From NCBI GenBank assembly GCA_035389185.1, contig DAOORK010000001.1, forward strand, positions 829,881 through 893,880: a stretch of 64,000 bases of DNA. Reading direction: 5' to 3'. This document shows, in pieces, positions 1-64,000 of the stretch. A model generated the notes under the pieces. The model saw only the letters and a list, made by a program, of their open reading frames with translations, ran no database searches and had not been told where the DNA came from. The first letter of the stretch is position 1. Each line of letters begins with the position of its first letter. Made by a program: the position numbers and the translations under genes. Source of the stretch: Candidatus Woesebacteria bacterium (GTDB lineage: Bacteria > Patescibacteriota > Microgenomatia > UBA1400 > MFAQ01).

Positions 1-77
1 CAATTTTTTCTCCTTGAATTTGAAGGTACGGTTTGTTTGAAGGATATTATCTCACATGTTTACGGGTGAGGTGGGGA

Positions 78-104
78 AGAAAATGCCCTCCGTGAGGAGG
101 GCTT
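78..104 (-). terminator. Rho-independent terminator of CDS 109..921
   Basis: Hairpin GCCCTCC-GTGA-GGAGGGC preceded on + by an A-tract, which is a T-tract on the minus strand. Confidence 0.55.
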
Positions 105-108
105 GAAC

Positions 109-921
109 TTAAAGACCGATTTCTGACGTGGTGACGTTGACTTTGATGTTTGGATCAAAGTTGTTGATCATTTTGACAATCAAGTCGATCTCTTCCTGGG
201 TGGCAGCGTGAGGGTAAACATCTACCCTGGGATTTTTTTCACTGATGCCCCAATCGGGAGTGTAGATGACTAAGAGTCTCTTGGTTCCCTTGGTATTCCG
301 ATAGATATCGAGACGAGCGCAACGGGCATCATCTTGGCTACCGATGATGATCCAAGAACGAGTGGTATCTTTTTCCGAAAGATACTTTTTGAGTTTGGTG
401 AGGTCGATGGGGAACTTTTTTGATTCTTTGGCAATCAGGTGAGAGATTTGAATGAAGGCGGTATCTCTGACACTGATACCGGTTTGGGGACTAGTGTAGA
501 CATTGAACCAGTCTTCAAGAGTACCGATTTTGGTCATCTTTGATAATCCAGCGGTAGTGACGACGGTTTTGCGACAGAGGTCGATAATCTTACTAACCTG
601 ATCAAAGCTTTTGGCTACTTCGATAGCGATGAGACACATATCCTCGAATGCATGAGGTGAACGATCTTTGATGATGGGGAGGAGGACGAGATATTCGTCA
701 ATGTTTTTGTCTTCACTGGCCTGCTTGCACATCATTTCGTAGGCTCTTTGTTGGGCCTCGTATCTGGCATTTTCATCAAGAAATTTTTCTTTGTATTTGA
801 TGAAATTGGGGGATAGATTTTCAGATTGATTGGGGAGAGCGATTTGAAGCTTTTCACAGATAGCCGAAGCGAGGGCCCTACTGTCGTGGCAGAAATAGAG
901 AACTAGATGATAGTGATCCAT
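109..921 (-). CDS. Hypothetical protein, paralog A of a three-gene 'IGTLEDW' family
   Basis: 270-aa ORF. The N-terminus (MDHYHLVLYFCHD...CEKLQIALP...SPNF) and the IGTLEDWFNVY motif are shared with CDS 1003..1917 and 2004..2540. It has its own promoter-leader cassette (GGGGTATAAT-N13-ACCTTAAAGGAG) and its own terminator. Confidence 0.8.
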   Translation of the reverse strand: MDHYHLVLYFCHDSRALASAICEKLQIALPNQSENLSPNFIKYKEKFLDENARYEAQQRAYEMMCKQASEDKNIDEYLVLLPIIKDRSPHAFEDMCLIAIEVAKSFDQVSKIIDLCRKTVVTTAGLSKMTKIGTLEDWFNVYTSPQTGISVRDTAFIQISHLIAKESKKFPIDLTKLKKYLSEKDTTRSWIIIGSQDDARCARLDIYRNTKGTKRLLVIYTPDWGISEKNPRVDVYPHAATQEEIDLIVKMINNFDPNIKVNVTTSEIGL

Positions 922-968
922 AGTTTTCTCCTTTAAGGTGCGATTTGTGGCTATTATACCCCAAAAAG

Positions 969-995
969 CAAAAAACCGCCCTGGATGGGGCGGTT
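969..995 (-). terminator. Rho-independent terminator (CCGCCC-TGGATG-GGGCGG plus T-tract on the minus strand); identical copy at 2603..2628
   Basis: Perfect 6-bp GC stem followed by TTTTTT on the minus strand, between the stop of gene 1003..1917 and the promoter of gene 109..921. Confidence 0.6.
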
Positions 996-1002
996 GAAGT
1001 AT

Positions 1003-1917
1003 TTAGAATGGATGACTTTGGAGATCCCTTTCCTTGAGGGTAAAAAGACAGTTGTTGGGGACGTCGATCGAATGATAGTTTTCTTTGATAGTTTTGACCA
1101 AGGAAATGACAATGTTGGAAAACATATCTTCGGCAACAATGGTAAGGCCAAAACAAGTGAATCTATCGTCGTTGGTTTCGAAAATCATGGCGACAGGTTT
1201 GTCGTTGTCTTTGGTACTGACACGAATGAAATGATGATGGTCATTTACTTTGACGTCGAGTTTCCACTTGGGGCAGATGGTTACTGTGAGAAGATAGGCG
1301 ATTCTTTCGAGATAGGATTTAATCTCCGAGGAGATTTTGGTGATGATGTTTTTCTCGATAAGGGTGATGATTTGCCTTTTGGCGAACTTGATGAAATCAT
1401 ACAGCTCAATATTGTTGAGCAAATCACTCTCGTTTATTAGCATGTCGTACCAATCTTTGAGAGTACCGATAGAGACAAGTACGTCAAGTGATTGACTATC
1501 AAGATTACCGTTGTACGGATGCGATCTTAGTACCGCGATATAGAACTTTTCTTGGAAAGTGACGGCTTTTTTGAATGCCCGTTCATATAGCTGAAATCTC
1601 TTGGTAAGATCATATATATGTGGGGCAAGAACGAGACATTCATCAATAGAGCTGGCAATTCTGAACATTTTACTGCAGACACCTTTGCCGATATTATCTT
1701 TTTTGTTGAGCTCTTCAAGCTGGGTTTTTAGCTCAAGAAACTTGGCCGAGAAGATAGGGGTTCTGGGTTCGACTTTTTTGATGTTACTGAGTGTAAGAAG
1801 CTGATTTATCAACTCTTTATATTCCGGTGAGATTCCGACATGGCGATTAGAAATACCCATGTCCTGACATACGGCTTCGATAATTTCAGCATTAAGATCC
1901 TGAATCTTGATTTTCAA
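1003..1917 (-). CDS. Hypothetical protein, paralog B of the IGTLEDW family (TTG start)
   Basis: 304-aa ORF with the IGTLKDWYDML motif and an N-terminal C..M/L..I..SP.Y block aligned to paralogs A and C. Its C-terminal domain aligns with paralog A. The RBS is AAAGGAGA 5 nt before TTG, and the upstream cassette is TGGTACAAT-N13-ACCTTAAAG. Confidence 0.75.
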   Translation of the reverse strand: MKIKIQDLNAEIIEAVCQDMGISNRHVGISPEYKELINQLLTLSNIKKVEPRTPIFSAKFLELKTQLEELNKKDNIGKGVCSKMFRIASSIDECLVLAPHIYDLTKRFQLYERAFKKAVTFQEKFYIAVLRSHPYNGNLDSQSLDVLVSIGTLKDWYDMLINESDLLNNIELYDFIKFAKRQIITLIEKNIITKISSEIKSYLERIAYLLTVTICPKWKLDVKVNDHHHFIRVSTKDNDKPVAMIFETNDDRFTCFGLTIVAEDMFSNIVISLVKTIKENYHSIDVPNNCLFTLKERDLQSHPF

Positions 1918-1972
1918 ATTGGTCTCCTTTGAACTTTAAGGTGCGTTTGGGGGATATTGTACCACTTAGGCA

Positions 1973-1998
1973 TAAAAAACCCTCCGAGTTGGAGGGTT
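1973..1998 (-). terminator. Rho-independent terminator of CDS 2004..2540
   Basis: CCCTCC-GAGTT-GGAGGG hairpin followed by TTTTTTAT on the minus strand. Confidence 0.55.
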
Positions 1999-2003
1999 TG
2001 AGT

Positions 2004-2540
2004 TTATTGAACGGATTTGGCTGACTTTTTGATTTCTTCGGCGATGAGACGAGTAATTTGTTCCAAGGCAAGATTGATCATTTCCTTGTCATTTAATTCG
2101 TCAAAATAGATATTGAGCCAGTTTTCCAAGGTACCGATAGCGATCATTTTGTTTTTGATGGTGGTTAACAAAATCTGTTTTTGGACGTTTTCGGAGCGAT
2201 GATTGGTGGCGTAATAATTGATACGTTCGAGCTTAAGAAATGAATCAGCACATTCTACAGCCTTGTTGAAGATTTCTGGAACTTTATCCTGAATGGAAGA
2301 TGGAGAAAGATAACAGAATGTGACGAGAAACTCCCAGTCGTAATAATTGGTGGCTGATTGGTACAGCAGTAGAAGGAGGGGGGAAGTATTCGTACCTTTT
2401 TCTTCATTATCAATGATTTCTTGAAATTTGGGTGAAAAACGACTAGTTTGGGAAGCAGCAATTTTAAGCTTATGGCAGACTTCGTTGATAAGTCTGTCAT
2501 TGTAGCGACAAAGAAGACGAACACGATCGTATTTGTCCAT
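2004..2540 (-). CDS. Hypothetical protein, paralog C of the IGTLEDW family; truncated, lacks the C-terminal domain
   Basis: The start is moved to the ATG at 2540 (MDKYDRVRLLCRYNDRLINEVCHKLKIAASQ...SPKF) with the RBS AAAGGAGTCATT upstream. The N-terminus aligns with paralog A, and the protein ends just after the IGTLENWLNIYFD motif. Confidence 0.7.
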   Translation of the reverse strand: MDKYDRVRLLCRYNDRLINEVCHKLKIAASQTSRFSPKFQEIIDNEEKGTNTSPLLLLLYQSATNYYDWEFLVTFCYLSPSSIQDKVPEIFNKAVECADSFLKLERINYYATNHRSENVQKQILLTTIKNKMIAIGTLENWLNIYFDELNDKEMINLALEQITRLIAEEIKKSAKSVQ

Positions 2541-2602
2541 AATGACTCCTTTGGAGAGAATTAAAGTACAGGAGGGATTATACCCTATATTCATTAAAAT
2601 GC

Positions 2603-2628
2603 AAAAAACCGCCCTGGATGGGGCGGTT
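2603..2628 (-). terminator. Rho-independent terminator of CDS 2636..2953
   Basis: Same CCGCCC-TGGATG-GGGCGG hairpin as 969..995, followed by a T-tract on the minus strand. Confidence 0.55.
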
Positions 2629-2635
2629 GGGTTGA

Positions 2636-2953
2636 TTATGAGAGATAAACAGAAAGGTCAGTTTCTCGATTAAGATAATATTCAAGGAGATGTTTATAAA
2701 TATCACATCCTTGTGTTCGATTATATCCTTCGTCGTAGCTTACGAGGAGACATTGGTTTGCATCGTCTACTGTAACTGAAGCAAACGGTTCTGTTGAATC
2801 CAAAACAGCAATACGAATGGTGATGACAAGCCTGTTATCGACAAATTCTTTGGTGACGACCCAGTTTCGGTCGGCCCTTTTAAGGATGTCGATAATTTTG
2901 ATCTGATCGAGATTTGGTTCTGACCGAGTGTTGGTTGGCTTTTGACTTTCCAT
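2636..2953 (-). CDS. Small hypothetical protein (106 aa), co-transcribed downstream of CDS 2964..3566
   Basis: The internal ATG at 2953 is preferred because AAGGAG lies 6 nt upstream. It sits 10 nt after the stop of the upstream gene. No recognisable motif. Confidence 0.6.
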   Translation of the reverse strand: MESQKPTNTRSEPNLDQIKIIDILKRADRNWVVTKEFVDNRLVITIRIAVLDSTEPFASVTVDDANQCLLVSYDEGYNRTQGCDIYKHLLEYYLNRETDLSVYLS

Positions 2954-2963
2954 ATCAAGCTCC

Positions 2964-3566
2964 TTATTCGTAGAAGGGGAAAGCTTTGGGGCAAGTTTCA
3001 CAGCAAAGTGGGCACTCGGTGAGAGTGATACAGCATTTTTGGAACTGCTTCACGGATTGAGTGATCTTTTTTAGCCGATCGATGACTGTGTTCGCGTAGG
3101 GCGATGAAACGGTTGGCGCAAAAACAGTGATTCTTGCTGGCTCAGTGCGAATAAGACAGGTGAACTTTGGTTTGCCGGGAGGCGGTGTTTCGATAAGGAC
3201 TAGCCGGAGACGCCCTTGGCAGGTTGTCTGATTTACAATACCAACCACCCATTCTTGAGGTAGATGATCAGAAAGAGAAGCTCTGAGCTTTGTAAGACTA
3301 CAAGTTTCCAGAGTGTGTCTGATAATGCTCCCGATCCAGTTCTTAGTCTTTTTGGGAACATAATAGCGATAAAAAGCATCTACTTTTGTATCGGATCGGA
3401 TAAGCAGATGGGCGATCTCGGCAAAGAAAAGACCTCGGCGATAGATTCTGATTGAGCCATCGTAGTCGACGTAGAGCTTGGGTGCGAACTTGGAAAAGCG
3501 TAAAGCTAACTCATCGCAAAGAATCTCGTCTATTCGGCGATTGGCAGGAAAAGGTGTTTGAATCAC
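2964..3566 (-). CDS. Hypothetical Cys-rich protein with a C-terminal CC-x5-C-x2-CC-x2-C cluster (possible zinc ribbon); GTG start
   Basis: 200-aa ORF. The RBS AAAAGGAGG precedes GTG, and the upstream cassette is AGGGTATAAT-N13-ACCTTAAAAGGAGG, the same as on the paralog array. Confidence 0.7.
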   Translation of the reverse strand: MIQTPFPANRRIDEILCDELALRFSKFAPKLYVDYDGSIRIYRRGLFFAEIAHLLIRSDTKVDAFYRYYVPKKTKNWIGSIIRHTLETCSLTKLRASLSDHLPQEWVVGIVNQTTCQGRLRLVLIETPPPGKPKFTCLIRTEPARITVFAPTVSSPYANTVIDRLKKITQSVKQFQKCCITLTECPLCCETCPKAFPFYE

Positions 3567-3628
3567 AGGAAACCTCCTTTTAAGGTGCGTTTTGGAGATA
3601 TTATACCCTATAAAGCAAGAGATAAAGA

Positions 3629-4897
3629 CTATTTATCTTGGAATAGAAAGTCGTTGGAAAGACTTGTGGAGTAGGTTTTTTGGTTGAACTGGATGGTTTG
3701 GGGAGAGGAAATCAGGCCATGTTGTTTGAGGATAGTGAGAGAGTATTTGACTTGAGAAACAGGAAGAGTATAAGAAAGATTGAGTTGGGACTGATTTTGG
3801 GCGGGAGTTGTAAGCCAAAAGCCAATCTCGGTAAAATTGTATTTTTGGGTGATGACGGGGCTGAGAGTGCCGGAGCTGGAAGCGAGATGAATGTTTTGAG
3901 CGGATTGGGGAATGTAAAAACGGAGATAGGTGATGTAGTCACCGCCATAGTGGAAAGGAGGATTGGGGTTGGATTCCGGAGAAGTATTGAAGAGATTGAT
4001 ACTGACATGGTGGGATATTTGATTATTGACGATCGAAATGGTGTGAGTTGTGTTGCGGGTGATGTAGGCGTTGGCTTTGTTGGCCCCAAGATTGGTTTCG
4101 ACTAGAAGATAAGTGTCGGGAGTGTTTGATTCCAGTTTGCCGGCGAAGTTTTGACTTTCGAGGAGATTTTGAAAGTCTTTGTTGGTGGAGTTTATGAGGA
4201 TGTTTTGGTTTGTTAGATCTTGATAAACAATTTGGACAAGGTGCATTTTTTTGGAGACGGGCAGGGATTGGATTTTTTTGACGAGAGCCGAGCCGACGGC
4301 AGTAAGGGCGTCTTTTTTTTGGGTGGAACCGGGGAAAAAATTGACTTCGGCTTTGCCTTGAAGAAATAAATAGAGATTGTCCGGGGTGAGGGTGGCTTGG
4401 TACTCGGGGACTTCGATACTGCCGACGGTGTTGAGAATTTTTTTGATAGTGGTGAGGTTAAGTAGAACAAGATTGTCGGGATTGATTTCACCTCCTTTTT
4501 CGAAAAACCAACGGAGAGTGATGGCGCAGGTGGGAAAGTCCGGTTCCCAATCGGCGTTGGATAACTGCCAAGTGCCATGCTGAAAGGCCTCTTGAATCGG
4601 GACGGGTGGAGTGACGAAGCCTCCTAGCTGACCGTCGGGAACATAGATATCTTGGAAGGAGACATCGAAACTGGGATAGTTGAGGATAATTTTGGCGTAC
4701 GAACCGACAAAGCCGCCATTGGCGCGCATCTCGGTGTCGTTGCCTAGAAGAACGAGGTAGGAGGTGGGCTGATTTTGACCTAAAAGATAGGGGGCAAAGG
4801 GCAAGAAGGGTTTGACGAAAAGAACCAGAGGAATAAGGCTAATAACGAATAGACTTAAAATGATAGACAAAACAGCATAGAGGCGGGAGTGCTTCAC
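3629..4897 (-). CDS. Membrane-anchored DUF4012-like protein
   Basis: 422-aa ORF with an N-terminal basic region plus a TM helix. The motif LLVLLGNDTEMRANGGFVGSYAKI resembles the conserved ELR(P/A)xGGFxGSYA block of DUF4012 proteins. The family name is from memory. Confidence 0.6.
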   Translation of the reverse strand: MKHSRLYAVLSIILSLFVISLIPLVLFVKPFLPFAPYLLGQNQPTSYLVLLGNDTEMRANGGFVGSYAKIILNYPSFDVSFQDIYVPDGQLGGFVTPPVPIQEAFQHGTWQLSNADWEPDFPTCAITLRWFFEKGGEINPDNLVLLNLTTIKKILNTVGSIEVPEYQATLTPDNLYLFLQGKAEVNFFPGSTQKKDALTAVGSALVKKIQSLPVSKKMHLVQIVYQDLTNQNILINSTNKDFQNLLESQNFAGKLESNTPDTYLLVETNLGANKANAYITRNTTHTISIVNNQISHHVSINLFNTSPESNPNPPFHYGGDYITYLRFYIPQSAQNIHLASSSGTLSPVITQKYNFTEIGFWLTTPAQNQSQLNLSYTLPVSQVKYSLTILKQHGLISSPQTIQFNQKTYSTSLSNDFLFQDK

Positions 4898-4918
4898 AAA
4901 ATAATTGTAAACTATAGT

Positions 4919-5590
4919 ATGGGGTTAAAAGAAAAATTACTATTGTCACCGCTTTATGACTGGTTTGGGAAGCGGTCATATGCCCAGTCTGGGGAAGACA
5001 TCATAGCTGATGTACTTTTGGGAAAGAAAAACAAAGGATATTATGTGGAGGTAGGTGCTTTTCATCCAAAGTTGTTTTCCAATACCTATTTGTTTTACAA
5101 AAGAGGATGGAGCGGCGTGTGTGTTGAGCCAAGACCAGAGGTGAAAGAGGAGTTTACCAAGGTGCGTCCACGGGACAGATTTGTGAGTATGGGAGTGGCA
5201 GAGAAAAAGGATGTTTTGGAGTACTGGGAGTTTGATGATGCGGCGGCGAATACCTTTTTGCCGGAGCAGGCAGAGAGAAATATAAAAGAGGCGGGGAGAA
5301 AATTGAAACGGAAAATAAATGCGGCGGTAATGCCCCTAAAAGACATTTTGGCAACGAGCGTGCCTGAAGAGGTAAAGATTGATCTGCTGTCGGTGGATGT
5401 TGAGGGAATGGATCTTGAGGTTTTGCGTTCGAATGATTGGAAAAAGTATCGGCCGAAGGTAGTGATTGGCGAGGACTTGGAGTTTGATTTTTTGAACCCC
5501 AAAAAATCTGAGGTAGTGAAGTATCTTTTGGGTTTGGGGTACAGACTGGCTGGGGTGACGCCATATAGTTTGGTATTTGTGGACAAATAA
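4919..5590 (+). CDS. FkbM-family SAM-dependent methyltransferase
   Basis: YAQSGEDIIADVLLG...GYYVEVGAFHP...SNTYLFYKRGWSGVCVEP is typical of Methyltransf_21 (FkbM). The ATG at 4919 is chosen to avoid overlap with the upstream gene; GTG at 4889 is an alternative. Confidence 0.75.
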   Translation: MGLKEKLLLSPLYDWFGKRSYAQSGEDIIADVLLGKKNKGYYVEVGAFHPKLFSNTYLFYKRGWSGVCVEPRPEVKEEFTKVRPRDRFVSMGVAEKKDVLEYWEFDDAAANTFLPEQAERNIKEAGRKLKRKINAAVMPLKDILATSVPEEVKIDLLSVDVEGMDLEVLRSNDWKKYRPKVVIGEDLEFDFLNPKKSEVVKYLLGLGYRLAGVTPYSLVFVDK

Positions 5591-5595
5591 ATTTT

Positions 5596-5852
5596 TCGTT
5601 CGCCATTATCCTTATATTGGCGACCGACTCATTCCGCGTCTCCTGCGGACGCGGCTGGTCTGCCTACTCACCCCGAAAATCCTGCCTTTCAGGCATGAAC
5701 CGTGCTTTTCGGGGTTCCGTAAGCTCGCATAAAGGATAAATGTCTCACAAATATTTATTTGTATGTCATTGGTGTTCGTTTTGCACGGCTTCCTCATAAG
5801 TTTTTTAAGTGAGGAGAAGGGGATGGAGTGGTAAAATAGACACACTAACTCA
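5596..5852 (+). ncRNA. Candidate structured 5' leader / cis-regulatory RNA upstream of the LysM-M23 peptidase gene
   Basis: A ~250-nt non-coding gap carries several strong local hairpins: TCGCCA..TGGCGA, CCGCGTC-TCCTGCG-GACGCGG, CCCCGAAAA[..TGCCTTTCAGGCA..]TTTTCGGGG, and a hairpin just before the RBS. The only ORF here (5612..5845, minus strand) looks spurious. Confidence 0.3.
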
Positions 5853-7013
5853 ATGGATAGACTAAAGTTATTTTTTTACGAGTGGGTTGCGGATTTTTTC
5901 AAATATTTGAGAATGTTGTTGTCGCATTTTGTTAAGAACTATTTATCTCCCAAGTTTGCAGTTTTTGAGATGTTTAAGTCCAATATGGTGGGCAAGATGT
6001 ATCAGCAAAGAGGCAAAAACGCGCAGCTTTTTGTGAATGCCACGATGGTAACAGTGATGGTTTTGGGAGTAGCTTTGGGTCCGTCTTTGGTAACCAATGA
6101 CTCGCAAACGCAGGCTGTGCTGGCAACAGGTTTTAGAAGTAAGTTTGCGTTCGCCGAAGAGGGTGTTGTGGCCGATGGAAGCAGAGTTTTGGGATTGTCA
6201 ACGGATACGCAAATGGTGGTAGACACCCTTACTCAGGTATCGGACAAACCAAGAGCAGATATTTTGGAGTACACAGTGATATCAGGAGATACACTAGCCT
6301 CGATTGCCAAGATGTTTGGAGTGGATATTGATTCAATAAAATGGCTTAACAAGGATGTAAGTGAAAAGAAATTGAAAGCCGGAACGGTGCTGAAGATTCC
6401 TCCAGTAACAGGAGTAATCCATGTGGTGAAGAGCGGTGAAACAATTTACTCGATTGCCAAAAAATACAACGTGTCAGCACAGGCAATTGTTGATTATCCG
6501 TTTAATGAATTTACCAATGATGAGACTTTTGCCCTAGCAATTGGTCAGCAATTGATTGTGCCTGACGGTGAGATGCCTGATGAGGTGATTAGTTCACCAA
6601 GAACCTACTTGGCAAACCAACTGACGCCAAATGCAGGAGCAGTCTCGGCTACAGGCAACTGGATCTGGCCGACTCAGGGAACGATCACTCAGTACTACAA
6701 GGCATGGCATAAGGGATTGGATATCGCCAATCATAGTGCGCCTTCTATCTTGGCGGCAGACTCAGGAACGGTAGTTGTGGCAGGCTGGACGGATAACACC
6801 GGATATGGAAATAGAGTGATGATTGACCATGGAAATGGTTACAAGACTTTGTATGCCCACATGAGTAAGATTGCCGTGGTGGTTGGGCAAACTGTGAGGC
6901 GCGGAGATGTAATTGGACAGATGGGATCTACCGGACGTTCAACGGGAACACACTTGCATTTTGAGGTTAGAACAACGGCAGGGAATAGAGATCCCTTGAG
7001 TCTTTTGAAATAA
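5853..7013 (+). CDS. LysM (x2)-M23 family metallopeptidase, murein DD-endopeptidase-like
   Basis: Two LysM motifs (YTVISGDTLASIAKMFGV..., HVVKSGETIYSIAKKYNV...) and an M23 core (GLDIANHSAPSILAADSGTVVVAGW...GYGNRVMIDHGNGYKTLYAHMS...GSTGRSTGTHLHFEV). An N-terminal TM segment is present. The exact start is uncertain. Confidence 0.85.
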   Translation: MDRLKLFFYEWVADFFKYLRMLLSHFVKNYLSPKFAVFEMFKSNMVGKMYQQRGKNAQLFVNATMVTVMVLGVALGPSLVTNDSQTQAVLATGFRSKFAFAEEGVVADGSRVLGLSTDTQMVVDTLTQVSDKPRADILEYTVISGDTLASIAKMFGVDIDSIKWLNKDVSEKKLKAGTVLKIPPVTGVIHVVKSGETIYSIAKKYNVSAQAIVDYPFNEFTNDETFALAIGQQLIVPDGEMPDEVISSPRTYLANQLTPNAGAVSATGNWIWPTQGTITQYYKAWHKGLDIANHSAPSILAADSGTVVVAGWTDNTGYGNRVMIDHGNGYKTLYAHMSKIAVVVGQTVRRGDVIGQMGSTGRSTGTHLHFEVRTTAGNRDPLSLLK

Positions 7014-7053
7014 TAATACTGGGGTTTGGTAAAGAAACCTGTGTCCTATATGA

Positions 7054-7082
7054 TTGACTTTAGTGATGTTTTGGGATAGAAT
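7054..7082 (+). promoter_or_regulatory. Sigma70-like promoter of lipoprotein paralog 1 (TTGACT-17-TAGAAT)
   Basis: TTGACT at 7054, a 17-nt spacer, TAGAAT at 7077. The same architecture repeats before each of the four lipoprotein genes. Confidence 0.5.
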
Positions 7083-7128
7083 ACCGTTTGTAATTTGACA
7101 TTCAATTTCTTTTTCAAAAGGAGTGAAA

Positions 7129-8013
7129 ATGAATAAAAAGTTGTTTCTGATTGTTGCTGTTCTAGTCGTCCTGACATTGGCTTTGTCTACCTGTGAGCTT
7201 CCTGATTCCAACCAGCCCCAAGGAATAACCTTGGAAACCCTTCTTGGTGAAGTAATCGGTTATTCTCACCCCGTCAAATTTTCTATGGTGAGCTATAACG
7301 GCGATAACCACACAATGGAGGTACTGGTTGATGGAAACCCATACACTTTGGTCGAGGGCAAGAACGAAGGTGTTTGGGATACTGATCAAGTGGATTTTGC
7401 TTGGGATGATTATGGCTTGACGAAATTTGGTCAGCTGCGTGATCTTTTTTCCGAGGAAACTGTCCGATCGATAGAGGAAAAGGGGAACGACTTCTGGGCA
7501 TTTTCTGATGGTGGTGCTTATAACCGGACGGTGGTTTTGGTGCCAGTTGATGTCATGCCTAAGATGATCTCGGATGTCTCAACATGGGACATGACCGAAG
7601 CTGTGATATCTGTTTGGAGCGTCTCGCCTTTTCCAGCTAGTCGGATATACGAAAACGTGACAACCAATGAAGTAGTTTTTGGTGACTATCTTTATGTTAT
7701 GACCTACGACGATCAACACAATGCGCGACCACTTCTTTCTAATGGTTTTCTCTGGGGATATGTCCATGTTGAGAAAGAAGACTCTCACGGGGATTACACA
7801 GTATATCTTAGTCAGTCAGAACCAGATTTCTCCAAGTATCCGGAAGCTGTTGAGCTGATGCAGCTGGCTTACCCGGAAAGTGCAAATCCGATTACGGTTG
7901 ATTCGTATTCTGGTCTGGGTCAGGTGTGTGATGCCTTGAGTTCAGCAATATATTACGATCGAGCCAACCGAGAAGAAGTGAAACAAGTTTGCGGAGTGTA
8001 TTACATTCCGTAG
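7129..8013 (+). CDS. Lipoprotein, paralog 1 of a four-gene tandem family
   Basis: Signal peptide plus lipobox (LALSTC). AGGAG lies 6 nt before the ATG at 7129. The motifs MPKMISDVSTWDMT, ENVTTNEVVF and a C-terminal QVCGVYYIP are shared with paralog 2. Confidence 0.8.
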   Translation: MNKKLFLIVAVLVVLTLALSTCELPDSNQPQGITLETLLGEVIGYSHPVKFSMVSYNGDNHTMEVLVDGNPYTLVEGKNEGVWDTDQVDFAWDDYGLTKFGQLRDLFSEETVRSIEEKGNDFWAFSDGGAYNRTVVLVPVDVMPKMISDVSTWDMTEAVISVWSVSPFPASRIYENVTTNEVVFGDYLYVMTYDDQHNARPLLSNGFLWGYVHVEKEDSHGDYTVYLSQSEPDFSKYPEAVELMQLAYPESANPITVDSYSGLGQVCDALSSAIYYDRANREEVKQVCGVYYIP

Positions 8014-8015
8014 AA

Positions 8016-8044
8016 GTGAAGTACGTCCCCCGTGTAAAAGCGGG
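8016..8044 (+). terminator. Rho-independent terminator (CCCCCG-TGTAAAAG-CGGGGG plus T-tract)
   Basis: GC stem followed by TTTTTTG. Members of the same hairpin family follow each lipoprotein gene and occur again at 48978. Confidence 0.6.
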
Positions 8045-8066
8045 GGATTTTTTGTATCTAGTTATG

Positions 8067-8095
8067 GCCTATATGATTGACTTTTGGGGTTATTG
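8067..8095 (+). promoter_or_regulatory. Promoter of lipoprotein paralog 2 (TTGACT-17-TAGAAT)
   Basis: Same cassette as 7054..7082. Confidence 0.5.
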
Positions 8096-8148
8096 GGAGT
8101 AGAATACAGCTATTCGTAAATTGAAAATTTAATCTATTGGAGGAGCTA

Positions 8149-9042
8149 ATGAAACGTGTATGGAATTTAGTTTTCGTTGTTTTGGTGGTTGCCTTGACTC
8201 TAACCGCCTGTACGCCAATGACCAATCGTACACAAAAGAATCTACACTCTAAAGGACAAACACTTCAGGAGTATTCCGAGGCTGTTGGTTTTCACTTTGC
8301 CTCGATGCAGGTGCTGTCTTTTGATGAGAGTGAACAAACTCTGCAGACGGTAATTGATGGTCAGCCGGTTACTTTGAGGTCGTATGGTACCCAGGATTGC
8401 GAATACTACTATCCTTGTAATAATCTTGAGGTTGTTTATATTGGCGATAATCACTTTGTTGAACATATGGGTATGATTGATTTTTATAAAGAGTCCTTGT
8501 TCACTGACGAATTCGTCATTGAAACCAAAGGAGTGGACTGGGTGGTGATGGATTTAGGAGATTATCCTGTCTATGGTCTGGTTATGGTGCCAGCTGATAT
8601 CATGCCCGAGGTGGTTGATGATATTTCGGAATGGAATGACACCAGTACAACATTGTATATCTGGCGATATTCCATGGGTCCGGATAGCATAATTCAAAAT
8701 ATGACAACGGGAGAAATTTTTTACGGAGAAGTGTCTCTGTCAACTTTTGACGATCTCGGGCGTATGGATGTGATCCATCCTGGAACTACCGCGTGGGGTT
8801 ATCTCCATGTTGAAACATATGATGGAGCGAATGGTGAGCCGGAGACACAGTTGTATCTGAGTCAATCGGCTCCTGATCTGCAGACAATGCAAAAGGCTGT
8901 AGATTATTACGTTTCAGAGTATGGATCAACTGCAAACTATGGCCCCGGCTTTGTTTGCTTCTTGTTGCAGTACTATGCCAGGTCTGACTACGACACCGCA
9001 GTTGCCAAACAGTATTGTGGTGTGTATTACGTTGGAAAATAA
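8149..9042 (+). CDS. Lipoprotein, paralog 2
   Basis: GGAGG lies 5 nt before the ATG at 8149, and there is a lipobox LTAC. The motifs MPEVVDDISEWNDT, QNMTTGEIFYG, WGYLHVE and a C-terminal QYCGVYYVGK are conserved. Confidence 0.8.
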   Translation: MKRVWNLVFVVLVVALTLTACTPMTNRTQKNLHSKGQTLQEYSEAVGFHFASMQVLSFDESEQTLQTVIDGQPVTLRSYGTQDCEYYYPCNNLEVVYIGDNHFVEHMGMIDFYKESLFTDEFVIETKGVDWVVMDLGDYPVYGLVMVPADIMPEVVDDISEWNDTSTTLYIWRYSMGPDSIIQNMTTGEIFYGEVSLSTFDDLGRMDVIHPGTTAWGYLHVETYDGANGEPETQLYLSQSAPDLQTMQKAVDYYVSEYGSTANYGPGFVCFLLQYYARSDYDTAVAKQYCGVYYVGK

Positions 9043-9047
9043 TAAAT

Positions 9048-9075
9048 ATCCCCTGGGAAACCGGGGGATTTTTTG
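9048..9075 (+). terminator. Rho-independent terminator (CCCCTGGGAAACCGGGGG plus T-tract)
   Basis: Hairpin plus TTTTTTG. Confidence 0.6.
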
Positions 9076-9107
9076 TATCTAGTTATGTCCTATATGTTTG
9101 ACTTTTG

Positions 9108-9126
9108 GGACTACTTGGAGTAGAAT
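9108..9126 (+). promoter_or_regulatory. Promoter of lipoprotein paralog 3 (TTGACT ... TAGAAT)
   Basis: TTGACTTTTGGGACTACTTGGAGTAGAAT. Confidence 0.45.
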
Positions 9127-9168
9127 ACGGCTATTCGCAAGTTGAAAATTTAATCTATTGGAGGAAAA

Positions 9169-9849
9169 GTGAAGAAAATTTTTGTTGTCGTATTTGCTTT
9201 GATTGTAGCCGTGATGGTCATGACCGCTTGTACCAACAAGACTTCTCAGGAAAACGTCGTTGATATTCCTCAAAAAAATATCATTAGTATGTTTTCAGCT
9301 CAAGCCGTTCTGTATTATCCTGAAGGACGCAACGCCTGGTTCATGGAGTATAACAAGGATTATTTCGAAGTTATAGTTGACGGGGAGCTTATTCACCTGA
9401 TCGATCCTGAAGAAAATTCGTATGTGATCTTGGGTAAGAAAGCGCCTGATGGAATGATTCAGTTTGATTCTCCGATACCACTGCTAGATTTTAGAGATGT
9501 GACTGTCAGAGATGGTATATCTGGGCATCGAGTGTTTTATAGCGGATATGATACCCTGCACGAAGAGAATATGACTTTGGGTATGGTGATAATTGATGGT
9601 GAAGACATGCCAGATTTCGTTTCTGCTCGTTTGTGGGACGCTACTGTAACCAAACTTTGTGTCTGGCAGTACCCTCAAGAATCCTTGGTTATACAGAATC
9701 TTGTTACCGATGAAGTCACCCACGTCTATGATGAAGTGGATATACTAGCCGGTGATGGCACAGTACTTGATCGAGTTGAACAAGGGGAATGTGTCTCAGG
9801 GCTTGTGATTGCTGAAGATGATCGTAAGATCAGTATTGTTGTAGAATAA
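9169..9849 (+). CDS. Lipoprotein, paralog 3 (GTG start)
   Basis: GGAGG RBS and a lipobox MTAC. The motifs MPDFVSARLWDATVTKLCVW and QNLVTDEVT align with paralogs 1, 2 and 4. Confidence 0.75.
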   Translation: MKKIFVVVFALIVAVMVMTACTNKTSQENVVDIPQKNIISMFSAQAVLYYPEGRNAWFMEYNKDYFEVIVDGELIHLIDPEENSYVILGKKAPDGMIQFDSPIPLLDFRDVTVRDGISGHRVFYSGYDTLHEENMTLGMVIIDGEDMPDFVSARLWDATVTKLCVWQYPQESLVIQNLVTDEVTHVYDEVDILAGDGTVLDRVEQGECVSGLVIAEDDRKISIVVE

Positions 9850-9863
9850 CCTACAAGTTTGAA

Positions 9864-9890
9864 TCCCTCGGGAAACCGGGGGATTTTTTG
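9864..9890 (+). terminator. Rho-independent terminator (CCCTCGGGAAACCGGGGGA plus T-tract)
   Basis: Hairpin plus TTTTTTG. Confidence 0.6.
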
Positions 9891-9912
9891 TATCTAGTTA
9901 TGGCCTATATGA

Positions 9913-9941
9913 TTGACTTTTGGGGTGAAATCAGGTATACT
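9913..9941 (+). promoter_or_regulatory. Promoter of lipoprotein paralog 4 (TTGACT-17-TATACT)
   Basis: TTGACT at 9913 and TATACT at 9936. Confidence 0.45.
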
Positions 9942-9989
9942 ATGGCTGTTCGCAGAAATTTAAAATTCTATTGATTCAAGGAGAAAATT

Positions 9990-10688
9990 GTGAAAAAGAG
10001 GTTGGTTGTGTTGTCTGTAATGATCTTGGTTTGTCTGGCCTTATTCGCTTGCAGAAACACGAATGTAATATCAGATGATCAGCCGTTTCCCGAAATGAGC
10101 GTGTATGACATGTTTCAGAAGTATGGCAGAGCGGACGATCTGAACAAAATTCAGTTCGTGAGCGAACCATACAATGAGGCAAATAACTCAGTTCGGGTGT
10201 ATTTTAACGGCCATCCGGTGACCATGAAAGTCAGTCGTGATGCGAGTTATATCGACATGGGCACAGGGATGAGAAGTGATATGGGGAACAGAACATTGGA
10301 TGCAAGAAGTTATACCCTGGGTTTTGAAAATCAACCCGAAGGTACGACGTACTATGTGTTCCTAGGATACGCGGAATATTCGTCCTTCATTTTCATCAAC
10401 TCCAGGGACAATTTGCTGGTTATCGACACGAAGAAGATGCCGGACATTGTGAACCCCAATACTTGGGATGGTACCTGCGCCGAGATTGAGATCTGGACTC
10501 TTCCTGAAAACATCAATATCGTTGAGAATCTGTCTACTAATGAAGTAGTAATTGATGTCAACGTTTTCACCCACAACTCTTCGAGTAATGATGAAGATGA
10601 CGACATGATGGCTCTTGGGAGCATTAACATTGGAAAAATCGATTACGAGAGGGCAGAAGATCGCATTACGATCTACGTACGTAAATAA
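9990..10688 (+). CDS. Lipoprotein, paralog 4 (GTG start)
   Basis: AAGGAG RBS and a lipobox LFAC. The motifs MPDIVNPNTWDGT and ENLSTNEVV are conserved. Confidence 0.75.
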   Translation: MKKRLVVLSVMILVCLALFACRNTNVISDDQPFPEMSVYDMFQKYGRADDLNKIQFVSEPYNEANNSVRVYFNGHPVTMKVSRDASYIDMGTGMRSDMGNRTLDARSYTLGFENQPEGTTYYVFLGYAEYSSFIFINSRDNLLVIDTKKMPDIVNPNTWDGTCAEIEIWTLPENINIVENLSTNEVVIDVNVFTHNSSSNDEDDDMMALGSINIGKIDYERAEDRITIYVRK

Positions 10689-10721
10689 CAACACACCTCG
10701 TCGATATAGACGTTTGAAGTT

Positions 10722-10750
10722 TCCCCCGGGTAAAACCGGGGGATTTTTTG
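10722..10750 (+). terminator. Rho-independent terminator (CCCCCGGGTAAAACCGGGGG plus T-tract)
   Basis: Hairpin plus TTTTTTG after the fourth lipoprotein gene. Confidence 0.6.
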
Positions 10751-10795
10751 GACGAAAAAGTAGCTATACAAGGCTTAAAATGGTACAATGCAGGC

Positions 10796-11866
10796 ATGGT
10801 TGATCAAGTAAAAATTATGGTACGCGGGGGAAACGGCGGAGCAGGAGCTGTATCTTTTCGACGTGAGAAATTTATTCCTAAAGGCGGTCCGGATGGCGGC
10901 GATGGCGGAAAAGGTGGTAACGTTTATCTTGTTACCGACCCCAATTTGTCGACTTTGCAGGATTTTGCCCACAATAAAAAATATGCTGCGGGAGATGGAG
11001 GCAAAGGTCATGGCAAAAAAATGTCCGGACCAAAAGGTGACGACATTATTATCAAAGTTCCGGTGGGTACCTCTATAAAAATGACCCGTTTGGCTTTGGA
11101 AACCGATGAAGAAAAAGATGTCCGTGTTCGTGGAATGAAACTAGGAGTTTTGGGAAAATTATTTCGCCAAGGACATATAGAAGGAGAAACTTGGCAATAT
11201 ATTGATTTGGATAAACCCGATATGAACTTGCGTATTGCTCGAGGGGGTAAAGGAGGACGAGGCAATGTACACTTTAAGGGTTCGAGCAGAACCACACCAA
11301 TGATCGCCGAGGATGGTCAGTTGGGAGAGTCTTTTGAAGTGGAGCTGGAACTGAAACTTTTGGCTGATGTGGGTTTGGTAGGTTTACCAAATGCGGGGAA
11401 ATCAACACTTTTGTCTGTGCTTTCCAATGCCAGACCAAAAGTGGCGGACTATGAATTTACGACCTTGGAACCCAATTTGGGAGTTTTGAAAGAAGGCGAT
11501 AAACATGTGGTAATTGCCGATATTCCCGGACTAATTGAAGGAGCCAGTGAAGGAAAAGGGCTGGGAATTAAATTTCTCAAACACATTGAAAGAACGAAGT
11601 TGTTGGTACATTTGGTGCCAGCAGGAGCTGAGGAACCGACGGGTATTTATTCGAAGTACCAGGCAATAAGAAAAGAGTTGAAGGAGTTTGGTGCCGGTTT
11701 GGAGGATAAAAAAGAAATTGTGATTTTGAGTAAGATTGACCTGATAGAAGAAAAAAAAGTGGCAGAAATTGTAAAGTTTTTTGCCAAGAAGAAAGTGAAA
11801 GTTTTGCCGATATCAGCGGCAACAGGTGAGGGGATAAAACAACTAAAAGGAATGATTATTAGCTAG
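10796..11866 (+). CDS. obg: GTPase Obg/CgtA
   Basis: N-terminal glycine-rich Obg fold (VDQVKIMVRGGNGGAGAVSFRREKFIPKGGPDGGDGGKGGNVYL) followed by a G domain (GLVGLPNAGKSTLL, DIPGLIEGA, NKID-like SKID). The ATG at 10796 lies 6 nt after a TGGTACAAT -10 box, so the mRNA is probably leaderless. Confidence 0.9.
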   Translation: MVDQVKIMVRGGNGGAGAVSFRREKFIPKGGPDGGDGGKGGNVYLVTDPNLSTLQDFAHNKKYAAGDGGKGHGKKMSGPKGDDIIIKVPVGTSIKMTRLALETDEEKDVRVRGMKLGVLGKLFRQGHIEGETWQYIDLDKPDMNLRIARGGKGGRGNVHFKGSSRTTPMIAEDGQLGESFEVELELKLLADVGLVGLPNAGKSTLLSVLSNARPKVADYEFTTLEPNLGVLKEGDKHVVIADIPGLIEGASEGKGLGIKFLKHIERTKLLVHLVPAGAEEPTGIYSKYQAIRKELKEFGAGLEDKKEIVILSKIDLIEEKKVAEIVKFFAKKKVKVLPISAATGEGIKQLKGMIIS

Positions 11867-11867
11867 T

Positions 11868-12545
11868 TTATTGGCAAGCGTTGGCAGGTAGGGAACACCA
11901 AGATGAAGCTTCGGCGGCACTATTTCGGCCGCAATTCACGGTGTCGTAATTGGGAGCACAGCTGCCCGCTTGAATGGGTTTACAAGCGCTGTCAACACAA
12001 CCATAAAATTTGGTGGCCAAACCAAGACCCGAACAACCCTCGATAATTTCTGCGTCGGTCATGTCGGGAGAGCTGACAATAAATAGTCCGGGACAGTAGG
12101 GATTTGAAGTTGATTCGGAAATATATTCATTGTCAGTTGATTGGGAGTCAAAAAAGGAGTCGCTTTCGGCGATGATGGCATATTTGCTGGGACTGGTTGA
12201 ACCTTTGGGAATGAGCCAGATGGTGTACGACCGTTTGGTGGTTGGGTCGCAGGGCATGGATTCGACATATGGACTAAGAACGTCGGAACCACAGGGATAG
12301 GTAAAGTGATCATCGGCGTCTTTGATGGGAAAGCTGGGATAGTTTTCGTGGTCGGCGTAATAACTTTCCATACCTTTTTGAATACGGGAGATATCGGCTT
12401 TGCGGCGAGCATCGTAGGCTTTATGAATTTGGGCGAGAGGATTGACGCCAATTAAAATCATGAGGCCGATGATGACGAGAATGCTGATGACAACAAGGAG
12501 TTCAACAAGTGTGAAACCGGAAAGATGATGTTGTTTTTTAATCAT
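11868..12545 (-). CDS. Type IV pilin / pseudopilin with a prepilin N-methylation signal
   Basis: Class III signal MIKKQHHLSG|FTLVELLVVISILVI, with Gly-1, Phe+1 and Glu+5. The C-terminal region is Cys-rich. Confidence 0.85.
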   Translation of the reverse strand: MIKKQHHLSGFTLVELLVVISILVIIGLMILIGVNPLAQIHKAYDARRKADISRIQKGMESYYADHENYPSFPIKDADDHFTYPCGSDVLSPYVESMPCDPTTKRSYTIWLIPKGSTSPSKYAIIAESDSFFDSQSTDNEYISESTSNPYCPGLFIVSSPDMTDAEIIEGCSGLGLATKFYGCVDSACKPIQAGSCAPNYDTVNCGRNSAAEASSWCSLPANACQ

Positions 12546-12573
12546 TGCTGATTTTATTTTAGCGCTTTTTTGA

Positions 12574-15500
12574 TTAATTGATTTTTACACCTTCCATTTT
12601 TAGACTATCGAAATACAGTGAGCCTGTGCTGGTGTTGGAAGGAGAAGTTGTACACCAGCTAGAGTAGAGAGTGTTGGCTCCGTCAAAGCGGAGAGCACGA
12701 ATAAGGTAGATATAGGTATTGTTTGAAGAAATGGGAGAGTCGACGTACTGGGCGGTGTCGGCGGAAAGTGTCTCTACTAGAGTAGCAAGGTCTCCGTTAA
12801 CAGAACTCCAAATTTGGTAATTATCTTCGTTGGTAGCGTTTTCTGTCCAGTTAATAGTTATGCTGGAGTTATCGGAGGCCTTAACGGTAGTACAAGAAGT
12901 AGGGGCCGAAGGATTTCCTTTGGTGGTGAAGGTTTGGGGCGAAGATTGGGCAGTACTCCAAGTGTTGGTGCCAGCCGGGTCGATGGCATAGGCACGCCAG
13001 TAATAGAGGGTGCCGGGGACGAGGTTGGTTTGAACAGTGTAGGTGGCTTGCGTTCCGGAAGTGTAGGCCGTGGATGACTCGGCATTTTGACTGGTCCAGC
13101 CTGTTTGGGAACTGGTTTGATCAAAGGTTTGACAGTTGACAGTCATAAAGACATTAGTACAAAGATGAATTTTGTAGCGGAGATAATCACTATCGACATC
13201 GGTGGTAGTAATTTGGAAAATAGTTGTCAAAGTGATTTCGGTGGCTGAATTGGCAGGAGCGTCTTGAGTGACAACGTTAGGAGCCTGATTTGTGGTGAAG
13301 GAATATGGTGTTGTTTGGGTGGAACTCCAAGTATTTGATCCGGCCGGATCGATAGCATAGGATTTCCAGTAATAAACGGTGCCAAGATTCAAGGCAGTTT
13401 GTATGGTATAGACTCCCTGAACACCTGATGCGTAGGAGACAGCCGACCAACCGGTGGCGGATACTGTTTGGTCGTATGTTTGACAGTTTGTGGTCATGCC
13501 GGGGTCGGTGCAGATTTTGATTTTGTATTTTATATCGTCACCATCGTTGTCTGTGGCAGTGGTTTTGATGGTGGCGATTAAGGGAACACTGGTCGCAGTA
13601 TCACTGGGGAAATCTAAAGTAGGTATGTTGGGAATCTCGCTGGTGGTAAAGGAGTAGGGTGTTGTTTGAGTAGACGACCAGTTATTGGAACCGGCCGGAT
13701 CGATGGCATATGACCTCCAGTAATAGTCTGTATGGGGATCAAGGGGAGTCTGAAGAGTGTAGACTCCTTGAACACCGGATGCATAAGAGGCGGCGGTCCA
13801 ACCGGTAGCGGAGACCGTTTGATCAAAAGTTTTACAACCGATACTCATAGCTGCATCAGTACAAATAATGATTTTGTATTTGAGAGAATCGGATTCAGTG
13901 TCTGTGGCGGTGGTTTTGAGAACCGCGAGTCGGGTGACATGTGTTGCTGTATCTGCAGGAAAATCGAGAGTAGGGGTATTGGGAGGAACGTTTAAGGTGA
14001 CGCCCCAGTCGTAAAGGGATGGAGCACCAGCGGAGTCGGAGAGATTAGACTTAACATAAAGTATGGGATAAGTCGTAGGATTAAGACCGATCAAACTGAC
14101 GGGAGACGAAGTGAATCCAGTAGAATTACCGGGTAATGCCGAATCGGGGATAATGGTAGGGACGCCGGTTACGTCGTAATAAATTTGATAAGTAATATCG
14201 GTACCAGCCTCATCTGTAAACTCCAATGCGTTCCAGACGGCATTGGTATCAATATTCGCGATGGTGATAGGGGTAGAAGTAATGGTTCCCGTGGCAAATG
14301 GTGTGGCGGTGAAGTTATCAATATAAAAAGTATTGTCAGCGTCAGCATTGACGATGGTAATAATGATTTGGTCGATGGCGTCTTTGTTGGCGTTTGCGAC
14401 CCCGGAAATATCCCAAGTGACAGTTTGAAATGCATTCGCGGACAAAATATTTGGAGTGATTTCGGAAGTAGTACCACCTGAGTCATGGATACTTATCTTG
14501 ATATTACTTCCGGTTCTGGTAGATCTTAAATCGAAACTGATTGAAGAAGAGCCAGAAAGATTTATAGCTGATGAAGGGGTACTAATAAGGTTTTGGTTTA
14601 GTGAGGCAGAAGCAGAGGCGATTCCTTTGAGTGAATAGCTGCCTTGAGTTTTGATCGTGGATTCGGAAAAACTTTGAAGAGCATTTCTAACATATCTAAC
14701 AACGACGATACCTGAACCACCCTGGAAATTGGCACTTGTCTGGCTACCACCTCCACCCATACCGGTATTTGCAGTGCCAGCTCCATTTGGTGAAAGTGAA
14801 CTGCTAGTACCACCAACACTGTAGGTAACAGAGGTTCCGGATACTGAGTAATTAAGGCCAGCACCACCCGTTCCGCTGCCAGCTGATGTACCGACACCTC
14901 CAGCACCTCCACCACCCCCAGCGTACCATCCGGAACCGGCTCCTCCTGCGTTTCCCTGTCCAGTTGTGCCACTACCCCCAGCGAGCCCAGTACCGTTTGC
15001 ACTACCACCTCCACCAGAACCCCCATCTTTTCCGGTTCCACCCGGTGATCCACCTCCACCTCCGCCTATGGCGGATAGGGTATTGAAAACTGAATTACCA
15101 CCGTTGGCACTTGCTGTTTGACCTCCATTACCGACAGTGATGGAGTATCCCGTGGCTGTCACGGCGTGAGATGAGTCGTATATTAGACCTCCGCCACCTC
15201 CACCTCCTGAGTTTGTACCGACACCTCCAGCACCTCCTCCAGCGACAACGAGAGCTTCAACATTTCCAACAAATGCAGGAGTAAAAGTACCGTCAGTAGT
15301 AAAGGAATGAACTTTGTAAACACCGACATTGGAAATCGTACCTCCCGTTCCGGTGATTTCGCTAGCAAGATATGCAGATTGAGCTGAAGAATTTGATGAA
15401 TATTCCATAAGATCAACATTGGATGGTGTAACAGAAACGGTAACGGCATCGGTTACAGCCGAGGAAGTGGCGTTGCCGGTATAAGTGTCGGTCGCAAATT

Positions 15501-18453
15501 GATCGGCCATGGTTTCGAACCATCGGTTGGTGGTAAGGGACGTATCAATAGTAAAAGAGCGGGTTGTTGACCATCCAGAGTAAAGATTGGACCCAGACGG
15601 ATCGATGGCTCTGGTGCGATAGTAGTATGTGGTTCCGTTGGACAAGGCACTTTGAAAGGTATAGGAAACGGTGTCTTCGGAAGCAAAAGGGGAGGTGTCT
15701 GCAGGGTTGGTGATGTCGGCAAAACCAGCATCGGTGTCGGAAGATTTGGTGGTAGCACCAGTAAAGGCGGAAGTAGTGTCCCAGCTTATTTGATAAACGA
15801 TGTCATCACTTTCTGGGTCGGTGGCGGAGAACTGAATTTGAGGGGTGGTATTTGCCGTTTTAAGTTTGTCGTGAAGGTAGCTTGAAGAAATCGTGGGTGC
15901 ATTTGGTGGGGAATTGGCGACAATATCGTCAAAATAAAAGGTTGCCCCGGAAGTATCGCTTGTAAACTGAAAGGCAAATTGAGTGACCGCGTCTCTGTCT
16001 GCGGACGAGATACCGGAGATAGTCCAGGTTTTCTTCTCCCAGGTATCGGCAGAGTTTATAGTAATATCGTAGGTTTGTTCATCACTTGCGATTTCCCCAA
16101 ATTGGAATCTGGCGAAGCTCCCAGTATGATCTGACCTGACCCAGAATGTAAGATTGTTGTATGAAGAGATGTTGGTAGCTGTTTTGGTAAGAGTAACGGT
16201 ATCGTCAAGTGAGCCATATATACCGATAAAATTATCAATATAGAAGGTGTTATCAGCATCGGCATTCACAACAGTGATGATAATTTGATCAATGGCATCT
16301 TTATCGGCAGTACTGACTCCGGAGAGATCGATTGTGGCAGTCTGAAAAGTATTGGCAGAAGTAATATTGGGAGTGATTTCGGTTGTTGTGCCACCTGAGT
16401 CATGAAGCCCTACTTTTATGTTGCTACCGGTTCTGGTGGAACGAATGTCGAAGGTGACAGTATTAGAATTTGACAAATCAGCTGGGGAACCGATGGTACG
16501 AGTGAGTGTTTGATTCAGAGAACTGGTAGCTTGAGCAAATCCTTTAAGTGAATATGAACCTTGCGTTTTAATACTAGATTCAGAATATGACTGGAGAGTG
16601 TTATATGGGTATCTGACGATGATAATACCCGAACCACCTGCGGCACCGATTCCATATGAAGCATTATATCCAGCACCGCCTCCACCACCACTGCCGCGGT
16701 TGTCGGCTCCGGCAGTTGGAACCGAGCTGGCTGCACCACCTCCACCGTTTCCACCTCCACATTGTCCAGTTCCTGGTTCTCCATATAAGTTTCTTTGGGC
16801 GCCTCCACCACCACCACCGGCATAACAGACTGATGAACCACTTATGCTATAGGTGACACCTGTTCCTCCATTTGTACCGTGTGCTGTTGCATATGTATTT
16901 ACACCAGCACTTCCCATTCCACCTCCACCAGCACCACCATAATAACTTGTGACGGAATTTCCTCCATTGTATCCTTGGCTACCGGTACCACCTGTGTGAA
17001 CCTGTGATCCAGCACCACCTCCACAACCACCAGCCGCACCGTTTCCATTTCTTCCGCCAGCGCCTCCACCAGTGCCAGTGATTGAAGAAAAGACTGAGTT
17101 ATCGCCGTTGGTTGCCACAGCACCACCTCCACCAACAGTTGCTGTGATATTGCCTGCAGATATGGCAAAGGAGGAGTTATAGACGGCACCTCCAGCTCCA
17201 CCACCACCACCGGCATAGTTTATAGCGTAATATGAGTTTCCACCTCCGCCTCCGCCAACTACCAGCACTTGAACATTACCCGAGTTGGTAACTGCAAGGG
17301 TTCCGCTTGTTGTAAAGGTATGGATAATGTCTGTTCCTGAATAGGTAATGGTGCCACCGGTAGCGGAAAGGGCGTTGGTTGTGTAGGCTGTTTGTGCAGA
17401 TCCGTTAGTAGAGTATTCCATGAGGTCGATAGCGATACTACTTTGGGAGGTTGTCTTGACTTTGACTGAACTTGAGCCCTCTTCTTTAATAGTGGTTTCT
17501 TGAGAAACAACTGTATTGGTAGGATCAGAACTGACCCAGTCAGTAGACGTATCGGCGTTATCAATGACGAGGTCGATGACAACTGGATAGACACGGTTCT
17601 TGTCATTTAGCCAGGCAACACCTTCCGGGGTAAGGACTTTTGAAATTGTCAGTTGATTGCCTTTGGTTTGAACCTCATATTTGATACCGTTTGATGTCCT
17701 TGTTTTGTCGTGAAGTTCATAAAGAACCGGCGCGGGAATACTAAAGACGGTATGGTTTTTGGTATCAGTAAAAGTAAGGCTACCATCGGCGTTTTTTTGG
17801 TATTTTTGGTTGGTTTTAGCAATTTGGTCGATTTTTGTAACGAGATTGGCGGTGGATTTATCGTTGATAACAAATTCTTCAAGTAATCTCGAAGGAGAGA
17901 TGGTGTAGCGGAGATCCATTTGGGGAAAGATATTGGGGTAGGTGAGAGTGCTACCGTTAGCTACTGGCTGGTTGAAGGTGTTGAGCTCGCCAAAAGACTG
18001 GGTTTTTAGAGTGTAAAAAGAAATTTTCCCCAGATTGTTGGAAAAGACGATACTGCCTGAGTCGGTCGGTTTGTTTTTGAAATGGGTGGAAAACTCGTTG
18101 GTGACATTTTTGTAAGAGTAGGTACCAATGTCTTTGACAATGACGGTGTTGGGGGGAAAAGTAACAGGCTTGGTGATGGTGCGATTTAAGAGGAGGAATA
18201 GGATGGTTGATAAAATGGCACAAAACGTGAAAGAAACTAGTATTAATAGTACCACTTTAAGAAAATGAGGCTGGAAATGTCGTTTGAAATGGCTATTTAT
18301 TGGAAAGGTATTTCCAGAAGCCGTTTTAGGGGCATTGTAGAGACGAGCGTTTTTGAGGGTAGCCGGAATAAATTTGAGTCTTTTGGAAATAAGAGAGACC
18401 ACCGGAAAAGTGGAGACGCGCGAGAGTTTGATGGTGTGTCTCTTTTTAAACAC
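12574..18453 (-). CDS. Giant membrane-anchored surface protein (1959 aa) with Gly-rich domains and FN3-like repeats
   Basis: Single uninterrupted ORF with a GTG start and an N-terminal TM helix. It contains two ~400-aa internally duplicated units with (G)n-rich cores, three tandem ~107-aa FN3-like repeats and a terminal FN3-like domain. It lies directly upstream of the pilin gene on the same strand. Confidence 0.85.
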   Translation of the reverse strand: MFKKRHTIKLSRVSTFPVVSLISKRLKFIPATLKNARLYNAPKTASGNTFPINSHFKRHFQPHFLKVVLLILVSFTFCAILSTILFLLLNRTITKPVTFPPNTVIVKDIGTYSYKNVTNEFSTHFKNKPTDSGSIVFSNNLGKISFYTLKTQSFGELNTFNQPVANGSTLTYPNIFPQMDLRYTISPSRLLEEFVINDKSTANLVTKIDQIAKTNQKYQKNADGSLTFTDTKNHTVFSIPAPVLYELHDKTRTSNGIKYEVQTKGNQLTISKVLTPEGVAWLNDKNRVYPVVIDLVIDNADTSTDWVSSDPTNTVVSQETTIKEEGSSSVKVKTTSQSSIAIDLMEYSTNGSAQTAYTTNALSATGGTITYSGTDIIHTFTTSGTLAVTNSGNVQVLVVGGGGGGNSYYAINYAGGGGGAGGAVYNSSFAISAGNITATVGGGGAVATNGDNSVFSSITGTGGGAGGRNGNGAAGGCGGGAGSQVHTGGTGSQGYNGGNSVTSYYGGAGGGGMGSAGVNTYATAHGTNGGTGVTYSISGSSVCYAGGGGGGAQRNLYGEPGTGQCGGGNGGGGAASSVPTAGADNRGSGGGGGAGYNASYGIGAAGGSGIIIVRYPYNTLQSYSESSIKTQGSYSLKGFAQATSSLNQTLTRTIGSPADLSNSNTVTFDIRSTRTGSNIKVGLHDSGGTTTEITPNITSANTFQTATIDLSGVSTADKDAIDQIIITVVNADADNTFYIDNFIGIYGSLDDTVTLTKTATNISSYNNLTFWVRSDHTGSFARFQFGEIASDEQTYDITINSADTWEKKTWTISGISSADRDAVTQFAFQFTSDTSGATFYFDDIVANSPPNAPTISSSYLHDKLKTANTTPQIQFSATDPESDDIVYQISWDTTSAFTGATTKSSDTDAGFADITNPADTSPFASEDTVSYTFQSALSNGTTYYYRTRAIDPSGSNLYSGWSTTRSFTIDTSLTTNRWFETMADQFATDTYTGNATSSAVTDAVTVSVTPSNVDLMEYSSNSSAQSAYLASEITGTGGTISNVGVYKVHSFTTDGTFTPAFVGNVEALVVAGGGAGGVGTNSGGGGGGGLIYDSSHAVTATGYSITVGNGGQTASANGGNSVFNTLSAIGGGGGGSPGGTGKDGGSGGGGSANGTGLAGGSGTTGQGNAGGAGSGWYAGGGGGAGGVGTSAGSGTGGAGLNYSVSGTSVTYSVGGTSSSLSPNGAGTANTGMGGGGSQTSANFQGGSGIVVVRYVRNALQSFSESTIKTQGSYSLKGIASASASLNQNLISTPSSAINLSGSSSISFDLRSTRTGSNIKISIHDSGGTTSEITPNILSANAFQTVTWDISGVANANKDAIDQIIITIVNADADNTFYIDNFTATPFATGTITSTPITIANIDTNAVWNALEFTDEAGTDITYQIYYDVTGVPTIIPDSALPGNSTGFTSSPVSLIGLNPTTYPILYVKSNLSDSAGAPSLYDWGVTLNVPPNTPTLDFPADTATHVTRLAVLKTTATDTESDSLKYKIIICTDAAMSIGCKTFDQTVSATGWTAASYASGVQGVYTLQTPLDPHTDYYWRSYAIDPAGSNNWSSTQTTPYSFTTSEIPNIPTLDFPSDTATSVPLIATIKTTATDNDGDDIKYKIKICTDPGMTTNCQTYDQTVSATGWSAVSYASGVQGVYTIQTALNLGTVYYWKSYAIDPAGSNTWSSTQTTPYSFTTNQAPNVVTQDAPANSATEITLTTIFQITTTDVDSDYLRYKIHLCTNVFMTVNCQTFDQTSSQTGWTSQNAESSTAYTSGTQATYTVQTNLVPGTLYYWRAYAIDPAGTNTWSTAQSSPQTFTTKGNPSAPTSCTTVKASDNSSITINWTENATNEDNYQIWSSVNGDLATLVETLSADTAQYVDSPISSNNTYIYLIRALRFDGANTLYSSWCTTSPSNTSTGSLYFDSLKMEGVKIN
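12890..13980. repeat. Three tandem ~360-nt repeats encoding FN3-like modules inside the giant gene 12574..18453
   Basis: Protein repeats PNTPTLDFPADTAT...SFTT, PNIPTLDFPSDTAT...SFTT and PNVVTQDAPANSAT...TFTT. The DNA segments ~12960-13140, ~13320-13500 and ~13680-13860 are visibly similar. Confidence 0.6.
14320..15410. repeat. Internal duplication unit 2 of the giant gene (paralogous to 16235..17425)
   Basis: Protein DLMEYSSNSSAQSAY...GSGIVVVRYVRNALQSFSESTIKTQGSYSLKG...ADADNTFYIDNF parallels unit 1. The DNA is ~80% similar by eye. Confidence 0.55.
16235..17425. repeat. Internal duplication unit 1 of the giant gene
   Basis: Protein DLMEYSTNGSAQTAY...GSGIIIVRYPYNTLQSYSESSIKTQGSYSLKG...ADADNTFYIDNF. 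Confidence 0.55.
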
Positions 18454-18621
18454 TTTGGTTATTTTGATTGATTTTGAAGAGTTTTCAAGACTTGTGTAAT
18501 TAGTAATTTTGTGATTGTCACTTTTGATATTTATCTTTATAGATTCCCGTCTGCTAATTGTGTGAGATTGCCACGGTTCGGAGTACCGAAACTCGCAATG
18601 ACGATGTATGCCGACGGTACA

Positions 18622-21600
18622 TCATTTTGTTTCGACTAACCAGTAATTAAAGGAGATATCATAACCATTGTTGCCGGTGCCGGCGAGGGAAACAGTGAAA
18701 CCAATACCGTCTGTTTTTGATTTAACGTAAAGTACTTTTCCTTTGGTATCTGAGGTTGGAGTGACATAAATTAGAGTTGTTGGAGTAACTTTGGTGTTCA
18801 AGATGGAAATCTCGGTTGTGCCTGCGATAATAGTTGAAGTGCCGATGGTGGCATTGGAATTTGTTTGACCGGAAACAGTAGCAAGAGGGTCATTACCCGA
18901 AGCAATCACCAAACCATTGGTAGTAAGTTGGGCAAAATTGGCCGATTGTGAGGCTATAGTGGAAGAACCAACTGCAAGAGAGCCAGAAACAGAGGCCGTC
19001 TTTGTATCTAAACCTTGAGCAAAGATTGTACCCGTTATTAGGAGGTCGCCGTTGATTAATACTTTTCCGTCTGGATAGAGAGTCATGAGATTGGCAAGTA
19101 GGTGGACTGGTTTGTCGCCTTGGGGTTGGATAAAGAGTTCGTTATCAAAGCTGGAGAGAGCGTTAGTGAAGATGGCGCCGTTGGTCATGAGGTCGTTGGC
19201 AATTAGAGTATGGACACTTAGAGAATTGAGAGCGAGATCCGAAGGAATGACGGCCGAAGTGGTGGCCAAAGGCGAAAGAGACAGGGGATCGGCAGAAGCA
19301 CTGGCGTCTGCGGAGTAGTTTAGGAGAGAGTTGTAACTGCCGTATCTGGCTTGAAGGTTGGCAAGAATGGCAGATGCGGTGGAGTATTTGTCGTTGAGGA
19401 GATTGATTTGGGAATGAAGGGCGTCGATGGTTTGACCTTGGATGTTGTCGGCGTAAAGAGTGCCGGAAATGGTGGCGTTGATCACTTTGAGCTCATCAAT
19501 ATTGGCAATTGGGGAAATAAGAGTGTCGCGGACTGTAAGATTGTCGACGGTTAGTTCTTTGATGACACCGACACCGGCTTGGAAGTTGGCGGCTAAAATA
19601 TTGCTGAAGATGCCGATGTTTTCGATTGCCTCACCGGCGGCGTTGGTAATTTCGTAACTGGCGTTTTGGGCCGCGACTTTGGCAGTGAGAGTATAAGCGT
19701 TGAGATCGGCGATAGCCGGAGTGAGGAATCCTCCGGTACCGACCAAGATGAGAACGGTGTCTTTGCCATTTCCTGGACTCCATGATTCAAGGGCAGTACC
19801 GATGGTTTTTTCACCGATGGTAGCCTTTTTGGCCTTGCCGGGTTCGTTGGAGGAAGTGAGGTAGTCGCCATATTTGATGGCGGCTGAGTCGCTAGCGATT
19901 TTGACGGGGACTCTTCCCGCTAAGGCTAGGAGACGGCGGTCATCGGCTTCGATACCGAGGGTTTGGCCAGCATTGGTGGAGATGACACCGAGGAGACCAG
20001 AGTCATTTTTGGAGTTTGATTTACGGAGGATTGGAACTTTGTAAGAATCAAGTTCTCCGGTGACAGCAACGACATCGCCTGGACCAATACTCTGATCATT
20101 GACACCATAGTACTCAGCAAGGTCAGCACCAAAAACAATGACGTCGAGTCTGAGTTGCTGAGCTAGGCCAGTGTAGTTGTAGAGCTGGACACTGTTTGAG
20201 TCGTCGACGTGTGAAATCTTGTAACCGTCGTTGTAGTCGATGGTGACATTGTTGAGTTTTGGCTGGAAGGCGGTATTGATAGTTGTAAATATCGCCCGAT
20301 ATTGAATGTAGTTGTTGGGTGTGGAAGTGATGTTTGAACCTGAACTGGTGGTATAGACTTTTTCTACTTTGATATTATCAAAATGAATTGTGTTCCAAGG
20401 ATTGGTAAGGTTGGTTATTCTTAACTTAGTAATAGCATCTTTACTTGTGGAGGCAATGTCTGAAAGATCCCAGTATATTTTTTGCCAGGTATTGGTAGCA
20501 TCTATGGTTATAGTTTCTTCCTGTTCTGTTGCCGCAGACTCTCCAAATCCGATTTTTACAGTATTACCTGAAGCAGTAGCATAGACCCAAGCTGTTAGAT
20601 AGTCATATGCAGAGATATCGGTTGCATTTATGGTAGCTTCGGCATAACCTGAAGCGGGTACCGTATTAACAAACTGGGTTGTATTTCCGGCTGTTGCTTC
20701 ATCTTCATCTTCGAACTGGTTGACATTTCGAGTGACTGAACCATCGGATACTGTGGCATTTGTACCAGTCCAGTCGGTATGGGTGTCGGCAGTTTGAAGG
20801 GACAGATAATTGGTTCCATCGACTGCAGGTTTCCAAGCTTCCCACGTTCCGTCGGTCGGATCGGTAGAATTACCTGTTCTTGTTTGGAAAGTAATTTTGC
20901 CGTAGGCTGATGTAGTAGCTTCCCATCTGATTTTGTCTAGAGTAACAGCGTTGGGAGTTTCAATAGGTGCGGAGTGGTAAATACCATATGGATAGTAAGG
21001 TTGTTGGGTATAAGTAGCGGTGGGGGATGATGTTGATCCTGTGTAGGAGGAAGTGTAGTAAATTGCAGTACGTCCGTTACCTCCATTTCCGCCACTTCCT
21101 AATGTTGCAGAACCACCGGTTCCTCCTGTGGCGGATACTAAATTTGACCCAAGGGTGAGAGTACCTGCATTGAGAAGTACAGAGCCTCCAGCACCACCAC
21201 CACCACCACCCTGATTGCTTCCTCCTGCGGTGCCGTTATTGCCGTTTGCACTAATTGTACCGGATACAGTTATACTGTTTGCCGATATTGCAATTATTCC
21301 ACCACCATTAGCACCTGCTTTCGGAGGATAAGTGCTGGTATAGAAACCACCTCCTGCTCCGCCTCCAGATCCAAAAAATAGTGTTGTTAAATTGGTATTG
21401 CCATATGTTCCTCCACCTCCACCACCAGCACCGCTGACGGATCCTGAGGCTAATCCTCCGTCACCGGAGGCATTTGTACTGCCGTTTCCACCAGAGGTGA
21501 CTCCGCTACCTCCGTAACCAAAAGAACCGTAACCACCACCACCACCACCACCACCATACCAGGTGTTAGTGGATCCACTCATATCTCCACCTCCACCACC

Positions 21601-24600
21601 AGCCCCTCCCGCGGTTGCAGATCCTGTTCCTGGGGCAGCATTGTGAGCACCTCCACCGCCACCACCACAAACACCATTGGTTCCTGGGCGATCTGCACCT
21701 GTAAGGTAAGATGCTCCAGTTCCACCGCCACTTTGAGAACAAAAAGCCTCACCTCCGTATGGATAACTTACAGCAATAGGACCTCCCACAAACCCGATTC
21801 CGTTTGCATTTATTGTGCCCGATACTGAAACTGTACCATTTGCTCTAAAGAATAAAACTCCACCCTTAACTCCATCCCAGGCACTGGGGGTAAAATTTTG
21901 ACTTGCATTTACAGTTACATTTGTATAATTGGGAACTCTTTGAAGCATAACTCTTTGTGTTCCGTCAAGGATTCCAAGGTTTGAATCATCGGAAGAGTTG
22001 TCCCCGTAATTTTTAGTTTTAGAAGTTGTAAAGGTAATTGTGTTTGTAGATATTGATGCAATCCTTAACGTCTCGTAATTACCAGTGTTAATGGATGCAG
22101 TGCTGGTTCCTTGAAGATTTATGAGTAATATTTCGTCACCAGCAACCAGACAGCCTGTAGAAGGGGTAGTGGAAAGAACAGCTGTATTGGTAGTTAGGGT
22201 CGTAACTGAATAATTAACAGCATCGCCACCATCGGCACAGGAACGTCCATTTATTAGGCTAGTGGTGTTGATGTTGGTGCTTGATGAAACCGTAATGGCT
22301 CCGTCTGCTCCGGTACCCGTATCAACCGATGGGGAGAGTTCGACATCGGTGAGTCTTGATTGAGTTCTGGTTTTGGAGTTGCCAATGGCATCGAACTGGT
22401 TTTGTAGGCTCTGAATAATGTTGTGGGTGAAATTGCTGATATTATCCCAAGCACTTGTGAGGGTGTTGTAGACCCAGCCGGTGACGGAGATGTCATTATT
22501 GGTACCTCCGCCGTAGGCGCTGTTGTAGGCCAAAGTGAGGGATGCAGCATTGGCTACACTGGCTGATGAGGAAGAGTATTTGGTCATGTCGAGAGCGAGA
22601 CGGTGGAAAGCACTGGTGCCATCGGTGTTCAGATAGAGATCGTTGTAGGTGTTGTCGTAGTAAAGAGTACCTCGAGTGGTGGCAGTTGGAGCGGCTGTTT
22701 GAGGAGTAAAAACGGCGGCAATACCAATGTTTAGGGTGGCTGAAACACTGGCATCACCGACAACTTCAAGCTTGTTACTGCCACTGAGGTTGGTGATACT
22801 GCCGACCTTGAGACCGCCTGAAGTGTGCCAGTCGCCATTGGCTAGGATATTATTGGCTATAGAGATTGATTCTGTACCCGTGCCTCCTTGATAGATACCT
22901 TCGGTGAGATAGAGATCTTTCCAGGCATGGCCTGAGGATCCAAGATGGTCTACGTTGGTTGTTTGGGGGAGGATACCGCCATTTGTTTCTAAAGCGAAAG
23001 TGTAGCCGCCGACGGGTTGGTCTATGGCTGTGTTGAAGCCGATGGCGATGGGATTCATGAAGAAAGTGTTGTAGACGGAATCACCTGAGAGACGAATTTT
23101 TGCTGAGGAAGTGGCACCGTCGTTGGTGGAAGCAAAAAGATTGATAGAGTCAGACCAGTTATTTTTTGTGTAGATAATGCCTTCAGAAGTTCTGTTGAAG
23201 TAACCTCCAAAGCTTTGCCATGCTGAACCATCATAATAGAGAGGGGCATTCGCGGTAGTACTATATATAAGGGAACCTGATCCGAGGGCTACCGGTTGAC
23301 TGGTATCAGCGAAATTTCCGAGAATAAGTTGGCCGCTTATGGTGGCGTTGAGGAGATTTTTGAGACTATCTCCGGAGAAGTCGATGAAACCTGAAGCGGC
23401 GTTGAATGTAAGATCACCGGTACTATTGCTAATAAGAGAGTTGGTACCAGCAATTTCTAATTTTGCTGAAGGAGTAGCCGTACCAATACCAACATTACCT
23501 GTACCAGAAAAAGTGAAGTTAAAGCCGTCGAGAGCAACATCAGTATTAGAGGTAAGTGTTCCCCCAAGTGAAACTGTGTTGCCGAGACGGGTTAAGCCAT
23601 TGGTAAAAGTAAGAGCTGCTTCAAAAGAATTTTGATCGTAGGAAGTTGAGACGATTGATGACCCATCATAAGCGAGAAATTTTCCGGAAGTAAAAGTGGT
23701 ATTGTTTGTGCCTCCATTTAGAATTGGAAGAGTGCCGGTGACATCTGAGTTTGCCAGATTAACCGCTGATGAAGAAAGGTTGCCGAAAGAGTCAGAGTGA
23801 ACAATGCCAGTACTAAGAGACGAAAAACGAACTGAACCTGAAACAGAAGCACTGCCAAGAACATCGAGGGTTGCAAGTGGTGTAGTAAGACCAATTCCAA
23901 TTTGTCCGGCAGAATCAATGGTCATGGCCACACTAGAACCAAGGTCGTTTATGGAGGCGTCACCTATTGAGTTGGTATCCGTAAACTTTGCGAGGCGATT
24001 GGTGGTGCCATTGATGTTGGATAGAGGTGCAAAATATGAAGCATGTTGGCCATCGAGAAGATCGGCATTGAGGTTTTCGTTTAAGGTTGTTGAAGTGATT
24101 ACAAAAGGAGACGAACCTGTAGCGAGGGTCGATGTAAGCTGACCACTCATATTTATGGTAGTGATGCCGGAAACGGCTCCTGAAGTAGAGATGTCCCATG
24201 ATGAAGAATCAATAGCAACTGTGTTTGAGCCGCCGCCTATAGAGACTGCTCCGGTTGAGGTGCCGGTGTTGATATTGGTTGTGTAATTTGAAGAAGCATT
24301 TAAATCTATATTTCCACCAGATGAGGTGATGATGCCTGTGTTGGTAATACCGGCTACTGCGGCTATAGCTCCGGAAGAGTTTACTTGGAAAAGATCTCCA
24401 TCACCAACAGTAAATAACGATGCGGGGGTTGTGTCACCGATACCAAAATTGCCGGTGTTAATCCAAGAATTTTCACCGGCAGTGCCAGCAAGATGTACCA
24501 AAGCAGAAGAAGTGGCTGTGGCTCCGAGATTAAGAGAGTCGGTGATGTAAAGGGGAGCTATCGAGCCAGAGGTTCTTTGCCAGTTACTTCCTCCTCCGGT

Positions 24601-27600
24601 GCCTGTCGGTGCATCGATCCATTGGACTCCAGTGCCTGTTGTAGAAAGAACTTGTCCCGAGGTACCGGCACTACCATTGTCATACAAAGCGCCAGTAAGA
24701 TTGATGTCACCGACAACATCAAGATCATAGGCGGGATTGGCAAGTCCAATACCAACTTGGGTGTTGGCTTCGTTTGCTGCATTAAAAGCGATATCTCCAG
24801 TGTTGGTGTAAATGGCATAGTTGTTGGTAGCCGCGCCGGAAATACTTCCAAGATAGATACCATATTTTGAAGTACCGACAGCACTGGTCATGGCGGCAGT
24901 CTTGATACCATACATAGTTGTAGGGGAGTTATAGGCACCCAAATCGGCAATACTCAAACCAGTTAAATTAGCAAAGGTTCCGGTACTTGAGCCATAGGTG
25001 CTGAGATTGGCAATGACGCCATTGGTGGTACCACCGGTGCCGATGATACCGATACCATAGTCGAGACCTCTTAAATTGGTGACTGTACCACTACCGGATT
25101 GATATGCTCTACCACCAACGCCAGCAACATTATTTGTGTAGTTTTGGGTTCCAGCAGCATAAATGTAGGTGAGGTTGCCAAAGCTTTGATCGCCATCACT
25201 TGTGGCTGAGTTTACGGTATAGGTTGTTTTCAAACCGGCATTTGTGGCACCAGCGTTGACAGCTCTGGTTGGGACACTGACGATTCTACCAACACCATCA
25301 ATAGAAACAAGAGTACCTCCGCTACTATTTTGCCATTCTTGGAGATTAGCTGATTGGCCAGTGGTACCTTTGACTGTGAGGGGAATGTTTGTGGCTAGGG
25401 AGGCGGACATAGTGGAAGCTCCAAGTGTTTTAAGACCTCCGGCGATGTCTAACTTAACAGTGGGGTTGACAGTGCCGATACCAAAATTGCCAGAGTTATT
25501 GATCCAAGAATTCTCTCCAATCGTACCGGCTAGGTGTACCAAGGCAGAAGAAGTGGCAGTTGAACCTAGATTAAGGGAGTCGGTGATGTTTTTTGGTGCT
25601 AGGGAACCAGAAGTTCGTTGCCAGTTACCAACAGTCGAAGTATCTACCCATGAGACTCCTGTTCCAGTCGAGGTTAAAACTTGAGTGGCTGTACCCGCAC
25701 TCCCTGAGGTACGTAAAGCACCAGTGAGGTTAATGTCTCCAGTGACATCTAGGGCATATGAGGGAGTAGTGTCTCCAATACCAAAGTAACCAGTGTTAAT
25801 CCAGGAGTTTTCTGCAGCAGTGCCTGCAAGGTGCACTAGAGCTGAGGCTGTAGCTGTGGCTCCGAGGTTAAGAGAGTCGGTAATGTTAAGAGGAGCGAGT
25901 GAACCATCTGTACGTTGCCAGAGGTTACCGGAAGCGGCTGAAATATCAACACAGGTGAGAGTGTCGCCAACTGCTTGGATAGCTTGTCCGGCAGGACAAG
26001 CTGAAGGATAGTTTTGGAGTTTTGTCCAGTCGAGTTCACTGATCTCGGTATTGTTGATCTCGCCACTCGGGAGAGAAACTGTGCCAGAGGAAACAGTGAG
26101 GCCGGTGAGGCCGCTTAATGCGCCCGTGGCAAGTAAATCTCCATTACTGGCAATGGTGAATCTGGTGATTCCGGCTGAAGATGCGGAAAAAATGGAGTCC
26201 GTGCCACCATTAGTATTAATAAGGGTACGTCCATTGACACCAACAATAAAACGGTCAGTTTCGGTTGATCCTGAGGTGAGAGCGAGAAGATTACCCGTGG
26301 CCGTGTCGTTGCCGACATAGCCGGAAATTAGAGAACCGGAAGTGAGATTGGCATTTTCGATTCGGAAAGTGTCTGTTGTTGTGGTTGCGCCGAGAATCTG
26401 CACTTGTCCTCCTCCAATTGCATCTGGCTGAAGAATAATATCGCCACCGGAGTTGGCGGTAGTAGAAATGGTAATTGCTTGACCATTTAGGGTAAAAGTT
26501 CCGGAAGTAGAGTTTATGGTAGGGGAAGCAGCGGCAATATTGATGTCTCCATTTTCATCGACTACAGGAATAGTGTTAAGAGTAGCGGCGGCGGATGCCG
26601 GATACCCCTGGAGGGTTTCGGAGTTTAGGGCGTAACCAACAGTGGCGATTTGCTGGCGGGGGGTAAGGGTTTCGGATCCAACAGTGACCTCTAAGAAAAC
26701 GTCACGATTTTCCGTGAAAACTGTACTAGCGATTTCTTGACCGCAAGTGCCGTTTCCGATGAGAGTATTAAAGATACCATTGGAGTCTGGAGTGATCGAA
26801 CAAGTGTTGGAGGTGTAGAGCTGAGTACCACTGGTAGCTGCGTTCCAGAGTTTGAAGATAACGTTTACGGCAGTAACGATTGGAGTACCTGAAGAGTCTG
26901 TGAGTCGGCCTTGAAATGAAAGCTGTCTTCTGGGTACAGTGGGCACGGCAGCGGAGGACGAGGGGGCTTGCTTGATGATTTGGTTGTAGCCAAAGATAAC
27001 CATGGCTGAGGTGGCTAGAGCAAGTATGGCCAGATGAATATAGGGAGTAAAAGGAAGGGAGTTATAGCGATGGTAAAGAAGAACAAGAGGGTGTCTGGAA
27101 GCCTTTTTTGGGGTATTTCTTTTATCTCTGAGCCTTTCCATCCAAGAAAGAGGAGCTAGATGGGGAACTTCAATCTTGATTTCAAAAGGGTTAGCGGGGA
27201 GATATTTTTGAGAAAAACAATACTTGGCGAACTTTTTGATTGAAGATTGACGACGATTTATGACAGATGTACTAGTGTGACTAAGTTTGAGATAGGTAAT
27301 GTAGGTATTTAGATGAGATTCACTTAAAATATTCTCTAATCTTTGATCTAAGAAGGGGGTTTCGTTAGCACTCCACGCAAAGAAGTGATTGAGGTCAGAA
27401 ATGTAGTTTTTGATTGTTGAATAGGTCTTTTTTTCTCTAGCCAAAGAAAGCTTAAAATGCTCAAGAATCTTACTGAGTATAGGTAGGGCATTAGAGACAG
27501 GAGCAGAGTCGGTGTTTTCAAAAGAAAAATGTGGTTTTGGGGAATGGTTTAGATTAGAAACAGAACTTTGAAGGCCAAACTTTGAGGAAAGAAAGGTAGA

Positions 27601-34322: not shown

Positions 34323-35051
34323 TTATAATTCCATTTTATCGGATGATTCTTCAATTGACTTTTCGAGAATACCGGCAGAAACATAAAGACTAATTAAGTT
34401 GTTTTGAACATTCTTTAGTTTATCGATAAGCGCCTTGGGAAGATTGTGTTTTTGGCCTTTGCTGTTGAAATAAATGATAATGTCGGTTATGGAGTTGAGA
34501 ACACCGGCCAGTGATGGTTTAGCGGTGGTAGATATCCAAAGAAGGCTATCAACCTGTTCATCTTTGATGGCTTCTTTAAGGATCTGAACCTTGCCTTCGG
34601 ATTGAAGATTTTTAAGATATGTTTTACCAAAAATGACTGCTAAGGGAGTAATTAGAACCAAGGAGGCTAGGTTCACAATTACGGGAGTGTTGAGGAGTTG
34701 CAGATTTTGCCAGAGAAAGATGGAAACCAGAGTCAATGAAGCAATTACTGCCTGGTAAGGAGAAATCAAAAGAGCCGTGGCAAAAGCTAGGAAGTCTAAG
34801 ATAAAGAAAAGGGGTGAGTTGATCCCGCCAGTCGAAAATACAAGCAGCAGGGTAATAGAAACGAGAATAAGGGCGGTGAAATAGAAACCATGACTAGTTC
34901 TTCGAAAAATATATTTAGAGGCAAAATAGAGCAGTATAAGAGCTCCGGTAAGCTGAAGATTGTATGAGTTTAGGCTTGGAGTAGAGGTCCAGAAAGAAAT
35001 TAAAATAATTGATACAGCCAAAACAATAGAGCGAACAAGTTTGGAACGCAT
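34323..35051 (-). CDS. Polytopic membrane protein, hypothetical
   Basis: 242 aa with ~6 hydrophobic helices. No recognisable motif. Confidence 0.65.
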   Translation of the reverse strand: MRSKLVRSIVLAVSIILISFWTSTPSLNSYNLQLTGALILLYFASKYIFRRTSHGFYFTALILVSITLLLVFSTGGINSPLFFILDFLAFATALLISPYQAVIASLTLVSIFLWQNLQLLNTPVIVNLASLVLITPLAVIFGKTYLKNLQSEGKVQILKEAIKDEQVDSLLWISTTAKPSLAGVLNSITDIIIYFNSKGQKHNLPKALIDKLKNVQNNLISLYVSAGILEKSIEESSDKMEL

Positions 35052-35310
35052 ACATTAATAATACCAGTATTGAATAAAGGAATCTATTTGGATATTAATG
35101 CGGAAATTAGTAAAAAACTTTGCGTTAATTACTGATATATTTAGTTCTATATTTGGCAGTCTACTTTATATTCTGCTTAATTATATGAACTTGATTATCT
35201 TGTGAAATTGTAAAATATTGCAGGTTGTTTAAAGGAAATATTATAGAGAATATTTGCGGAAAATATTCATTAATGGAACGTAGTTGTTGGGTTGATGATA
35301 TATTTTATTT

Positions 35311-35916
35311 GTGGAGATAAAAACAATATGGGGATACTTGAAAAATTCAACCGGTCTGGATCGGTTTTTGCTCGGAGTAATCATTGTTGGACTAGTAGTT
35401 TGTTCAATTAGCGTTTTTAGAGGCATTCTAATAAGCCGTCAGGTTCAAGTTGAGTATTTGAGTAACGGAGATGTGTCTTCCGGGAGTATAACGAAGGTAT
35501 ACGTGGATATTGAAGGGGCGGTAGTTTATCCGGGAGTCTATGAATTGAACCTCGGATCAAGAATTAAAGATGTTTTGGTGTTAGCGGGTGGTTTATCTGA
35601 AAGTGCTGATAGAGATTTTTGTGAAAAGAATATTAATATGGCAGAACAAATTAAAGATGGACAGAAGATTTATATCCCTTCTGGGGGAAATAGTGATGCC
35701 GATAGGGGGTATTTTGAGGCTAGTATTCAAAGTAAAAAGATTAGTATAAACACTGCAAGTATCAGTGAGTTGGATACCCTTTGGGGTATAGGTGAGTCTC
35801 GCGCCGAAAGTATTGTGAAAAATAGACCGTATCAATCGGTTGATGATTTGGTTACAAAAGGAGTATTGCCAAGTAGTATTCTGGAAAGAAATAGAGAGCT
35901 GTTGTCAGTTTTTTAA
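35311..35916 (+). CDS. comEA: Competence protein ComEA (DNA-binding helix-hairpin-helix)
   Basis: A TM anchor plus a C-terminal tandem HhH (SINTASISELDTLWGIGESRAESIVKNRPYQSVDDL). It lies immediately upstream of comEC. The start is uncertain: GTG at 35311 or TTG at 35338. Confidence 0.8.
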   Translation: MEIKTIWGYLKNSTGLDRFLLGVIIVGLVVCSISVFRGILISRQVQVEYLSNGDVSSGSITKVYVDIEGAVVYPGVYELNLGSRIKDVLVLAGGLSESADRDFCEKNINMAEQIKDGQKIYIPSGGNSDADRGYFEASIQSKKISINTASISELDTLWGIGESRAESIVKNRPYQSVDDLVTKGVLPSSILERNRELLSVF

Positions 35917-35918
35917 AT

Positions 35919-37034
35919 ATGAGAAGGAGAGTATTTTTTCTCCTGGTGATACTAATCTTTAGATTTATTCTAGGGTGGTTGGAGAGTACCAAGTATAGCC
36001 AAAATGCAGTTATAAAAGTTACGGGAAATATATACAAGATAGATCATAATGATACAAAATGTGTCATTAGAATAGGTGACATTTTTGTTGATCCCCGCAA
36101 AGACTGTTTCTTTTCACAAGGGGATAAGGTAGAGATAATTGGCAGAGTGAGGAGGGGTGTGATAGACAATATTTTGGGAAGAATATGGCTTGACAGCGCG
36201 GAAATAGTGGTTTTTGATAAAGAGGAAGATAAGCCAGATGAACCAGGGGTAATTGAAGCAGTACTGATTAAGTTTCGTGAAAAGATGCTGTCTCGCTACC
36301 GTATGCATTTACCTGAGCCTGAGTCGAGCCTGGTTGCGGGAATAATTTTGGGATACAAAAAAGATATAGGGCGAGAATTTTACGACAAAATGATAAAGAG
36401 CGGTACGATACACATCGCTGTTGCTTCAGGATACAACATTATGTTGGTAGGGGGAACGACATTATCTATTTGTCTGTGGTTTTTGAAGAGAAAAAAGGCA
36501 ACGATAGTCTCGATTTTTTTAATGGCTGTTTATGCTTTGGAAGCTGGAGGTGAGCCTCCTGTGGTAAGGGCGGTGATTATGGGGATAGTGGTCTTTTTGG
36601 CTGCCTGTATCGGCAGAAAAGTAATCTCTTGGTGGATTCTTTTGGTTACTGGCTGGTTGATGGTGATTATTGAACCCTTGTTATTGCTTGACGTAAGTTT
36701 TCAGCTATCTATGGCGGCAAGCGTGGGTTTGATGATAGTTGAGCCATGTTTGAGAAAGAAGATAGAGAATTGGGATCGGAGATTGTCTGAGTTGGTGTCT
36801 GGTTCGGGGATCTTGAGTTCAGTATCGACTATGGCAATGACAGTGCCAATTATTTGGTACCAGTTTGGGAGAATGAGTCTGATTGGTATATTAAGTAATA
36901 CTTTGATATTACCGTTTGTGCCATTGTTGATGATCTTGGGGGCGGGTATGCAGATTCTTCCGAGATTGTTTTTTTGGCCAACCTACATAATGGCGCACTG
37001 GATTGTGGGGGTGATTGAGTTTTTTGGAATGTAA
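35919..37034 (+). CDS. comEC: ComEC/Rec2 N-terminal part (DUF4131 plus competence membrane domain)
   Basis: The polytopic competence domain (LVAGIILGYKKDIG...TIHIAVASGYNIMLVGG...) ends at a TAA 8 nt before the MBL-domain ORF. Confidence 0.8.
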   Translation: MRRRVFFLLVILIFRFILGWLESTKYSQNAVIKVTGNIYKIDHNDTKCVIRIGDIFVDPRKDCFFSQGDKVEIIGRVRRGVIDNILGRIWLDSAEIVVFDKEEDKPDEPGVIEAVLIKFREKMLSRYRMHLPEPESSLVAGIILGYKKDIGREFYDKMIKSGTIHIAVASGYNIMLVGGTTLSICLWFLKRKKATIVSIFLMAVYALEAGGEPPVVRAVIMGIVVFLAACIGRKVISWWILLVTGWLMVIIEPLLLLDVSFQLSMAASVGLMIVEPCLRKKIENWDRRLSELVSGSGILSSVSTMAMTVPIIWYQFGRMSLIGILSNTLILPFVPLLMILGAGMQILPRLFFWPTYIMAHWIVGVIEFFGM

Positions 37035-37042
37035 GATGAAGT

Positions 37043-37819
37043 GTGAGCTGGAAAAAATGGGGAGTTATATTGATTTTGCTAAGCTTGCTGTGGCTCTGGC
37101 AACAGTGGCCTGACGGGAAGCTACACGTAGCTTTTTGCGACGTGGGCCAGGGAGATGGAGCACTGGTCGCTTTGGGAGCATTTCAAGCCTTGATAGACAC
37201 CGGCCCCAGCGAGGAGAAACTGTGGCAGTGTTTAACAAAAGAGATGCCCTTTTGGGATAGAAAGATTGACCTAGTTTTTATTAGCCACCAACAATCAGAC
37301 CACAGTGGGGCGCTTGCCGATCTTTTAAAAAGATATCAAGTATCTAAGTTGATCCAAAATGCAGAACAAAATGATGTCTATCGATATGGTGATTTGTATT
37401 TCGATATATTAAGTGAGGTGCAGAAAGATAAGATTGGGGAAACGAGTACCTCAAAAGAAGAGAATGAGTTGGCCATGGTGATAAGACTAGAATATCGAGA
37501 GTTTTCGGCGTTGTTTACGGCAGACATTGGGGAAAAGACAGAATCAGCACTGTTGGCAGATGGAGTGCTAAAAAAGGTGACACTATTAAAAGTTCCGCAT
37601 CACGGGTCAAAATACAGTTCGACGTTATCATTTTTAGAAGCTTTGAGCCCAAGGGTGGCGGTTATTTCGGTTGGAGCCAAAAACAGTTATGGTCATCCTC
37701 ATGGAGATACTTTGATGCGTTTAGATTCTATTGGAGCAGAAGTATTGCGGACGGACCAAGTGGGGACTGTGGAGATAGTTACGGATGGATATAGGTTTGA
37801 TATTTACAATGAGAGGTAA
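37043..37819 (+). CDS. comEC: ComEC C-terminal metallo-beta-lactamase domain, as a separate ORF (GTG start, different frame)
   Basis: VAFCDVGQGDGALV ... FISHQQSDHSGAL ... KVPHHGSKYSS are MBL-fold motifs. It begins with the last TM helix expected for ComEC. This is either a split gene or a frameshift. Confidence 0.75.
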   Translation: MSWKKWGVILILLSLLWLWQQWPDGKLHVAFCDVGQGDGALVALGAFQALIDTGPSEEKLWQCLTKEMPFWDRKIDLVFISHQQSDHSGALADLLKRYQVSKLIQNAEQNDVYRYGDLYFDILSEVQKDKIGETSTSKEENELAMVIRLEYREFSALFTADIGEKTESALLADGVLKKVTLLKVPHHGSKYSSTLSFLEALSPRVAVISVGAKNSYGHPHGDTLMRLDSIGAEVLRTDQVGTVEIVTDGYRFDIYNER

Positions 37820-38019
37820 TTAGATTTGCCGTGGAATATATCGACGGAAAGTAGGGTATTGCACTTTGTGAAAAAAATGTTTAGTATGGATATGGACTCC
37901 TAAAAAGTGTCTGTAGATTGCAAAACGGTTTTTTGATTAATAGACGATTGTAGACGTACGATTGGTCGTTAGTCATTCCTGATCAGGAAACGTTTGCAGT
38001 TACTGTTTGCACATTGTAG

Positions 38020-38085
38020 TCCTCGTAAGCGCGTAAGGCTTCTTCGTGTTAGTTGGTTAGTTGTTAGTTTTAGTGTTAGTGTTCG
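38020..38085. repeat. Short imperfect tandem repeat (GTTAGT)n in an intergenic region
   Basis: tgttagttggttagttgttagttttagtgttagtgttcg. Confidence 0.4.
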
Positions 38086-38360
38086 TAAAAGAGACAAGGG
38101 GCGAGGTGAGGAACCAAGCCCCTTTTCTTTATTTAAAAATAATTTACGTTTCTTCCGTACTAATCCATTGGAAAAACCGAACGCTCTTTCGCCTGCGCGA
38201 AAGCCGTTCTTTCTATCAGCAAAATTTTCTTGAGTACAAGAAACCAGGCAATTTTACTTTGCGCGATATTTTTCCAATTGGACTAGTACTCCAAAACAAT
38301 TATTTTTATATATTTCACCAAGCTGTCGCAAAGGGGTTTTGTAGGCAGTACAATTGACAC

Positions 38361-39635
38361 ATGAGATTTTCACCAAAAACATACAAGTTGGGTAAGTTGC
38401 GGATAATTTTGGTTCCGGAAGAAAGGGAATCGGTGACTGTGCGAGTAATGGTGGGCACAGGATCACGGGAGGAAATGGATAAAGAAGCAGGATCGGCCCA
38501 TTTTTTGGAGCATTTCGTTTTCAAAGGGACGCGAAAATTCCCAAAAATGTTTGATATCACCGAAGCAGTCGAAAAGGTTGGCGGAGCATATAACGCCTAT
38601 ACGGGTCAAAACGAGATGGGGTTTTGGGTAAAAATGGACAAAGGGAATATCGCTTTGGCCACCGAGATTGTTGGGCAGTTGGTGACAGAACCGGTGTTAC
38701 CCAAAGAGCATTTTAATAAAGAGCGAGGCACCATTTTGGAAGAGTTACATATGTACGAGGACATGCCAAACAGTAAGGCGGCTGAAGAGTGTGAAAAATT
38801 AGTATATGGCAAAACAAACATGGGTAGGCCGATTATCGGTACCATTAATAGTTTGGAATCGATGACTGTGGAAGAACTGCGAAAGTATTTTGATAAATGG
38901 TTTGTGGCAGAGAATATTGTGGTTGGCGTAGTGGGAGATTATGGATCCGATGAAAAGATGTTATCGCTTATCAAGAAAGAATTCGCTGTATTGATTGATG
39001 ACCAGAGAACACTTCCGGAGAAAGATAAATTTAACTGGGATAAACAAGAAAATGCCCGAGTGAAATTGATTAACCGTAAGGTGGAGCAAGCAGCCGTTCG
39101 TATGGCATTTAGGGGCATTAAGATGACCGACGAAAGACGTTTTGCTCTGGAACTACTTAACATAATTTACGGTGATGGGACGATGTCTAGATTGATGAGG
39201 GAAGTGCGTGAAGAAAGGGGCTGGGCTTATGCAATTCGATCTGGAGTAGATCAGTTTACCGATGCTGGCAGTGTGATGATGGGGGCCGGTTTGCCAAAAA
39301 ATAAATTGAATGAAGCGGTAGAGTTGATCGTAGAAATCAGCTTGGGATTGTCAGGCGGGAACAAATGGGCGATAAAAAAAGAAGAGGTAGAAGTGGCCAA
39401 AGATTGTTTCCGTGGCCGTTTGGCTTTGGACTTTGATAGACCGGAGGAAGTCTTGGGATCTGCACTGGAAGACTCCTTATTTAGAGAAAAGATATATTCG
39501 CCTGAAGAAATAATTGAAAAAGTAGAAAAGGTGAGTCTAGAAGAAGTCAAAAGTTTGGCGGCGGAGATTTTCCAAAAGGAAAACATGTCAATAGCCGTAG
39601 TTGGGAATTACAAAAAATTAGATTTCAAGATCTAA
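38361..39635 (+). CDS. M16-family (pitrilysin/insulinase-like) zinc peptidase
   Basis: Inverted zinc motif HFLEHFVFKGT, with a downstream Glu in the EL/EE region. The ATG lies 6 nt after a TACAAT box, so the mRNA is probably leaderless. Confidence 0.8.
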   Translation: MRFSPKTYKLGKLRIILVPEERESVTVRVMVGTGSREEMDKEAGSAHFLEHFVFKGTRKFPKMFDITEAVEKVGGAYNAYTGQNEMGFWVKMDKGNIALATEIVGQLVTEPVLPKEHFNKERGTILEELHMYEDMPNSKAAEECEKLVYGKTNMGRPIIGTINSLESMTVEELRKYFDKWFVAENIVVGVVGDYGSDEKMLSLIKKEFAVLIDDQRTLPEKDKFNWDKQENARVKLINRKVEQAAVRMAFRGIKMTDERRFALELLNIIYGDGTMSRLMREVREERGWAYAIRSGVDQFTDAGSVMMGAGLPKNKLNEAVELIVEISLGLSGGNKWAIKKEEVEVAKDCFRGRLALDFDRPEEVLGSALEDSLFREKIYSPEEIIEKVEKVSLEEVKSLAAEIFQKENMSIAVVGNYKKLDFKI

Positions 39636-39832
39636 GACTGAAGTCCTCTGTTTGGTTTGGGCGGGTGTTTGGCCTCACTTTGTTTGATGGCGGAACAAAT
39701 GGGACAGTAGAGAGGCGCTGTCTTGTTTTCTCTTACGTCTTTTTGTTGTTCAAAATCGGAATAAACGAAAGGGTTATGACAGTTTTGACAGATGAGAACT
39801 TTATCAGGCATAAGAATATTTTACACTGTGTA

Positions 39833-39862
39833 AAAAAAGCCAAGATTATCTTGGCTTTTGGG
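39833..39862. terminator. Bidirectional rho-independent terminator (GCCAAGAT-TATC-TTGGC flanked by A- and T-tracts)
   Basis: Sits between convergent genes 38361..39635 (+) and 39867..40322 (-). Confidence 0.55.
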
Positions 39863-39866
39863 TACT

Positions 39867-40322
39867 TTATAGATCGGGTAGAAGGATAGTAAGAGCGATT
39901 TGAATGGCTTGGTCAAGGTCACTAACGACGAATCCGGCAGCTCCTCGTAGCATCTTGTGAAAGTGAATATTGTTGTCTTCCATAACGATGATAGTTGGTT
40001 TACGCAGGATATCTGCCCAGGCAACTTCCATAACGGTACCAATGGAGACTTCTTTGGCGCCAAGAAAATTGACGAAGATCAGATCCGAGCGGGAAACGTC
40101 GTTACGATCTCGGCAGTCAATGCCTTGCGGGGTACTGAGCGGATGATAATCGTAGTTGCCGCCAATATTGGTTTCATCGACAAGATACTTTTTACCCCTC
40201 AAGGGATTTAAGCCAATGACATTTGGGGGAAATTTACCGGTAACGTACTCACGCCAGCCAAGACAGTCCTTATATGAGAGTCCAGTAATGGGACCAGCCA
40301 GGTACACAAGATAATCATTCAC
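39867..40322 (-). CDS. Nucleoside 2-deoxyribosyltransferase-like protein
   Basis: N-terminal VYLAGPITG motif and a later SIGTVMEVAWA...KPTIIV block, characteristic of the Nuc_deoxyrib_tr fold. The start is GTG, preceded by GAGGAGG. Upstream is the leader cassette TATTAT-N15-ACTTTAACAGAGGAGG. Confidence 0.65.
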   Translation of the reverse strand: MNDYLVYLAGPITGLSYKDCLGWREYVTGKFPPNVIGLNPLRGKKYLVDETNIGGNYDYHPLSTPQGIDCRDRNDVSRSDLIFVNFLGAKEVSIGTVMEVAWADILRKPTIIVMEDNNIHFHKMLRGAAGFVVSDLDQAIQIALTILLPDL

Positions 40323-40396
40323 TTTTAACCTCCTCTGTTAAAGTTCAAACTTGGAGTTGATAATAACATAGGAATAGGGTATTTACGAAATTGTTG

Positions 40397-40469
40397 TGGA
40401 CCTGAGGGGAATCGAACCCCTTACCTCCGCAATGCGAATGCGGCGCTCTACCAGGTGAGCTACAGGCCC
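40397..40469 (-). tRNA. tRNA-Ala (anticodon CGC)
   Basis: Cloverleaf by eye: acceptor GGGCCUG/CAGGUCC with G3:U70, D-arm GCUCACCUGGUAGAGC, anticodon stem-loop CCGCA-UUCGCAU-UGCGG, T-arm GGGGUUCGAUUCCCC. CCA is not encoded. Confidence 0.8.
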
Positions 40470-40547
40470 ATTAGGTATATTTTATCAATAATAAGTTCGT
40501 TTTGATTGTGTCATTCACATAGGGGAGTTCTATGGTACGATTGAAAT

Positions 40548-41243
40548 ATGAAAATATATTCTAAAATAATAAAGTCCGAGGCGAAAAAGTTAAGAGAGAA
40601 AGGGAAAACGAGCCGAGAAATAAATTCCATACTGAACCAACATATCCCCAAAAGCACATTTACCGGTTGGTTTAGAGGTATTAGGCTGACTTATGAACAA
40701 AAGAAAAGGATATCGTTATTAAACGCGAGAAAATTGGATTTGGCAAGAGTAAGGGCCGTGAAGGCGAATAAGGTGATACGAAATAGATTTTTAGTGTCTC
40801 TTGACGAAATAAATAGACCTATTAGTAAAAAAATAAGAGGTACACAGACAGCAAAGATCGCCTTGGCGATGCTTTGTTTTGGCGAGGCGTCAAAATACGG
40901 GAGTGGATCTGTATTTTCTCTTGGAAATACAAATCACAAGATAATTACGCTTTTTATTAAATTACTTAAGGTTTGTTTTGACATAGATAACAGTAAATTT
41001 AGATGTACAGTAATGTGTCGAGCGGACCAAAACACCAACGAATTGGAAAAATATTGGCGAGAGATAACAAATATTCCAAAGAATCAGTTTTACAAAACAA
41101 GAATTGATCCTCGGTCGATAGGAAAGCCGACAAAGAAGCCGGGATACAAAGGTGTATTGAAGGTCGACTATTTGGATACAAAAATTCAGCTGGAGCTGGA
41201 ATCTCTGGCTAATTTGCTTTATAATCAAGCAGTTAGTTTATAG
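40548..41243 (+). CDS. Hypothetical protein with an N-terminal HTH-like region and a degenerate LAGLIDADG-like segment; possible homing-endonuclease relic
   Basis: 231 aa. The N-terminus (KKLREKGKTSREINSILNQHIPKSTFTGWFRG) is HTH-like. The central IALAMLCFGEASKYGSGSVFSL resembles a LAGLIDADG block with substitutions. It is flanked by tRNA-Ala genes in inverted orientation. Confidence 0.55.
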   Translation: MKIYSKIIKSEAKKLREKGKTSREINSILNQHIPKSTFTGWFRGIRLTYEQKKRISLLNARKLDLARVRAVKANKVIRNRFLVSLDEINRPISKKIRGTQTAKIALAMLCFGEASKYGSGSVFSLGNTNHKIITLFIKLLKVCFDIDNSKFRCTVMCRADQNTNELEKYWREITNIPKNQFYKTRIDPRSIGKPTKKPGYKGVLKVDYLDTKIQLELESLANLLYNQAVSL

Positions 41244-41245
41244 AA

Positions 41246-41318
41246 GGGCCCGTAGCTCACCTGGTAGAGCGTTCGCATGGCATGCGAAAGGTAGTCGGTC
41301 CGAGTCCGATCGGGTCCA
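41246..41318 (+). tRNA. tRNA-Ala (anticodon GGC)
   Basis: Acceptor GGGCCCG/CGGGUCC with G3:U70, anticodon loop AUGGCAU, and an atypical T-loop UCCGAGU. It starts 2 nt after the stop of CDS 40548..41243. Confidence 0.65.
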
Positions 41319-41321
41319 CAA

Positions 41322-41678
41322 ATGGAAAAAAGTATTGAGAAACCAGAGGAGTTGAATAGACTTGAGGAATTACAAGAGGCAATTAAGAGTGCACCACAGA
41401 AAGTTCAGGCTGAATTTGACAAAAATTTAAATCCTTGGCTGTCTTGTCTGATTAGTAGTGTTGAGGTGATTGATATTTATTTAAACAGTTCGAAACTAAA
41501 GACTTTATTGCCGGAAGAAAAAATTGAGTCTGCAGCCGAAAAGTTGAACTGTCTGAAGAAGAAAATTTCATTATTGAAGGAGCAATATCCTAATAGGGAA
41601 ACGATATTACTAGAAGAATTGCAGAACGAATTACTGCGAGAATTAGATGTTCTTCGAGACGAAGAGACAGAAAAATAG
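41322..41678 (+). CDS. Hypothetical coiled-coil protein
   Basis: 118 aa, rich in E/K/L heptads, sitting between two tRNA genes. Confidence 0.5.
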   Translation: MEKSIEKPEELNRLEELQEAIKSAPQKVQAEFDKNLNPWLSCLISSVEVIDIYLNSSKLKTLLPEEKIESAAEKLNCLKKKISLLKEQYPNRETILLEELQNELLRELDVLRDEETEK

Positions 41679-41718
41679 ACGTTTTGTTTTCATCAAAATT
41701 GAGATAAAATTACTAGAA

Positions 41719-41791
41719 GGGCCCGTAGCTCACCTGGTAGAGCGCCGCATTCGCATTGCGGAGGTAAGGGGTCCGAGTCCCCTCAAGTCCA
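41719..41791 (+). tRNA. tRNA-Ala(CGC)-like second copy, degenerate or chimeric (possible pseudogene)
   Basis: The D and anticodon arms are identical to 40397..40469. The first 30 nt, including the upstream TAGAAG, are identical to the tRNA-Ala(GGC) context at 41241. The T-loop is UCCGAGU, and there are two C:A mismatches in the acceptor stem (5' GGGCCCG, 3' CAAGUCC). Confidence 0.5.
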
Positions 41792-41796
41792 CATTA

Positions 41797-43761
41797 TTAT
41801 TCAGAGGTAGCTGATTCAGTTGCAGCTTGAACCGGGACGAGTTTCTCTAAGTTTTGGATCTCATCTTGGATCGTTTTGTAGTCGGAGCCGGTTAGTTCGG
41901 TGTATTGAAGTCCAACTTGAGCATACTGAAGTGCTTTACTATATTCTTTATTGGCTTTGTAGATAGTGGAGAGGTTGATATAAGGGATATTCCAGTCTTG
42001 TTTTAGTTCACTAGCTCTTTCGATGTACTTGATGGAGTTGTCCGCGTCTCCTAGGTTGTAGATCAGGGTGCCAAGTTGGAGATACAAGCTTGAGTCGGTA
42101 GGATCAAGAGAGATTGCCTGCAGACCGTGAGATAAAGCCAGATCAGCAGAACCTTCAGCATAAGGAATCAGAGTTTTGTAAATAGTGAAGAGGTTTTCCC
42201 AGGCAGTGACATTAAGAGGGTCGACTTTGGCGGCTAGTTTTCCGGCGTCTAGGGCATTTTGGGCGAAGTTTGTACCGTTGGTTTTTTCGTCGGCGGTGGC
42301 ATTATCTTTGGAAAGATAGGCGACGGAGACGGCCAGGTAGATCTGAGACATTTTTTGTTGGTAATAGGTGTTGAAGGTGTCGGTCTGAGCCGCTTTTTGG
42401 TACATCAGGAACGATTGATAGGGATCTTCTTTTACTAGTGCAGCGGCGTTTTTGTAGTAGACAGAGCCAAGATACATTTGACTGGCAAAGAACCAGTACC
42501 CAGAAAGAATGGCGACGGAGATAAAAGTGACAATCCAGGGAAGAAAAGATGAAGAGACAGAGCGAGAAACTGAGTCCGGAAGGTCATGATAGATGGAAGT
42601 CGAGACAGTGTCGGCGGCAAGACTGTAGCTGATGTCTTTGGTAAATTTGGAGTTGTTTAGTTTAAGTTCAATAGTGAGAAGAATAAGTAGAACTAGGGCC
42701 AACGTAAGTGAAACAACACCGACTGGAACAGCGAAAAAGGAAATAATAACAGCGATCAAGGCAGAAACAATAAAGTTGAAAGAATTTTTTTCTTCAATGT
42801 GACCCTTTTGTTTGAGAGTTGAGACAAGGGGAGTTAAAAAGGAAAAAAGGAAGGCGAGAGTACCTATTAATCCGGTGGTCGTTAAAAGAGTAAAAATGTA
42901 GTTGCTGGACTCGGAAAAACGAATATTCCAGATGTTTTTGTCGAGGTTAAGGTAGGCGGGGCGAAGGCGGGTGAAAGCAGAGAAATAAGTTTCCGGTCCG
43001 GTACCGAGGAGGGCACTTTTCCAACTCTTGAGAACATCGATGGCAATAGACCAGCCGGCAGAGAAAGGAAGAATATAGATGCCCAAAGTACCGTTTTGAG
43101 GAAGAACCAGACTAACATTAAGAACTGATCCGGCGATCATTAAAAGTATTGAACAAAAAAGGAGAGACTGCAGAATACGGTTTTTGATGCCGATGGTATA
43201 GACAATGGTAGCGACGAGAATTGGGAGAGTGAAGGTAAGAGCAGGGAGAACACTGCCGGTAGGATTAAAGTAACGACTAGAAAGAGATGTTGCCGGGATA
43301 ATTTTACTGACAAGACCGAAGTAGTGCAGAAGAGTGAAAATACTTAGAATTGTTGCCGAAGAAATGAGGCCGTACAAAGCAAGATTGATGGTTTGATAAT
43401 TTTTTTGTGAGGAAGTGACAGTAACGAAAATAATTAGCATGAAGAAGAAAAGAGATGTTTGACCAAAAAGACTGTTGTGGGGGGTGGAGCTGAGCCAGAT
43501 AGAGGAGACGATGTTGGCGATAACAAGAATAACGAGAGGTAAGAGAGCCGGTGAGGCTGTAAAACTAAGCTTTCCGCGAACCAAACTGCGGACGCACCAA
43601 GCAAGAAGGGATAAAGTACCGATAATGGCGACCAGGTAGTACTTGTTGAGAGCAAAATAGTCGACAGTGGTTGGAAGAAAGAACAGGGGAACTAAAAACC
43701 CCAGGATAAAAGGGATTAAGCGTAAAAATTTGGTGGAGATTTTGTCTAAAGCTTGAAGCAT
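41797..43761 (-). CDS. O-antigen ligase (Wzy_C/PglL-like) domain membrane protein with C-terminal TPR repeats
   Basis: ~12 TM helices with a central periplasmic loop (GTGPETYFSAFTRLRPAY...LLTTTGLIGTLAFLF), then a C-terminal region with TPR-like repeats. Confidence 0.65.
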   Translation of the reverse strand: MLQALDKISTKFLRLIPFILGFLVPLFFLPTTVDYFALNKYYLVAIIGTLSLLAWCVRSLVRGKLSFTASPALLPLVILVIANIVSSIWLSSTPHNSLFGQTSLFFFMLIIFVTVTSSQKNYQTINLALYGLISSATILSIFTLLHYFGLVSKIIPATSLSSRYFNPTGSVLPALTFTLPILVATIVYTIGIKNRILQSLLFCSILLMIAGSVLNVSLVLPQNGTLGIYILPFSAGWSIAIDVLKSWKSALLGTGPETYFSAFTRLRPAYLNLDKNIWNIRFSESSNYIFTLLTTTGLIGTLAFLFSFLTPLVSTLKQKGHIEEKNSFNFIVSALIAVIISFFAVPVGVVSLTLALVLLILLTIELKLNNSKFTKDISYSLAADTVSTSIYHDLPDSVSRSVSSSFLPWIVTFISVAILSGYWFFASQMYLGSVYYKNAAALVKEDPYQSFLMYQKAAQTDTFNTYYQQKMSQIYLAVSVAYLSKDNATADEKTNGTNFAQNALDAGKLAAKVDPLNVTAWENLFTIYKTLIPYAEGSADLALSHGLQAISLDPTDSSLYLQLGTLIYNLGDADNSIKYIERASELKQDWNIPYINLSTIYKANKEYSKALQYAQVGLQYTELTGSDYKTIQDEIQNLEKLVPVQAATESATSE

Positions 43762-43770
43762 ATAGACATT

Positions 43771-44289
43771 TTAGGGATTGACGATGTGGTAGTCAATATA
43801 ACGGATTGTGTCAGATGGCTCTTGAGCCATGATGGTGAAACTGCCATTTGTTTTGGATAGGAGCGAGTAGACAGATTTATCTCCCGGCCGAGGTGAAAGG
43901 TATATTTGACTCGACTCGGATACGTCGGTGTCGGAGATCATAATTTCGGTGGCGCCGGCTTCGATGACAGCTACTTTGTCGACGATGTTACTTCCTGGAG
44001 TTGAAGATATTTCTGAATTTGCAGACTGGGTTGCGTCGTTGGGGGCGGCGATTATGGCTTGGTTGTTTACTTCTTCAGGGTTGGTAGTAGGCGTGGGTGT
44101 CGGAGCGGTTTGGCTAAGCGTTCCTTGGGGAAGCGGAGAGATGAGACTGCCGGTGGGTTGGGAAGAGTAATAGCCAAGAATAATAAGAGTTGTGGGGATG
44201 AAGAAGAGGGCGCTGGCTGTGATCACAATAGCCGTAGCCACGGAAGAGTGGTTTTTGGGAGTGCTGGCGTTTGAAAATTCAATAATCAC
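43771..44289 (-). CDS. Membrane-anchored hypothetical protein (GTG start, leaderless-like TATACT box 7 nt upstream)
   Basis: 172 aa with an N-terminal TM helix and a Thr/Pro-rich linker. Confidence 0.6.
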   Translation of the reverse strand: MIIEFSNASTPKNHSSVATAIVITASALFFIPTTLIILGYYSSQPTGSLISPLPQGTLSQTAPTPTPTTNPEEVNNQAIIAAPNDATQSANSEISSTPGSNIVDKVAVIEAGATEIMISDTDVSESSQIYLSPRPGDKSVYSLLSKTNGSFTIMAQEPSDTIRYIDYHIVNP

Positions 44290-44347
44290 TAATAGTAGTA
44301 TATTCCATTTGGAGTATTTTTTCCAAAAATTGTCAATATTTTTTTCT

Positions 44348-44523
44348 ATTCCTTGGTCTTGTTGTTTTTGAGATGACTTATCACCCCGGTTCTTTGTTGG
44401 CCACCGATAATTTATCGCTTCCAGCGAGCGATAATTATCTCGATACTCGACACGAAATCCGCACTAGGCGGACCAAGCATTTCGTGTCTGCGTAGCGTGG
44501 CACAAAGTACCAGGGTTCACGTC
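44348..44523 (+). ncRNA. Candidate structured RNA, copy A (paralog of 49396..49571), upstream of dprA
   Basis: The conserved ends GACTTATCACCC...TCTTTGTTGGCCA and AGCGTGGCACAAAG.ACCA.GGGTTCACGTC enclose two long hairpins (P2 GATAATTTATCGC/GCGATAATTATC; P3 CGACACGAAAT[CCGC-ACTAG-GCGG]ACCAAGCATTTCGTGTC). In copy B both hairpins have different sequence but keep their pairing (covariation). Confidence 0.5.
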
Positions 44524-44550
44524 ATGTGACAAAACAATTATTATTATTTT

Positions 44551-45396
44551 ATGGAATTGCCCAAGGAAAAGTGGAGCGAGAATTTGAAACTCATTAAGCC
44601 AAAGTTGGAGAGGGTTTTGTATAAGGGGAATATCGATTTGCTTTTGGATCAGGCGCCGAAGCTCGCTATTGTGGGTAGCAGAAGGATGACGGATTATGGC
44701 CAAAGGGTAATTGAAAAATGGATGAGTCTGTTGGTGCAAAAAGGAATTACGATTGTGTCGGGATTTATGTACGGGGTAGATCAGGCGGCACATCAGGCCT
44801 GTTTGGAAAATGGCGGTAAAACAATTGCGGTGCTGGGCTGGGGAATTGATGCAAAAGTGTCGTCTGATGACGAAAAACTGTACCAGAAAATATTAGAAGT
44901 TGGTAGTTTGATAGTGTCAGAATACGAAGGAACATATCCGGCAGACAAGTGGACATTTCCCGCAAGAAACAGAATTGTGGCCGGAATAGCGGACGCTGTC
45001 TTGGTAGTGGAAGCGGCGGAAAGATCGGGAAGTTTGATTACTGCCAGATTAGCCAAGAAGTTCGGAAAAACGTTGATGGCTGTACCGGGATGGGTGACGA
45101 GCGGAGCGGCGGAAGGAACAAATAATTTAATAAAAAACGGCAAGGCAGTGATGGTAACTTCGGCGGAAGATGTTCTTGAAGTAATGGGACTCGGTAGAGG
45201 TCAGATGAAAATAAGTTTTTCTAATAGATCTTCGAACTGTCCGATATTGGAAGTACTGGAAGGGGGAGAAAAAAGCGCCGATGAACTGGCACGGATATTA
45301 AAAATGCCGATATCGAAGCTCATGGAGGAGATTTTGATGATGGAATTAGAGGGTCTTGTAGAGGAAAAATCGGGAAAGTATTTTCAAAGGAAATAA
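44551..45396 (+). CDS. dprA: DNA processing protein A (DprA/Smf)
   Basis: Rossmann-like DprA core: LAIVGSRRMTDYGQRV...IVSGFMYGVDQAAHQACL...GGKTIAVLGWGID...RNRIVAGIADAVLVVEAAERSGSLITA. Confidence 0.85.
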   Translation: MELPKEKWSENLKLIKPKLERVLYKGNIDLLLDQAPKLAIVGSRRMTDYGQRVIEKWMSLLVQKGITIVSGFMYGVDQAAHQACLENGGKTIAVLGWGIDAKVSSDDEKLYQKILEVGSLIVSEYEGTYPADKWTFPARNRIVAGIADAVLVVEAAERSGSLITARLAKKFGKTLMAVPGWVTSGAAEGTNNLIKNGKAVMVTSAEDVLEVMGLGRGQMKISFSNRSSNCPILEVLEGGEKSADELARILKMPISKLMEEILMMELEGLVEEKSGKYFQRK

Positions 45397-45425
45397 AAAA
45401 CCCGGCTTGCGGCCGGGTGATGGGT
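45397..45425. terminator. Bidirectional terminator hairpin CCCGGC-TTGC-GGCCGGG; identical copy at 45912..45940
   Basis: AAAAACCCGGCTTGCGGCCGGGTG is flanked by A- and T-tracts. It serves convergent dprA (+) and 45425..45868 (-). Confidence 0.55.
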
Positions 45426-45868
45426 TATTCTTCGATGAACTTGATGCTTTTGATGACGATGATATTGGTGTAGAGAATCCTTTTATTGGTATCGAGGAAC
45501 TGAATTTCGATAATGTCTAGAGGTTTCAGGGTGCAGATTTTGCTGGGAGGATACTCATAACGGAAGCTGACGCCGTTGATAAAGACACGAAGGATATCGA
45601 TGGGACGACCATCAAGAAAAGTGAAGAATTCGGTGCTGTCTTCTGTTCGAACATCCAGTTTGACAAAATGGGCGATATTTTTTATGACGACGCGATCGTT
45701 GACAATGTATTCCGAGTCTCCCTTGAGGCTGATGGAAGAAACATCAAAACGATGATTTTTATCATAAGTGGTAGGAAGGGTGGCTCCTTTATGGTCAGGA
45801 TCTCCTTCTTTGGTGATGTTGGAGTAGTTTACGAAATTGACACATGCAATTGTTTTATCCATATCCAT
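45425..45868 (-). CDS. Hypothetical protein
   Basis: 147 aa. Its upstream leader is TATAAT-N12-ACCTTAAACC...GAAAGG, almost identical to the cassettes at 922-960, 1925-1960 and 3567-3600. Confidence 0.6.
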   Translation of the reverse strand: MDMDKTIACVNFVNYSNITKEGDPDHKGATLPTTYDKNHRFDVSSISLKGDSEYIVNDRVVIKNIAHFVKLDVRTEDSTEFFTFLDGRPIDILRVFINGVSFRYEYPPSKICTLKPLDIIEIQFLDTNKRILYTNIIVIKSIKFIEE

Positions 45869-45911
45869 CCTTTCTCGTGGTTTAAGGTGCTTTGGGGGGA
45901 ATTATATCAAA

Positions 45912-45940
45912 AAACCCGGCTTGCGGCCGGGTGTGAGCTT
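45912..45940 (-). terminator. Second copy of the CCCGGCTTGCGGCCGGG terminator hairpin
   Basis: Identical 26-nt sequence to the hairpin at 45397..45425. It lies downstream of the stop of CDS 45944..46402 (minus strand). Confidence 0.5.
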
Positions 45941-45943
45941 AGG

Positions 45944-46402
45944 CTATTTGAGTTTACTGGTTAGTTCGTTCAGAACAGAGAGAATTCCACCATTGTCAGT
46001 ATTCGTGTCAGCTTGGTAATCGAGATGTTTGGTAATGGCTTTAATGAGCCGTTTTTCTTCTTTATCATCGACCATATTTACTAATGACGTAATGGCGAGA
46101 TAATAAGAATGCTCATCAAGTGCCATGTCGGTACTGATGTCATCAGTCGCAATTCTAAAGAGAAAATCTTTGATTTGTGGCGGGATCGGTTTGACAGTGA
46201 GTTTTCCTAACAATTCGATGACGTTGTCAAAGTTTTCTTTGGACATCTCGTAAAAATCGGTATTTTCCATCACGTCTTTTAGGATATGAAGATAGTTTTC
46301 GATTTTTAATTGGTTTAGCTGTTCGGAAAAGAACTTCACTAGTTCAGGTTGGACGGTGATGGCGGTATTGGATACTGTAGTAGAGTTGTTGGCCTTTGCC
46401 AT
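45944..46402 (-). CDS. Hypothetical protein
   Basis: 152 aa. Its leader is TAGAAT-N12-TCTTTAATTTCGTTCCCAAAGGAG upstream of the ATG. Its promoter is divergent to that of comM. Confidence 0.6.
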   Translation of the reverse strand: MAKANNSTTVSNTAITVQPELVKFFSEQLNQLKIENYLHILKDVMENTDFYEMSKENFDNVIELLGKLTVKPIPPQIKDFLFRIATDDISTDMALDEHSYYLAITSLVNMVDDKEEKRLIKAITKHLDYQADTNTDNGGILSVLNELTSKLK

Positions 46403-46482
46403 TATTTCTCCTTTGGGAACGAAATTAAAGAACTTGGCTCTGTATTCTACAACACTAAAGTAAGATAGTATACTTTTTCTAT

Positions 46483-48003
46483 ATGCTTGCCTGTATAAGA
46501 AGTGCGGCCTGTGTGGGACTTCAGAGTTTCTCGGTGGATGTGGAGGTAGACGTGGCGGATAAAGGGTTTCCCGGGTTTAGTATCGTAGGTCTGCCGGACA
46601 AGGCGGTCGGCGAGGCTCGAGAAAGAGTCAGGACGGCCTTAGTGAATAGCAGTTTTGCTTTTCCGCAAAAGAAAATTACGGTTAATTTGGCGCCGGCTGA
46701 CTTACCCAAAGAGGGCTCGGCTTTTGATTTGCCGATTGCCTTGGGAATACTGTTGGCAAATGGAGATATGGAGACAAATGAAGATGGTCTATTTTTTGGG
46801 GAGTTGTCTTTAGATGGGACACTGCGTCACACCAAGGGGGCACTTCTTTTGGCTTTGTTTGCCAAAGAACAAGGAGTTGAAAAAATATTTGTACCGATTG
46901 AGTCGGCCAATGAGGCCGCGGTAGTCAACGGTGTGCAAGTGATACCGGTTCGATGTTTAAAAGATTTGGTGAGTCATTTGGCGGGAATGAAGATGATTCC
47001 ACCATTAAAAGAAATTGCAATAAAAGCCTTGGTGGAGAAGGCAGCACCAGAATTTGAGTGGTCGGAGATTGTGGGGCAGGAGACGGCCAAGAGGGCTCTA
47101 ACTATCGCCGCGGCTGGAGGACACAATATCTTGATGTCTGGTCCACCAGGATCGGGAAAGACGATGTTGTCACGAGCTTTGCCAGGAATAATGCCGGAGA
47201 TGACTGAAGAAGAAACGATGGAAGTGACAAAGATTTACTCAGCGGCAGGATTATTGGAAGCTGGAGAGGCGATTGTGAGACGTCGACCATTTCGCTCACC
47301 CCATCACTCAACCAGTTTGGCTGGGTTAATTGGGGGAGGAAGTCATCCAACACCGGGGGAAGTGAGTCTGGCCCACCTGGGAGTGCTGTTTTTGGACGAG
47401 ATGGCAGAGTTTCCGAGATTTGTGCTTGAAGGTATGAGACAGCCAATGGAGGATGGGAAGGTGGAGATTTCTCGAGCCTTGGGGAGAATAACTTATCCTG
47501 CCTCATTTCAATTGGTAGCCGCGGTGAACCCTTGTCAGTGTGGTTATTTGGGTCACCCAACTCACGAATGCAAGTGCACGGTAAGGGATATAGAGAGGTA
47601 TAAAAGACGGATAAGCGGGCCAATTTTGGATCGGATAGACTTGCATATAAATGTGCCGGCGGTAGAGATGGAGAAGATCGTTGGGGTGGTACCCAAGGGA
47701 GAAAACTCATTTGTAATAAGAGAAAGGGTAGAGAAAGCGAGAAAAATCCAGAGTGAAAGATTGTTAAAGTTTGGGATTTTTTGTAACGCTCAGATGAAAA
47801 ATAAACAAGTAAAGGAGTACTGCCGGCTTGATCCTGGAGGAGTACGGGTATTAAGGATGGCGATGGAGAAGTTTGATCTGTCTGCCAGATCGTATTTCAG
47901 AGTTTTGAAAGTGGCTCGAACGATTGCGGATTTGGAGGGTAGTAAGGATATTTTGTCGGTGCATTTGGCCGAGGCATTGCAGTACAGGGAGAGAGTATTT
48001 TGA
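46483..48003 (+). CDS. comM: YifB/ComM-family Mg-chelatase-like AAA+ ATPase (competence protein ComM)
   Basis: N-terminal Lon-like/ChlI domain (FSVDVEVDV...GFPGFSIVGLPDKAVGEARERV), Walker A SGPPGSGKTM, and a C-terminal Mg-chelatase-like helical domain. Confidence 0.85.
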   Translation: MLACIRSAACVGLQSFSVDVEVDVADKGFPGFSIVGLPDKAVGEARERVRTALVNSSFAFPQKKITVNLAPADLPKEGSAFDLPIALGILLANGDMETNEDGLFFGELSLDGTLRHTKGALLLALFAKEQGVEKIFVPIESANEAAVVNGVQVIPVRCLKDLVSHLAGMKMIPPLKEIAIKALVEKAAPEFEWSEIVGQETAKRALTIAAAGGHNILMSGPPGSGKTMLSRALPGIMPEMTEEETMEVTKIYSAAGLLEAGEAIVRRRPFRSPHHSTSLAGLIGGGSHPTPGEVSLAHLGVLFLDEMAEFPRFVLEGMRQPMEDGKVEISRALGRITYPASFQLVAAVNPCQCGYLGHPTHECKCTVRDIERYKRRISGPILDRIDLHINVPAVEMEKIVGVVPKGENSFVIRERVEKARKIQSERLLKFGIFCNAQMKNKQVKEYCRLDPGGVRVLRMAMEKFDLSARSYFRVLKVARTIADLEGSKDILSVHLAEALQYRERVF

Positions 48004-48087
48004 ATGTTGTCCTATATTGTGGTAGAATAGCGCACAAAAGAACCTTAATACTATAGATATTGGACTAAGTCCAAAGAAGGAGAATAA

Positions 48088-48969
48088 ATGTCAACTGGTT
48101 TAGGTTTGGTGACGATTCAGGGTTGTTTGAATGAGGGAGAAAAAATTGCCGGACTGAGTGCAAAAAAATGGTCGAGTGACGAGAACAGTTTGCAGTATTT
48201 TGCAGAAAAGTTTGTTCCCGATCGTTCTGCCCTTGATCTTATTGATAAGGAAAGTCTGCGCTCGTTTGCTACCTGTCTTCACCCCGAGATTATTGCCAAG
48301 ATGAAGGAATGGGAGATGCGTCTAGACCAGATTCCCGATGGCGGTTCGGCATCAATCTACATGATTTCCCAGCTCAGGGAAATGATGAAATGGATGGAAA
48401 CCGGGAAAAGAGTCGATAATCGTCGTCAGTGGCCGGAGTTTATTTTGAAGAATGTGGAGTTTCTGGGTACTGGCCAGGATCCTTTTACCGGAGTTGTGGT
48501 CAAAGTGCCGGTTGAAGGTGGTGACACAGTCTATCTTTACCGATGCCCTCAGAGCGTTGATGATGAACTTGATCTACTGCAGTTTGTTGTTGAGGGTATT
48601 GAGTCGGAGATGTTTGATATTGTGCCTCCTTTGGATTACAAAGGGGTACAGATTCCCTGTATCTATGCAGATCTCGAGTCGAAACTGGAATGGATCTTGG
48701 GTATGAAGAACGGCGATTATTTTATTTCTTACGCCCAACAGAAGATTCTTTTTGGTATGAATCAGATTGGTTTTGCGGTGCGAGAAGAAACGGCAATGGC
48801 CATGACAAGAGGCATTCACGTTGAGTCGCCGCCATACATCTTGTCACCAAATGGGGAGTCGTTTTTGTTTTGGAGACGGCGACCGGGAGTATTTAGCCCG
48901 ATCTCTATCTTCCAGTTTACTAAGGATGATTTCAAAGACCCTGGTGACTTGAACAAAATTGTTGAATAG
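48088..48969 (+). CDS. Hypothetical protein
   Basis: 293 aa with a strong RBS AAGGAG. The leader cassette is TAGAAT-N13-ACCTTAATAC. It is followed by a CCCTCGGGAAACCGGGGG terminator. Confidence 0.65.
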   Translation: MSTGLGLVTIQGCLNEGEKIAGLSAKKWSSDENSLQYFAEKFVPDRSALDLIDKESLRSFATCLHPEIIAKMKEWEMRLDQIPDGGSASIYMISQLREMMKWMETGKRVDNRRQWPEFILKNVEFLGTGQDPFTGVVVKVPVEGGDTVYLYRCPQSVDDELDLLQFVVEGIESEMFDIVPPLDYKGVQIPCIYADLESKLEWILGMKNGDYFISYAQQKILFGMNQIGFAVREETAMAMTRGIHVESPPYILSPNGESFLFWRRRPGVFSPISIFQFTKDDFKDPGDLNKIVE

Positions 48970-48977
48970 ATCTTTGC

Positions 48978-49006
48978 CCTCGGGAAACCGGGGGCTTTTT
49001 TGTGGG
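48978..49006 (+). terminator. Rho-independent terminator (CCCTCGGGAAACCGGGGGC plus T-tract)
   Basis: Same hairpin family as the lipoprotein-gene terminators. Confidence 0.55.
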
Positions 49007-49018
49007 ATACTGAAATTA

Positions 49019-49378
49019 GTGAAAAGTCAAAATAAAATCACCGGAAATATAGGGGAGGAACTGGCGACAGAGTACCTAGAGAAAAAAGGTTACAAGATAA
49101 AAGAGCGCAACTTCCGTACTCGTTTTGGGGAGATAGATATTATTTGTTGGGACGGGAAAATATTGGTATTTGTGGAAGTAAAAACAAAAATTGGGCATGA
49201 TTTTGGAGAGCCGGAGGAAATGGTCAATAAAAGTAAGATTGGTAAGGTCAAAAAGATGGGGGAAGTATATTTACAGGACAAGGGCTTGGACGTTCTTTGT
49301 CGGGTTGACGTGGTGGCAATTGTGATGCAAAATAGCGAGTCGGTTGAGCGAATAGAACATTACCAAGCATTGTACTAA
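49019..49378 (+). CDS. yraN: YraN-family (UPF0102) endonuclease
   Basis: GNIGEELATEYLEKKGYKIKERNFRTRFGEIDIICWDG..LVFVEVKTK matches the UPF0102 signature. A GTG start at 49019 is assumed, because the ORF's 5' extension runs through the terminator. Confidence 0.7.
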   Translation: MKSQNKITGNIGEELATEYLEKKGYKIKERNFRTRFGEIDIICWDGKILVFVEVKTKIGHDFGEPEEMVNKSKIGKVKKMGEVYLQDKGLDVLCRVDVVAIVMQNSESVERIEHYQALY

Positions 49379-49395
49379 CTGTCGGAAACAATTTT

Positions 49396-49571
49396 CCTAA
49401 TTCCTGTCGTCTCTGTATTGGACTTATCACCCTATTTCTTTGTTGGCCAGCGATAATTCAGATTCTCCTGCGGAATCTGATTATCTCGATTCTCGACTTA
49501 AATTCCGCCTCAAAGGCGGACCAAGCAATTTAAGTCTGCGAAGCGTGGCACAAAGAACAAGGGTTCACGTC
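49396..49571 (+). ncRNA. Candidate structured RNA, copy B, upstream of ndk
   Basis: The ends and junctions match copy A. P2 is GATAATTCAGATTC/GAATCTGATTATC and P3 is CGACTTAAATT[CCGCC-TCAAA-GGCGG]ACCAAGCAATTTAAGTC, with compensatory changes that preserve pairing. Confidence 0.5.
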
Positions 49572-49652
49572 CAAACGAGAAAGGACTACGGACTTTATGT
49601 TTCGGGAAACTAATCCATAATTATTTACGTCAATACAGTAAAATAAGGAGAT

Positions 49653-50126
49653 ATGATGCAAAAAACTGTTGTTCTGGTTAAACCAGACGGGTTACAAAGA
49701 GGTCTGGTTGGGGAGATTATCTCTCGATTTGAGCGAAAAGGTTTGAAACTTGCCGCCATTAAAATGGTGCAGATGTCCGATGAAATTATCGATAGCTGGT
49801 ATGCCCATCTTAAAGATAAAAGCTTTTTTGGAGAAATAAAGTCATATATTTCTTGGACTCCCATTGTCGCGATGGTTTGGGAAGGTTTAGATGCTGTAGA
49901 TGCTGTGCGGAAAATTGTGGGTATTACTAAAGCTAGAGAAGCCGAAGCTGGATCGATTAGAGGGGATCTGGGAATGAGTCAGCAGAACAACCTGATTCAT
50001 GCTTCTGATAGTCCGGAAGCTGCTGAGAAAGAAATGGGTCTAATCTTTAACAAAGATGAAATATTTATCTACCAAAGTGGTATGGACTGCCTAGTTTACG
50101 GTAAAAACGACCTAGAAATTAAGTAA
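49653..50126 (+). CDS. ndk: Nucleoside diphosphate kinase
   Basis: TVVLVKPDG..RGLVGEIISRFE..G...IHASDS with an active-site His. The RBS AAGGAG is present. Confidence 0.9.
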   Translation: MMQKTVVLVKPDGLQRGLVGEIISRFERKGLKLAAIKMVQMSDEIIDSWYAHLKDKSFFGEIKSYISWTPIVAMVWEGLDAVDAVRKIVGITKAREAEAGSIRGDLGMSQQNNLIHASDSPEAAEKEMGLIFNKDEIFIYQSGMDCLVYGKNDLEIK

Positions 50127-50191
50127 AATTGTTTATAGCCCTCCAGAAATGGGGGGCTTTTTGATGTTTTTCAGGGTAAAATAGGAGTGTT

Positions 50192-50241
50192 CGGGGTGTA
50201 GTGAATCGGTATCATGGTCGCCTAAGGCGACAGACATAGGC
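50192..50241 (+). pseudogene. tRNA-like fragment 1: 5' half of tRNA-Pro with a palindrome at the anticodon-arm position
   Basis: CGGGGTGTAGTGAATCGGTATCA is identical to the 5' half of the tRNA-Pro at 50320, then comes GGTCGCCTAAGGCGAC (a 6-bp stem with a 3-nt loop). There is no T-arm or 3' acceptor. Confidence 0.45.
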
Positions 50242-50253
50242 AAAAATAAATAT

Positions 50254-50303
50254 CGGGGTATAGCGCAGATGGTATCACGGTCGCCTAAGGCGATAGGCCT
50301 CAA
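50254..50303 (+). pseudogene. tRNA-like fragment 2: a different tRNA 5' half (CGGGGTATAGCGCAGATGGTA) fused to the same palindrome
   Basis: ...GGTATCACGGTCGCCTAAGGCGAT...; no complete cloverleaf. Confidence 0.4.
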
Positions 50304-50319
50304 GTTATAATATTTATAC

Positions 50320-50391
50320 CGGGGTGTAGTGAATCGGTATCACGCTTCGTTCGGGACGAAGAGACAGGCGGTCCAATTCCGCCCACCCCGA
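50320..50391 (+). tRNA. tRNA-Pro (anticodon CGG)
   Basis: Acceptor CGGGGUG/CACCCCG, D-arm GUGAAUCGGUAUCAC, anticodon arm CUUCG-UUCGGGA-CGAAG (identical to the E. coli tRNA-Pro CGG arm), and T-arm GGCGG-UCCAAUU-CCGCC, which is an atypical T-loop. Confidence 0.7.
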
Positions 50392-50393
50392 CA

Positions 50394-50645
50394 ATGTATA
50401 CGACTTATGTGTTACAAAGTCTAAAAAACGGAAGACTGTATATTGGATCAACAAATAATCTTTCCAGAAGACTGAGTGAACACAATTCAGGTCAATCAAC
50501 TTATACTAAGTCAACAAGACCTTATGTTTTGGTGTATTCAGAAGAATTTTTAACTCGAACTGAAGCGGTAAGAAGGGAACTTGCTTTAAAAACTGGTCAA
50601 GGAAGGCTTTGGTTAAAAAACAATATTAGTATCACGGTCGCCTGA
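50394..50645 (+). CDS. GIY-YIG domain endonuclease (small, homing-endonuclease-like)
   Basis: YVLQSLKNGRLYIGSTNNLSRRLSEHNSG carries the GIY...YIG...R...E..N motifs. It begins 2 nt after tRNA-Pro, and its stop codon lies inside the palindrome of tRNA-like fragment 3. Confidence 0.75.
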   Translation: MYTTYVLQSLKNGRLYIGSTNNLSRRLSEHNSGQSTYTKSTRPYVLVYSEEFLTRTEAVRRELALKTGQGRLWLKNNISITVA

Positions 50646-50681
50646 GGCGACAGACAGGCGGTCCAATTCCGCCCACCCCGA
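50629..50681 (+). pseudogene. tRNA-like fragment 3: the 3' two-thirds of tRNA-Pro with the palindrome in place of the anticodon arm
   Basis: GTATCACGGTCGCCTGAGGCGACAGACAGGCGGTCCAATTCCGCCCACCCCGA. The 3' 31 nt are identical to the tRNA-Pro at 50320, and it is followed by a T-tract. Confidence 0.45.
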
Positions 50682-50763
50682 CTTTTTGGTTAGCGGTTGT
50701 GGTATGAGAGCTTGGGTATGATAGAATCCTCATACAAGATCGTTGACAATCAAAGGAGGCAGA

Positions 50764-51279
50764 ATGGAATTTTCCTTAAAAGTTGTTGAACACGAAGCAG
50801 AAAAGTATTTCCAGACAGGAAATATCTTGGTTAATGTGTTGGATTGTCTGTATGAATTCCTTGGTGGTTCTTTAAAAATCATGCGTGGTGGCATGTTGAT
50901 TGATGAGGCTTCCATTCGGATGTATGGAACTCATGGAGAGATGCCTGTCTTCCATACCAAGTTGAGTTCGAAATGGATGAAGGATAAGTTTGGGTTAATT
51001 TCCTATGAGTATCTTCGTCTCGAAGCTGATTGCTTTGAGGTTGGTGACATTCTTTTGCTGACAGTGCTTGACGAAAAGAAAGGCTTTGACCTTGAACGCG
51101 CACTTGATTGTTGCCGAGAGCTGACCGACGAAGAAAAAAGAGAGATTTGGTTGTTTGGAAAAAGTATCGGCGATACAGACAAACAAATTATTGATTCAAT
51201 CAAAGATAGCAGACAGCCTCGTGATGGAACTACCTATGAAGAATCAGATGGTCTGAAAATATATCATCGTCAGTTGTAA
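50764..51279 (+). CDS. Hypothetical protein
   Basis: Start placed at the ATG at 50764, which follows AAAGGAGG. 171 aa. A terminator hairpin follows. Confidence 0.6.
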   Translation: MEFSLKVVEHEAEKYFQTGNILVNVLDCLYEFLGGSLKIMRGGMLIDEASIRMYGTHGEMPVFHTKLSSKWMKDKFGLISYEYLRLEADCFEVGDILLLTVLDEKKGFDLERALDCCRELTDEEKREIWLFGKSIGDTDKQIIDSIKDSRQPRDGTTYEESDGLKIYHRQL

Positions 51280-51292
51280 AAAAATCCCCGCT

Positions 51293-51502
51293 TTAGGCGG
51301 GGTTTTGTTTTTTAAGAAGATAATTGATACTATCTTCACGGTCAAGTATCCCTTGAACATAATTTAGACAACGATGACATGTTGATGCTGGATACCCGTG
51401 ATGGTCTTCTTTGATATGAAAAGCAAGATCCTCTTTAAATTTGAGGAGATCCGATCTGTATTCAGCGAGCAGATCGTTGATGGTTTCTGTTTTTTCTGTC
51501 AT
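51293..51502 (-). CDS. Small hypothetical protein
   Basis: 70 aa from the ATG at 51502, with AAGGA 7 nt upstream. It has HxxxxH and CxxC motifs (HHGYPASTCHRC). Confidence 0.45.
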   Translation of the reverse strand: MTEKTETINDLLAEYRSDLLKFKEDLAFHIKEDHHGYPASTCHRCLNYVQGILDREDSINYLLKKQNPA

Positions 51503-51529
51503 TTTATCGTCCTTGGATATCAAATTTGT

Positions 51530-51596
51530 GCTCGAGTGCTCTGGGCAGAGTCGAACTGCCGACCTGTCGCCTAAGGCGACTGCTCTATCAATTTAT
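51530..51596 (-). pseudogene. Truncated tRNA-Arg-like copy with the GTCGCCTAAGGCGAC palindrome replacing the anticodon arm
   Basis: It shares GATAGAGCAG and CAGGTCGGCAGTTCGACTCTGCCCA with the adjacent tRNA-Arg. The 5' acceptor and D-stem are missing. Confidence 0.45.
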
Positions 51597-51673
51597 TGGT
51601 GAGGTTGGGCAGAGTCGAACTGCCGACCTGCTCGTTAGGAGTGAGCTGCTCTATCCATCTGAGCTACAACCTC
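51597..51673 (-). tRNA. tRNA-Arg (anticodon CCU), CCA encoded
   Basis: Acceptor GAGGUUG/CAACCUC-A-CCA, D-arm GCUCAGAUGGAUAGAGC, anticodon loop CUCCUAA, T-arm GGCAG-UUCGACU-CUGCC. Confidence 0.75.
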
Positions 51674-51716
51674 AATCAGTATATTTTACATCGGAGCTTG
51701 TGATATTATTGCCCAA

Positions 51717-52391
51717 ATGAGGAAGGAGTACGATCTGATCAACGAGCTCGGGCCAAGGAATTGGCTGGATACTGTGGCCGGAGAGGCAGTTTTTTTGGGT
51801 TATCAGTTGAGGACGCCTGAGCTGTCGGCAAAAGGTACCGCTTTGGCAAAGCTGATTAGGGAGATCCGGTTTGATGATGATGCCTTTTTTGTTGTGCAGT
51901 GCACAGGGATTGCTTTGCAGGAGGAGATTGCCCAGGTGAAGAAAAAAGTAAAAGAAACAGTATTTATAGATGATATCTATACCGGAAAAGAGAAAAAAGA
52001 GGCCTTATTGGATTGGGAGTATGACTTGATAATGGTTGACGGAAGATATCAGATACAGATGATACTGCCGGTTTATTATGACAAAGCGATATTAAATGAC
52101 GAAAGGAAACAGAGATCAGAGAAATGGGTGAGATCGAAGTTGGGAGAGATATGTCTTGAGAACTGTCGAGTAGAAGAAGTTCTAACGCAGTACGAATCAC
52201 AGATCTTCACATATACTAAGTATTTCGACGAGAAGGAAAACATGCGGTACGAAACAGTCGATTTTAATCACGAGGGTAGTCCCGCTCGGGGATGGATGGA
52301 GTATTTTTTCTTCGACGATTGGAACCAAGCTTGTGAGGCTTGGTCGGGGATTAAAGAAGTTTATTTTAGATCGAAGGAGATCAGATTGTAG
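51717..52391 (+). CDS. Hypothetical protein (probably a leaderless mRNA)
   Basis: 224 aa. A TATTAT box lies 7 nt upstream of the ATG. The 3' end overlaps the convergent gene 52361..53680. Confidence 0.6.
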   Translation: MRKEYDLINELGPRNWLDTVAGEAVFLGYQLRTPELSAKGTALAKLIREIRFDDDAFFVVQCTGIALQEEIAQVKKKVKETVFIDDIYTGKEKKEALLDWEYDLIMVDGRYQIQMILPVYYDKAILNDERKQRSEKWVRSKLGEICLENCRVEEVLTQYESQIFTYTKYFDEKENMRYETVDFNHEGSPARGWMEYFFFDDWNQACEAWSGIKEVYFRSKEIRL

Positions 52392-53680
52392 GTGTCGACT
52401 TTTTGATTGATGTTGGTGAGGATGATGAGGCGATTACCATCCGGACTGCTGACCGCAAAACCTTCTTTGGGTTGAACGTAGGTGATGTTAGTCATGTTGA
52501 GACCGTCGTAGTCGGCAATATTGACACCGTCCGCGTTAGTGACGATGATCTGGGTAGAGTTACTATACCAAGAGAGGTTTCCGACGAGGTAACTTTCTGA
52601 CTGGGCCTTGAGCTGTTTGAGGGTAGTGATGTCGGCTGATGGAGTAGCTTCGGCGACGGTGATGAGAGTCTTTTGAAGGGTAGCGGAGCCGGAAGCGAAG
52701 TGTAGCTGGTAGTTGGTACCTTCTTTGGTATCAAAGAGATAGGTGACATCTTTCTTGAGATTGCGGGTTTCCGGAGTAGAGTTGATGTTGGGTAAGGTTT
52801 TGCCAATCTCGTTTTCAGGAAGTGTGGCATCGATAGTGGCCGTGTAAAAAACCTTTTCCTTGTCGGGAGAGAAGTAAACGTTTTTGGCTTTTTCAGTGAG
52901 GATATCAACCATATAGCTGGGATAAAGAGTGAGGATTGGCTTGTTTATTTTGGCGTACTGATCTTGCCAAGTATTAATAATTGAAGGCAGACGAAGAGTT
53001 ACATCGCTAATCGACTTGATATTGTTCATGTTTTTGGCGGAAAGAAGCATGGCCGAGACAATTTTCTCGGTATTTTTTGTTTTTTCAGTGAAAACAGCCA
53101 AGATTTGGGAGCTGTCTGGTGACCAAATGAGAAGGGCTTTGGTGAAGTCTTTGGTGGTGTTGTCGGTGATCTGGGTGGTTTGAGAAGAGTTTAGAAGACT
53201 ACCGGAGAAAGAGTGAACATAAATACCGTTGGCAGTGTCTACAGGGGAGTCTGTCAGGACATAGGCCATCTTGGAACCATCGGCGTTAATAGCGGCGTTG
53301 CCTGCTTGGTAGAAAGTGAGAGGATAAGTGGCAGTAATAATGGGGAAAAGACGAGCGTTGGCGTTGCTGACTAACTCAGACTTGACGGGGACGACCTTGG
53401 TCCATGGATGAAAGCCGTCTTTTTCGATCTTTATGGTGTAGTTTGAGGGATAAAGATATAGTTTGTCATCGGTAACGGTGGTTAGTTTGCCATCGATCAT
53501 GACTCGAGCTGATTGAGGATAAGAAGTGACATTGAGAAGTCCTGACCCTTGTAGAGATCCCTCTTTGATGTTTGGGCGGTAACCTTTGGCGTAGAGAATA
53601 CCGGCAGTGGTACCTATGGCAAGGAAAAGGACAATGAGAATGTTAATAATTATGCGTTTAGCTTTGGGGTGTTTGGTCAT
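52361..53680 (-). CDS. Membrane-anchored PEGA-domain / beta-propeller-like protein
   Basis: N-terminal TM helix, a PEGA-like segment (SYPQSARVMIDGKLTTVTDDKLYLYPSNYTIKIEKDGFHPW), then a long beta-rich region. The start is set to the ATG at 53680. Confidence 0.65.
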   Translation of the reverse strand: MTKHPKAKRIIINILIVLFLAIGTTAGILYAKGYRPNIKEGSLQGSGLLNVTSYPQSARVMIDGKLTTVTDDKLYLYPSNYTIKIEKDGFHPWTKVVPVKSELVSNANARLFPIITATYPLTFYQAGNAAINADGSKMAYVLTDSPVDTANGIYVHSFSGSLLNSSQTTQITDNTTKDFTKALLIWSPDSSQILAVFTEKTKNTEKIVSAMLLSAKNMNNIKSISDVTLRLPSIINTWQDQYAKINKPILTLYPSYMVDILTEKAKNVYFSPDKEKVFYTATIDATLPENEIGKTLPNINSTPETRNLKKDVTYLFDTKEGTNYQLHFASGSATLQKTLITVAEATPSADITTLKQLKAQSESYLVGNLSWYSNSTQIIVTNADGVNIADYDGLNMTNITYVQPKEGFAVSSPDGNRLIILTNINQKVDTYNLISFDLK

Positions 53681-53762
53681 CAATTATCTATTTTACCAGC
53701 AAAAAGTCAGCAGTTCCATTTAAGGACACTATATATATGGAACTCTGGTACAATTTGACCAA

Positions 53763-54770
53763 ATGTCATTTTCGTTTTCGAAAAAAATTGCAATTGATCT
53801 GGGAACAGCCAACAGTTTAGTTTATGTTGTGGGTGAGGGAGTAGTGTTGGAAGAGCCGACCGTGGTCGCGGTATCTTTGACGGATGGAAAGGTTCTGGCT
53901 GTCGGAAAAGATGCTCAAAGTATGTTGGGGAGGACGCCAGGAAACATAAAGGCGAGTAAACCGATGAGGGAAGGTGTGATAGCCGATTATGCGGTGACTG
54001 AAGCCATGTTGAAATACTTTTTGCGTAAAGTCGGGGCATATGGATTGGTGAAGCCGGAAGTAATGATATGTGTACCTGCAGGAGTAACTCAAGTAGAACG
54101 AAGAGCGGTATTAGGTGCGGCGATGGAAGCCGGAGCTCGAAATGCATATCTTATTGAAGAACCATTAGCAGCGGCGATTGGTGCAGGAATACCAATATCC
54201 GAACCATCTGGAAACATGATTTTAGATATGGGTGGCGGTGCTGCCGAGGCAGCAGTGATTTCATTAGGCGGAGTGGTTACCTTTAAGAGTGTGAGAGTGG
54301 CAGGTAATAAAATTGATGAAGCCATTATGAGATGGGCCAGAAGAAAACACAATTTAGTGATCGGCGACCAAACTGCAGAACAGATCAAAATAAAGATTGG
54401 TTCAGCAATGCCTGTGTCCAAGGAGGAAATAATGGAGGTAACAGGACGGGATAGTATTGCCGGTTTGCCACGACAGGTCACAATCTCATCAACAGACGTT
54501 TTTGAGGCCATGAGAGAGCCTTTGGGAAAAATAATTCAGATGCTGAAATCGGTAATGGAAGAAGTACCTCCAGAGCTGTCAAGCGATATTATTGACAAAG
54601 GGATCGTAATGAGTGGGGGAACGGCTATGCTTCGAGGATTTGACCGTTTGATTACTACTGAAACAGGCGTTCCGGCCTTTGTGGCAGAAGATCCGCAAAG
54701 GTGTGTAATAAAAGGTATAGGGATAGCAATTGAGAATATAGATGTTTATAGGGGTAGCCTACGACGTTAA
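53763..54770 (+). CDS. mreB: Rod shape-determining protein MreB
   Basis: IAIDLGTANSLVYV...EPTVVAV, plus the actin-fold phosphate 2 and adenosine motifs (DMGGGAAEAAVISLGG; VMSGGTAMLRGFDRL). A TGGTACAAT box lies 9 nt upstream of the ATG. Confidence 0.9.
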   Translation: MSFSFSKKIAIDLGTANSLVYVVGEGVVLEEPTVVAVSLTDGKVLAVGKDAQSMLGRTPGNIKASKPMREGVIADYAVTEAMLKYFLRKVGAYGLVKPEVMICVPAGVTQVERRAVLGAAMEAGARNAYLIEEPLAAAIGAGIPISEPSGNMILDMGGGAAEAAVISLGGVVTFKSVRVAGNKIDEAIMRWARRKHNLVIGDQTAEQIKIKIGSAMPVSKEEIMEVTGRDSIAGLPRQVTISSTDVFEAMREPLGKIIQMLKSVMEEVPPELSSDIIDKGIVMSGGTAMLRGFDRLITTETGVPAFVAEDPQRCVIKGIGIAIENIDVYRGSLRR

Positions 54771-56193
54771 TATCTAAATTACTTCTGCATCAATCCTTTT
54801 TATTTATCTTGTCAGATTTTGATTTAGAGTGCTAATTTTGTATTTAGGTTCAATAACTAGTTTTGGAATATTATTTGTATAGGGTAATCACGATTGATGA
54901 TACATGTATATAGTATAAAAATAGAGGAAGTCAAAAAAAAATAATTTTTTGGAAAATATTGATGGAGATATGAGACATTGTTTGTTGTTAGAAACAGATA
55001 TATAAAATAATGAATTTACTTTATTTTGTTTTCGACATAGGAAATGTCAGTTGTTTGGTCTTTTGCTATTTTTCACAAAGATATCGATACCCCCTAGATA
55101 TTATCTATTTATAAAAATATTTCTTTTGGATATACCCATAGGTAGGGGTATCTGTGCATTGAGATTTTTAAATAGTTCTCTATCGTGTACCCGGGGTGGG
55201 GTATGGTTTGAAATGAGAAATGTTCGTTTGTGATTGCTAGTTTTTAACAATGGTTATTTTGTCAGGGGGTATGGGGGTATACCATTTCGATGGTAGAGGT
55301 TAATGAAAGATATCGTTGATTTTTTAAAATAATCAATATATTAGCTTTCATATGTAATATATGATACAAAATAAGGTCTTTGATATTTGTATTTAAGGCT
55401 TGACAAGTGTTTTTAGAGCGCTATCTAGTTCTATTTGGGCCAGTAAATATTGGGTTTGCGTTCATAACGGTCTTTTGACTTTTAAACAATGTCGACGGCT
55501 GTTTGCTTTGATACTTTGACAATAAAAGGCTTTGTCTTTGAAATGTAATTTTGGCCAATAGAGAAGATCATCTTAATAGTTATGAAGATAAGGGATCAAG
55601 TCAGAAAGTGATTGACTTTATATATTTTTCCGGATTTGAATATATTGTGAAAAACGAGATTTTTATATATTTTTAGGTTGAACAAACTATATCAAGCGAT
55701 TTGGATATATAAGTCTAAATATGATTATTTTTGTCTAAAAAAACAAGAGTTTATATAAATATTTGAGAGGATTAGAATAAGTTAATATAAGACATAATTA
55801 TTTATATCATATATTTGATACATTCATTTATTTGAGCATAAAAATAGAGGTGAAAAAGTATACAATAATTTACGAAAGGAATCACCTATGACCGATTTGA
55901 ATAGAGCCAAATAACTATTAATATGATAAAAATTGACCGTATAACATATAAGATAAGAGAAGATACCTTATATATATTCAATTTTTTATGAATTCCGATA
56001 AAATTTTCAAGTTTGATGTTTTCACTGAGCATTTTTTTGACCGAAATTTACTCAATTTAACATCATGAAGGCATAGAAAGGGTTGATACAGAGGCCCAAA
56101 ATAAAAAAACTGCCTGTTTGGCAGTCTACTTTTCTAAGTGATAACGTTTTATGGATTTAGGCACGATTTTGAGGAAGCATTTTTGAATGAATC
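54771..56193. other. 1.4-kb AT-rich gene-free region with iteron-like GGGGTAT / ATACCCC repeats
   Basis: No ORF of 60 aa or more. The motif recurs at 55085 (ATACCCCC), 55132-55155 (ATACCCATAGGTAGGGGTAT, inverted pair), 55196 (GGGGTATGG) and 55268-55285 (GGGGGTATGGGGGTATACC). There is a terminator-like hairpin at ~56108-56135. Confidence 0.5.
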
Positions 56194-56235
56194 TTGTATG
56201 GTTTATTTTTACTGTGTGCCTGCTACAATACTATC

Positions 56236-57036
56236 ATGAGATCTGACGTTTTGGGCCTTCCGGTGGACGTTTTAAATAGACGGGATGTGAGTGAAAAAAT
56301 AAGTAAATGGATTGAGAATGACAATGATTTGAAGTTACTTATTACTGCGTATAGTGAATTTTTTGTAAAAGCTCAAAGTGATAAGGAGTTTTTTGAAGTC
56401 ATGAAGTCGGCTGATATGGTGACGCCTGATGGTGTGTCAGTTTTGGCGGCAGTGAGTTATCTTCGCCAAGCAAAAGGAAGAACGTTATTGGGCAGATTGG
56501 CTTGGGGATTGAAAACCGGCGGAGATATCTTGTCTGGGAAGGTGGGAGAAACAGTAACCGGGGTATGGTTATTTGAAGAACTTACAAAAATGGCGGCTGA
56601 AAGAGACTGGAAGGTATTTCTGCTTGGTGGATGGGGTGGAGTGAGCGAGAGAGTGGCTAAAAGGCTTCTAAAACGGTTTCCAGGACTAAAAGTGGCCTAT
56701 GACTCAGGCGAAGAGAGAGTTGGGACGGATGAGAAGAAAAACAGAGAGGTAATAGACAAGATAAATAAATTTCGTCCAGATATTTTGTTTGTGTCTTACA
56801 ACCCGATTAAACAAGAGAAATGGTTAGCTAAGCACCGCCACGAATTGAAAGTAAAAATAGGTATTGGAGTTGGTGGGACTTATAACGAATATATGGGGGA
56901 GTTCAAGAAGGCTCCACGATGGATGGAAAAGATGGGTTTGAAGTGGTTGTGGAGGGTATGGGTCGAACCAAAGAGGTTTGGTCGGATAATGAAGGCAGTG
57001 TTTGTTTTCCCTTGGTTGGTGTTTCGAAATTCATGA
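56236..57036 (+). CDS. WecB/TagA/CpsF-family glycosyltransferase
   Basis: MVTPDGVSVLAAV...FLLGGWGGVSERVAKRL...LFVSYNPIKQEKWLAKH...IGIGVGGTYNEYMGE matches Glyco_tran_WecB. The start is the ATG at 56236, 7 nt after a TACAAT box (leaderless-like). Confidence 0.75.
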   Translation: MRSDVLGLPVDVLNRRDVSEKISKWIENDNDLKLLITAYSEFFVKAQSDKEFFEVMKSADMVTPDGVSVLAAVSYLRQAKGRTLLGRLAWGLKTGGDILSGKVGETVTGVWLFEELTKMAAERDWKVFLLGGWGGVSERVAKRLLKRFPGLKVAYDSGEERVGTDEKKNREVIDKINKFRPDILFVSYNPIKQEKWLAKHRHELKVKIGIGVGGTYNEYMGEFKKAPRWMEKMGLKWLWRVWVEPKRFGRIMKAVFVFPWLVFRNS

Positions 57037-57045
57037 GGGTAATTG

Positions 57046-57074
57046 ACTTGCAAAACTTATAGTGATAAAATCCG
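57046..57074 (+). promoter_or_regulatory. Sigma70-like promoter TTGACT-17-TAAAAT; its 15-nt block TTGACTTGCAAAACT is shared with 63553
   Basis: TTGACTTGCAAAACTTATAGTGATAAAAT lies upstream of CDS 57153. Confidence 0.4.
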
Positions 57075-57152
57075 CGTTACTTTGACCTTTCTTCTGGGAA
57101 AATCCCAGGTTGGGGTCATAGGACTTTGACAAACCCTATGTAGGAGGTAAAG

Positions 57153-58553
57153 TTGAAAGGAACGTTGAGAACAGTAAGTGCTGTCTTGATGATCGTGGCA
57201 GTGTTGTTTGTATCAATTAACGCCACGATGGCTCAAGCAAAACCGGTCGGATGTCACGAGACGCCTAGTGCTGATTGTGACGGCTGGTCTATTGATCTGA
57301 CGGGTCCCGGAGACGGCTGGACTGTACAGTCTGTCGTTGGTTCCTTGTCTGGAAGCTGGGCACCGGGTGAGACATATCATTCCTATTCGTTGACAGTTAC
57401 TTGGGAGAAAGTTTTCCCTAGTTACACCGAGACGATTAATCGTGGTCACCAAGGGAATGTTTGGTTTGACTGTCCGGAAGGCTACACCGTTGGGTCAAAC
57501 ACGACAAAATGTGTTAGGACGGTTCCCGAAAGGACCGAGACTCAGGTCTCGAACTTCTCTGGATCAATCGACAAACCAAGTGATTGTGTGGTGACACCGG
57601 TGTGCGGTAACAGTGTTGTTGAAGCTCCTGAAGCTTGCGACGATGGTAATACTGTCGATGGTGATGGTTGTAGCGCCACTTGTACCGTGGAAGCCAGAAA
57701 GGTCTACGTATGCAAATACGTAGGCACTCCACACTTTGACGAACGCTTGCAGGACGGGCAAAACCCGATCGAAGTGTCCGTCAATGCTATCCCGGGCGAC
57801 GCAACGGTAGGTTCATATTTTAACGATGCTCATGGACAGAGTTTTGTGCTTGGGTTCGTCCCAATGGTGCCAGAGCCAACTCGAGCTGACTGTCCTTCTC
57901 CCGATGAACCTGATCTTTGTGATGTGACTACACGTGCTTATGGCACTTGGTCAGACTGGGTTGTAAACCCGGCAAATACTGATCAGGAGATGCGGACTCA
58001 GCCGTATACAGACTATGATGCGACTGAAACAGAGCATGTTTGTGGTGCCGGTATTAGTACTGAGTATCGTGAGCGGACAAAATGTGTCTACCAGACTCCG
58101 GTGTATGGAGATTGGTCAGAGTGGGTCTTGGACGAGACGACTGGAATTGAATCCAGAAGCCAGTTGATGACTATCTTTGACTCGATCGACATGACTACAG
58201 TTTGTTCTACAGACACAAACACCGAAACTCGCGAAGTCGACAAACTGCCATACTGTTATGAAGGGAAAACAGAATACTACTACCCCGGAACTCAGCCCGC
58301 AGAAGCCACCGAAGGTGAATGTCCTGTGATCGAAAACGTCACGATCTGTTACAAGGGCACTACCATGACGGTTCCTGAAAATACTCTGGATAAATATCCT
58401 GGGTATGATAAGGGCGCCTGTCCGGTGATCGAAAAAACTCCCGAACCGCCCGCCCAGAATACTGGAGCAGGTGGCTTCCCCTTGAGGGAACTGGGCTATG
58501 CCCTGGCGGCAGTTGCTTTGATTATTTTTGGGTTATCGTTCTTGAAGCGGTAA
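57153..58553 (+). CDS. Secreted Cys-rich repeat protein with a C-terminal TM anchor (TTG start)
   Basis: Signal peptide. It contains CGNSVVEAPEACDDGNTVDGDGCSATC (a Myxococcus-type cysteine-rich repeat). The C-terminus is ...TPEPPAQNTGAGGFPLRELGYALAAVALIIFGLSFLKR, a PEP-like motif followed by a TM helix and a basic tail. Confidence 0.65.
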   Translation: MKGTLRTVSAVLMIVAVLFVSINATMAQAKPVGCHETPSADCDGWSIDLTGPGDGWTVQSVVGSLSGSWAPGETYHSYSLTVTWEKVFPSYTETINRGHQGNVWFDCPEGYTVGSNTTKCVRTVPERTETQVSNFSGSIDKPSDCVVTPVCGNSVVEAPEACDDGNTVDGDGCSATCTVEARKVYVCKYVGTPHFDERLQDGQNPIEVSVNAIPGDATVGSYFNDAHGQSFVLGFVPMVPEPTRADCPSPDEPDLCDVTTRAYGTWSDWVVNPANTDQEMRTQPYTDYDATETEHVCGAGISTEYRERTKCVYQTPVYGDWSEWVLDETTGIESRSQLMTIFDSIDMTTVCSTDTNTETREVDKLPYCYEGKTEYYYPGTQPAEATEGECPVIENVTICYKGTTMTVPENTLDKYPGYDKGACPVIEKTPEPPAQNTGAGGFPLRELGYALAAVALIIFGLSFLKR

Positions 58554-58620
58554 CTTACATTTGAAACTGGGTTGGGGTAAAACCCAACCCTTTTTTTATT
58601 TTTATTTAGGAGGTTGAAGC

Positions 58621-59547
58621 GTGAAAAAGACGTTAGGGGTCGTGTTTGTTGTTTTGGGTTTGGCGATTTTGTTTTATCTATTATTTTCATTGAGTTCTCA
58701 GTACGGAGGAGAGATAGCAGTAGTCCAGACATACAAGACGCTCATGTCTATTTCCTCAAACACAGAGGGAGTTCGCGATTTACCAGTTGTGACTACACCA
58801 GTGCAAACTGTAATACCAACGGTCGAACCAACCCCGGAAAGAGTGATGGTTGTCACCAATGGATTGAACTTTGCCAACACCATCGATTTGTCTTCGGGTG
58901 ATCCGGTGGCTTTGATATTGGAATTGCCAAATGGAAATCTACTCAAAACCAACTGGGCAGAAACTAAAAAGTACGAGTCAGATGATCCTGAAGGAGTGTT
59001 TTCTCCTCTAGCGGGTACGATCTATTCGTATGAAAGTGATGTGGCTACAACTTGGGCTCATTCGGGAGTTATCAGCGGGGATATATTGCTGAACATCCCC
59101 GACAAGACCTTTTTTGCAACTGATCTTGATTTGTTTGTGAGAAAAGACGAAAACAATCGAGTGGTAACACTGGCGGATGCCGAGGCTCAAGCAAATACTC
59201 TAGTTGGCAGTACGGCATATCTTTGCCAGATGCCGAGTGGTGAAGTAAAAAATCTAGCAGACTTTGAGGGTGACGAGTGCCTGGGACAGAAACTGGAACT
59301 TGAGATAGTAGCCTTTGCCATTGTGCCTCATGAGATGATCTTGGAGTACGATGAGGCGAATATGTATATCAATCAGTGGATGAAAGAAAAGTTTCCTGGT
59401 ACCGGTTTTGAACAGCTTACCAAAGAAAACGGCTGGATTTTACGTTTTTGTGTGGGTAAGTTTGCCGATCAAACCTCTGATGGTACTCCTTCGTATCTAT
59501 ATAACAGGGGAGTGATTGGGTTTCGCGTTAAGGATAGGAGTAGCTAA
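58621..59547 (+). CDS. Membrane-anchored hypothetical protein (GTG start)
   Basis: The RBS AGGAGG precedes GTG. N-terminal signal anchor; 308 aa; no recognisable catalytic motif. Confidence 0.6.
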   Translation: MKKTLGVVFVVLGLAILFYLLFSLSSQYGGEIAVVQTYKTLMSISSNTEGVRDLPVVTTPVQTVIPTVEPTPERVMVVTNGLNFANTIDLSSGDPVALILELPNGNLLKTNWAETKKYESDDPEGVFSPLAGTIYSYESDVATTWAHSGVISGDILLNIPDKTFFATDLDLFVRKDENNRVVTLADAEAQANTLVGSTAYLCQMPSGEVKNLADFEGDECLGQKLELEIVAFAIVPHEMILEYDEANMYINQWMKEKFPGTGFEQLTKENGWILRFCVGKFADQTSDGTPSYLYNRGVIGFRVKDRSS

Positions 59548-59625
59548 TAACTACTCCTTTTTTTTATGTCAAAATTGATCTTTCTGATACAATACAGGCA
59601 AAGAACTTTAATATTAGGAGGATGA

Positions 59626-60072
59626 ATGGTAAATCGACCGTTTCAAATGGAAGACGAACTAGCAAGATTGATCTCCGGTTTGAAACCGGAGACAGAGATC
59701 ATGTCATTTGCCAGCGAAGACAAGTGGTTTCAGCAGATACTGGGAATGGCGGCGACTCAAGGTTTGCTCTCCGAGGTGGAAAAGATAACCTTTGAAGTTC
59801 AGACTCACTATGAGTTCGACAGCCTCAAAAATTTCTCCCGGGGTGGCTTTGTAGCAGTATTTCTACCACGGTTTTATATTATCCTCATTGAAGATGGGAA
59901 ACGAAATGATTTTACGGTACGCAATCCACGTTACTACAATGATTTGGTAGAAATTACCGAGAAGCCGATCGTAGAAACCGATATCCCCGACGTTGAGGAA
60001 GTGGGTGTTTGTACTCTTGATTTTTTTTGCAATACGCTTGAAAAGGGCAAGATCTGGAGACTAAGTAAATAG
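59626..60072 (+). CDS. Hypothetical protein, paralog of 60148..60606
   Basis: 148 aa. SRLISGLKP and GGFVAVFLPRFY align with SRLILGLLWP and GGWKAVFVPYIQ in the next gene. Leader TACAAT-N11-ACTTTAATATTAGGAGG. Confidence 0.6.
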   Translation: MVNRPFQMEDELARLISGLKPETEIMSFASEDKWFQQILGMAATQGLLSEVEKITFEVQTHYEFDSLKNFSRGGFVAVFLPRFYIILIEDGKRNDFTVRNPRYYNDLVEITEKPIVETDIPDVEEVGVCTLDFFCNTLEKGKIWRLSK

Positions 60073-60147
60073 TCTGTTTAGACCTCGAGGAATCGGGGTC
60101 TTTTTTGGTATACAATACTGGTTTAAGAACCTTAAAAAGGAGGAACG

Positions 60148-60606
60148 ATGAGTGAGTTAAATATGGAGATTCGTCTTTCACGACTGATTCTAGGCTTGTT
60201 GTGGCCATGTACAGTAGATAAGAAAGTTTTCAAAAATGATCAAGAGTATTCTCTACTTGCCGCAGAAGCCAAGGAAGAGAATAATGAGCCGAAGTGCGGT
60301 GCGGCCTATTTTTACCTCCGAATGGGATATTGTCTGAAAGGTTTTGAGGCTAAAAACGGTGGCTGGAAAGCGGTGTTTGTGCCATATATTCAAACCTGCA
60401 GACTGTATGACGGTTGTAAAACGGTTAACTTGGATAGTCATATCTCAGAGGACGCGGTGTCAGCACTAATACCTCTTCTTGGTATGGAAACTGAGACGTG
60501 TATGGACATTCCCAGAGTTGAACAGCTACCACTGTCACACATAGACTCCCAAGGTTATGTCATTGAGGAAGAAGAAAAATACTGGAGAATAGCTGACACA
60601 AGATAA
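60148..60606 (+). CDS. Hypothetical protein, paralog of 59626..60072
   Basis: 152 aa. Leader TACAAT-N12-ACCTTAAAAAGGAGG. A matching CCTCGAGGAATCGGGGTC(T)n terminator follows each of the two paralogs. Confidence 0.6.
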   Translation: MSELNMEIRLSRLILGLLWPCTVDKKVFKNDQEYSLLAAEAKEENNEPKCGAAYFYLRMGYCLKGFEAKNGGWKAVFVPYIQTCRLYDGCKTVNLDSHISEDAVSALIPLLGMETETCMDIPRVEQLPLSHIDSQGYVIEEEEKYWRIADTR

Positions 60607-60654
60607 ATTGTGACCCTGAGGAATCGGGGTCTTTTTTTGGAGAAAATAGGGGAC

Positions 60655-60903
60655 TTAGGAGTTATTGGGGCTGGGGTTCATGCCAAGCATCCAAAGAACC
60701 TGTTCTTTTTTGTAGCGGCGGTCTCCTCGGGAATTGATGCGGATAGCCGGGAGTTTGCCGCGTTTGCCCCAGCGTTTGAGGGTAAGAGTGGAGACACGGA
60801 GGATTTCGGCGACTTCGGAGACAGTCAGAAGGTCGGGAAGATCGTTGAGATTTAATTCTCTCTTGGTTGGTTTAACGATTGGGTTTTGGTCTTGATTGTC
60901 CAT
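60655..60903 (-). CDS. Excisionase-family / MerR-like HTH DNA-binding protein (HTH_17-like)
   Basis: LLTVSEVAEILRVSTLTLKRWGKRGKLPAIRINSRGDRRYKKEQV matches the excisionase/Xis-type helix-turn-helix pattern. Confidence 0.65.
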   Translation of the reverse strand: MDNQDQNPIVKPTKRELNLNDLPDLLTVSEVAEILRVSTLTLKRWGKRGKLPAIRINSRGDRRYKKEQVLWMLGMNPSPNNS

Positions 60904-61444
60904 GTCTGATACACAAGTTAACAGATAGTTTTAGTAACGTCAAGGGGAAGTTTTGCACATCCCATTGACATTTATATCTTTGTGTGGTATATTATAAGTC
61001 TTCCCAATGGGAATGCACCTTGATCGTAATCCAAACAGTTCCCCAAATTAACCTGCGCCGGGGAGAAAGGGAATCGATGTTCACCTGACTTTAGGGATGG
61101 GGTGACGCCCCGTACACTAGTCAACTGAAAAAAATAAGTGAAGAAGATCCCTGTTTTTGGCCAACCGGAGGGCACAGATCGCCCTAAGGCCAAAAAAAAT
61201 AAAGCAGAAACCGCTTTATGGCTGGGTAAGGTATATTCCTGCCAGGCCACACACTCTAAAATAAAGGAGTTCTAAGTGCGAAGATTTCTTCTGCTTTTCC
61301 TTCGGCGCTCATTGCGCCCAGTTTAACCTTAAGTACAGCGCATACACAGAGATTACGAAAAAACAAATTGTTGCATCAGGCCCCCGAAAGGGGGCTTTCG
61401 TTTGGCAAAAAACCCACCCTTTTGGGGTGGGTTTGACGTTTGAT

Positions 61445-62263
61445 TTACATCTTTGCTGAGGGTGTAATGTCCATGACGTTTTGATAGGCTTTGTTGACGG
61501 CCTCGAAATCAAACTTTTCTTTACTGGTGGGAACATTGAGGGCTTCAGAGACTTCCTTTTTTGCAGTGTTGAAGTGCGTGAGCTTGTTGAGGGGATTTTG
61601 ACGAACAAAGTGAAGGAAGTTTCCGATAATACGATTGCCCATATCAACGTTCTCTCGAATATTTTCGTTGATGGCAAGAGCCTGTTCCGTGGCTTTCTCG
61701 ACCAACTCAATTGCTTGACGGCAGGTTTTGAGACGTTTGGTTTTCTCCCAGGGAGAGATGGTCAAGCTGAGCGGGGAGATGAACTCCAGACGTTTTTTTG
61801 CCTCGACCATTTCACGACGATATCTGTAGGGTACTTTCTCATCGATGAGCTTGATTCCATTTTTGATGAGAGAACGGAGCTCTTCTTCGGTTTTCCAGAT
61901 GACGTAGTTGGTGACGTAAGGGGAAATATCCTTCTCGGTGAAGTCCAATTTCGAATCGATCTCGATGGCGGAAGCATAAATATCCTTGGTGAGGCTCAGC
62001 CATGACTGGAAGTTGAGAAGGTCTTCGAGTGGCTTGGTGGCACAGTAGATGGCCACAAGAAGAACTTTCCCAGCTTCTTGCTCGTCATAGCCGGCATATG
62101 GCCTGGCGCTGATTTGGGTAGGCCCTTCGGATTCAAGCTTGACAACATGATCTTGGAAACGATCGTTTCTGAGAATATCATAGACTTTTTCCTCGAGCTC
62201 TCGAGGCAAAACAGTCTGCCAAATATTGCAGAAGAGTTTAACAGCGGGTTTGAAATCTGACAT
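61445..62263 (-). CDS. Hypothetical protein
   Basis: 272 aa. Upstream is AGTACGTTAAAAGGAG, a leader-motif variant. Downstream are two tandem terminator hairpins (CCCACCC..GGGTGGG plus T-tract; GCCCCC-TTTC-GGGGGC). Confidence 0.6.
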   Translation of the reverse strand: MSDFKPAVKLFCNIWQTVLPRELEEKVYDILRNDRFQDHVVKLESEGPTQISARPYAGYDEQEAGKVLLVAIYCATKPLEDLLNFQSWLSLTKDIYASAIEIDSKLDFTEKDISPYVTNYVIWKTEEELRSLIKNGIKLIDEKVPYRYRREMVEAKKRLEFISPLSLTISPWEKTKRLKTCRQAIELVEKATEQALAINENIRENVDMGNRIIGNFLHFVRQNPLNKLTHFNTAKKEVSEALNVPTSKEKFDFEAVNKAYQNVMDITPSAKM

Positions 62264-62458
62264 TTATTACTCCTTTTAACGTACTGGGTATGGTTTCCTG
62301 CCTGGTGGGCAGGTTGGACGCCTTTTCCGGCGATTGGGGGTATTGTATCCTATAACGAAAGATGTGTCAAGAAACTTGTCAACAAAAAACCCGCTCAAGC
62401 GAGCGGGTTCTTTGGTTGCGGATTCAATCCGCCTAAGGCGGATTTCGTTAAAGATAGA

Positions 62459-62836
62459 TTACTTTAACTCAACTTTGGCACCGGCCTCTTCAAGCTTAGC
62501 TTTGGCGGCTTCGGCGTCTTCTTTTTTGGCACCTTCAAGAACAGTTGCGGGAGCTTTTTCGACCAAGTTTTTGGCTTCAACCAAACCGAGGTCGGTTTTG
62601 ATCTCACGAACGGCTTTGATAACGGCGATTTTGTTAGCACCGGCTTCGGCGATAACAACGTCAAATTCGGTCTTTTCCTCTGCAGGAGCAGCGGCAGCAG
62701 CTACGGCGGCGCCAGCTACGGCGACGGGAGCAGCGGTAACACCGAATTTTTCTTCTAACGCTTTGACGAGTTCAGCAACTTCCAAAACGGAGAGTTCACT
62801 GATCTGGTCGACGAGTTTTTGAACTTTGTCGGACAT
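62459..62836 (-). CDS. rplL: 50S ribosomal protein L7/L12
   Basis: [33 protein letters not shown], an Ala-rich hinge, and a C-terminal [25 protein letters not shown]. Confidence 0.95.
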
Positions 62837-62870
62837 TTTTGTTTTTGTTATTTATAATTTACGAGACTAA

Positions 62871-63395
62871 TTAAACAGACAATTTGGTTTTTAGGGCATC
62901 CAAACCATAGACGAGATTTTGCATAGGAGCGGAAAGTTGGCGAACCAGTCCTTGAGCGGGAGCTTGTAGCTGAGCCATAAGTTTCCCAAGGAGCTCTTCG
63001 TAGGAAGGAAGTTTGGAAAGAGCAGAGATGTCGGCGATGGTGATAACTTTGTCATCCATAATACCAGTTTTGATCTTGAGCTTATCGTGATCTTCCTGGA
63101 ACTTGGTAAGGGTCTTAGCGGCGGAAACAGCATCGGCACCAAAGAGGACGGCGGTTGGGCCATTGAGAAAAGAGTCGAGAGTGTCGGCGAGTTCCTTGGA
63201 CTTGTCTTTGAGAGCGAGACGAAGAAGGTTGTTTTTGGTGACAAAGAAACTGGAGTTGGTTTTCTCGGCTTCAGCACGGAGAATATTTTGTTCCGCGACA
63301 GTTAGACCGGCGTACTCGGTGAGAATAACAGCTTTGGATTCAGCTAGAGATTTGGTGATCTCAGCCAGCTGATGGACATTTTTTTGACTAGGCAT
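62871..63395 (-). CDS. rplJ: 50S ribosomal protein L10
   Basis: The start is set to the ATG at 63395 (MPSQKNVHQLAEITKSLAESKAVILTEYAGLTVAEQNILR...). It lies immediately upstream of rplL. Confidence 0.85.
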   Translation of the reverse strand: MPSQKNVHQLAEITKSLAESKAVILTEYAGLTVAEQNILRAEAEKTNSSFFVTKNNLLRLALKDKSKELADTLDSFLNGPTAVLFGADAVSAAKTLTKFQEDHDKLKIKTGIMDDKVITIADISALSKLPSYEELLGKLMAQLQAPAQGLVRQLSAPMQNLVYGLDALKTKLSV

Positions 63396-63651
63396 GTTGT
63401 TTATTTTATTTGATTTAATTACGAAAAAGGCTCCATTCCAAGAAGAGCCAGTGAGTCGGTTCTGCAAGGGGCTTAGTGATCGCCCTTGGTCTTGGAACTA
63501 TCAGTATTATACATGAGAAGTCGGGAAGTGCAAGGACTTGATGTGAACTGAGGAAATCCATAGTTGACTTGCAAAACTGTTATAGGTTTGCTAGAATACG
63601 GCCATTAAAGGTAAAGCGAAAGCGAACCTTAATATATTATCGTTACGGAGG

Positions 63652-63903
63652 ATGATCTTGAGTAGCAAAGGCTCAAACCCAGTTGTCGAAAGTCCCGATA
63701 TCGTGGAGGTTCTAAGCCACGACCAAAACACAGTTTTAAACTGGATCTCGGTTCAGGGGTCAGGTGTCACTTATATTCGGGATAAAGCAAAAAGGTTAGG
63801 GGTGGAAAAGCCGTTGTCTGTAATAAAAGAACTGATCGATCTTGGTCTTGTTGGGAAGACGAAAGACAGGGAGGGGATTGATATTTTAGAAAGATTAAGG
63901 TAG
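63652..63903 (+). CDS. Small hypothetical protein
   Basis: 83 aa. GGAGG is adjacent to the ATG, and an in-frame TTG at 63658 is an alternative start. A GTGCCCTCGGCAATGCCGAGGGC(T)n terminator follows. There is an upstream promoter TTGCAA-17-TAGAAT. Confidence 0.5.
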   Translation: MILSSKGSNPVVESPDIVEVLSHDQNTVLNWISVQGSGVTYIRDKAKRLGVEKPLSVIKELIDLGLVGKTKDREGIDILERLR

Positions 63904-64000
63904 AAGAGTGCCCTCGGCAATGCCGAGGGCTTTTTTAATGGCAAGAGTTGCAAAATAAAGCTATTTGTGATATATTATGGGTTTAAGATTCACGAAAGCT

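Follow-up and report, generated by a model that had tools for sequence, protein, structure and literature searches.

In fungal mitochondria, mobile endonuclease ORFs bring a replacement host-gene end with them and leave the displaced end behind as a pseudogene, and short GC-rich palindromes (GC clusters and double-hairpin elements) gather around such ORFs. The mobility of mitochondrial GC clusters has been described (PMC4478555). SegB, in the T4 tRNA gene cluster, is a free-standing GIY-YIG homing endonuclease gene of T4-like phages (PMC2330249), and insertion by integrases into tRNA genes leaves partial tRNA direct repeats, which are the att sites (PMC9897764). REP/REPIN elements have been described with RAYT transposases (PMC3733652, PMC3116915), and prokaryotic Slx1-like proteins as putative repair proteins with mainly vertical inheritance (PMC1564403).

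The locus studied here lies in a 64-kb stretch of bacterial DNA (the window, which is all of its source genome that was analysed), for which a preliminary description had reported a palindrome occurring at least five times, four of them in place of the anticodon arm of tRNA-derived DNA. Both observations were confirmed. CGCCTRAGGCG has five matches, at 50219, 50282, 50639, 51568 and 62430, compared with none in 100 dinucleotide-preserving shuffles, and the tRNA context of four copies is borne out by repeats D3, D4 and D5 and by alignments, in which partial tRNA copies, here called orphans, have the 15-nt hairpin at the site of the 17-nt anticodon arm. The 15-mer GTCGCCTAAGGCGAC is present exactly at 50217-50231 and 51566-51580, and the copies at 50280-50294 (final T, giving a G-T pair) and 50637-50651 (loop TGA) each have one mismatch to it. 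Our preferred reading, to which we give a probability of about 60%, is that small selfish GIY-YIG cassettes form a family residing in tRNA loci, with the palindrome as its conserved hairpin, and that they spread in a homing-like manner and repeatedly overwrite resident tRNA genes. The features are as follows.

50192..50236, plus strand, first 5′ orphan (repeats D5 and D1; alignment with tRNA-Pro)
50254..50299, plus strand, second 5′ orphan (sequence; alignment with the working type 2 tRNA-Pro(CGG) of relative L157)
50320..50392, plus strand, working tRNA-Pro(CGG), type 1 (ARAGORN; Rfam tRNA, 57.8 bits)
50394..50645, plus strand, GIY-YIG nuclease gene, 83 aa, UPF0213/Slx1-like minimal type (Pfam PF01541, E = 2.4e-16)
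50629..50682, plus strand, 3′ orphan of tRNA-Pro (repeats D1 and D3; alignments)
51542..51589, minus strand, 3′ orphan of tRNA-Arg (repeat D4; alignment; 3′ cover 1-24 of 33)
51597..51673, minus strand, working tRNA-Arg(CCT) (ARAGORN; Rfam, 61.8 bits)
62426..62444, no strand assigned, variant hairpin AATCCGCC-TAA-GGCGGATT of TCCGCC type (DNA fold, -8.1 kcal/mol)

A cassette consists of a minimal Slx1/UPF0213-type GIY-YIG gene of about 80 aa, a working tRNA gene and border orphans, where a 14-15-nt hairpin of the form GTCGCC-N2-3-GGCGAC stands in exactly for the 17-nt anticodon arm. One cassette is found in the window, in the order 5′ orphan, 5′ orphan, tRNA-Pro(CGG), ORF, 3′ orphan, and in addition an ORF-less 3′ orphan beside tRNA-Arg(CCT). 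The first 5′ orphan reproduces positions 1-25 of type 1 tRNA-Pro at 50192-50216 (1-23 of 25 covered in the flank alignment), continues with the hairpin GTCGCC-TAA-GGCGAC (50217-50231) and AGACA of the variable region (50232-50236), and then breaks off. In the second, the 5′ part of a type 2 tRNA-Pro allele (D arm GCGCAG...) is fused to TCACG and followed by the hairpin GTCGCC-TAA-GGCGAT (50280-50294) and by AGGCC, the type 2 variable region. Both precede the working tRNA-Pro(CGG), whose anticodon arm (50345-50361) has the normal 17 nt. The 3′ orphan of tRNA-Pro begins with the 3′ strand of the D arm, GTATCACG (50629-50636), and the hairpin GTCGCC-TGA-GGCGAC (50637-50651), and its remainder at 50652-50682 (variable region, T arm and acceptor 3′ strand) is identical to the working gene at 31/31 positions. 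The orphan of tRNA-Arg, 10 nt downstream of its working gene, reads in the tRNA sense GATAGAGCA, the hairpin GTCGCC-TTA-GGCGAC (51566-51580), the variable region, the T arm and two acceptor nucleotides; over 51542-51566 it matches the 3′ part of tRNA-Arg without a difference (repeat D4). ARAGORN and Rfam called the two intact tRNAs alone and none of the fragments in the window, even at E values up to 10. Intron-containing or otherwise unusual functional tRNAs (group I intron, suppressor) were considered and rejected, the fragments being truncated and the hairpin loop only 3-5 nt, and an Rfam search for intron families gave no match in the window.

The GIY-YIG ORF starts 2 nt past the 3′ end of tRNA-Pro, in the same orientation and with no promoter or terminator in between, an arrangement from which the gene is evidently co-transcribed with the tRNA. 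Its last codons run through the D-arm remnant of the 3′ orphan, and the hairpin loop supplies its stop codon, TGA. Residues Y5, Y16, G18, R26, H30 and E62 are invariant in 23 sequences and include the catalytic Tyr, Tyr, Arg, His and Glu of GIY-YIG enzymes. The PDB entries 1zg2 (E = 3.6e-16) and 1ywl (5.7e-13) and SLX1 (~1e-6) match better than I-TevI (3e-3), and Foldseek ranks 1zg2 and Slx1 first for the AlphaFold2 model (pLDDT 90), in the same order as the sequence search. The protein is closer to UPF0213/Slx1 than to I-TevI or UvrC, has no accessory domain, and shows no DNA-binding module in Pfam or in the model, so that only the catalytic core is present. From sequence and model, nuclease activity is plausible for this member of the structure-specific Slx1 lineage.

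The same arrangement recurs in many genomes. Among 32 loci fetched by similarity to the GIY-YIG ORF, 29 carry the ORF within about 80 nt of a tRNA called by ARAGORN, and a CGCC/GGCG hairpin lies no more than 200 nt away in at least 22, at most loci inside orphans. The substitution of the hairpin for the anticodon arm is found at at least 12 tRNA types, with exact boundaries between tRNA positions 26/27 and 43/44; hairpins upstream of a working tRNA have the full 5′ part (1-26) at their left, and those downstream have the full 3′ part (44-76) at their right. In the opposite direction, a metagenome scan for the hairpin returned at least 120 stretches, and among the matches listed with room for scoring on both sides, a GIY-YIG ORF lay within 450 nt in 21 of 32 tRNA-like contexts, compared with 1 of 56 other contexts; a hairpin scan of a viral collection gave 1 match only. 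Hairpin variants track clades of the ORF: a double hairpin with 5-nt loops goes with the Gln clade, and the TCCGCC form with the L018/L021/L024 clade. The palindrome had previously been interpreted as REP-like or as the recognition site or repair scar of the GIY-YIG element, and of this the link to the element is strongly supported by the counts above. A scar generated locally is unlikely, as the stem does not change in sequence from one tRNA to another. Local segmental duplication, named there as a possible refutation, is contradicted, since one hairpin shared by unrelated tRNAs, at at least 12 types elsewhere, cannot have come from it.

Comparison of relatives reveals several signs of mobility. 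Loci L016 and L063 are nearly identical except for an additional 55-nt 5′ orphan in L063, and the module of L063 matches that of L075 at 416 of 428 positions (97%), while their flanks are only ~73-75% identical. Orphans or ORF-plus-orphan units form tandem arrays at four loci (L079, L069, L136 and L020), and truncated ORF copies are found at L002, L019 and L031-L033. Alleles alternate as well: the window and L155 have a working type 1 tRNA-Pro(CGG) with a type 2 5′ orphan, and L157 has a working type 2 tRNA-Pro with a type 1 5′ orphan. In the window and L157 the right-hand orphan matches the tRNA allele of the cassette and not the displaced allele, which counts against the cassette reading as far as the geometry of insertion is concerned. 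Patchy presence, decay, and an element better conserved than its flanks are thus all observed, as for free-standing homing endonuclease genes; no element-free allele was found among the recovered loci.

The fifth copy in the window (62426-62444) shares with the others the inner CGCC-TAA-GGCG alone, its outer stem being AATC/GATT, and a search for tRNA likeness in it gave no match. It lies where it had been placed before, with the stop of rplL (minus strand) on one side and the bidirectional terminator (62388-62410) on the other. Hairpins of the TCCGCC type occur with GIY-YIG/tRNA cassettes in other genomes. It is plausible that this variant, although outside a tRNA context, belongs with the other four.

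Some hairpins have no GIY-YIG gene nearby, and these must be counted against the cassette reading. The same hairpin forms P3 of at least 12 distinct RNase P RNAs, follows the 3′ end of 16S in the spacer of L012/L104, and occurs in AAGGTTCT-hairpin-AGGTTCTTA repeats bounded by a 7-nt direct repeat. Together with the copy downstream of rplL and the 11 of 32 tRNA-like contexts that lack an ORF among the matches listed, they would be expected if an autonomous REP-like mini-palindrome (NNCGCC-loop-GGCGNN) spread alone, or by another factor, and settled where tolerated, with an indirect link to the GIY-YIG gene because both accumulate in tRNA loci. Orphans also carry additional GC hairpins in their D and T loops (L004, L027, L076, L122 and L155); these fit the same idea, hint at a separate hairpin-inserting process, and likewise weigh against the cassette reading. 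We regard this explanation as rather unlikely, although such a process may contribute: the strong bias of the ORF towards tRNA-like contexts and the co-variation of hairpin variants with ORF clades speak against an indirect link, the hairpin sits at one fixed place as an exact anticodon-arm swap rather than at scattered insertion points, neither a GTAG or CGTC tag nor an adjoining RAYT-like gene was seen, and ORF-less orphans are easily accounted for by loss of the ORF between direct repeats.

Alternatively, the hairpin could act as RNA, either capping mRNA ends cut from a tRNA precursor or serving as a protein handle in a guide-like orphan transcript whose flanks, derived from tRNA, would pair with the tRNA gene or its transcript. 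The absence of a promoter of its own for the ORF, which starts 1-3 nt past the tRNA 3′ end or 10-17 nt past the hairpin, points in this direction, as do the loop TGA, which serves as stop codon at several loci and is favoured on the sense strand (TGA 28 versus TCA 11 among the matches listed), the working helix P3 of RNase P RNA, and complete hairpin-tRNAs, which still score above threshold as Rfam tRNA (52 and 43.5 bits). On the other hand, most orphans are truncated and unable to fold as tRNA-like substrates, mismatches in imperfect hairpin copies are not biased toward G-U (TC 4, TG 2, others 4), and GIY-YIG enzymes are, as far as is known, DNA nucleases, which leaves this role improbable. 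That the fragments are att-site repeats of tRNA-targeting integrase elements or a local segmental duplication, with an incidental palindrome, is very hard to sustain: a 3′ partial tRNA repeat beside an intact tRNA is a classical integration signature, which both 3′ orphans (50629-50682 and 51542-51589) fit, but no integrase gene flanks or separates the repeats, the hairpin interrupts them, the inserted DNA is a 250-nt ORF of 83 aa or nothing, 5′ orphans occur too, and one 15-nt hairpin is shared here by the orphans of tRNA-Pro and tRNA-Arg, which are unrelated, and elsewhere by those of at least 12 tRNA types.

The selfish-cassette reading builds on the anatomy of the locus, its recurrence, the two-way link between hairpin and gene, the polymorphism of orphans, the higher conservation of module than of flanks, and the alternation of alleles. 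Under it, the cassette would spread by homing-like recombination, for which the conserved 5′ and 3′ parts of the tRNA could serve as portable homology arms. As the cassette brings its own tRNA copy, the resident gene could be split and orphaned with function kept. Repeated invasions would pile up orphans upstream, recombination between direct repeats would trim the array, and the hairpin would be retained by selection on the element. The hairpin would most likely be a structure- or sequence-specific site of the nuclease, and may also be a heterology block that keeps the orphan non-decoding and limits its recombination with the working tRNA. For classical homing an immunity problem arises, because the working tRNA of the cassette looks like its presumed target. 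Moreover, ORF clades follow tRNA type only weakly (identity 0.568 within and 0.523 between types; in 14 of 42 cases the nearest neighbour shares the type), thus frequent changes of tRNA type by ORF and hairpin must be assumed. Simple homology-driven homing does not account for these, which must also be held against this reading, as must the lack of a DNA-binding domain in the protein.

We found no published description of a hairpin/tRNA/GIY-YIG cassette, so it apparently has not been described so far. A broader claim can be made only tentatively: the cassettes may represent a new class of mobile element across several phyla, in which a minimal Slx1-like nuclease gene with its hairpin overwrites stem-loops of structured RNAs at their base (chiefly the tRNA anticodon arm, maybe P3 of RNase P RNA), serially replaces the resident tRNA by the carried allele, and uses the hairpin or orphan as a recognition handle for a nuclease without a DNA-binding domain. 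If the cassette reading is correct, tRNA loci of uncultured bacteria (labelled in the database as Patescibacteria, Chloroflexota and others) are also shaped by a selfish element that is very small as well as very widespread, and stand-alone bacterial Slx1-like GIY-YIG proteins gain a concrete biological context. Stacked orphans would record successive tRNA gene replacements, so that turnover of tRNA alleles could be read from sequence. Errors of tRNA annotation would be explained too, as ARAGORN calls complete hairpin-tRNAs tRNA-Ser(tga), tRNA-Leu(aag) or suppressor tRNA. A hairpin shared with RNase P RNA raises the question of a common binding factor.

Compared with the systems described above, the cassette resembles fungal mitochondrial ORFs in that an endonuclease travels with a host-gene copy and the resident is orphaned with function kept, and differs in its bacterial tRNA target, its single conserved hairpin exactly at the anticodon arm, and its nuclease family. 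As with SegB, a GIY-YIG gene lies between or beside tRNA genes outside any intron; SegB is thought to promote joint inheritance with its neighbouring tRNA region by break-induced gene conversion, to which the higher conservation of module than flanks is a parallel. DNA-binding modules are found in the larger Seg proteins, whereas the present ORF is an 83-aa catalytic core without the long-recognition-site module of I-TevI and Seg proteins; its Slx1/UPF0213 lineage is separate from the HEase/UvrC lineage (PMC1564403). Hairpin-substituted tRNA orphans have not been described for SegB, and the hosts here are cellular genomes, with 1 viral contig matched. Integrase insertions likewise show an intact tRNA followed by a partial 3′ copy, but in the present case an integrase is lacking, the cargo measures 250 nt, there are 5′ orphans as well, and the hairpin replaces the anticodon arm within the repeat. 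Like REP/REPIN elements, the hairpins are dispersed short GC-rich non-coding palindromes tied to one dedicated nuclease gene, whereas the enzyme is of GIY-YIG and not HUH/Y1 type and placement is position-specific in tRNA-derived DNA; GTCGCC-N3-GGCGAC, without a GTAG/CGTC tag and with neighbouring genes free of the HUH (RAYT) domain, lacks the marks of a REP/RAYT system. Slx1 and bacterial UPF0213 (PDB 1zg2, 1ywl, 6seh and 4xlg) are the best matches of the protein in sequence and fold. Slx1 cleaves branched DNA near junctions, and by analogy such cutting would fit an enzyme acting at the hairpin base or on a tRNA/orphan heteroduplex. Unlike the mainly vertically inherited Slx1-like proteins described before, the present clade behaves as a mobile, patchy and often decayed gene.

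The core CGCCTRAGGCG has five matches in the window (50219, 50282, 50639, 51568 and 62430) against none in 100 shuffles, and the repeated palindrome pointed out in the preliminary description is real. A longer 15-mer, GTCGCC-TRA-GGCGAC, is common to four of the five copies with at most one mismatch each; the fifth copy, at 62426–62444 near rplL, shares with the others the inner CGCC-TAA-GGCG alone and has an outer stem of its own, AATC/GATT. Folded as single-stranded DNA, the hairpin reaches −6.4 kcal/mol, compared with −5.1 (Pro) and −2.3 (Arg) for real anticodon arms. The same description had this hairpin replacing anticodon arms, and this is indeed the case in partial tRNA copies (hereafter orphans): a 15-nt hairpin takes the place of the 17-nt arm in orphan 1 and in the tRNA-Pro 3′ orphan, and recurs in a tRNA-Arg 3′ orphan. 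The features are as follows, in forward-strand order.

5′ of orphan 1: ndk terminator
50192–50236, forward strand: 5′ orphan 1, identical to positions 1–23 of the working tRNA-Pro
50254–50299, forward strand: 5′ orphan 2
50320–50392, forward strand: working tRNA-Pro(CGG), found by ARAGORN and Rfam
50394–50645, forward strand: GIY-YIG ORF of 83 aa, beginning two bases past tRNA-Pro
50629–50682, forward strand: tRNA-Pro 3′ orphan, overlapping the end of the ORF and identical to the last 31 bases of the working tRNA
51542–51589, reverse strand: tRNA-Arg 3′ orphan, 10 nt after the working gene, with the same hairpin and no ORF
51597–51673, reverse strand: working tRNA-Arg(CCT), found by ARAGORN and Rfam

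ARAGORN and Rfam call the two intact tRNAs only, and Rfam at permissive thresholds over 50100–51750 returned no tRNA match for the fragments. The TGA in the hairpin loop is the stop codon of the ORF, and no promoter-like or terminator-like site was seen between tRNA-Pro and the ORF. Neighbouring ORFs (171, 69, 224, 231 and 118 aa) match no Pfam or NCBIfam family, thus no integrase, transposase or RAYT is found there. The Pro (forward) and Arg (reverse) 3′ orphans face each other as a 39-nt inverted repeat of 77% identity, and the segment between them (50683–51541) contains a bidirectional terminator along with two ORFs without family (171 and 69 aa). L002, a relative, lacks all of this segment, and its truncated GIY-YIG ORF abuts tRNA-Arg. 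Elsewhere in the window, three tRNA-Ala genes (CGC reverse, GGC forward, CGC forward) lie within 1.4 kb at 40396–41792, separated by two ORFs without family match (40548–41243, 231 aa; 41322–41678, 118 aa), a group that may represent a further case of ORFs residing among tRNA genes and that lacks CGCC hairpin orphans.

The ORF product matches the GIY-YIG domain, with the catalytic Tyr, Tyr, Arg, His and Glu kept, and consists of the bare catalytic core. Among solved structures, the bacterial UPF0213 proteins 1zg2 and 1ywl come closest to it, followed by eukaryotic Slx1, and I-TevI is far more distant; a predicted structural model (pLDDT 90) gave the same fold ranking as the sequence. A 2006 survey regarded prokaryotic Slx1-like proteins as putative repair enzymes passed on mostly by vertical descent, and recorded a single fusion with a tRNA methyltransferase (PMC1564403).

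The pattern is wider than could be seen from the window. A protein-first scan of species-representative genomes for relatives of the ORF gave 32 loci, whose record titles name Patescibacteria, Chloroflexota/Dehalococcoidia, Elusimicrobia, Omnitrophota and others (MAG labels, some perhaps wrong). A co-oriented tRNA gene lies no more than about 80 nt from the ORF in 29/32; the ORF frequently overlaps the first 15–20 nt of the tRNA or begins 1–3 nt past its end, and a CGCC/GGCG hairpin lies no more than 200 nt away in at least 22, usually in the form GGTCGCC-N2-3-GGCGAC-AGG with tRNA-like sequence on its flanks. The tRNAs concerned include Ile, Gly, Val, Ala, Pro, Gln, Lys, Asp, Asn, His, Thr and Phe. 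In a hairpin-first survey, the 18-mer GTCGCCTNAGGCGACAGG matched at least 120 stretches of a metagenome collection, and one contig only in a viral collection. Among the metagenome matches listed, with identical contexts removed and 400 nt or more to either side, a GIY-YIG ORF was present within 450 nt of 21/32 hairpins with tRNA-like flanks, against 1/56 in any other context. These counts bear out the suspected tie of the hairpin to the GIY-YIG element, and we hold the association of hairpin, GIY-YIG gene and tRNA with high confidence.

An alternative that we keep alive is an autonomous hairpin, or one that acts at the RNA level. The copy at rplL is of the TCCGCC type, which also occurs in cassettes (L004, L014, L018, L021, L024 and L027; the prefix L denotes related loci in other genomes or metagenomes, fetched through the ORF protein or the hairpin), and it lacks tRNA-like surroundings: Rfam at permissive thresholds found no tRNA match over 62340–62480, so this copy is not attributable to a tRNA remnant. 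The GTCGCC hairpin forms the P3 helix in no fewer than 12 distinct RNase P RNAs, four of which are confirmed by Rfam (RNaseP_bact_a), follows the 16S 3′ end in L012/L104, and is part of a repeat, AAGGTTCT-hairpin-AGGTTCTTA. Additional GC hairpins gather in the D and T loops of orphans. As a test of selection on RNA, G-U and C-A mismatches were compared in imperfect hairpins; cases were few and no bias appeared.

Several further contexts were noted. Two further hairpins of the subtype seen at rplL, TCCGCC-loop-GGCGGA, are found at 15061–15075 and at 49504–49520, the latter in the intergenic region between a UPF0102 gene and ndk, within a longer inverted repeat GACTTAAAT...ATTTAAGTC. P3 is exactly GTCGCC-N3-GGCGAC followed by AGGAAAGTCC in L050, L058, L067, L071, L073, L109, L111, L116 and L144. 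In L044, L062, L078, L108 and L130 the hairpin belongs to a conserved repeat, AACAAGGTTCT-hairpin-AGGTTCTTA, with a 7-nt direct repeat on its flanks and no tRNA or GIY-YIG gene nearby; one 864-kb contig bears two copies. A 20-nt perfect palindrome, CCTGCCTGCCGGCAGGCAGG, occurs in unrelated metagenomes (L002 at 3290–3320, L076, and L041/L043/L060/L066/L113), where it is inserted into tRNA orphans (T arm or body) or forms clusters with the GTCGCC hairpin. Lastly, the frame GAGATTGCCAC-[hairpin]-TCGCAATGAC defines another hairpin family associated with GIY-YIG genes: at 18560–18605 of the window it lies between two giant ORFs without a GIY-YIG ORF, and in L155 (5706–6070) and L002 (3375–3420) it encloses GTCGCC and CCCGCC hairpins, the framed hairpins of relatives sitting directly downstream of another small GIY-YIG gene, distinct from the one described above.

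Returning to the module of hairpin orphans, working tRNA and ORF, the flanks of every hairpin were aligned to the nearest working tRNA. Hairpins upstream of the tRNA have its entire 5′ part (1–26) on the left and 5–15 nt only on the right; those downstream have the entire 3′ part (44–76) on the right and 6–12 nt only on the left. Thus, the boundaries of the swap fall exactly at 26/27 and 43/44. Full forms, with hairpins on both sides, have the order 5′ orphan, tRNA, ORF, 3′ orphan (the window, L063, L075, L076, L088, L091, L110, L129, L139 and L147) or 5′ orphan, ORF, tRNA, 3′ orphan (L005, L006 and L024). One-sided, ORF-less and tandem forms would derive from these by direct-repeat recombination; tandem 5′ orphans occur in L079 and L057, tandem 3′ orphans in L069, an array of ORF plus 3′ orphan in L136, and an ORF piece upstream of a 5′ orphan in L020. 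Complete hairpin pseudo-tRNAs also exist (L036 2316–2386, L054 1064–1133 and L012 3059–3132), called by ARAGORN as tRNA-Stop(tta), tRNA-Ser(tga) or tRNA-Leu(aag); two of them score above the Rfam gathering cutoff for tRNA (43.5 and 52.2 bits), and these pseudo-tRNAs are likely a source of annotation errors.

The hairpin is part of a gene-plus-tRNA module that is patchy, decaying and exchanged between diverged genomes, leaving orphaned tRNA halves. Measured from the start of the 5′ orphan to the end of the 3′ orphan, the modules of L063 and L075 are identical at 416 of 428 positions, and their flanks at about 73–75% only; L016 is nearly identical to L063, which has an extra 55-nt 5′ orphan. ORF copies are commonly truncated in the loci surveyed. 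Between the window and its closest relatives, two tRNA-Pro(CGG) alleles exchange roles: type 1 (D arm GTGA/TCAC, variable region AGACA) is in use in the window and L155, with a type 2 5′ orphan kept next to the gene, and in L157 type 2 is in use and a type 1 5′ orphan is kept. Three 5′ orphans are stacked in L155, and we read stacked orphans as a record of successive tRNA replacements.

In our model, the module would spread by recombination, with the conserved 5′ and 3′ parts of the tRNA as homology arms, and since it supplies a working tRNA, the resident one could be destroyed. Gene conversion between neighbours would then homogenise orphan flanks up to the heterology block, giving the hairpin swap its exact look. 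The hairpin stem is invariant, loops are variable, and stem variants track ORF clades, which we take to reflect selection on the element; the hairpin would most simply be the site of the nuclease. Our confidence in a homing-like mechanism is moderate. Among other models, a simple split of the resident tRNA at the anticodon arm is partly contradicted, as the right-hand orphan matches the cassette allele; target-site duplication is rejected because orphans and internal tRNA are different alleles in L005 and L006. Pure same-tRNA homing, which predicts a strict link of ORF clade and tRNA type, is rejected, as this link is weak (p = 0.0006, yet nearest neighbour of the same type in 14/42 only).

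No description of the hairpin-tRNA-GIY-YIG element, hairpin sequence included, was found in literature outside subscription journals. Mitochondrial endonuclease ORFs that carry a replacement gene end are a parallel to the cassette, as are integrase att repeats in tRNA genes, and REP/RAYT systems parallel the pair of hairpin and GIY-YIG gene; each differs in one or more defining features. SegB, the free-standing GIY-YIG homing endonuclease of the T4 tRNA cluster, comes closest as a precedent (PMC2330249), and from it the cassette likewise departs in one defining feature or more. We rate the cassette as akin to free-standing homing-endonuclease cassettes, as a variant of them.

Follow-up and report, generated by a model that had tools for sequence, protein, structure and literature searches.

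What maintains a 1.4-kb stretch of AT-rich DNA without any open reading frame (ORF) in a member of the Patescibacteria (CPR), whose genomes measure about 1 Mb and contain very little non-coding DNA? The question is raised by the gap between mreB and wecG in the 64-kb stretch of DNA analysed here (hereafter the window). To our knowledge, almost nothing has been learned about gene regulation in Patescibacteria. An earlier note on this DNA had read the gap as a possible replication origin or plasmid-like origin, built of iterons and a DNA-unwinding element, with a regulatory or sRNA-promoter locus as a fallback. Our analysis points instead, with a probability of about one half, to a cis-acting, transcribed and protein-bound non-coding control region specific to Collierbacteria.

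A long non-coding gap conserved in Collierbacteria

The gap is indeed the longest ORF-free stretch of the window, as the earlier note had stated, and measures 1,423-1,465 nt depending on the wecG start used (the wecG ORF begins at 56194, with its probable ATG at 56236). The description of an AT-rich gene desert beside mreB also held, with a GC content of 0.28 against ~0.43 for the whole window and no ORF. On the left, mreB possesses its own extended -10 element (TGGTACAAT at 53746, 8 nt ahead of the ATG, from a promoter scan), and a terminator of its own was not found. On the right, the neighbour had been called wecB-like; its Pfam match (PF03808, E 4e-43) therefore corrects this label to a glycosyltransferase of the WecG/TagA/CpsF family. 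These features are, in window coordinates:

53763..54770, plus strand: mreB, left flank (Pfam MreB_Mbl PF06723, E 8e-132)
54771..56235, no strand: non-coding AT-rich gap, 1,465 nt, GC 0.28
55300..55640, no strand: very AT-rich spacer, conserved in presence and approximate length, not in sequence
56236..57036, plus strand: WecG/TagA/CpsF-family glycosyltransferase gene (wecG), right flank, from a gene call

An ORF-free gap of 1,273-1,750 nt is kept between mreB and wecG in 21/21 non-redundant Collierbacteria loci, which constitute our ingroup (MreB 76-100% identical), with a coefficient of variation of only 0.10 in length. At the same place, sister Microgenomates hold 225-631 nt in 60 loci (about 430 nt). 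About 20 short, clade-specific islands occur in the same order throughout the Collierbacteria gaps, and 29 8-mers are common to at least 8 of 13 gaps, vs about 5 expected. The very AT-rich spacer, for its part, shows no conserved sequence, not even in comparison with relatives sharing 92-94% MreB identity. Apart from the promoter-like and operator-like elements detailed below, the islands comprise:

54785..54794, plus strand: conserved box CTGCATCAAT (clade consensus TGTATCAAG), following the mreB stop at a constant distance of 15-16 nt
54874..54885, plus strand: conserved box TTTGTATAGGGT (consensus TTwTATArGGT)
55676..55715, no strand: mid-gap island GGTTGAACAAACTATATCAAG...GGATATATAAGTC
55783..56089, plus strand: moderately conserved zone with further islands, TAATATAAGAC at 55783, TATACAATAAT at 55859, AGAGCCAAATAAC at 55903, GTTTGATGTTTTCACTGAG at 56011 and AAAGGGTTGATAC at 56077
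56155..56166, no strand: box ATTTAGGCACGA

In its clade form, the mid-gap island is a palindrome, CTATATCA-N10-TGATATAG, followed by G(G)T. The last box is found as its reverse complement, TCGTGCCTAAAT, in most relatives, directly after the promoter-like element P2.

Promoter-like elements and a hairpin at the gap borders

Near its two borders, the gap contains elements with the architecture of bacterial promoters, together with the hairpin that the earlier note had taken for a terminator at ~56108-56135:

54809..54838, plus strand: promoter-like P1, TTGTCA (-35), N15, TGC, TAATTT (extended -10)
56109..56125, no strand: hairpin ACTGCCTGTTTGGCAGT, terminator-like mainly on the minus strand
56118..56147, plus strand: promoter-like P2, TTGGCA (-35), N15, TGA, TAACGT
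56221..56238, plus strand: wecG promoter TGCTACAAT (extended -10), 6 nt ahead of ATG 56236

P1 is located 38-39 nt past the mreB stop in 18/21 orthologues and P2 was recovered in 19/21, both with invariant spacing and a variable spacer sequence. They share the form TTGnCA-N15-TGn-TAnnnT, a composite with only 5 occurrences across the window; of 60 outgroup spacers, 2 contain it. Ahead of wecG, a TAnAAT hexamer is positioned 6 nt from the start codon in most orthologues. Sigma-70-type hexamers with a spacer of 16-18 nt, conserved in length and variable in sequence, characterize P1, P2 and the wecG promoter, and we regard P1 and P2 as predicted promoters. Transcription from P1 is predicted to start near 54845, and no start codon follows. 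For wecG, an extended -10 only 6 nt from the ATG would imply a leaderless mRNA. Such motifs lie 6-9 nt ahead of the start codons of mreB, wecG and other genes and are about 4.5-fold enriched in non-coding DNA; judging from these sequence patterns, genes of this genome usually start from leaderless promoters with an extended -10.

The hairpin at 56109-56125 exists, and the terminator claim survives in that part only. A GC-rich stem-loop followed by a U-tract, the mark of intrinsic (Rho-independent) termination, is evident on the minus strand (8-bp stem, U7 tail, -15.3 kcal/mol, z -2.7) and weak on the plus strand (6 bp, poor tail CUACUUUUCU, -11.7 kcal/mol, z -1.4). Its right arm is the -35 element of P2. 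In relatives it is not kept as a hairpin: only the right half (TTTGGCAG; arm TTTrGCAG) is conserved, as primary sequence, while the left arm varies without compensation. A sigma-54 reading of TGGCAG was also considered and rejected, the -12 TTGC element being absent.

Operator-like palindromes and the CsoR/RcnR comparison

Between the two border regions, the GGGGTAT repeats form a compact cluster. The window counts 14 copies on both strands, vs 5.9 expected, and 5 of these fall within 194 nt at 55087-55280, accompanied by one GGGTAT; the earlier note had counted about six GGGGTAT-type copies at 55080-55290. The tandem repeat and the inverted pair reported alongside them were both recovered, the former as GGGGGTATGGGGGTATACC with a period of 8 and 2 copies according to Tandem Repeats Finder (TRF), the latter as ATACCC-ATAGGTAG-GGGTAT at 55132-55151. 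These copies are 7-bp half-sites of G-tract palindromes, in inverted and direct arrangement, irregularly placed 8-68 nt apart:

55070..55076, plus strand: TTTTCAC box, in 17/21 orthologues
55086..55101, no strand: operator-like site 1, GATACCCCCTAGATAT, compared with the CsoR type 2 consensus
55130..55152, no strand: operator-like site 2, ATATACCCATAGGTAGGGGTATC
55188..55206, no strand: operator-like site 3, TACCCGGGGTGGGGTATGG
55265..55283, plus strand: tandem half-sites GGGGGTATGGGGGTATACC

The TTTTCAC box precedes the first palindrome by 10-12 nt (mode 11). Site 1 has the clade form ATACCC-N4-6-GGTAT, equivalent to TAC-X8-GTA, with a right arm that is degenerate in the source genome, and site 2, of clade form ATACCCCATGkGGGTAT(GGTAT), follows it at a fixed distance of 44-45 bp. 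In the palindromes, the arms retain their sequence with no compensatory change, and isolated half-sites persist. G-tract palindromes amount to 16 in 30.9 kb of ingroup gaps vs 2 in 63 kb of outgroup spacers. Palindromes of the strict pattern are present in 15/21 Collierbacteria gaps, and the strict TACCC-N2-8-GGGTA yields 13 sites in 257 kb of Collierbacteria DNA, 9 of them within the mreB-wecG gap. One further perfect palindrome is found inside comEA (35775-35788), where ~0.26 would be expected, an occurrence compatible with chance. Literature searches with the literal site sequences returned only unrelated primer matches, and an 18-base site pattern scanned against viral sequences gave 5 matches, all attributable to chance and in coding-like contexts. 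A G-quadruplex was discarded, four G-tracts within loop distance not being consistent across orthologues.

The gap sites share with type 2 operators of the CsoR/RcnR family (DUF156) a pseudopalindrome in which a C-tract is followed by a G-tract, with a bracketing TAC/GTA dyad and AT-rich surroundings. In the copZA/csoR sites of Streptomyces lividans, the type 2 consensus reads ATATACCCCTNAGGGGTATAT / ATACCCCCTAGGGGTA, with a TAC-X9-GTA dyad (PMC3902906), and GATACCCCCTAG of the window matches the S. lividans ATACCCCCTAGGGGTA exactly over its left half and centre. External GTA half-sites adjoin the core site in the gap, as do the extra external half-sites of copZA1 (PMC3902906). The defining pattern of CsoR-type sites, a G/C-tract pseudopalindrome bracketed by TAC...GTA with AT-rich flanks, is therefore present in the gap. 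However, the dyad spacing differs, the gap sites being mostly X8 (X8 in 6 sites and in the inner dyad of 4 others scored as X13; X9 in 2) whereas characterised CsoR sites are X9. In addition, CsoR operators overlap the promoter of a metal-efflux gene or of csoR, whereas 3-5 sites are clustered here in the interior of a non-coding region of 1.4 kb. They are separated from wecG by about 950 nt and overlap no convincing promoter (the conserved promoters lie 240 nt upstream and 950 nt downstream).

Searches for a binding protein covered the window and its relatives. No copA, copZ or rcnA is encoded in the 64-kb window, where the genes flanking the gap are mreB and wecG, nor is any gene of the CsoR/RcnR family (DUF156). 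A tblastn search with four CsoR/RcnR/FrmR sequences found no match in 1.48 Mb of DNA, a weak test since this DNA samples little of each genome concerned. No regulator emerged from relaxed-threshold Pfam searches of 10 small ORFs nearby, or from inspection of ORFs of about 90-120 aa. The window does encode a MerR/HTH_17 protein of 82 aa (60658-60903), which is not specifically linked to the gap because its gene is equally conserved in outgroups without the long gap.

Control region, RNA, gene remnant or origin

From the conserved elements, we infer the binding of a protein, its identity, the RNAs made and the regulatory output as follows. RNA polymerase would start at P1, 39 nt past the mreB stop, and read rightwards into the gap. 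Some 240 nt downstream of P1, it would meet the TTTTCAC box, the two TAC-X8-GTA G-tract palindromes 44-45 bp apart and the further GGGGTAT half-sites, to which an oligomeric protein may bind sequence-specifically, one of the sort that occupies CsoR/RcnR-type operators. Once bound, this protein could block or modulate transcription through the region, or organise the flanking AT-rich DNA. The second palindrome (CTATATCA-N10-TGATATAG), P2 and the leaderless promoter would then set the expression of the wecG envelope-glycosylation operon.

The gap showed no coding potential, no RNA structure and no signature of an origin; four rival explanations were considered. The functional product might itself be RNA, with P1, alone or helped by internal promoters, driving one or several non-coding RNAs whose action depends on no stable, conserved fold, be it a leader or lncRNA at most about 1.3 kb long, several sRNAs, or a long 5' leader of wecG; the repeated GGGGUAU/AUACCCC would for instance provide protein- or RNA-binding sites. 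A conserved P1 directed into the gap with no ORF behind it, the plus-strand orientation of all three conserved promoters, the lack of an mreB terminator and a plus-strand hairpin at 56109-56125 that could end such an RNA in the source genome would all fit this reading, which we nevertheless hold to be rather unlikely. Indeed, Rfam 15 gave no match at gathering thresholds and only chance-level hits in an E-value scan (E > 2); mean folding z-scores were -0.22 (plus) and -0.29 (minus) over 288 windows from 12 orthologues relative to shuffled controls, where a structured region of the same window (60995-61440) reached -4.65; and RNAalifold returned a consensus energy of 0.00 for four conserved blocks on both strands. 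Moreover, the palindrome arms lack covariation, the hairpin is not conserved as such, and the GC content lies 12-15 points under the genome average, which is unusual for functional RNA. Large structured ncRNAs (OLE, GOLLD, ROOL, HEARO, RNase P) do resemble the gap as long, ORF-free conserved loci with short islands separated by variable sequence, but the gap differs from them in having no thermodynamic or covariation signal, no Rfam match and a GC content far below the genome average. The fallback of the earlier note is upheld in its regulatory part, by two conserved promoter architectures and an operator-like array, and not for a structured sRNA or a conserved terminator, neither of which was found; an RNA product that is unstructured or evolves fast keeps some probability. 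Very small or fast-evolving protein genes hidden in the gap, such as leaderless micropeptides or type I toxins, deserve hardly any credence. Leaderless expression is common in this genome and several ORFs of 20-60 aa occur in the gap, some of them hydrophobic, but neither the source genome nor its relatives have a start codon where transcription from P1 or P2 is predicted to begin, and these ORFs are conserved in neither frame nor position even between the closest relatives. Furthermore, tblastx matches were limited to the closest relative and spread over every frame, and the longest ORFs of the orthologous gaps matched no Pfam family, no ORF being shared. The gap could also be the decaying remnant of a lost GT4 glycosyltransferase gene in otherwise neutral DNA: in 25 outgroup loci, a GT4 gene of about 340-400 aa takes the place of the long gap, exactly between mreB and wecG, and, spacers included, this gene (about 1.06-1.65 kb) corresponds in length to the gap. 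Yet a GT4 HMM run on six-frame translations of the 21 ingroup gaps scored at best E 0.5, and most of its weak matches had the wrong orientation; in the outgroup control loci, it reached E 1e-146 to 1e-164. The gap length is also held to a variation coefficient of 0.10 over deep divergence in genomes of ~1 Mb, and about 20 exactly spaced islands are under constraint. A remnant is very improbable as an explanation; it could be the evolutionary origin of the gap DNA, and would not explain its maintenance.

A role in chromosome maintenance, whether as a replication origin, as a secondary origin or one derived from a plasmid, or as a site where a palindrome-binding protein acts in a centromere-like or nucleoid-anchoring way, also appears very doubtful to us, even though the gap has the general look of an origin or centromere (AT-rich, ORF-free, with short conserved boxes at a conserved position) and includes two TTWTNCACA matches. 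With bacterial oriC and plasmid iteron origins, it shares AT-richness, the absence of ORFs, several short repeated motifs and a conserved inter-gene position, but it exhibits no GC-skew switch, no enrichment in DnaA boxes and no initiator gene. GC skew stays between +0.07 and +0.5 in the gap as well as to either side of it in 21/21 loci, without a sign change in the 64 kb. DnaA boxes and proximity to dnaA had been named by the earlier note as checks on its origin reading, and neither speaks for it: TTWTNCACA occurs 8 times in the window vs 7.5 expected, that is, at chance level, the two copies in the gap being on opposite strands and ~580 nt apart, and the 64-kb window harbours no dnaA, nor dnaN, rep, parA or parB. 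No parS site was found nearby. Because mreB is oriented towards the gap, the two flanking genes are not divergent. Iteron origins have phased direct repeats of 17-22 bp, whereas the repeats here are palindromic half-sites of 7 bp; the cluster contains no direct iterons of 17-22 bp, its only tandem array being 8 nt x 2, and the helically phased direct repeats of a plasmid iteron origin (at least 3, ~17-22 bp) are missing, as is a Rep initiator gene, the gap having no ORF. A blastn search in 'distant' mode gave no match among 72,556 plasmids and 50,697 phages. AT-richness alone does not discriminate an unwinding element either, since the short outgroup spacers (GC 0.16-0.35) are also very AT-rich, like the gap (GC 0.22-0.28). 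The mreB-wecG gap is therefore very probably not a replication origin, a result that removes a false origin candidate.

Returning to the control-region reading, large multi-input control regions such as csgD-csgB and flhDC of E. coli resemble the gap in being long, AT-rich and non-coding, in lying upstream of envelope or surface genes and in combining several promoters with transcription-factor sites. The gap is, however, longer by a factor of two to three, belongs to a streamlined genome of ~1 Mb and is conserved as a unit across a class-level clade, and no regulator of it was found in the DNA searched. It stands among the clearest candidate regulatory hubs in these uncultured organisms. If a CsoR/RcnR-like protein binds the sites, the reach of this family would extend from metal efflux to cell-envelope genes; if another protein does, a new recognition motif would be defined. 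In both cases, P1, P2 and TAC-X8-GTA provide concrete, testable sites.

A simple operator/promoter model does not explain the retention of ~700 nt of unconserved AT-rich DNA. We also envisage, as a tentative and rather improbable possibility, a clade-specific cis element as yet undescribed in Patescibacteria, either a long non-coding transcript acting with no conserved fold or a nucleoprotein 'landmark' assembled on the TAC-X8-GTA array beside mreB, which may be centromere-like or nucleoid-organising. Under either form, ~1 kb of AT-rich DNA may be retained for its length and composition rather than for its sequence.

The mreB–wecG gap in Collierbacteria

The window is from a Candidatus Collierbacteria genome (Microgenomates, Patescibacteria), the nearest species-representative genomes being Collierbacteria MAGs, and its sequence is identical in three independent anaerobic-digester metagenome assemblies, including one 462-kb contig. 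Its longest gene-free stretch, recognised as such in an earlier note and borne out by the ORF and gene inventory, is a gap of 1,465 nt (54771-56235) with no ORF >60 aa and a GC content of 28%, against ~43% for the window. It was rightly placed next to mreB (PF06723, E 8e-132; gene end at 54770), but the following gene (likely ATG at 56236), then called wecB-like, belongs to the WecG/TagA/CpsF glycosyltransferase family (PF03808) and is referred to here as wecG. The AT-rich gap, repeats and hairpin described from the sequence were all confirmed. Five of the 14 GGGGTAT copies of the window cluster within 55087-55280. Both arrangements described in the note exist: a tandem, GGGGGTATGGGGGTATACC, at 55265-55283 and, at 55132-55151, an inverted pair centred on ATAGGTAG. 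The hairpin proposed as a terminator is present at 56109-56125 and makes a weaker terminator on the plus strand (z -1.4) than on the minus strand (U7 tail, z -2.7).

Loci surrounding MreB homologues were taken from species-representative genomes and metagenomes, each gap being bounded by tblastn, and those with MreB at least 75% identical formed an ingroup of 21 non-redundant loci. An ORF-poor gap occurs in all of them, with a constrained length (1,273-1,750 nt, median 1,465, coefficient of variation 0.10) and a GC content of 25-44%. The mreB–wecG synteny is retained in 85 more distant Microgenomates loci (the outgroup) under two forms: an AT-rich spacer of 225-631 nt (60 loci), or a GT4-family glycosyltransferase gene of ~340-400 aa (25 loci; e.g. 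gap positions 20-1213 in locus L031, 10-1122 in L079 and 210-1340 in L039), making this junction a variable spot across the group. A GT4 profile that scored E 1e-146 to 1e-164 on these 25 loci had no match (best E 0.5) when the 21 Collierbacteria gaps were translated in six frames, so that a GT4 remnant is undetectable by profile; such a remnant would anyway explain neither why the length is constrained nor why the islands are conserved. Many public MAG records with this synteny and MreB 60-93% identical to Collierbacteria/Microgenomates (L008, L012, L013, L017, L019, L024, L064 and many others) carry titles such as 'uncultured Pseudomonadales/Gammaproteobacteria', 'Spirochaetia', 'Clostridia' or 'Bathyarchaeia', which probably reflects wrong taxonomic labels or contamination of the bins.

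Promoter-like and operator-like elements

The bulk of the gap DNA is unalignable even with relatives whose MreB is 92-94% identical. It is nevertheless punctuated by ~20 short islands whose order is constant across relatives, and none of which was found in the outgroup spacers.

Features of the gap (window coordinates)
54785-54794, box of TGTATCAAG type
54809-54838, plus strand, promoter-like composite P1, TTGTCA-N15-TGC-TAATTT
54874-54885, conserved island TTTGTATAGGGT
55070-55076, TTTTCAC box
55086-55101, 55130-55152, 55188-55206 and 55265-55283, four G-tract sites
~55300-55640, very AT-rich DNA, unconserved
55676-55715, mid-gap palindrome, clade form CTATATCA-N10-TGATATAG
up to 56089, a number of additional islands
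56118-56147, plus strand, promoter-like composite P2, TTGGCA-N15-TGA-TAACGT
56155-56166, 12-nt box ATTTAGGCACGA, reverse-complemented relative to most relatives
56221-56229, wecG extended -10 TGCTACAAT, 6 nt upstream of the wecG ATG

The extended -10 motif (TGnTA[ACT]A[AT]T) is ~4.5-fold enriched in the non-coding 13% of the window and typically lies 6-9 nt upstream of start codons, suggesting that leaderless transcription from these predicted promoters is usual in this genome. Genes with such a motif include mreB, the PEGA-domain gene, the one at 35311 and wecG; among the TGnTAnAAT positions are 53746, 53698 (minus strand), 35296 and 56221. P1 and P2 additionally carry a -35 element, a full composite encountered only five times in 64 kb, and no start codon or conserved ORF was found downstream of either. 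P1 sits 38-39 nt past the mreB stop in 18/21 orthologous loci and P2 is present in 19/21, with an invariant 15-nt spacing and a freely variable spacer sequence, whereas only 2 of the 60 short outgroup spacers hold a similar composite. The conserved half of the 56109-56125 hairpin corresponds to the P2 -35 element, its left arm being unconserved.

In the window genome and in loci L089 and L007, the 12-nt box reads ATTTAGGCACGA, the reverse complement of TCGTGCCTAAAT, which is located directly downstream of P2 in other relatives (L009, L011, L012, L013, L014 and L017), and a partial inverted copy GTGTGCCT (56214-56221) adjoins the wecG -10 in the window genome. The pattern suggests that a short segment was inverted or duplicated, or that the site works regardless of orientation.

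In the core clade, TTTTCAC is followed after 11 nt (range 10-12) by ATACCC-N4-6-GGTAT, a TAC-X8-GTA dyad, then 44-45 bp further by a second palindrome, ATACCCCATGkGGGTAT(GGTAT), and by more GGGGTAT half-sites; the deepest ingroup members have one site and an extra half-site (e.g. ATACCCCTTGGGGTAGGGTAT). G-tract palindromes number 16 in 30.9 kb of ingroup gaps, and the outgroup spacers, at 63 kb, hold 2. Their arms are constant in sequence, mismatches are uncompensated and half-sites persist alone, a behaviour of protein-recognised DNA rather than of RNA stems. They bear a close likeness to the operators published as type 2 for the CsoR/RcnR family (consensus ATATACCCCTNAGGGGTATAT, S. lividans copZA site ATACCCCCTAGGGGTA, dyad TAC-X9-GTA; PMC3902906). 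The gap dyad is, however, shorter by one base, a search of the DNA covered (a small part of each genome) turned up no DUF156 gene, metal-efflux genes are not nearby and no convincing promoter overlaps the sites; given these four differences, the sites would work like such operators and are not assigned to the regulon. Beyond the gap, the window has a single strict copy, a perfect palindrome (ATACCC-TTTG-GGGTAT) inside the comEA coding sequence (35775-35788), whose occurrence is compatible with chance (~0.26 expected).

Origin, RNA and regulatory readings of the gap

The repeats and AT-rich DNA had been likened to the iterons and unwinding element of a replication or plasmid-like origin. An origin would need a sign change in GC skew, CPR genomes generally showing ordinary bidirectional skew, but the skew is strongly positive over the whole 64 kb without a single sign change, and positive on both flanks and inside the gap in 21/21 orthologous loci. 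DnaA-box matches are at chance level (8 vs 7.5 expected), no parS site occurs in the window and none of its genes is dnaA, dnaN, rep or par. Because mreB is transcribed towards the gap, its two neighbouring genes are not a divergent pair, and the gap yielded neither 17-22-bp direct iterons nor plasmid or phage similarity. Together these results speak strongly against an origin, and the GGGGTAT repeats are half-sites of operator-like palindromes rather than iterons.

The alternative of a regulatory or sRNA locus fared better in its first half. No evidence emerged for a structured RNA gene: the gap has no Rfam match, folding z in 12 orthologues averages -0.2 to -0.3 for both strands, what strong values there are lie on the palindromes and are symmetric between strands, and RNAalifold gave no consensus structure on either strand in four conserved blocks; by contrast, non-coding region 60995-61440 (+) of the same window reaches z -4.65. 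Nor was there evidence for coding, tblastx similarity being limited to the closest relative, in all frames. The regulatory half is upheld by the conserved promoter-like and operator-like features. The best-supported reading is that the gap, flanked by mreB and the wecG envelope operon, would be a cis-regulatory region that is transcribed and bound by protein; it would have arisen in the Collierbacteria ancestor, and its AT-rich DNA may be retained for spacing or composition. What the comparison establishes is the conservation, the architecture, the sequence features of promoter-like and operator-like type and the lack of signals of an origin, of RNA structure or of coding; protein binding, the identity of the protein, the RNAs produced and the regulated target are what we infer. 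The main rival is a functional but unstructured RNA made from the gap, and the region could conceivably have a chromosome-organising role. Our literature search found no description of this locus, best classed as a promoter/operator control region unusual in size and in conservation within a streamlined genome, and apparently also, judging from its motifs, in bearing a type of operator normally met beside other genes.

Other observations in the window

A gene at 60658-60903 (minus strand), missed by the source annotation in favour of a spurious plus-strand ORF of 81 aa, encodes an 82-aa MerR/HTH_17-type DNA-binding protein. It is 70-88% identical across Microgenomates loci, more conserved than MreB, and usually convergent to wecG, thus defining a conserved block mreB–spacer–wecG–(reverse) HTH. 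In the window genome and L007, additional inserted genes separate wecG from the HTH gene.

Nearby, a near-perfect promoter (TTGACA-N14-TGGTATATT, 60965-60993, plus strand) precedes ~440 nt without convincing ORF, extending to 61440. This stretch is predicted to fold far better than shuffled controls (-152 kcal/mol, z -4.65; minus strand z -3.0) and is closed by a strong hairpin shared with the convergent gene, whose end is at 61445. It has no Rfam match, and 60965-61440 (+) is a candidate novel structured ncRNA. This DNA is not conserved in L007, where a small ORF and its ribosome-binding site take its place, so the spot appears variable between species.

Three tRNA-Ala genes, two with anticodon CGC on opposite strands and one with GGC, lie within 1.4 kb (40396-41792), interleaved with small ORFs. 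Finally, two adjacent giant ORFs on the minus strand (12574-18453 and 18622-27873; 1,959 and 3,083 aa) are almost devoid of family annotation. Upstream of them is a 610-nt AT-rich gap (27874-28483); of the five full composite promoters, one lies in it, on the strand opposite to the two ORFs.
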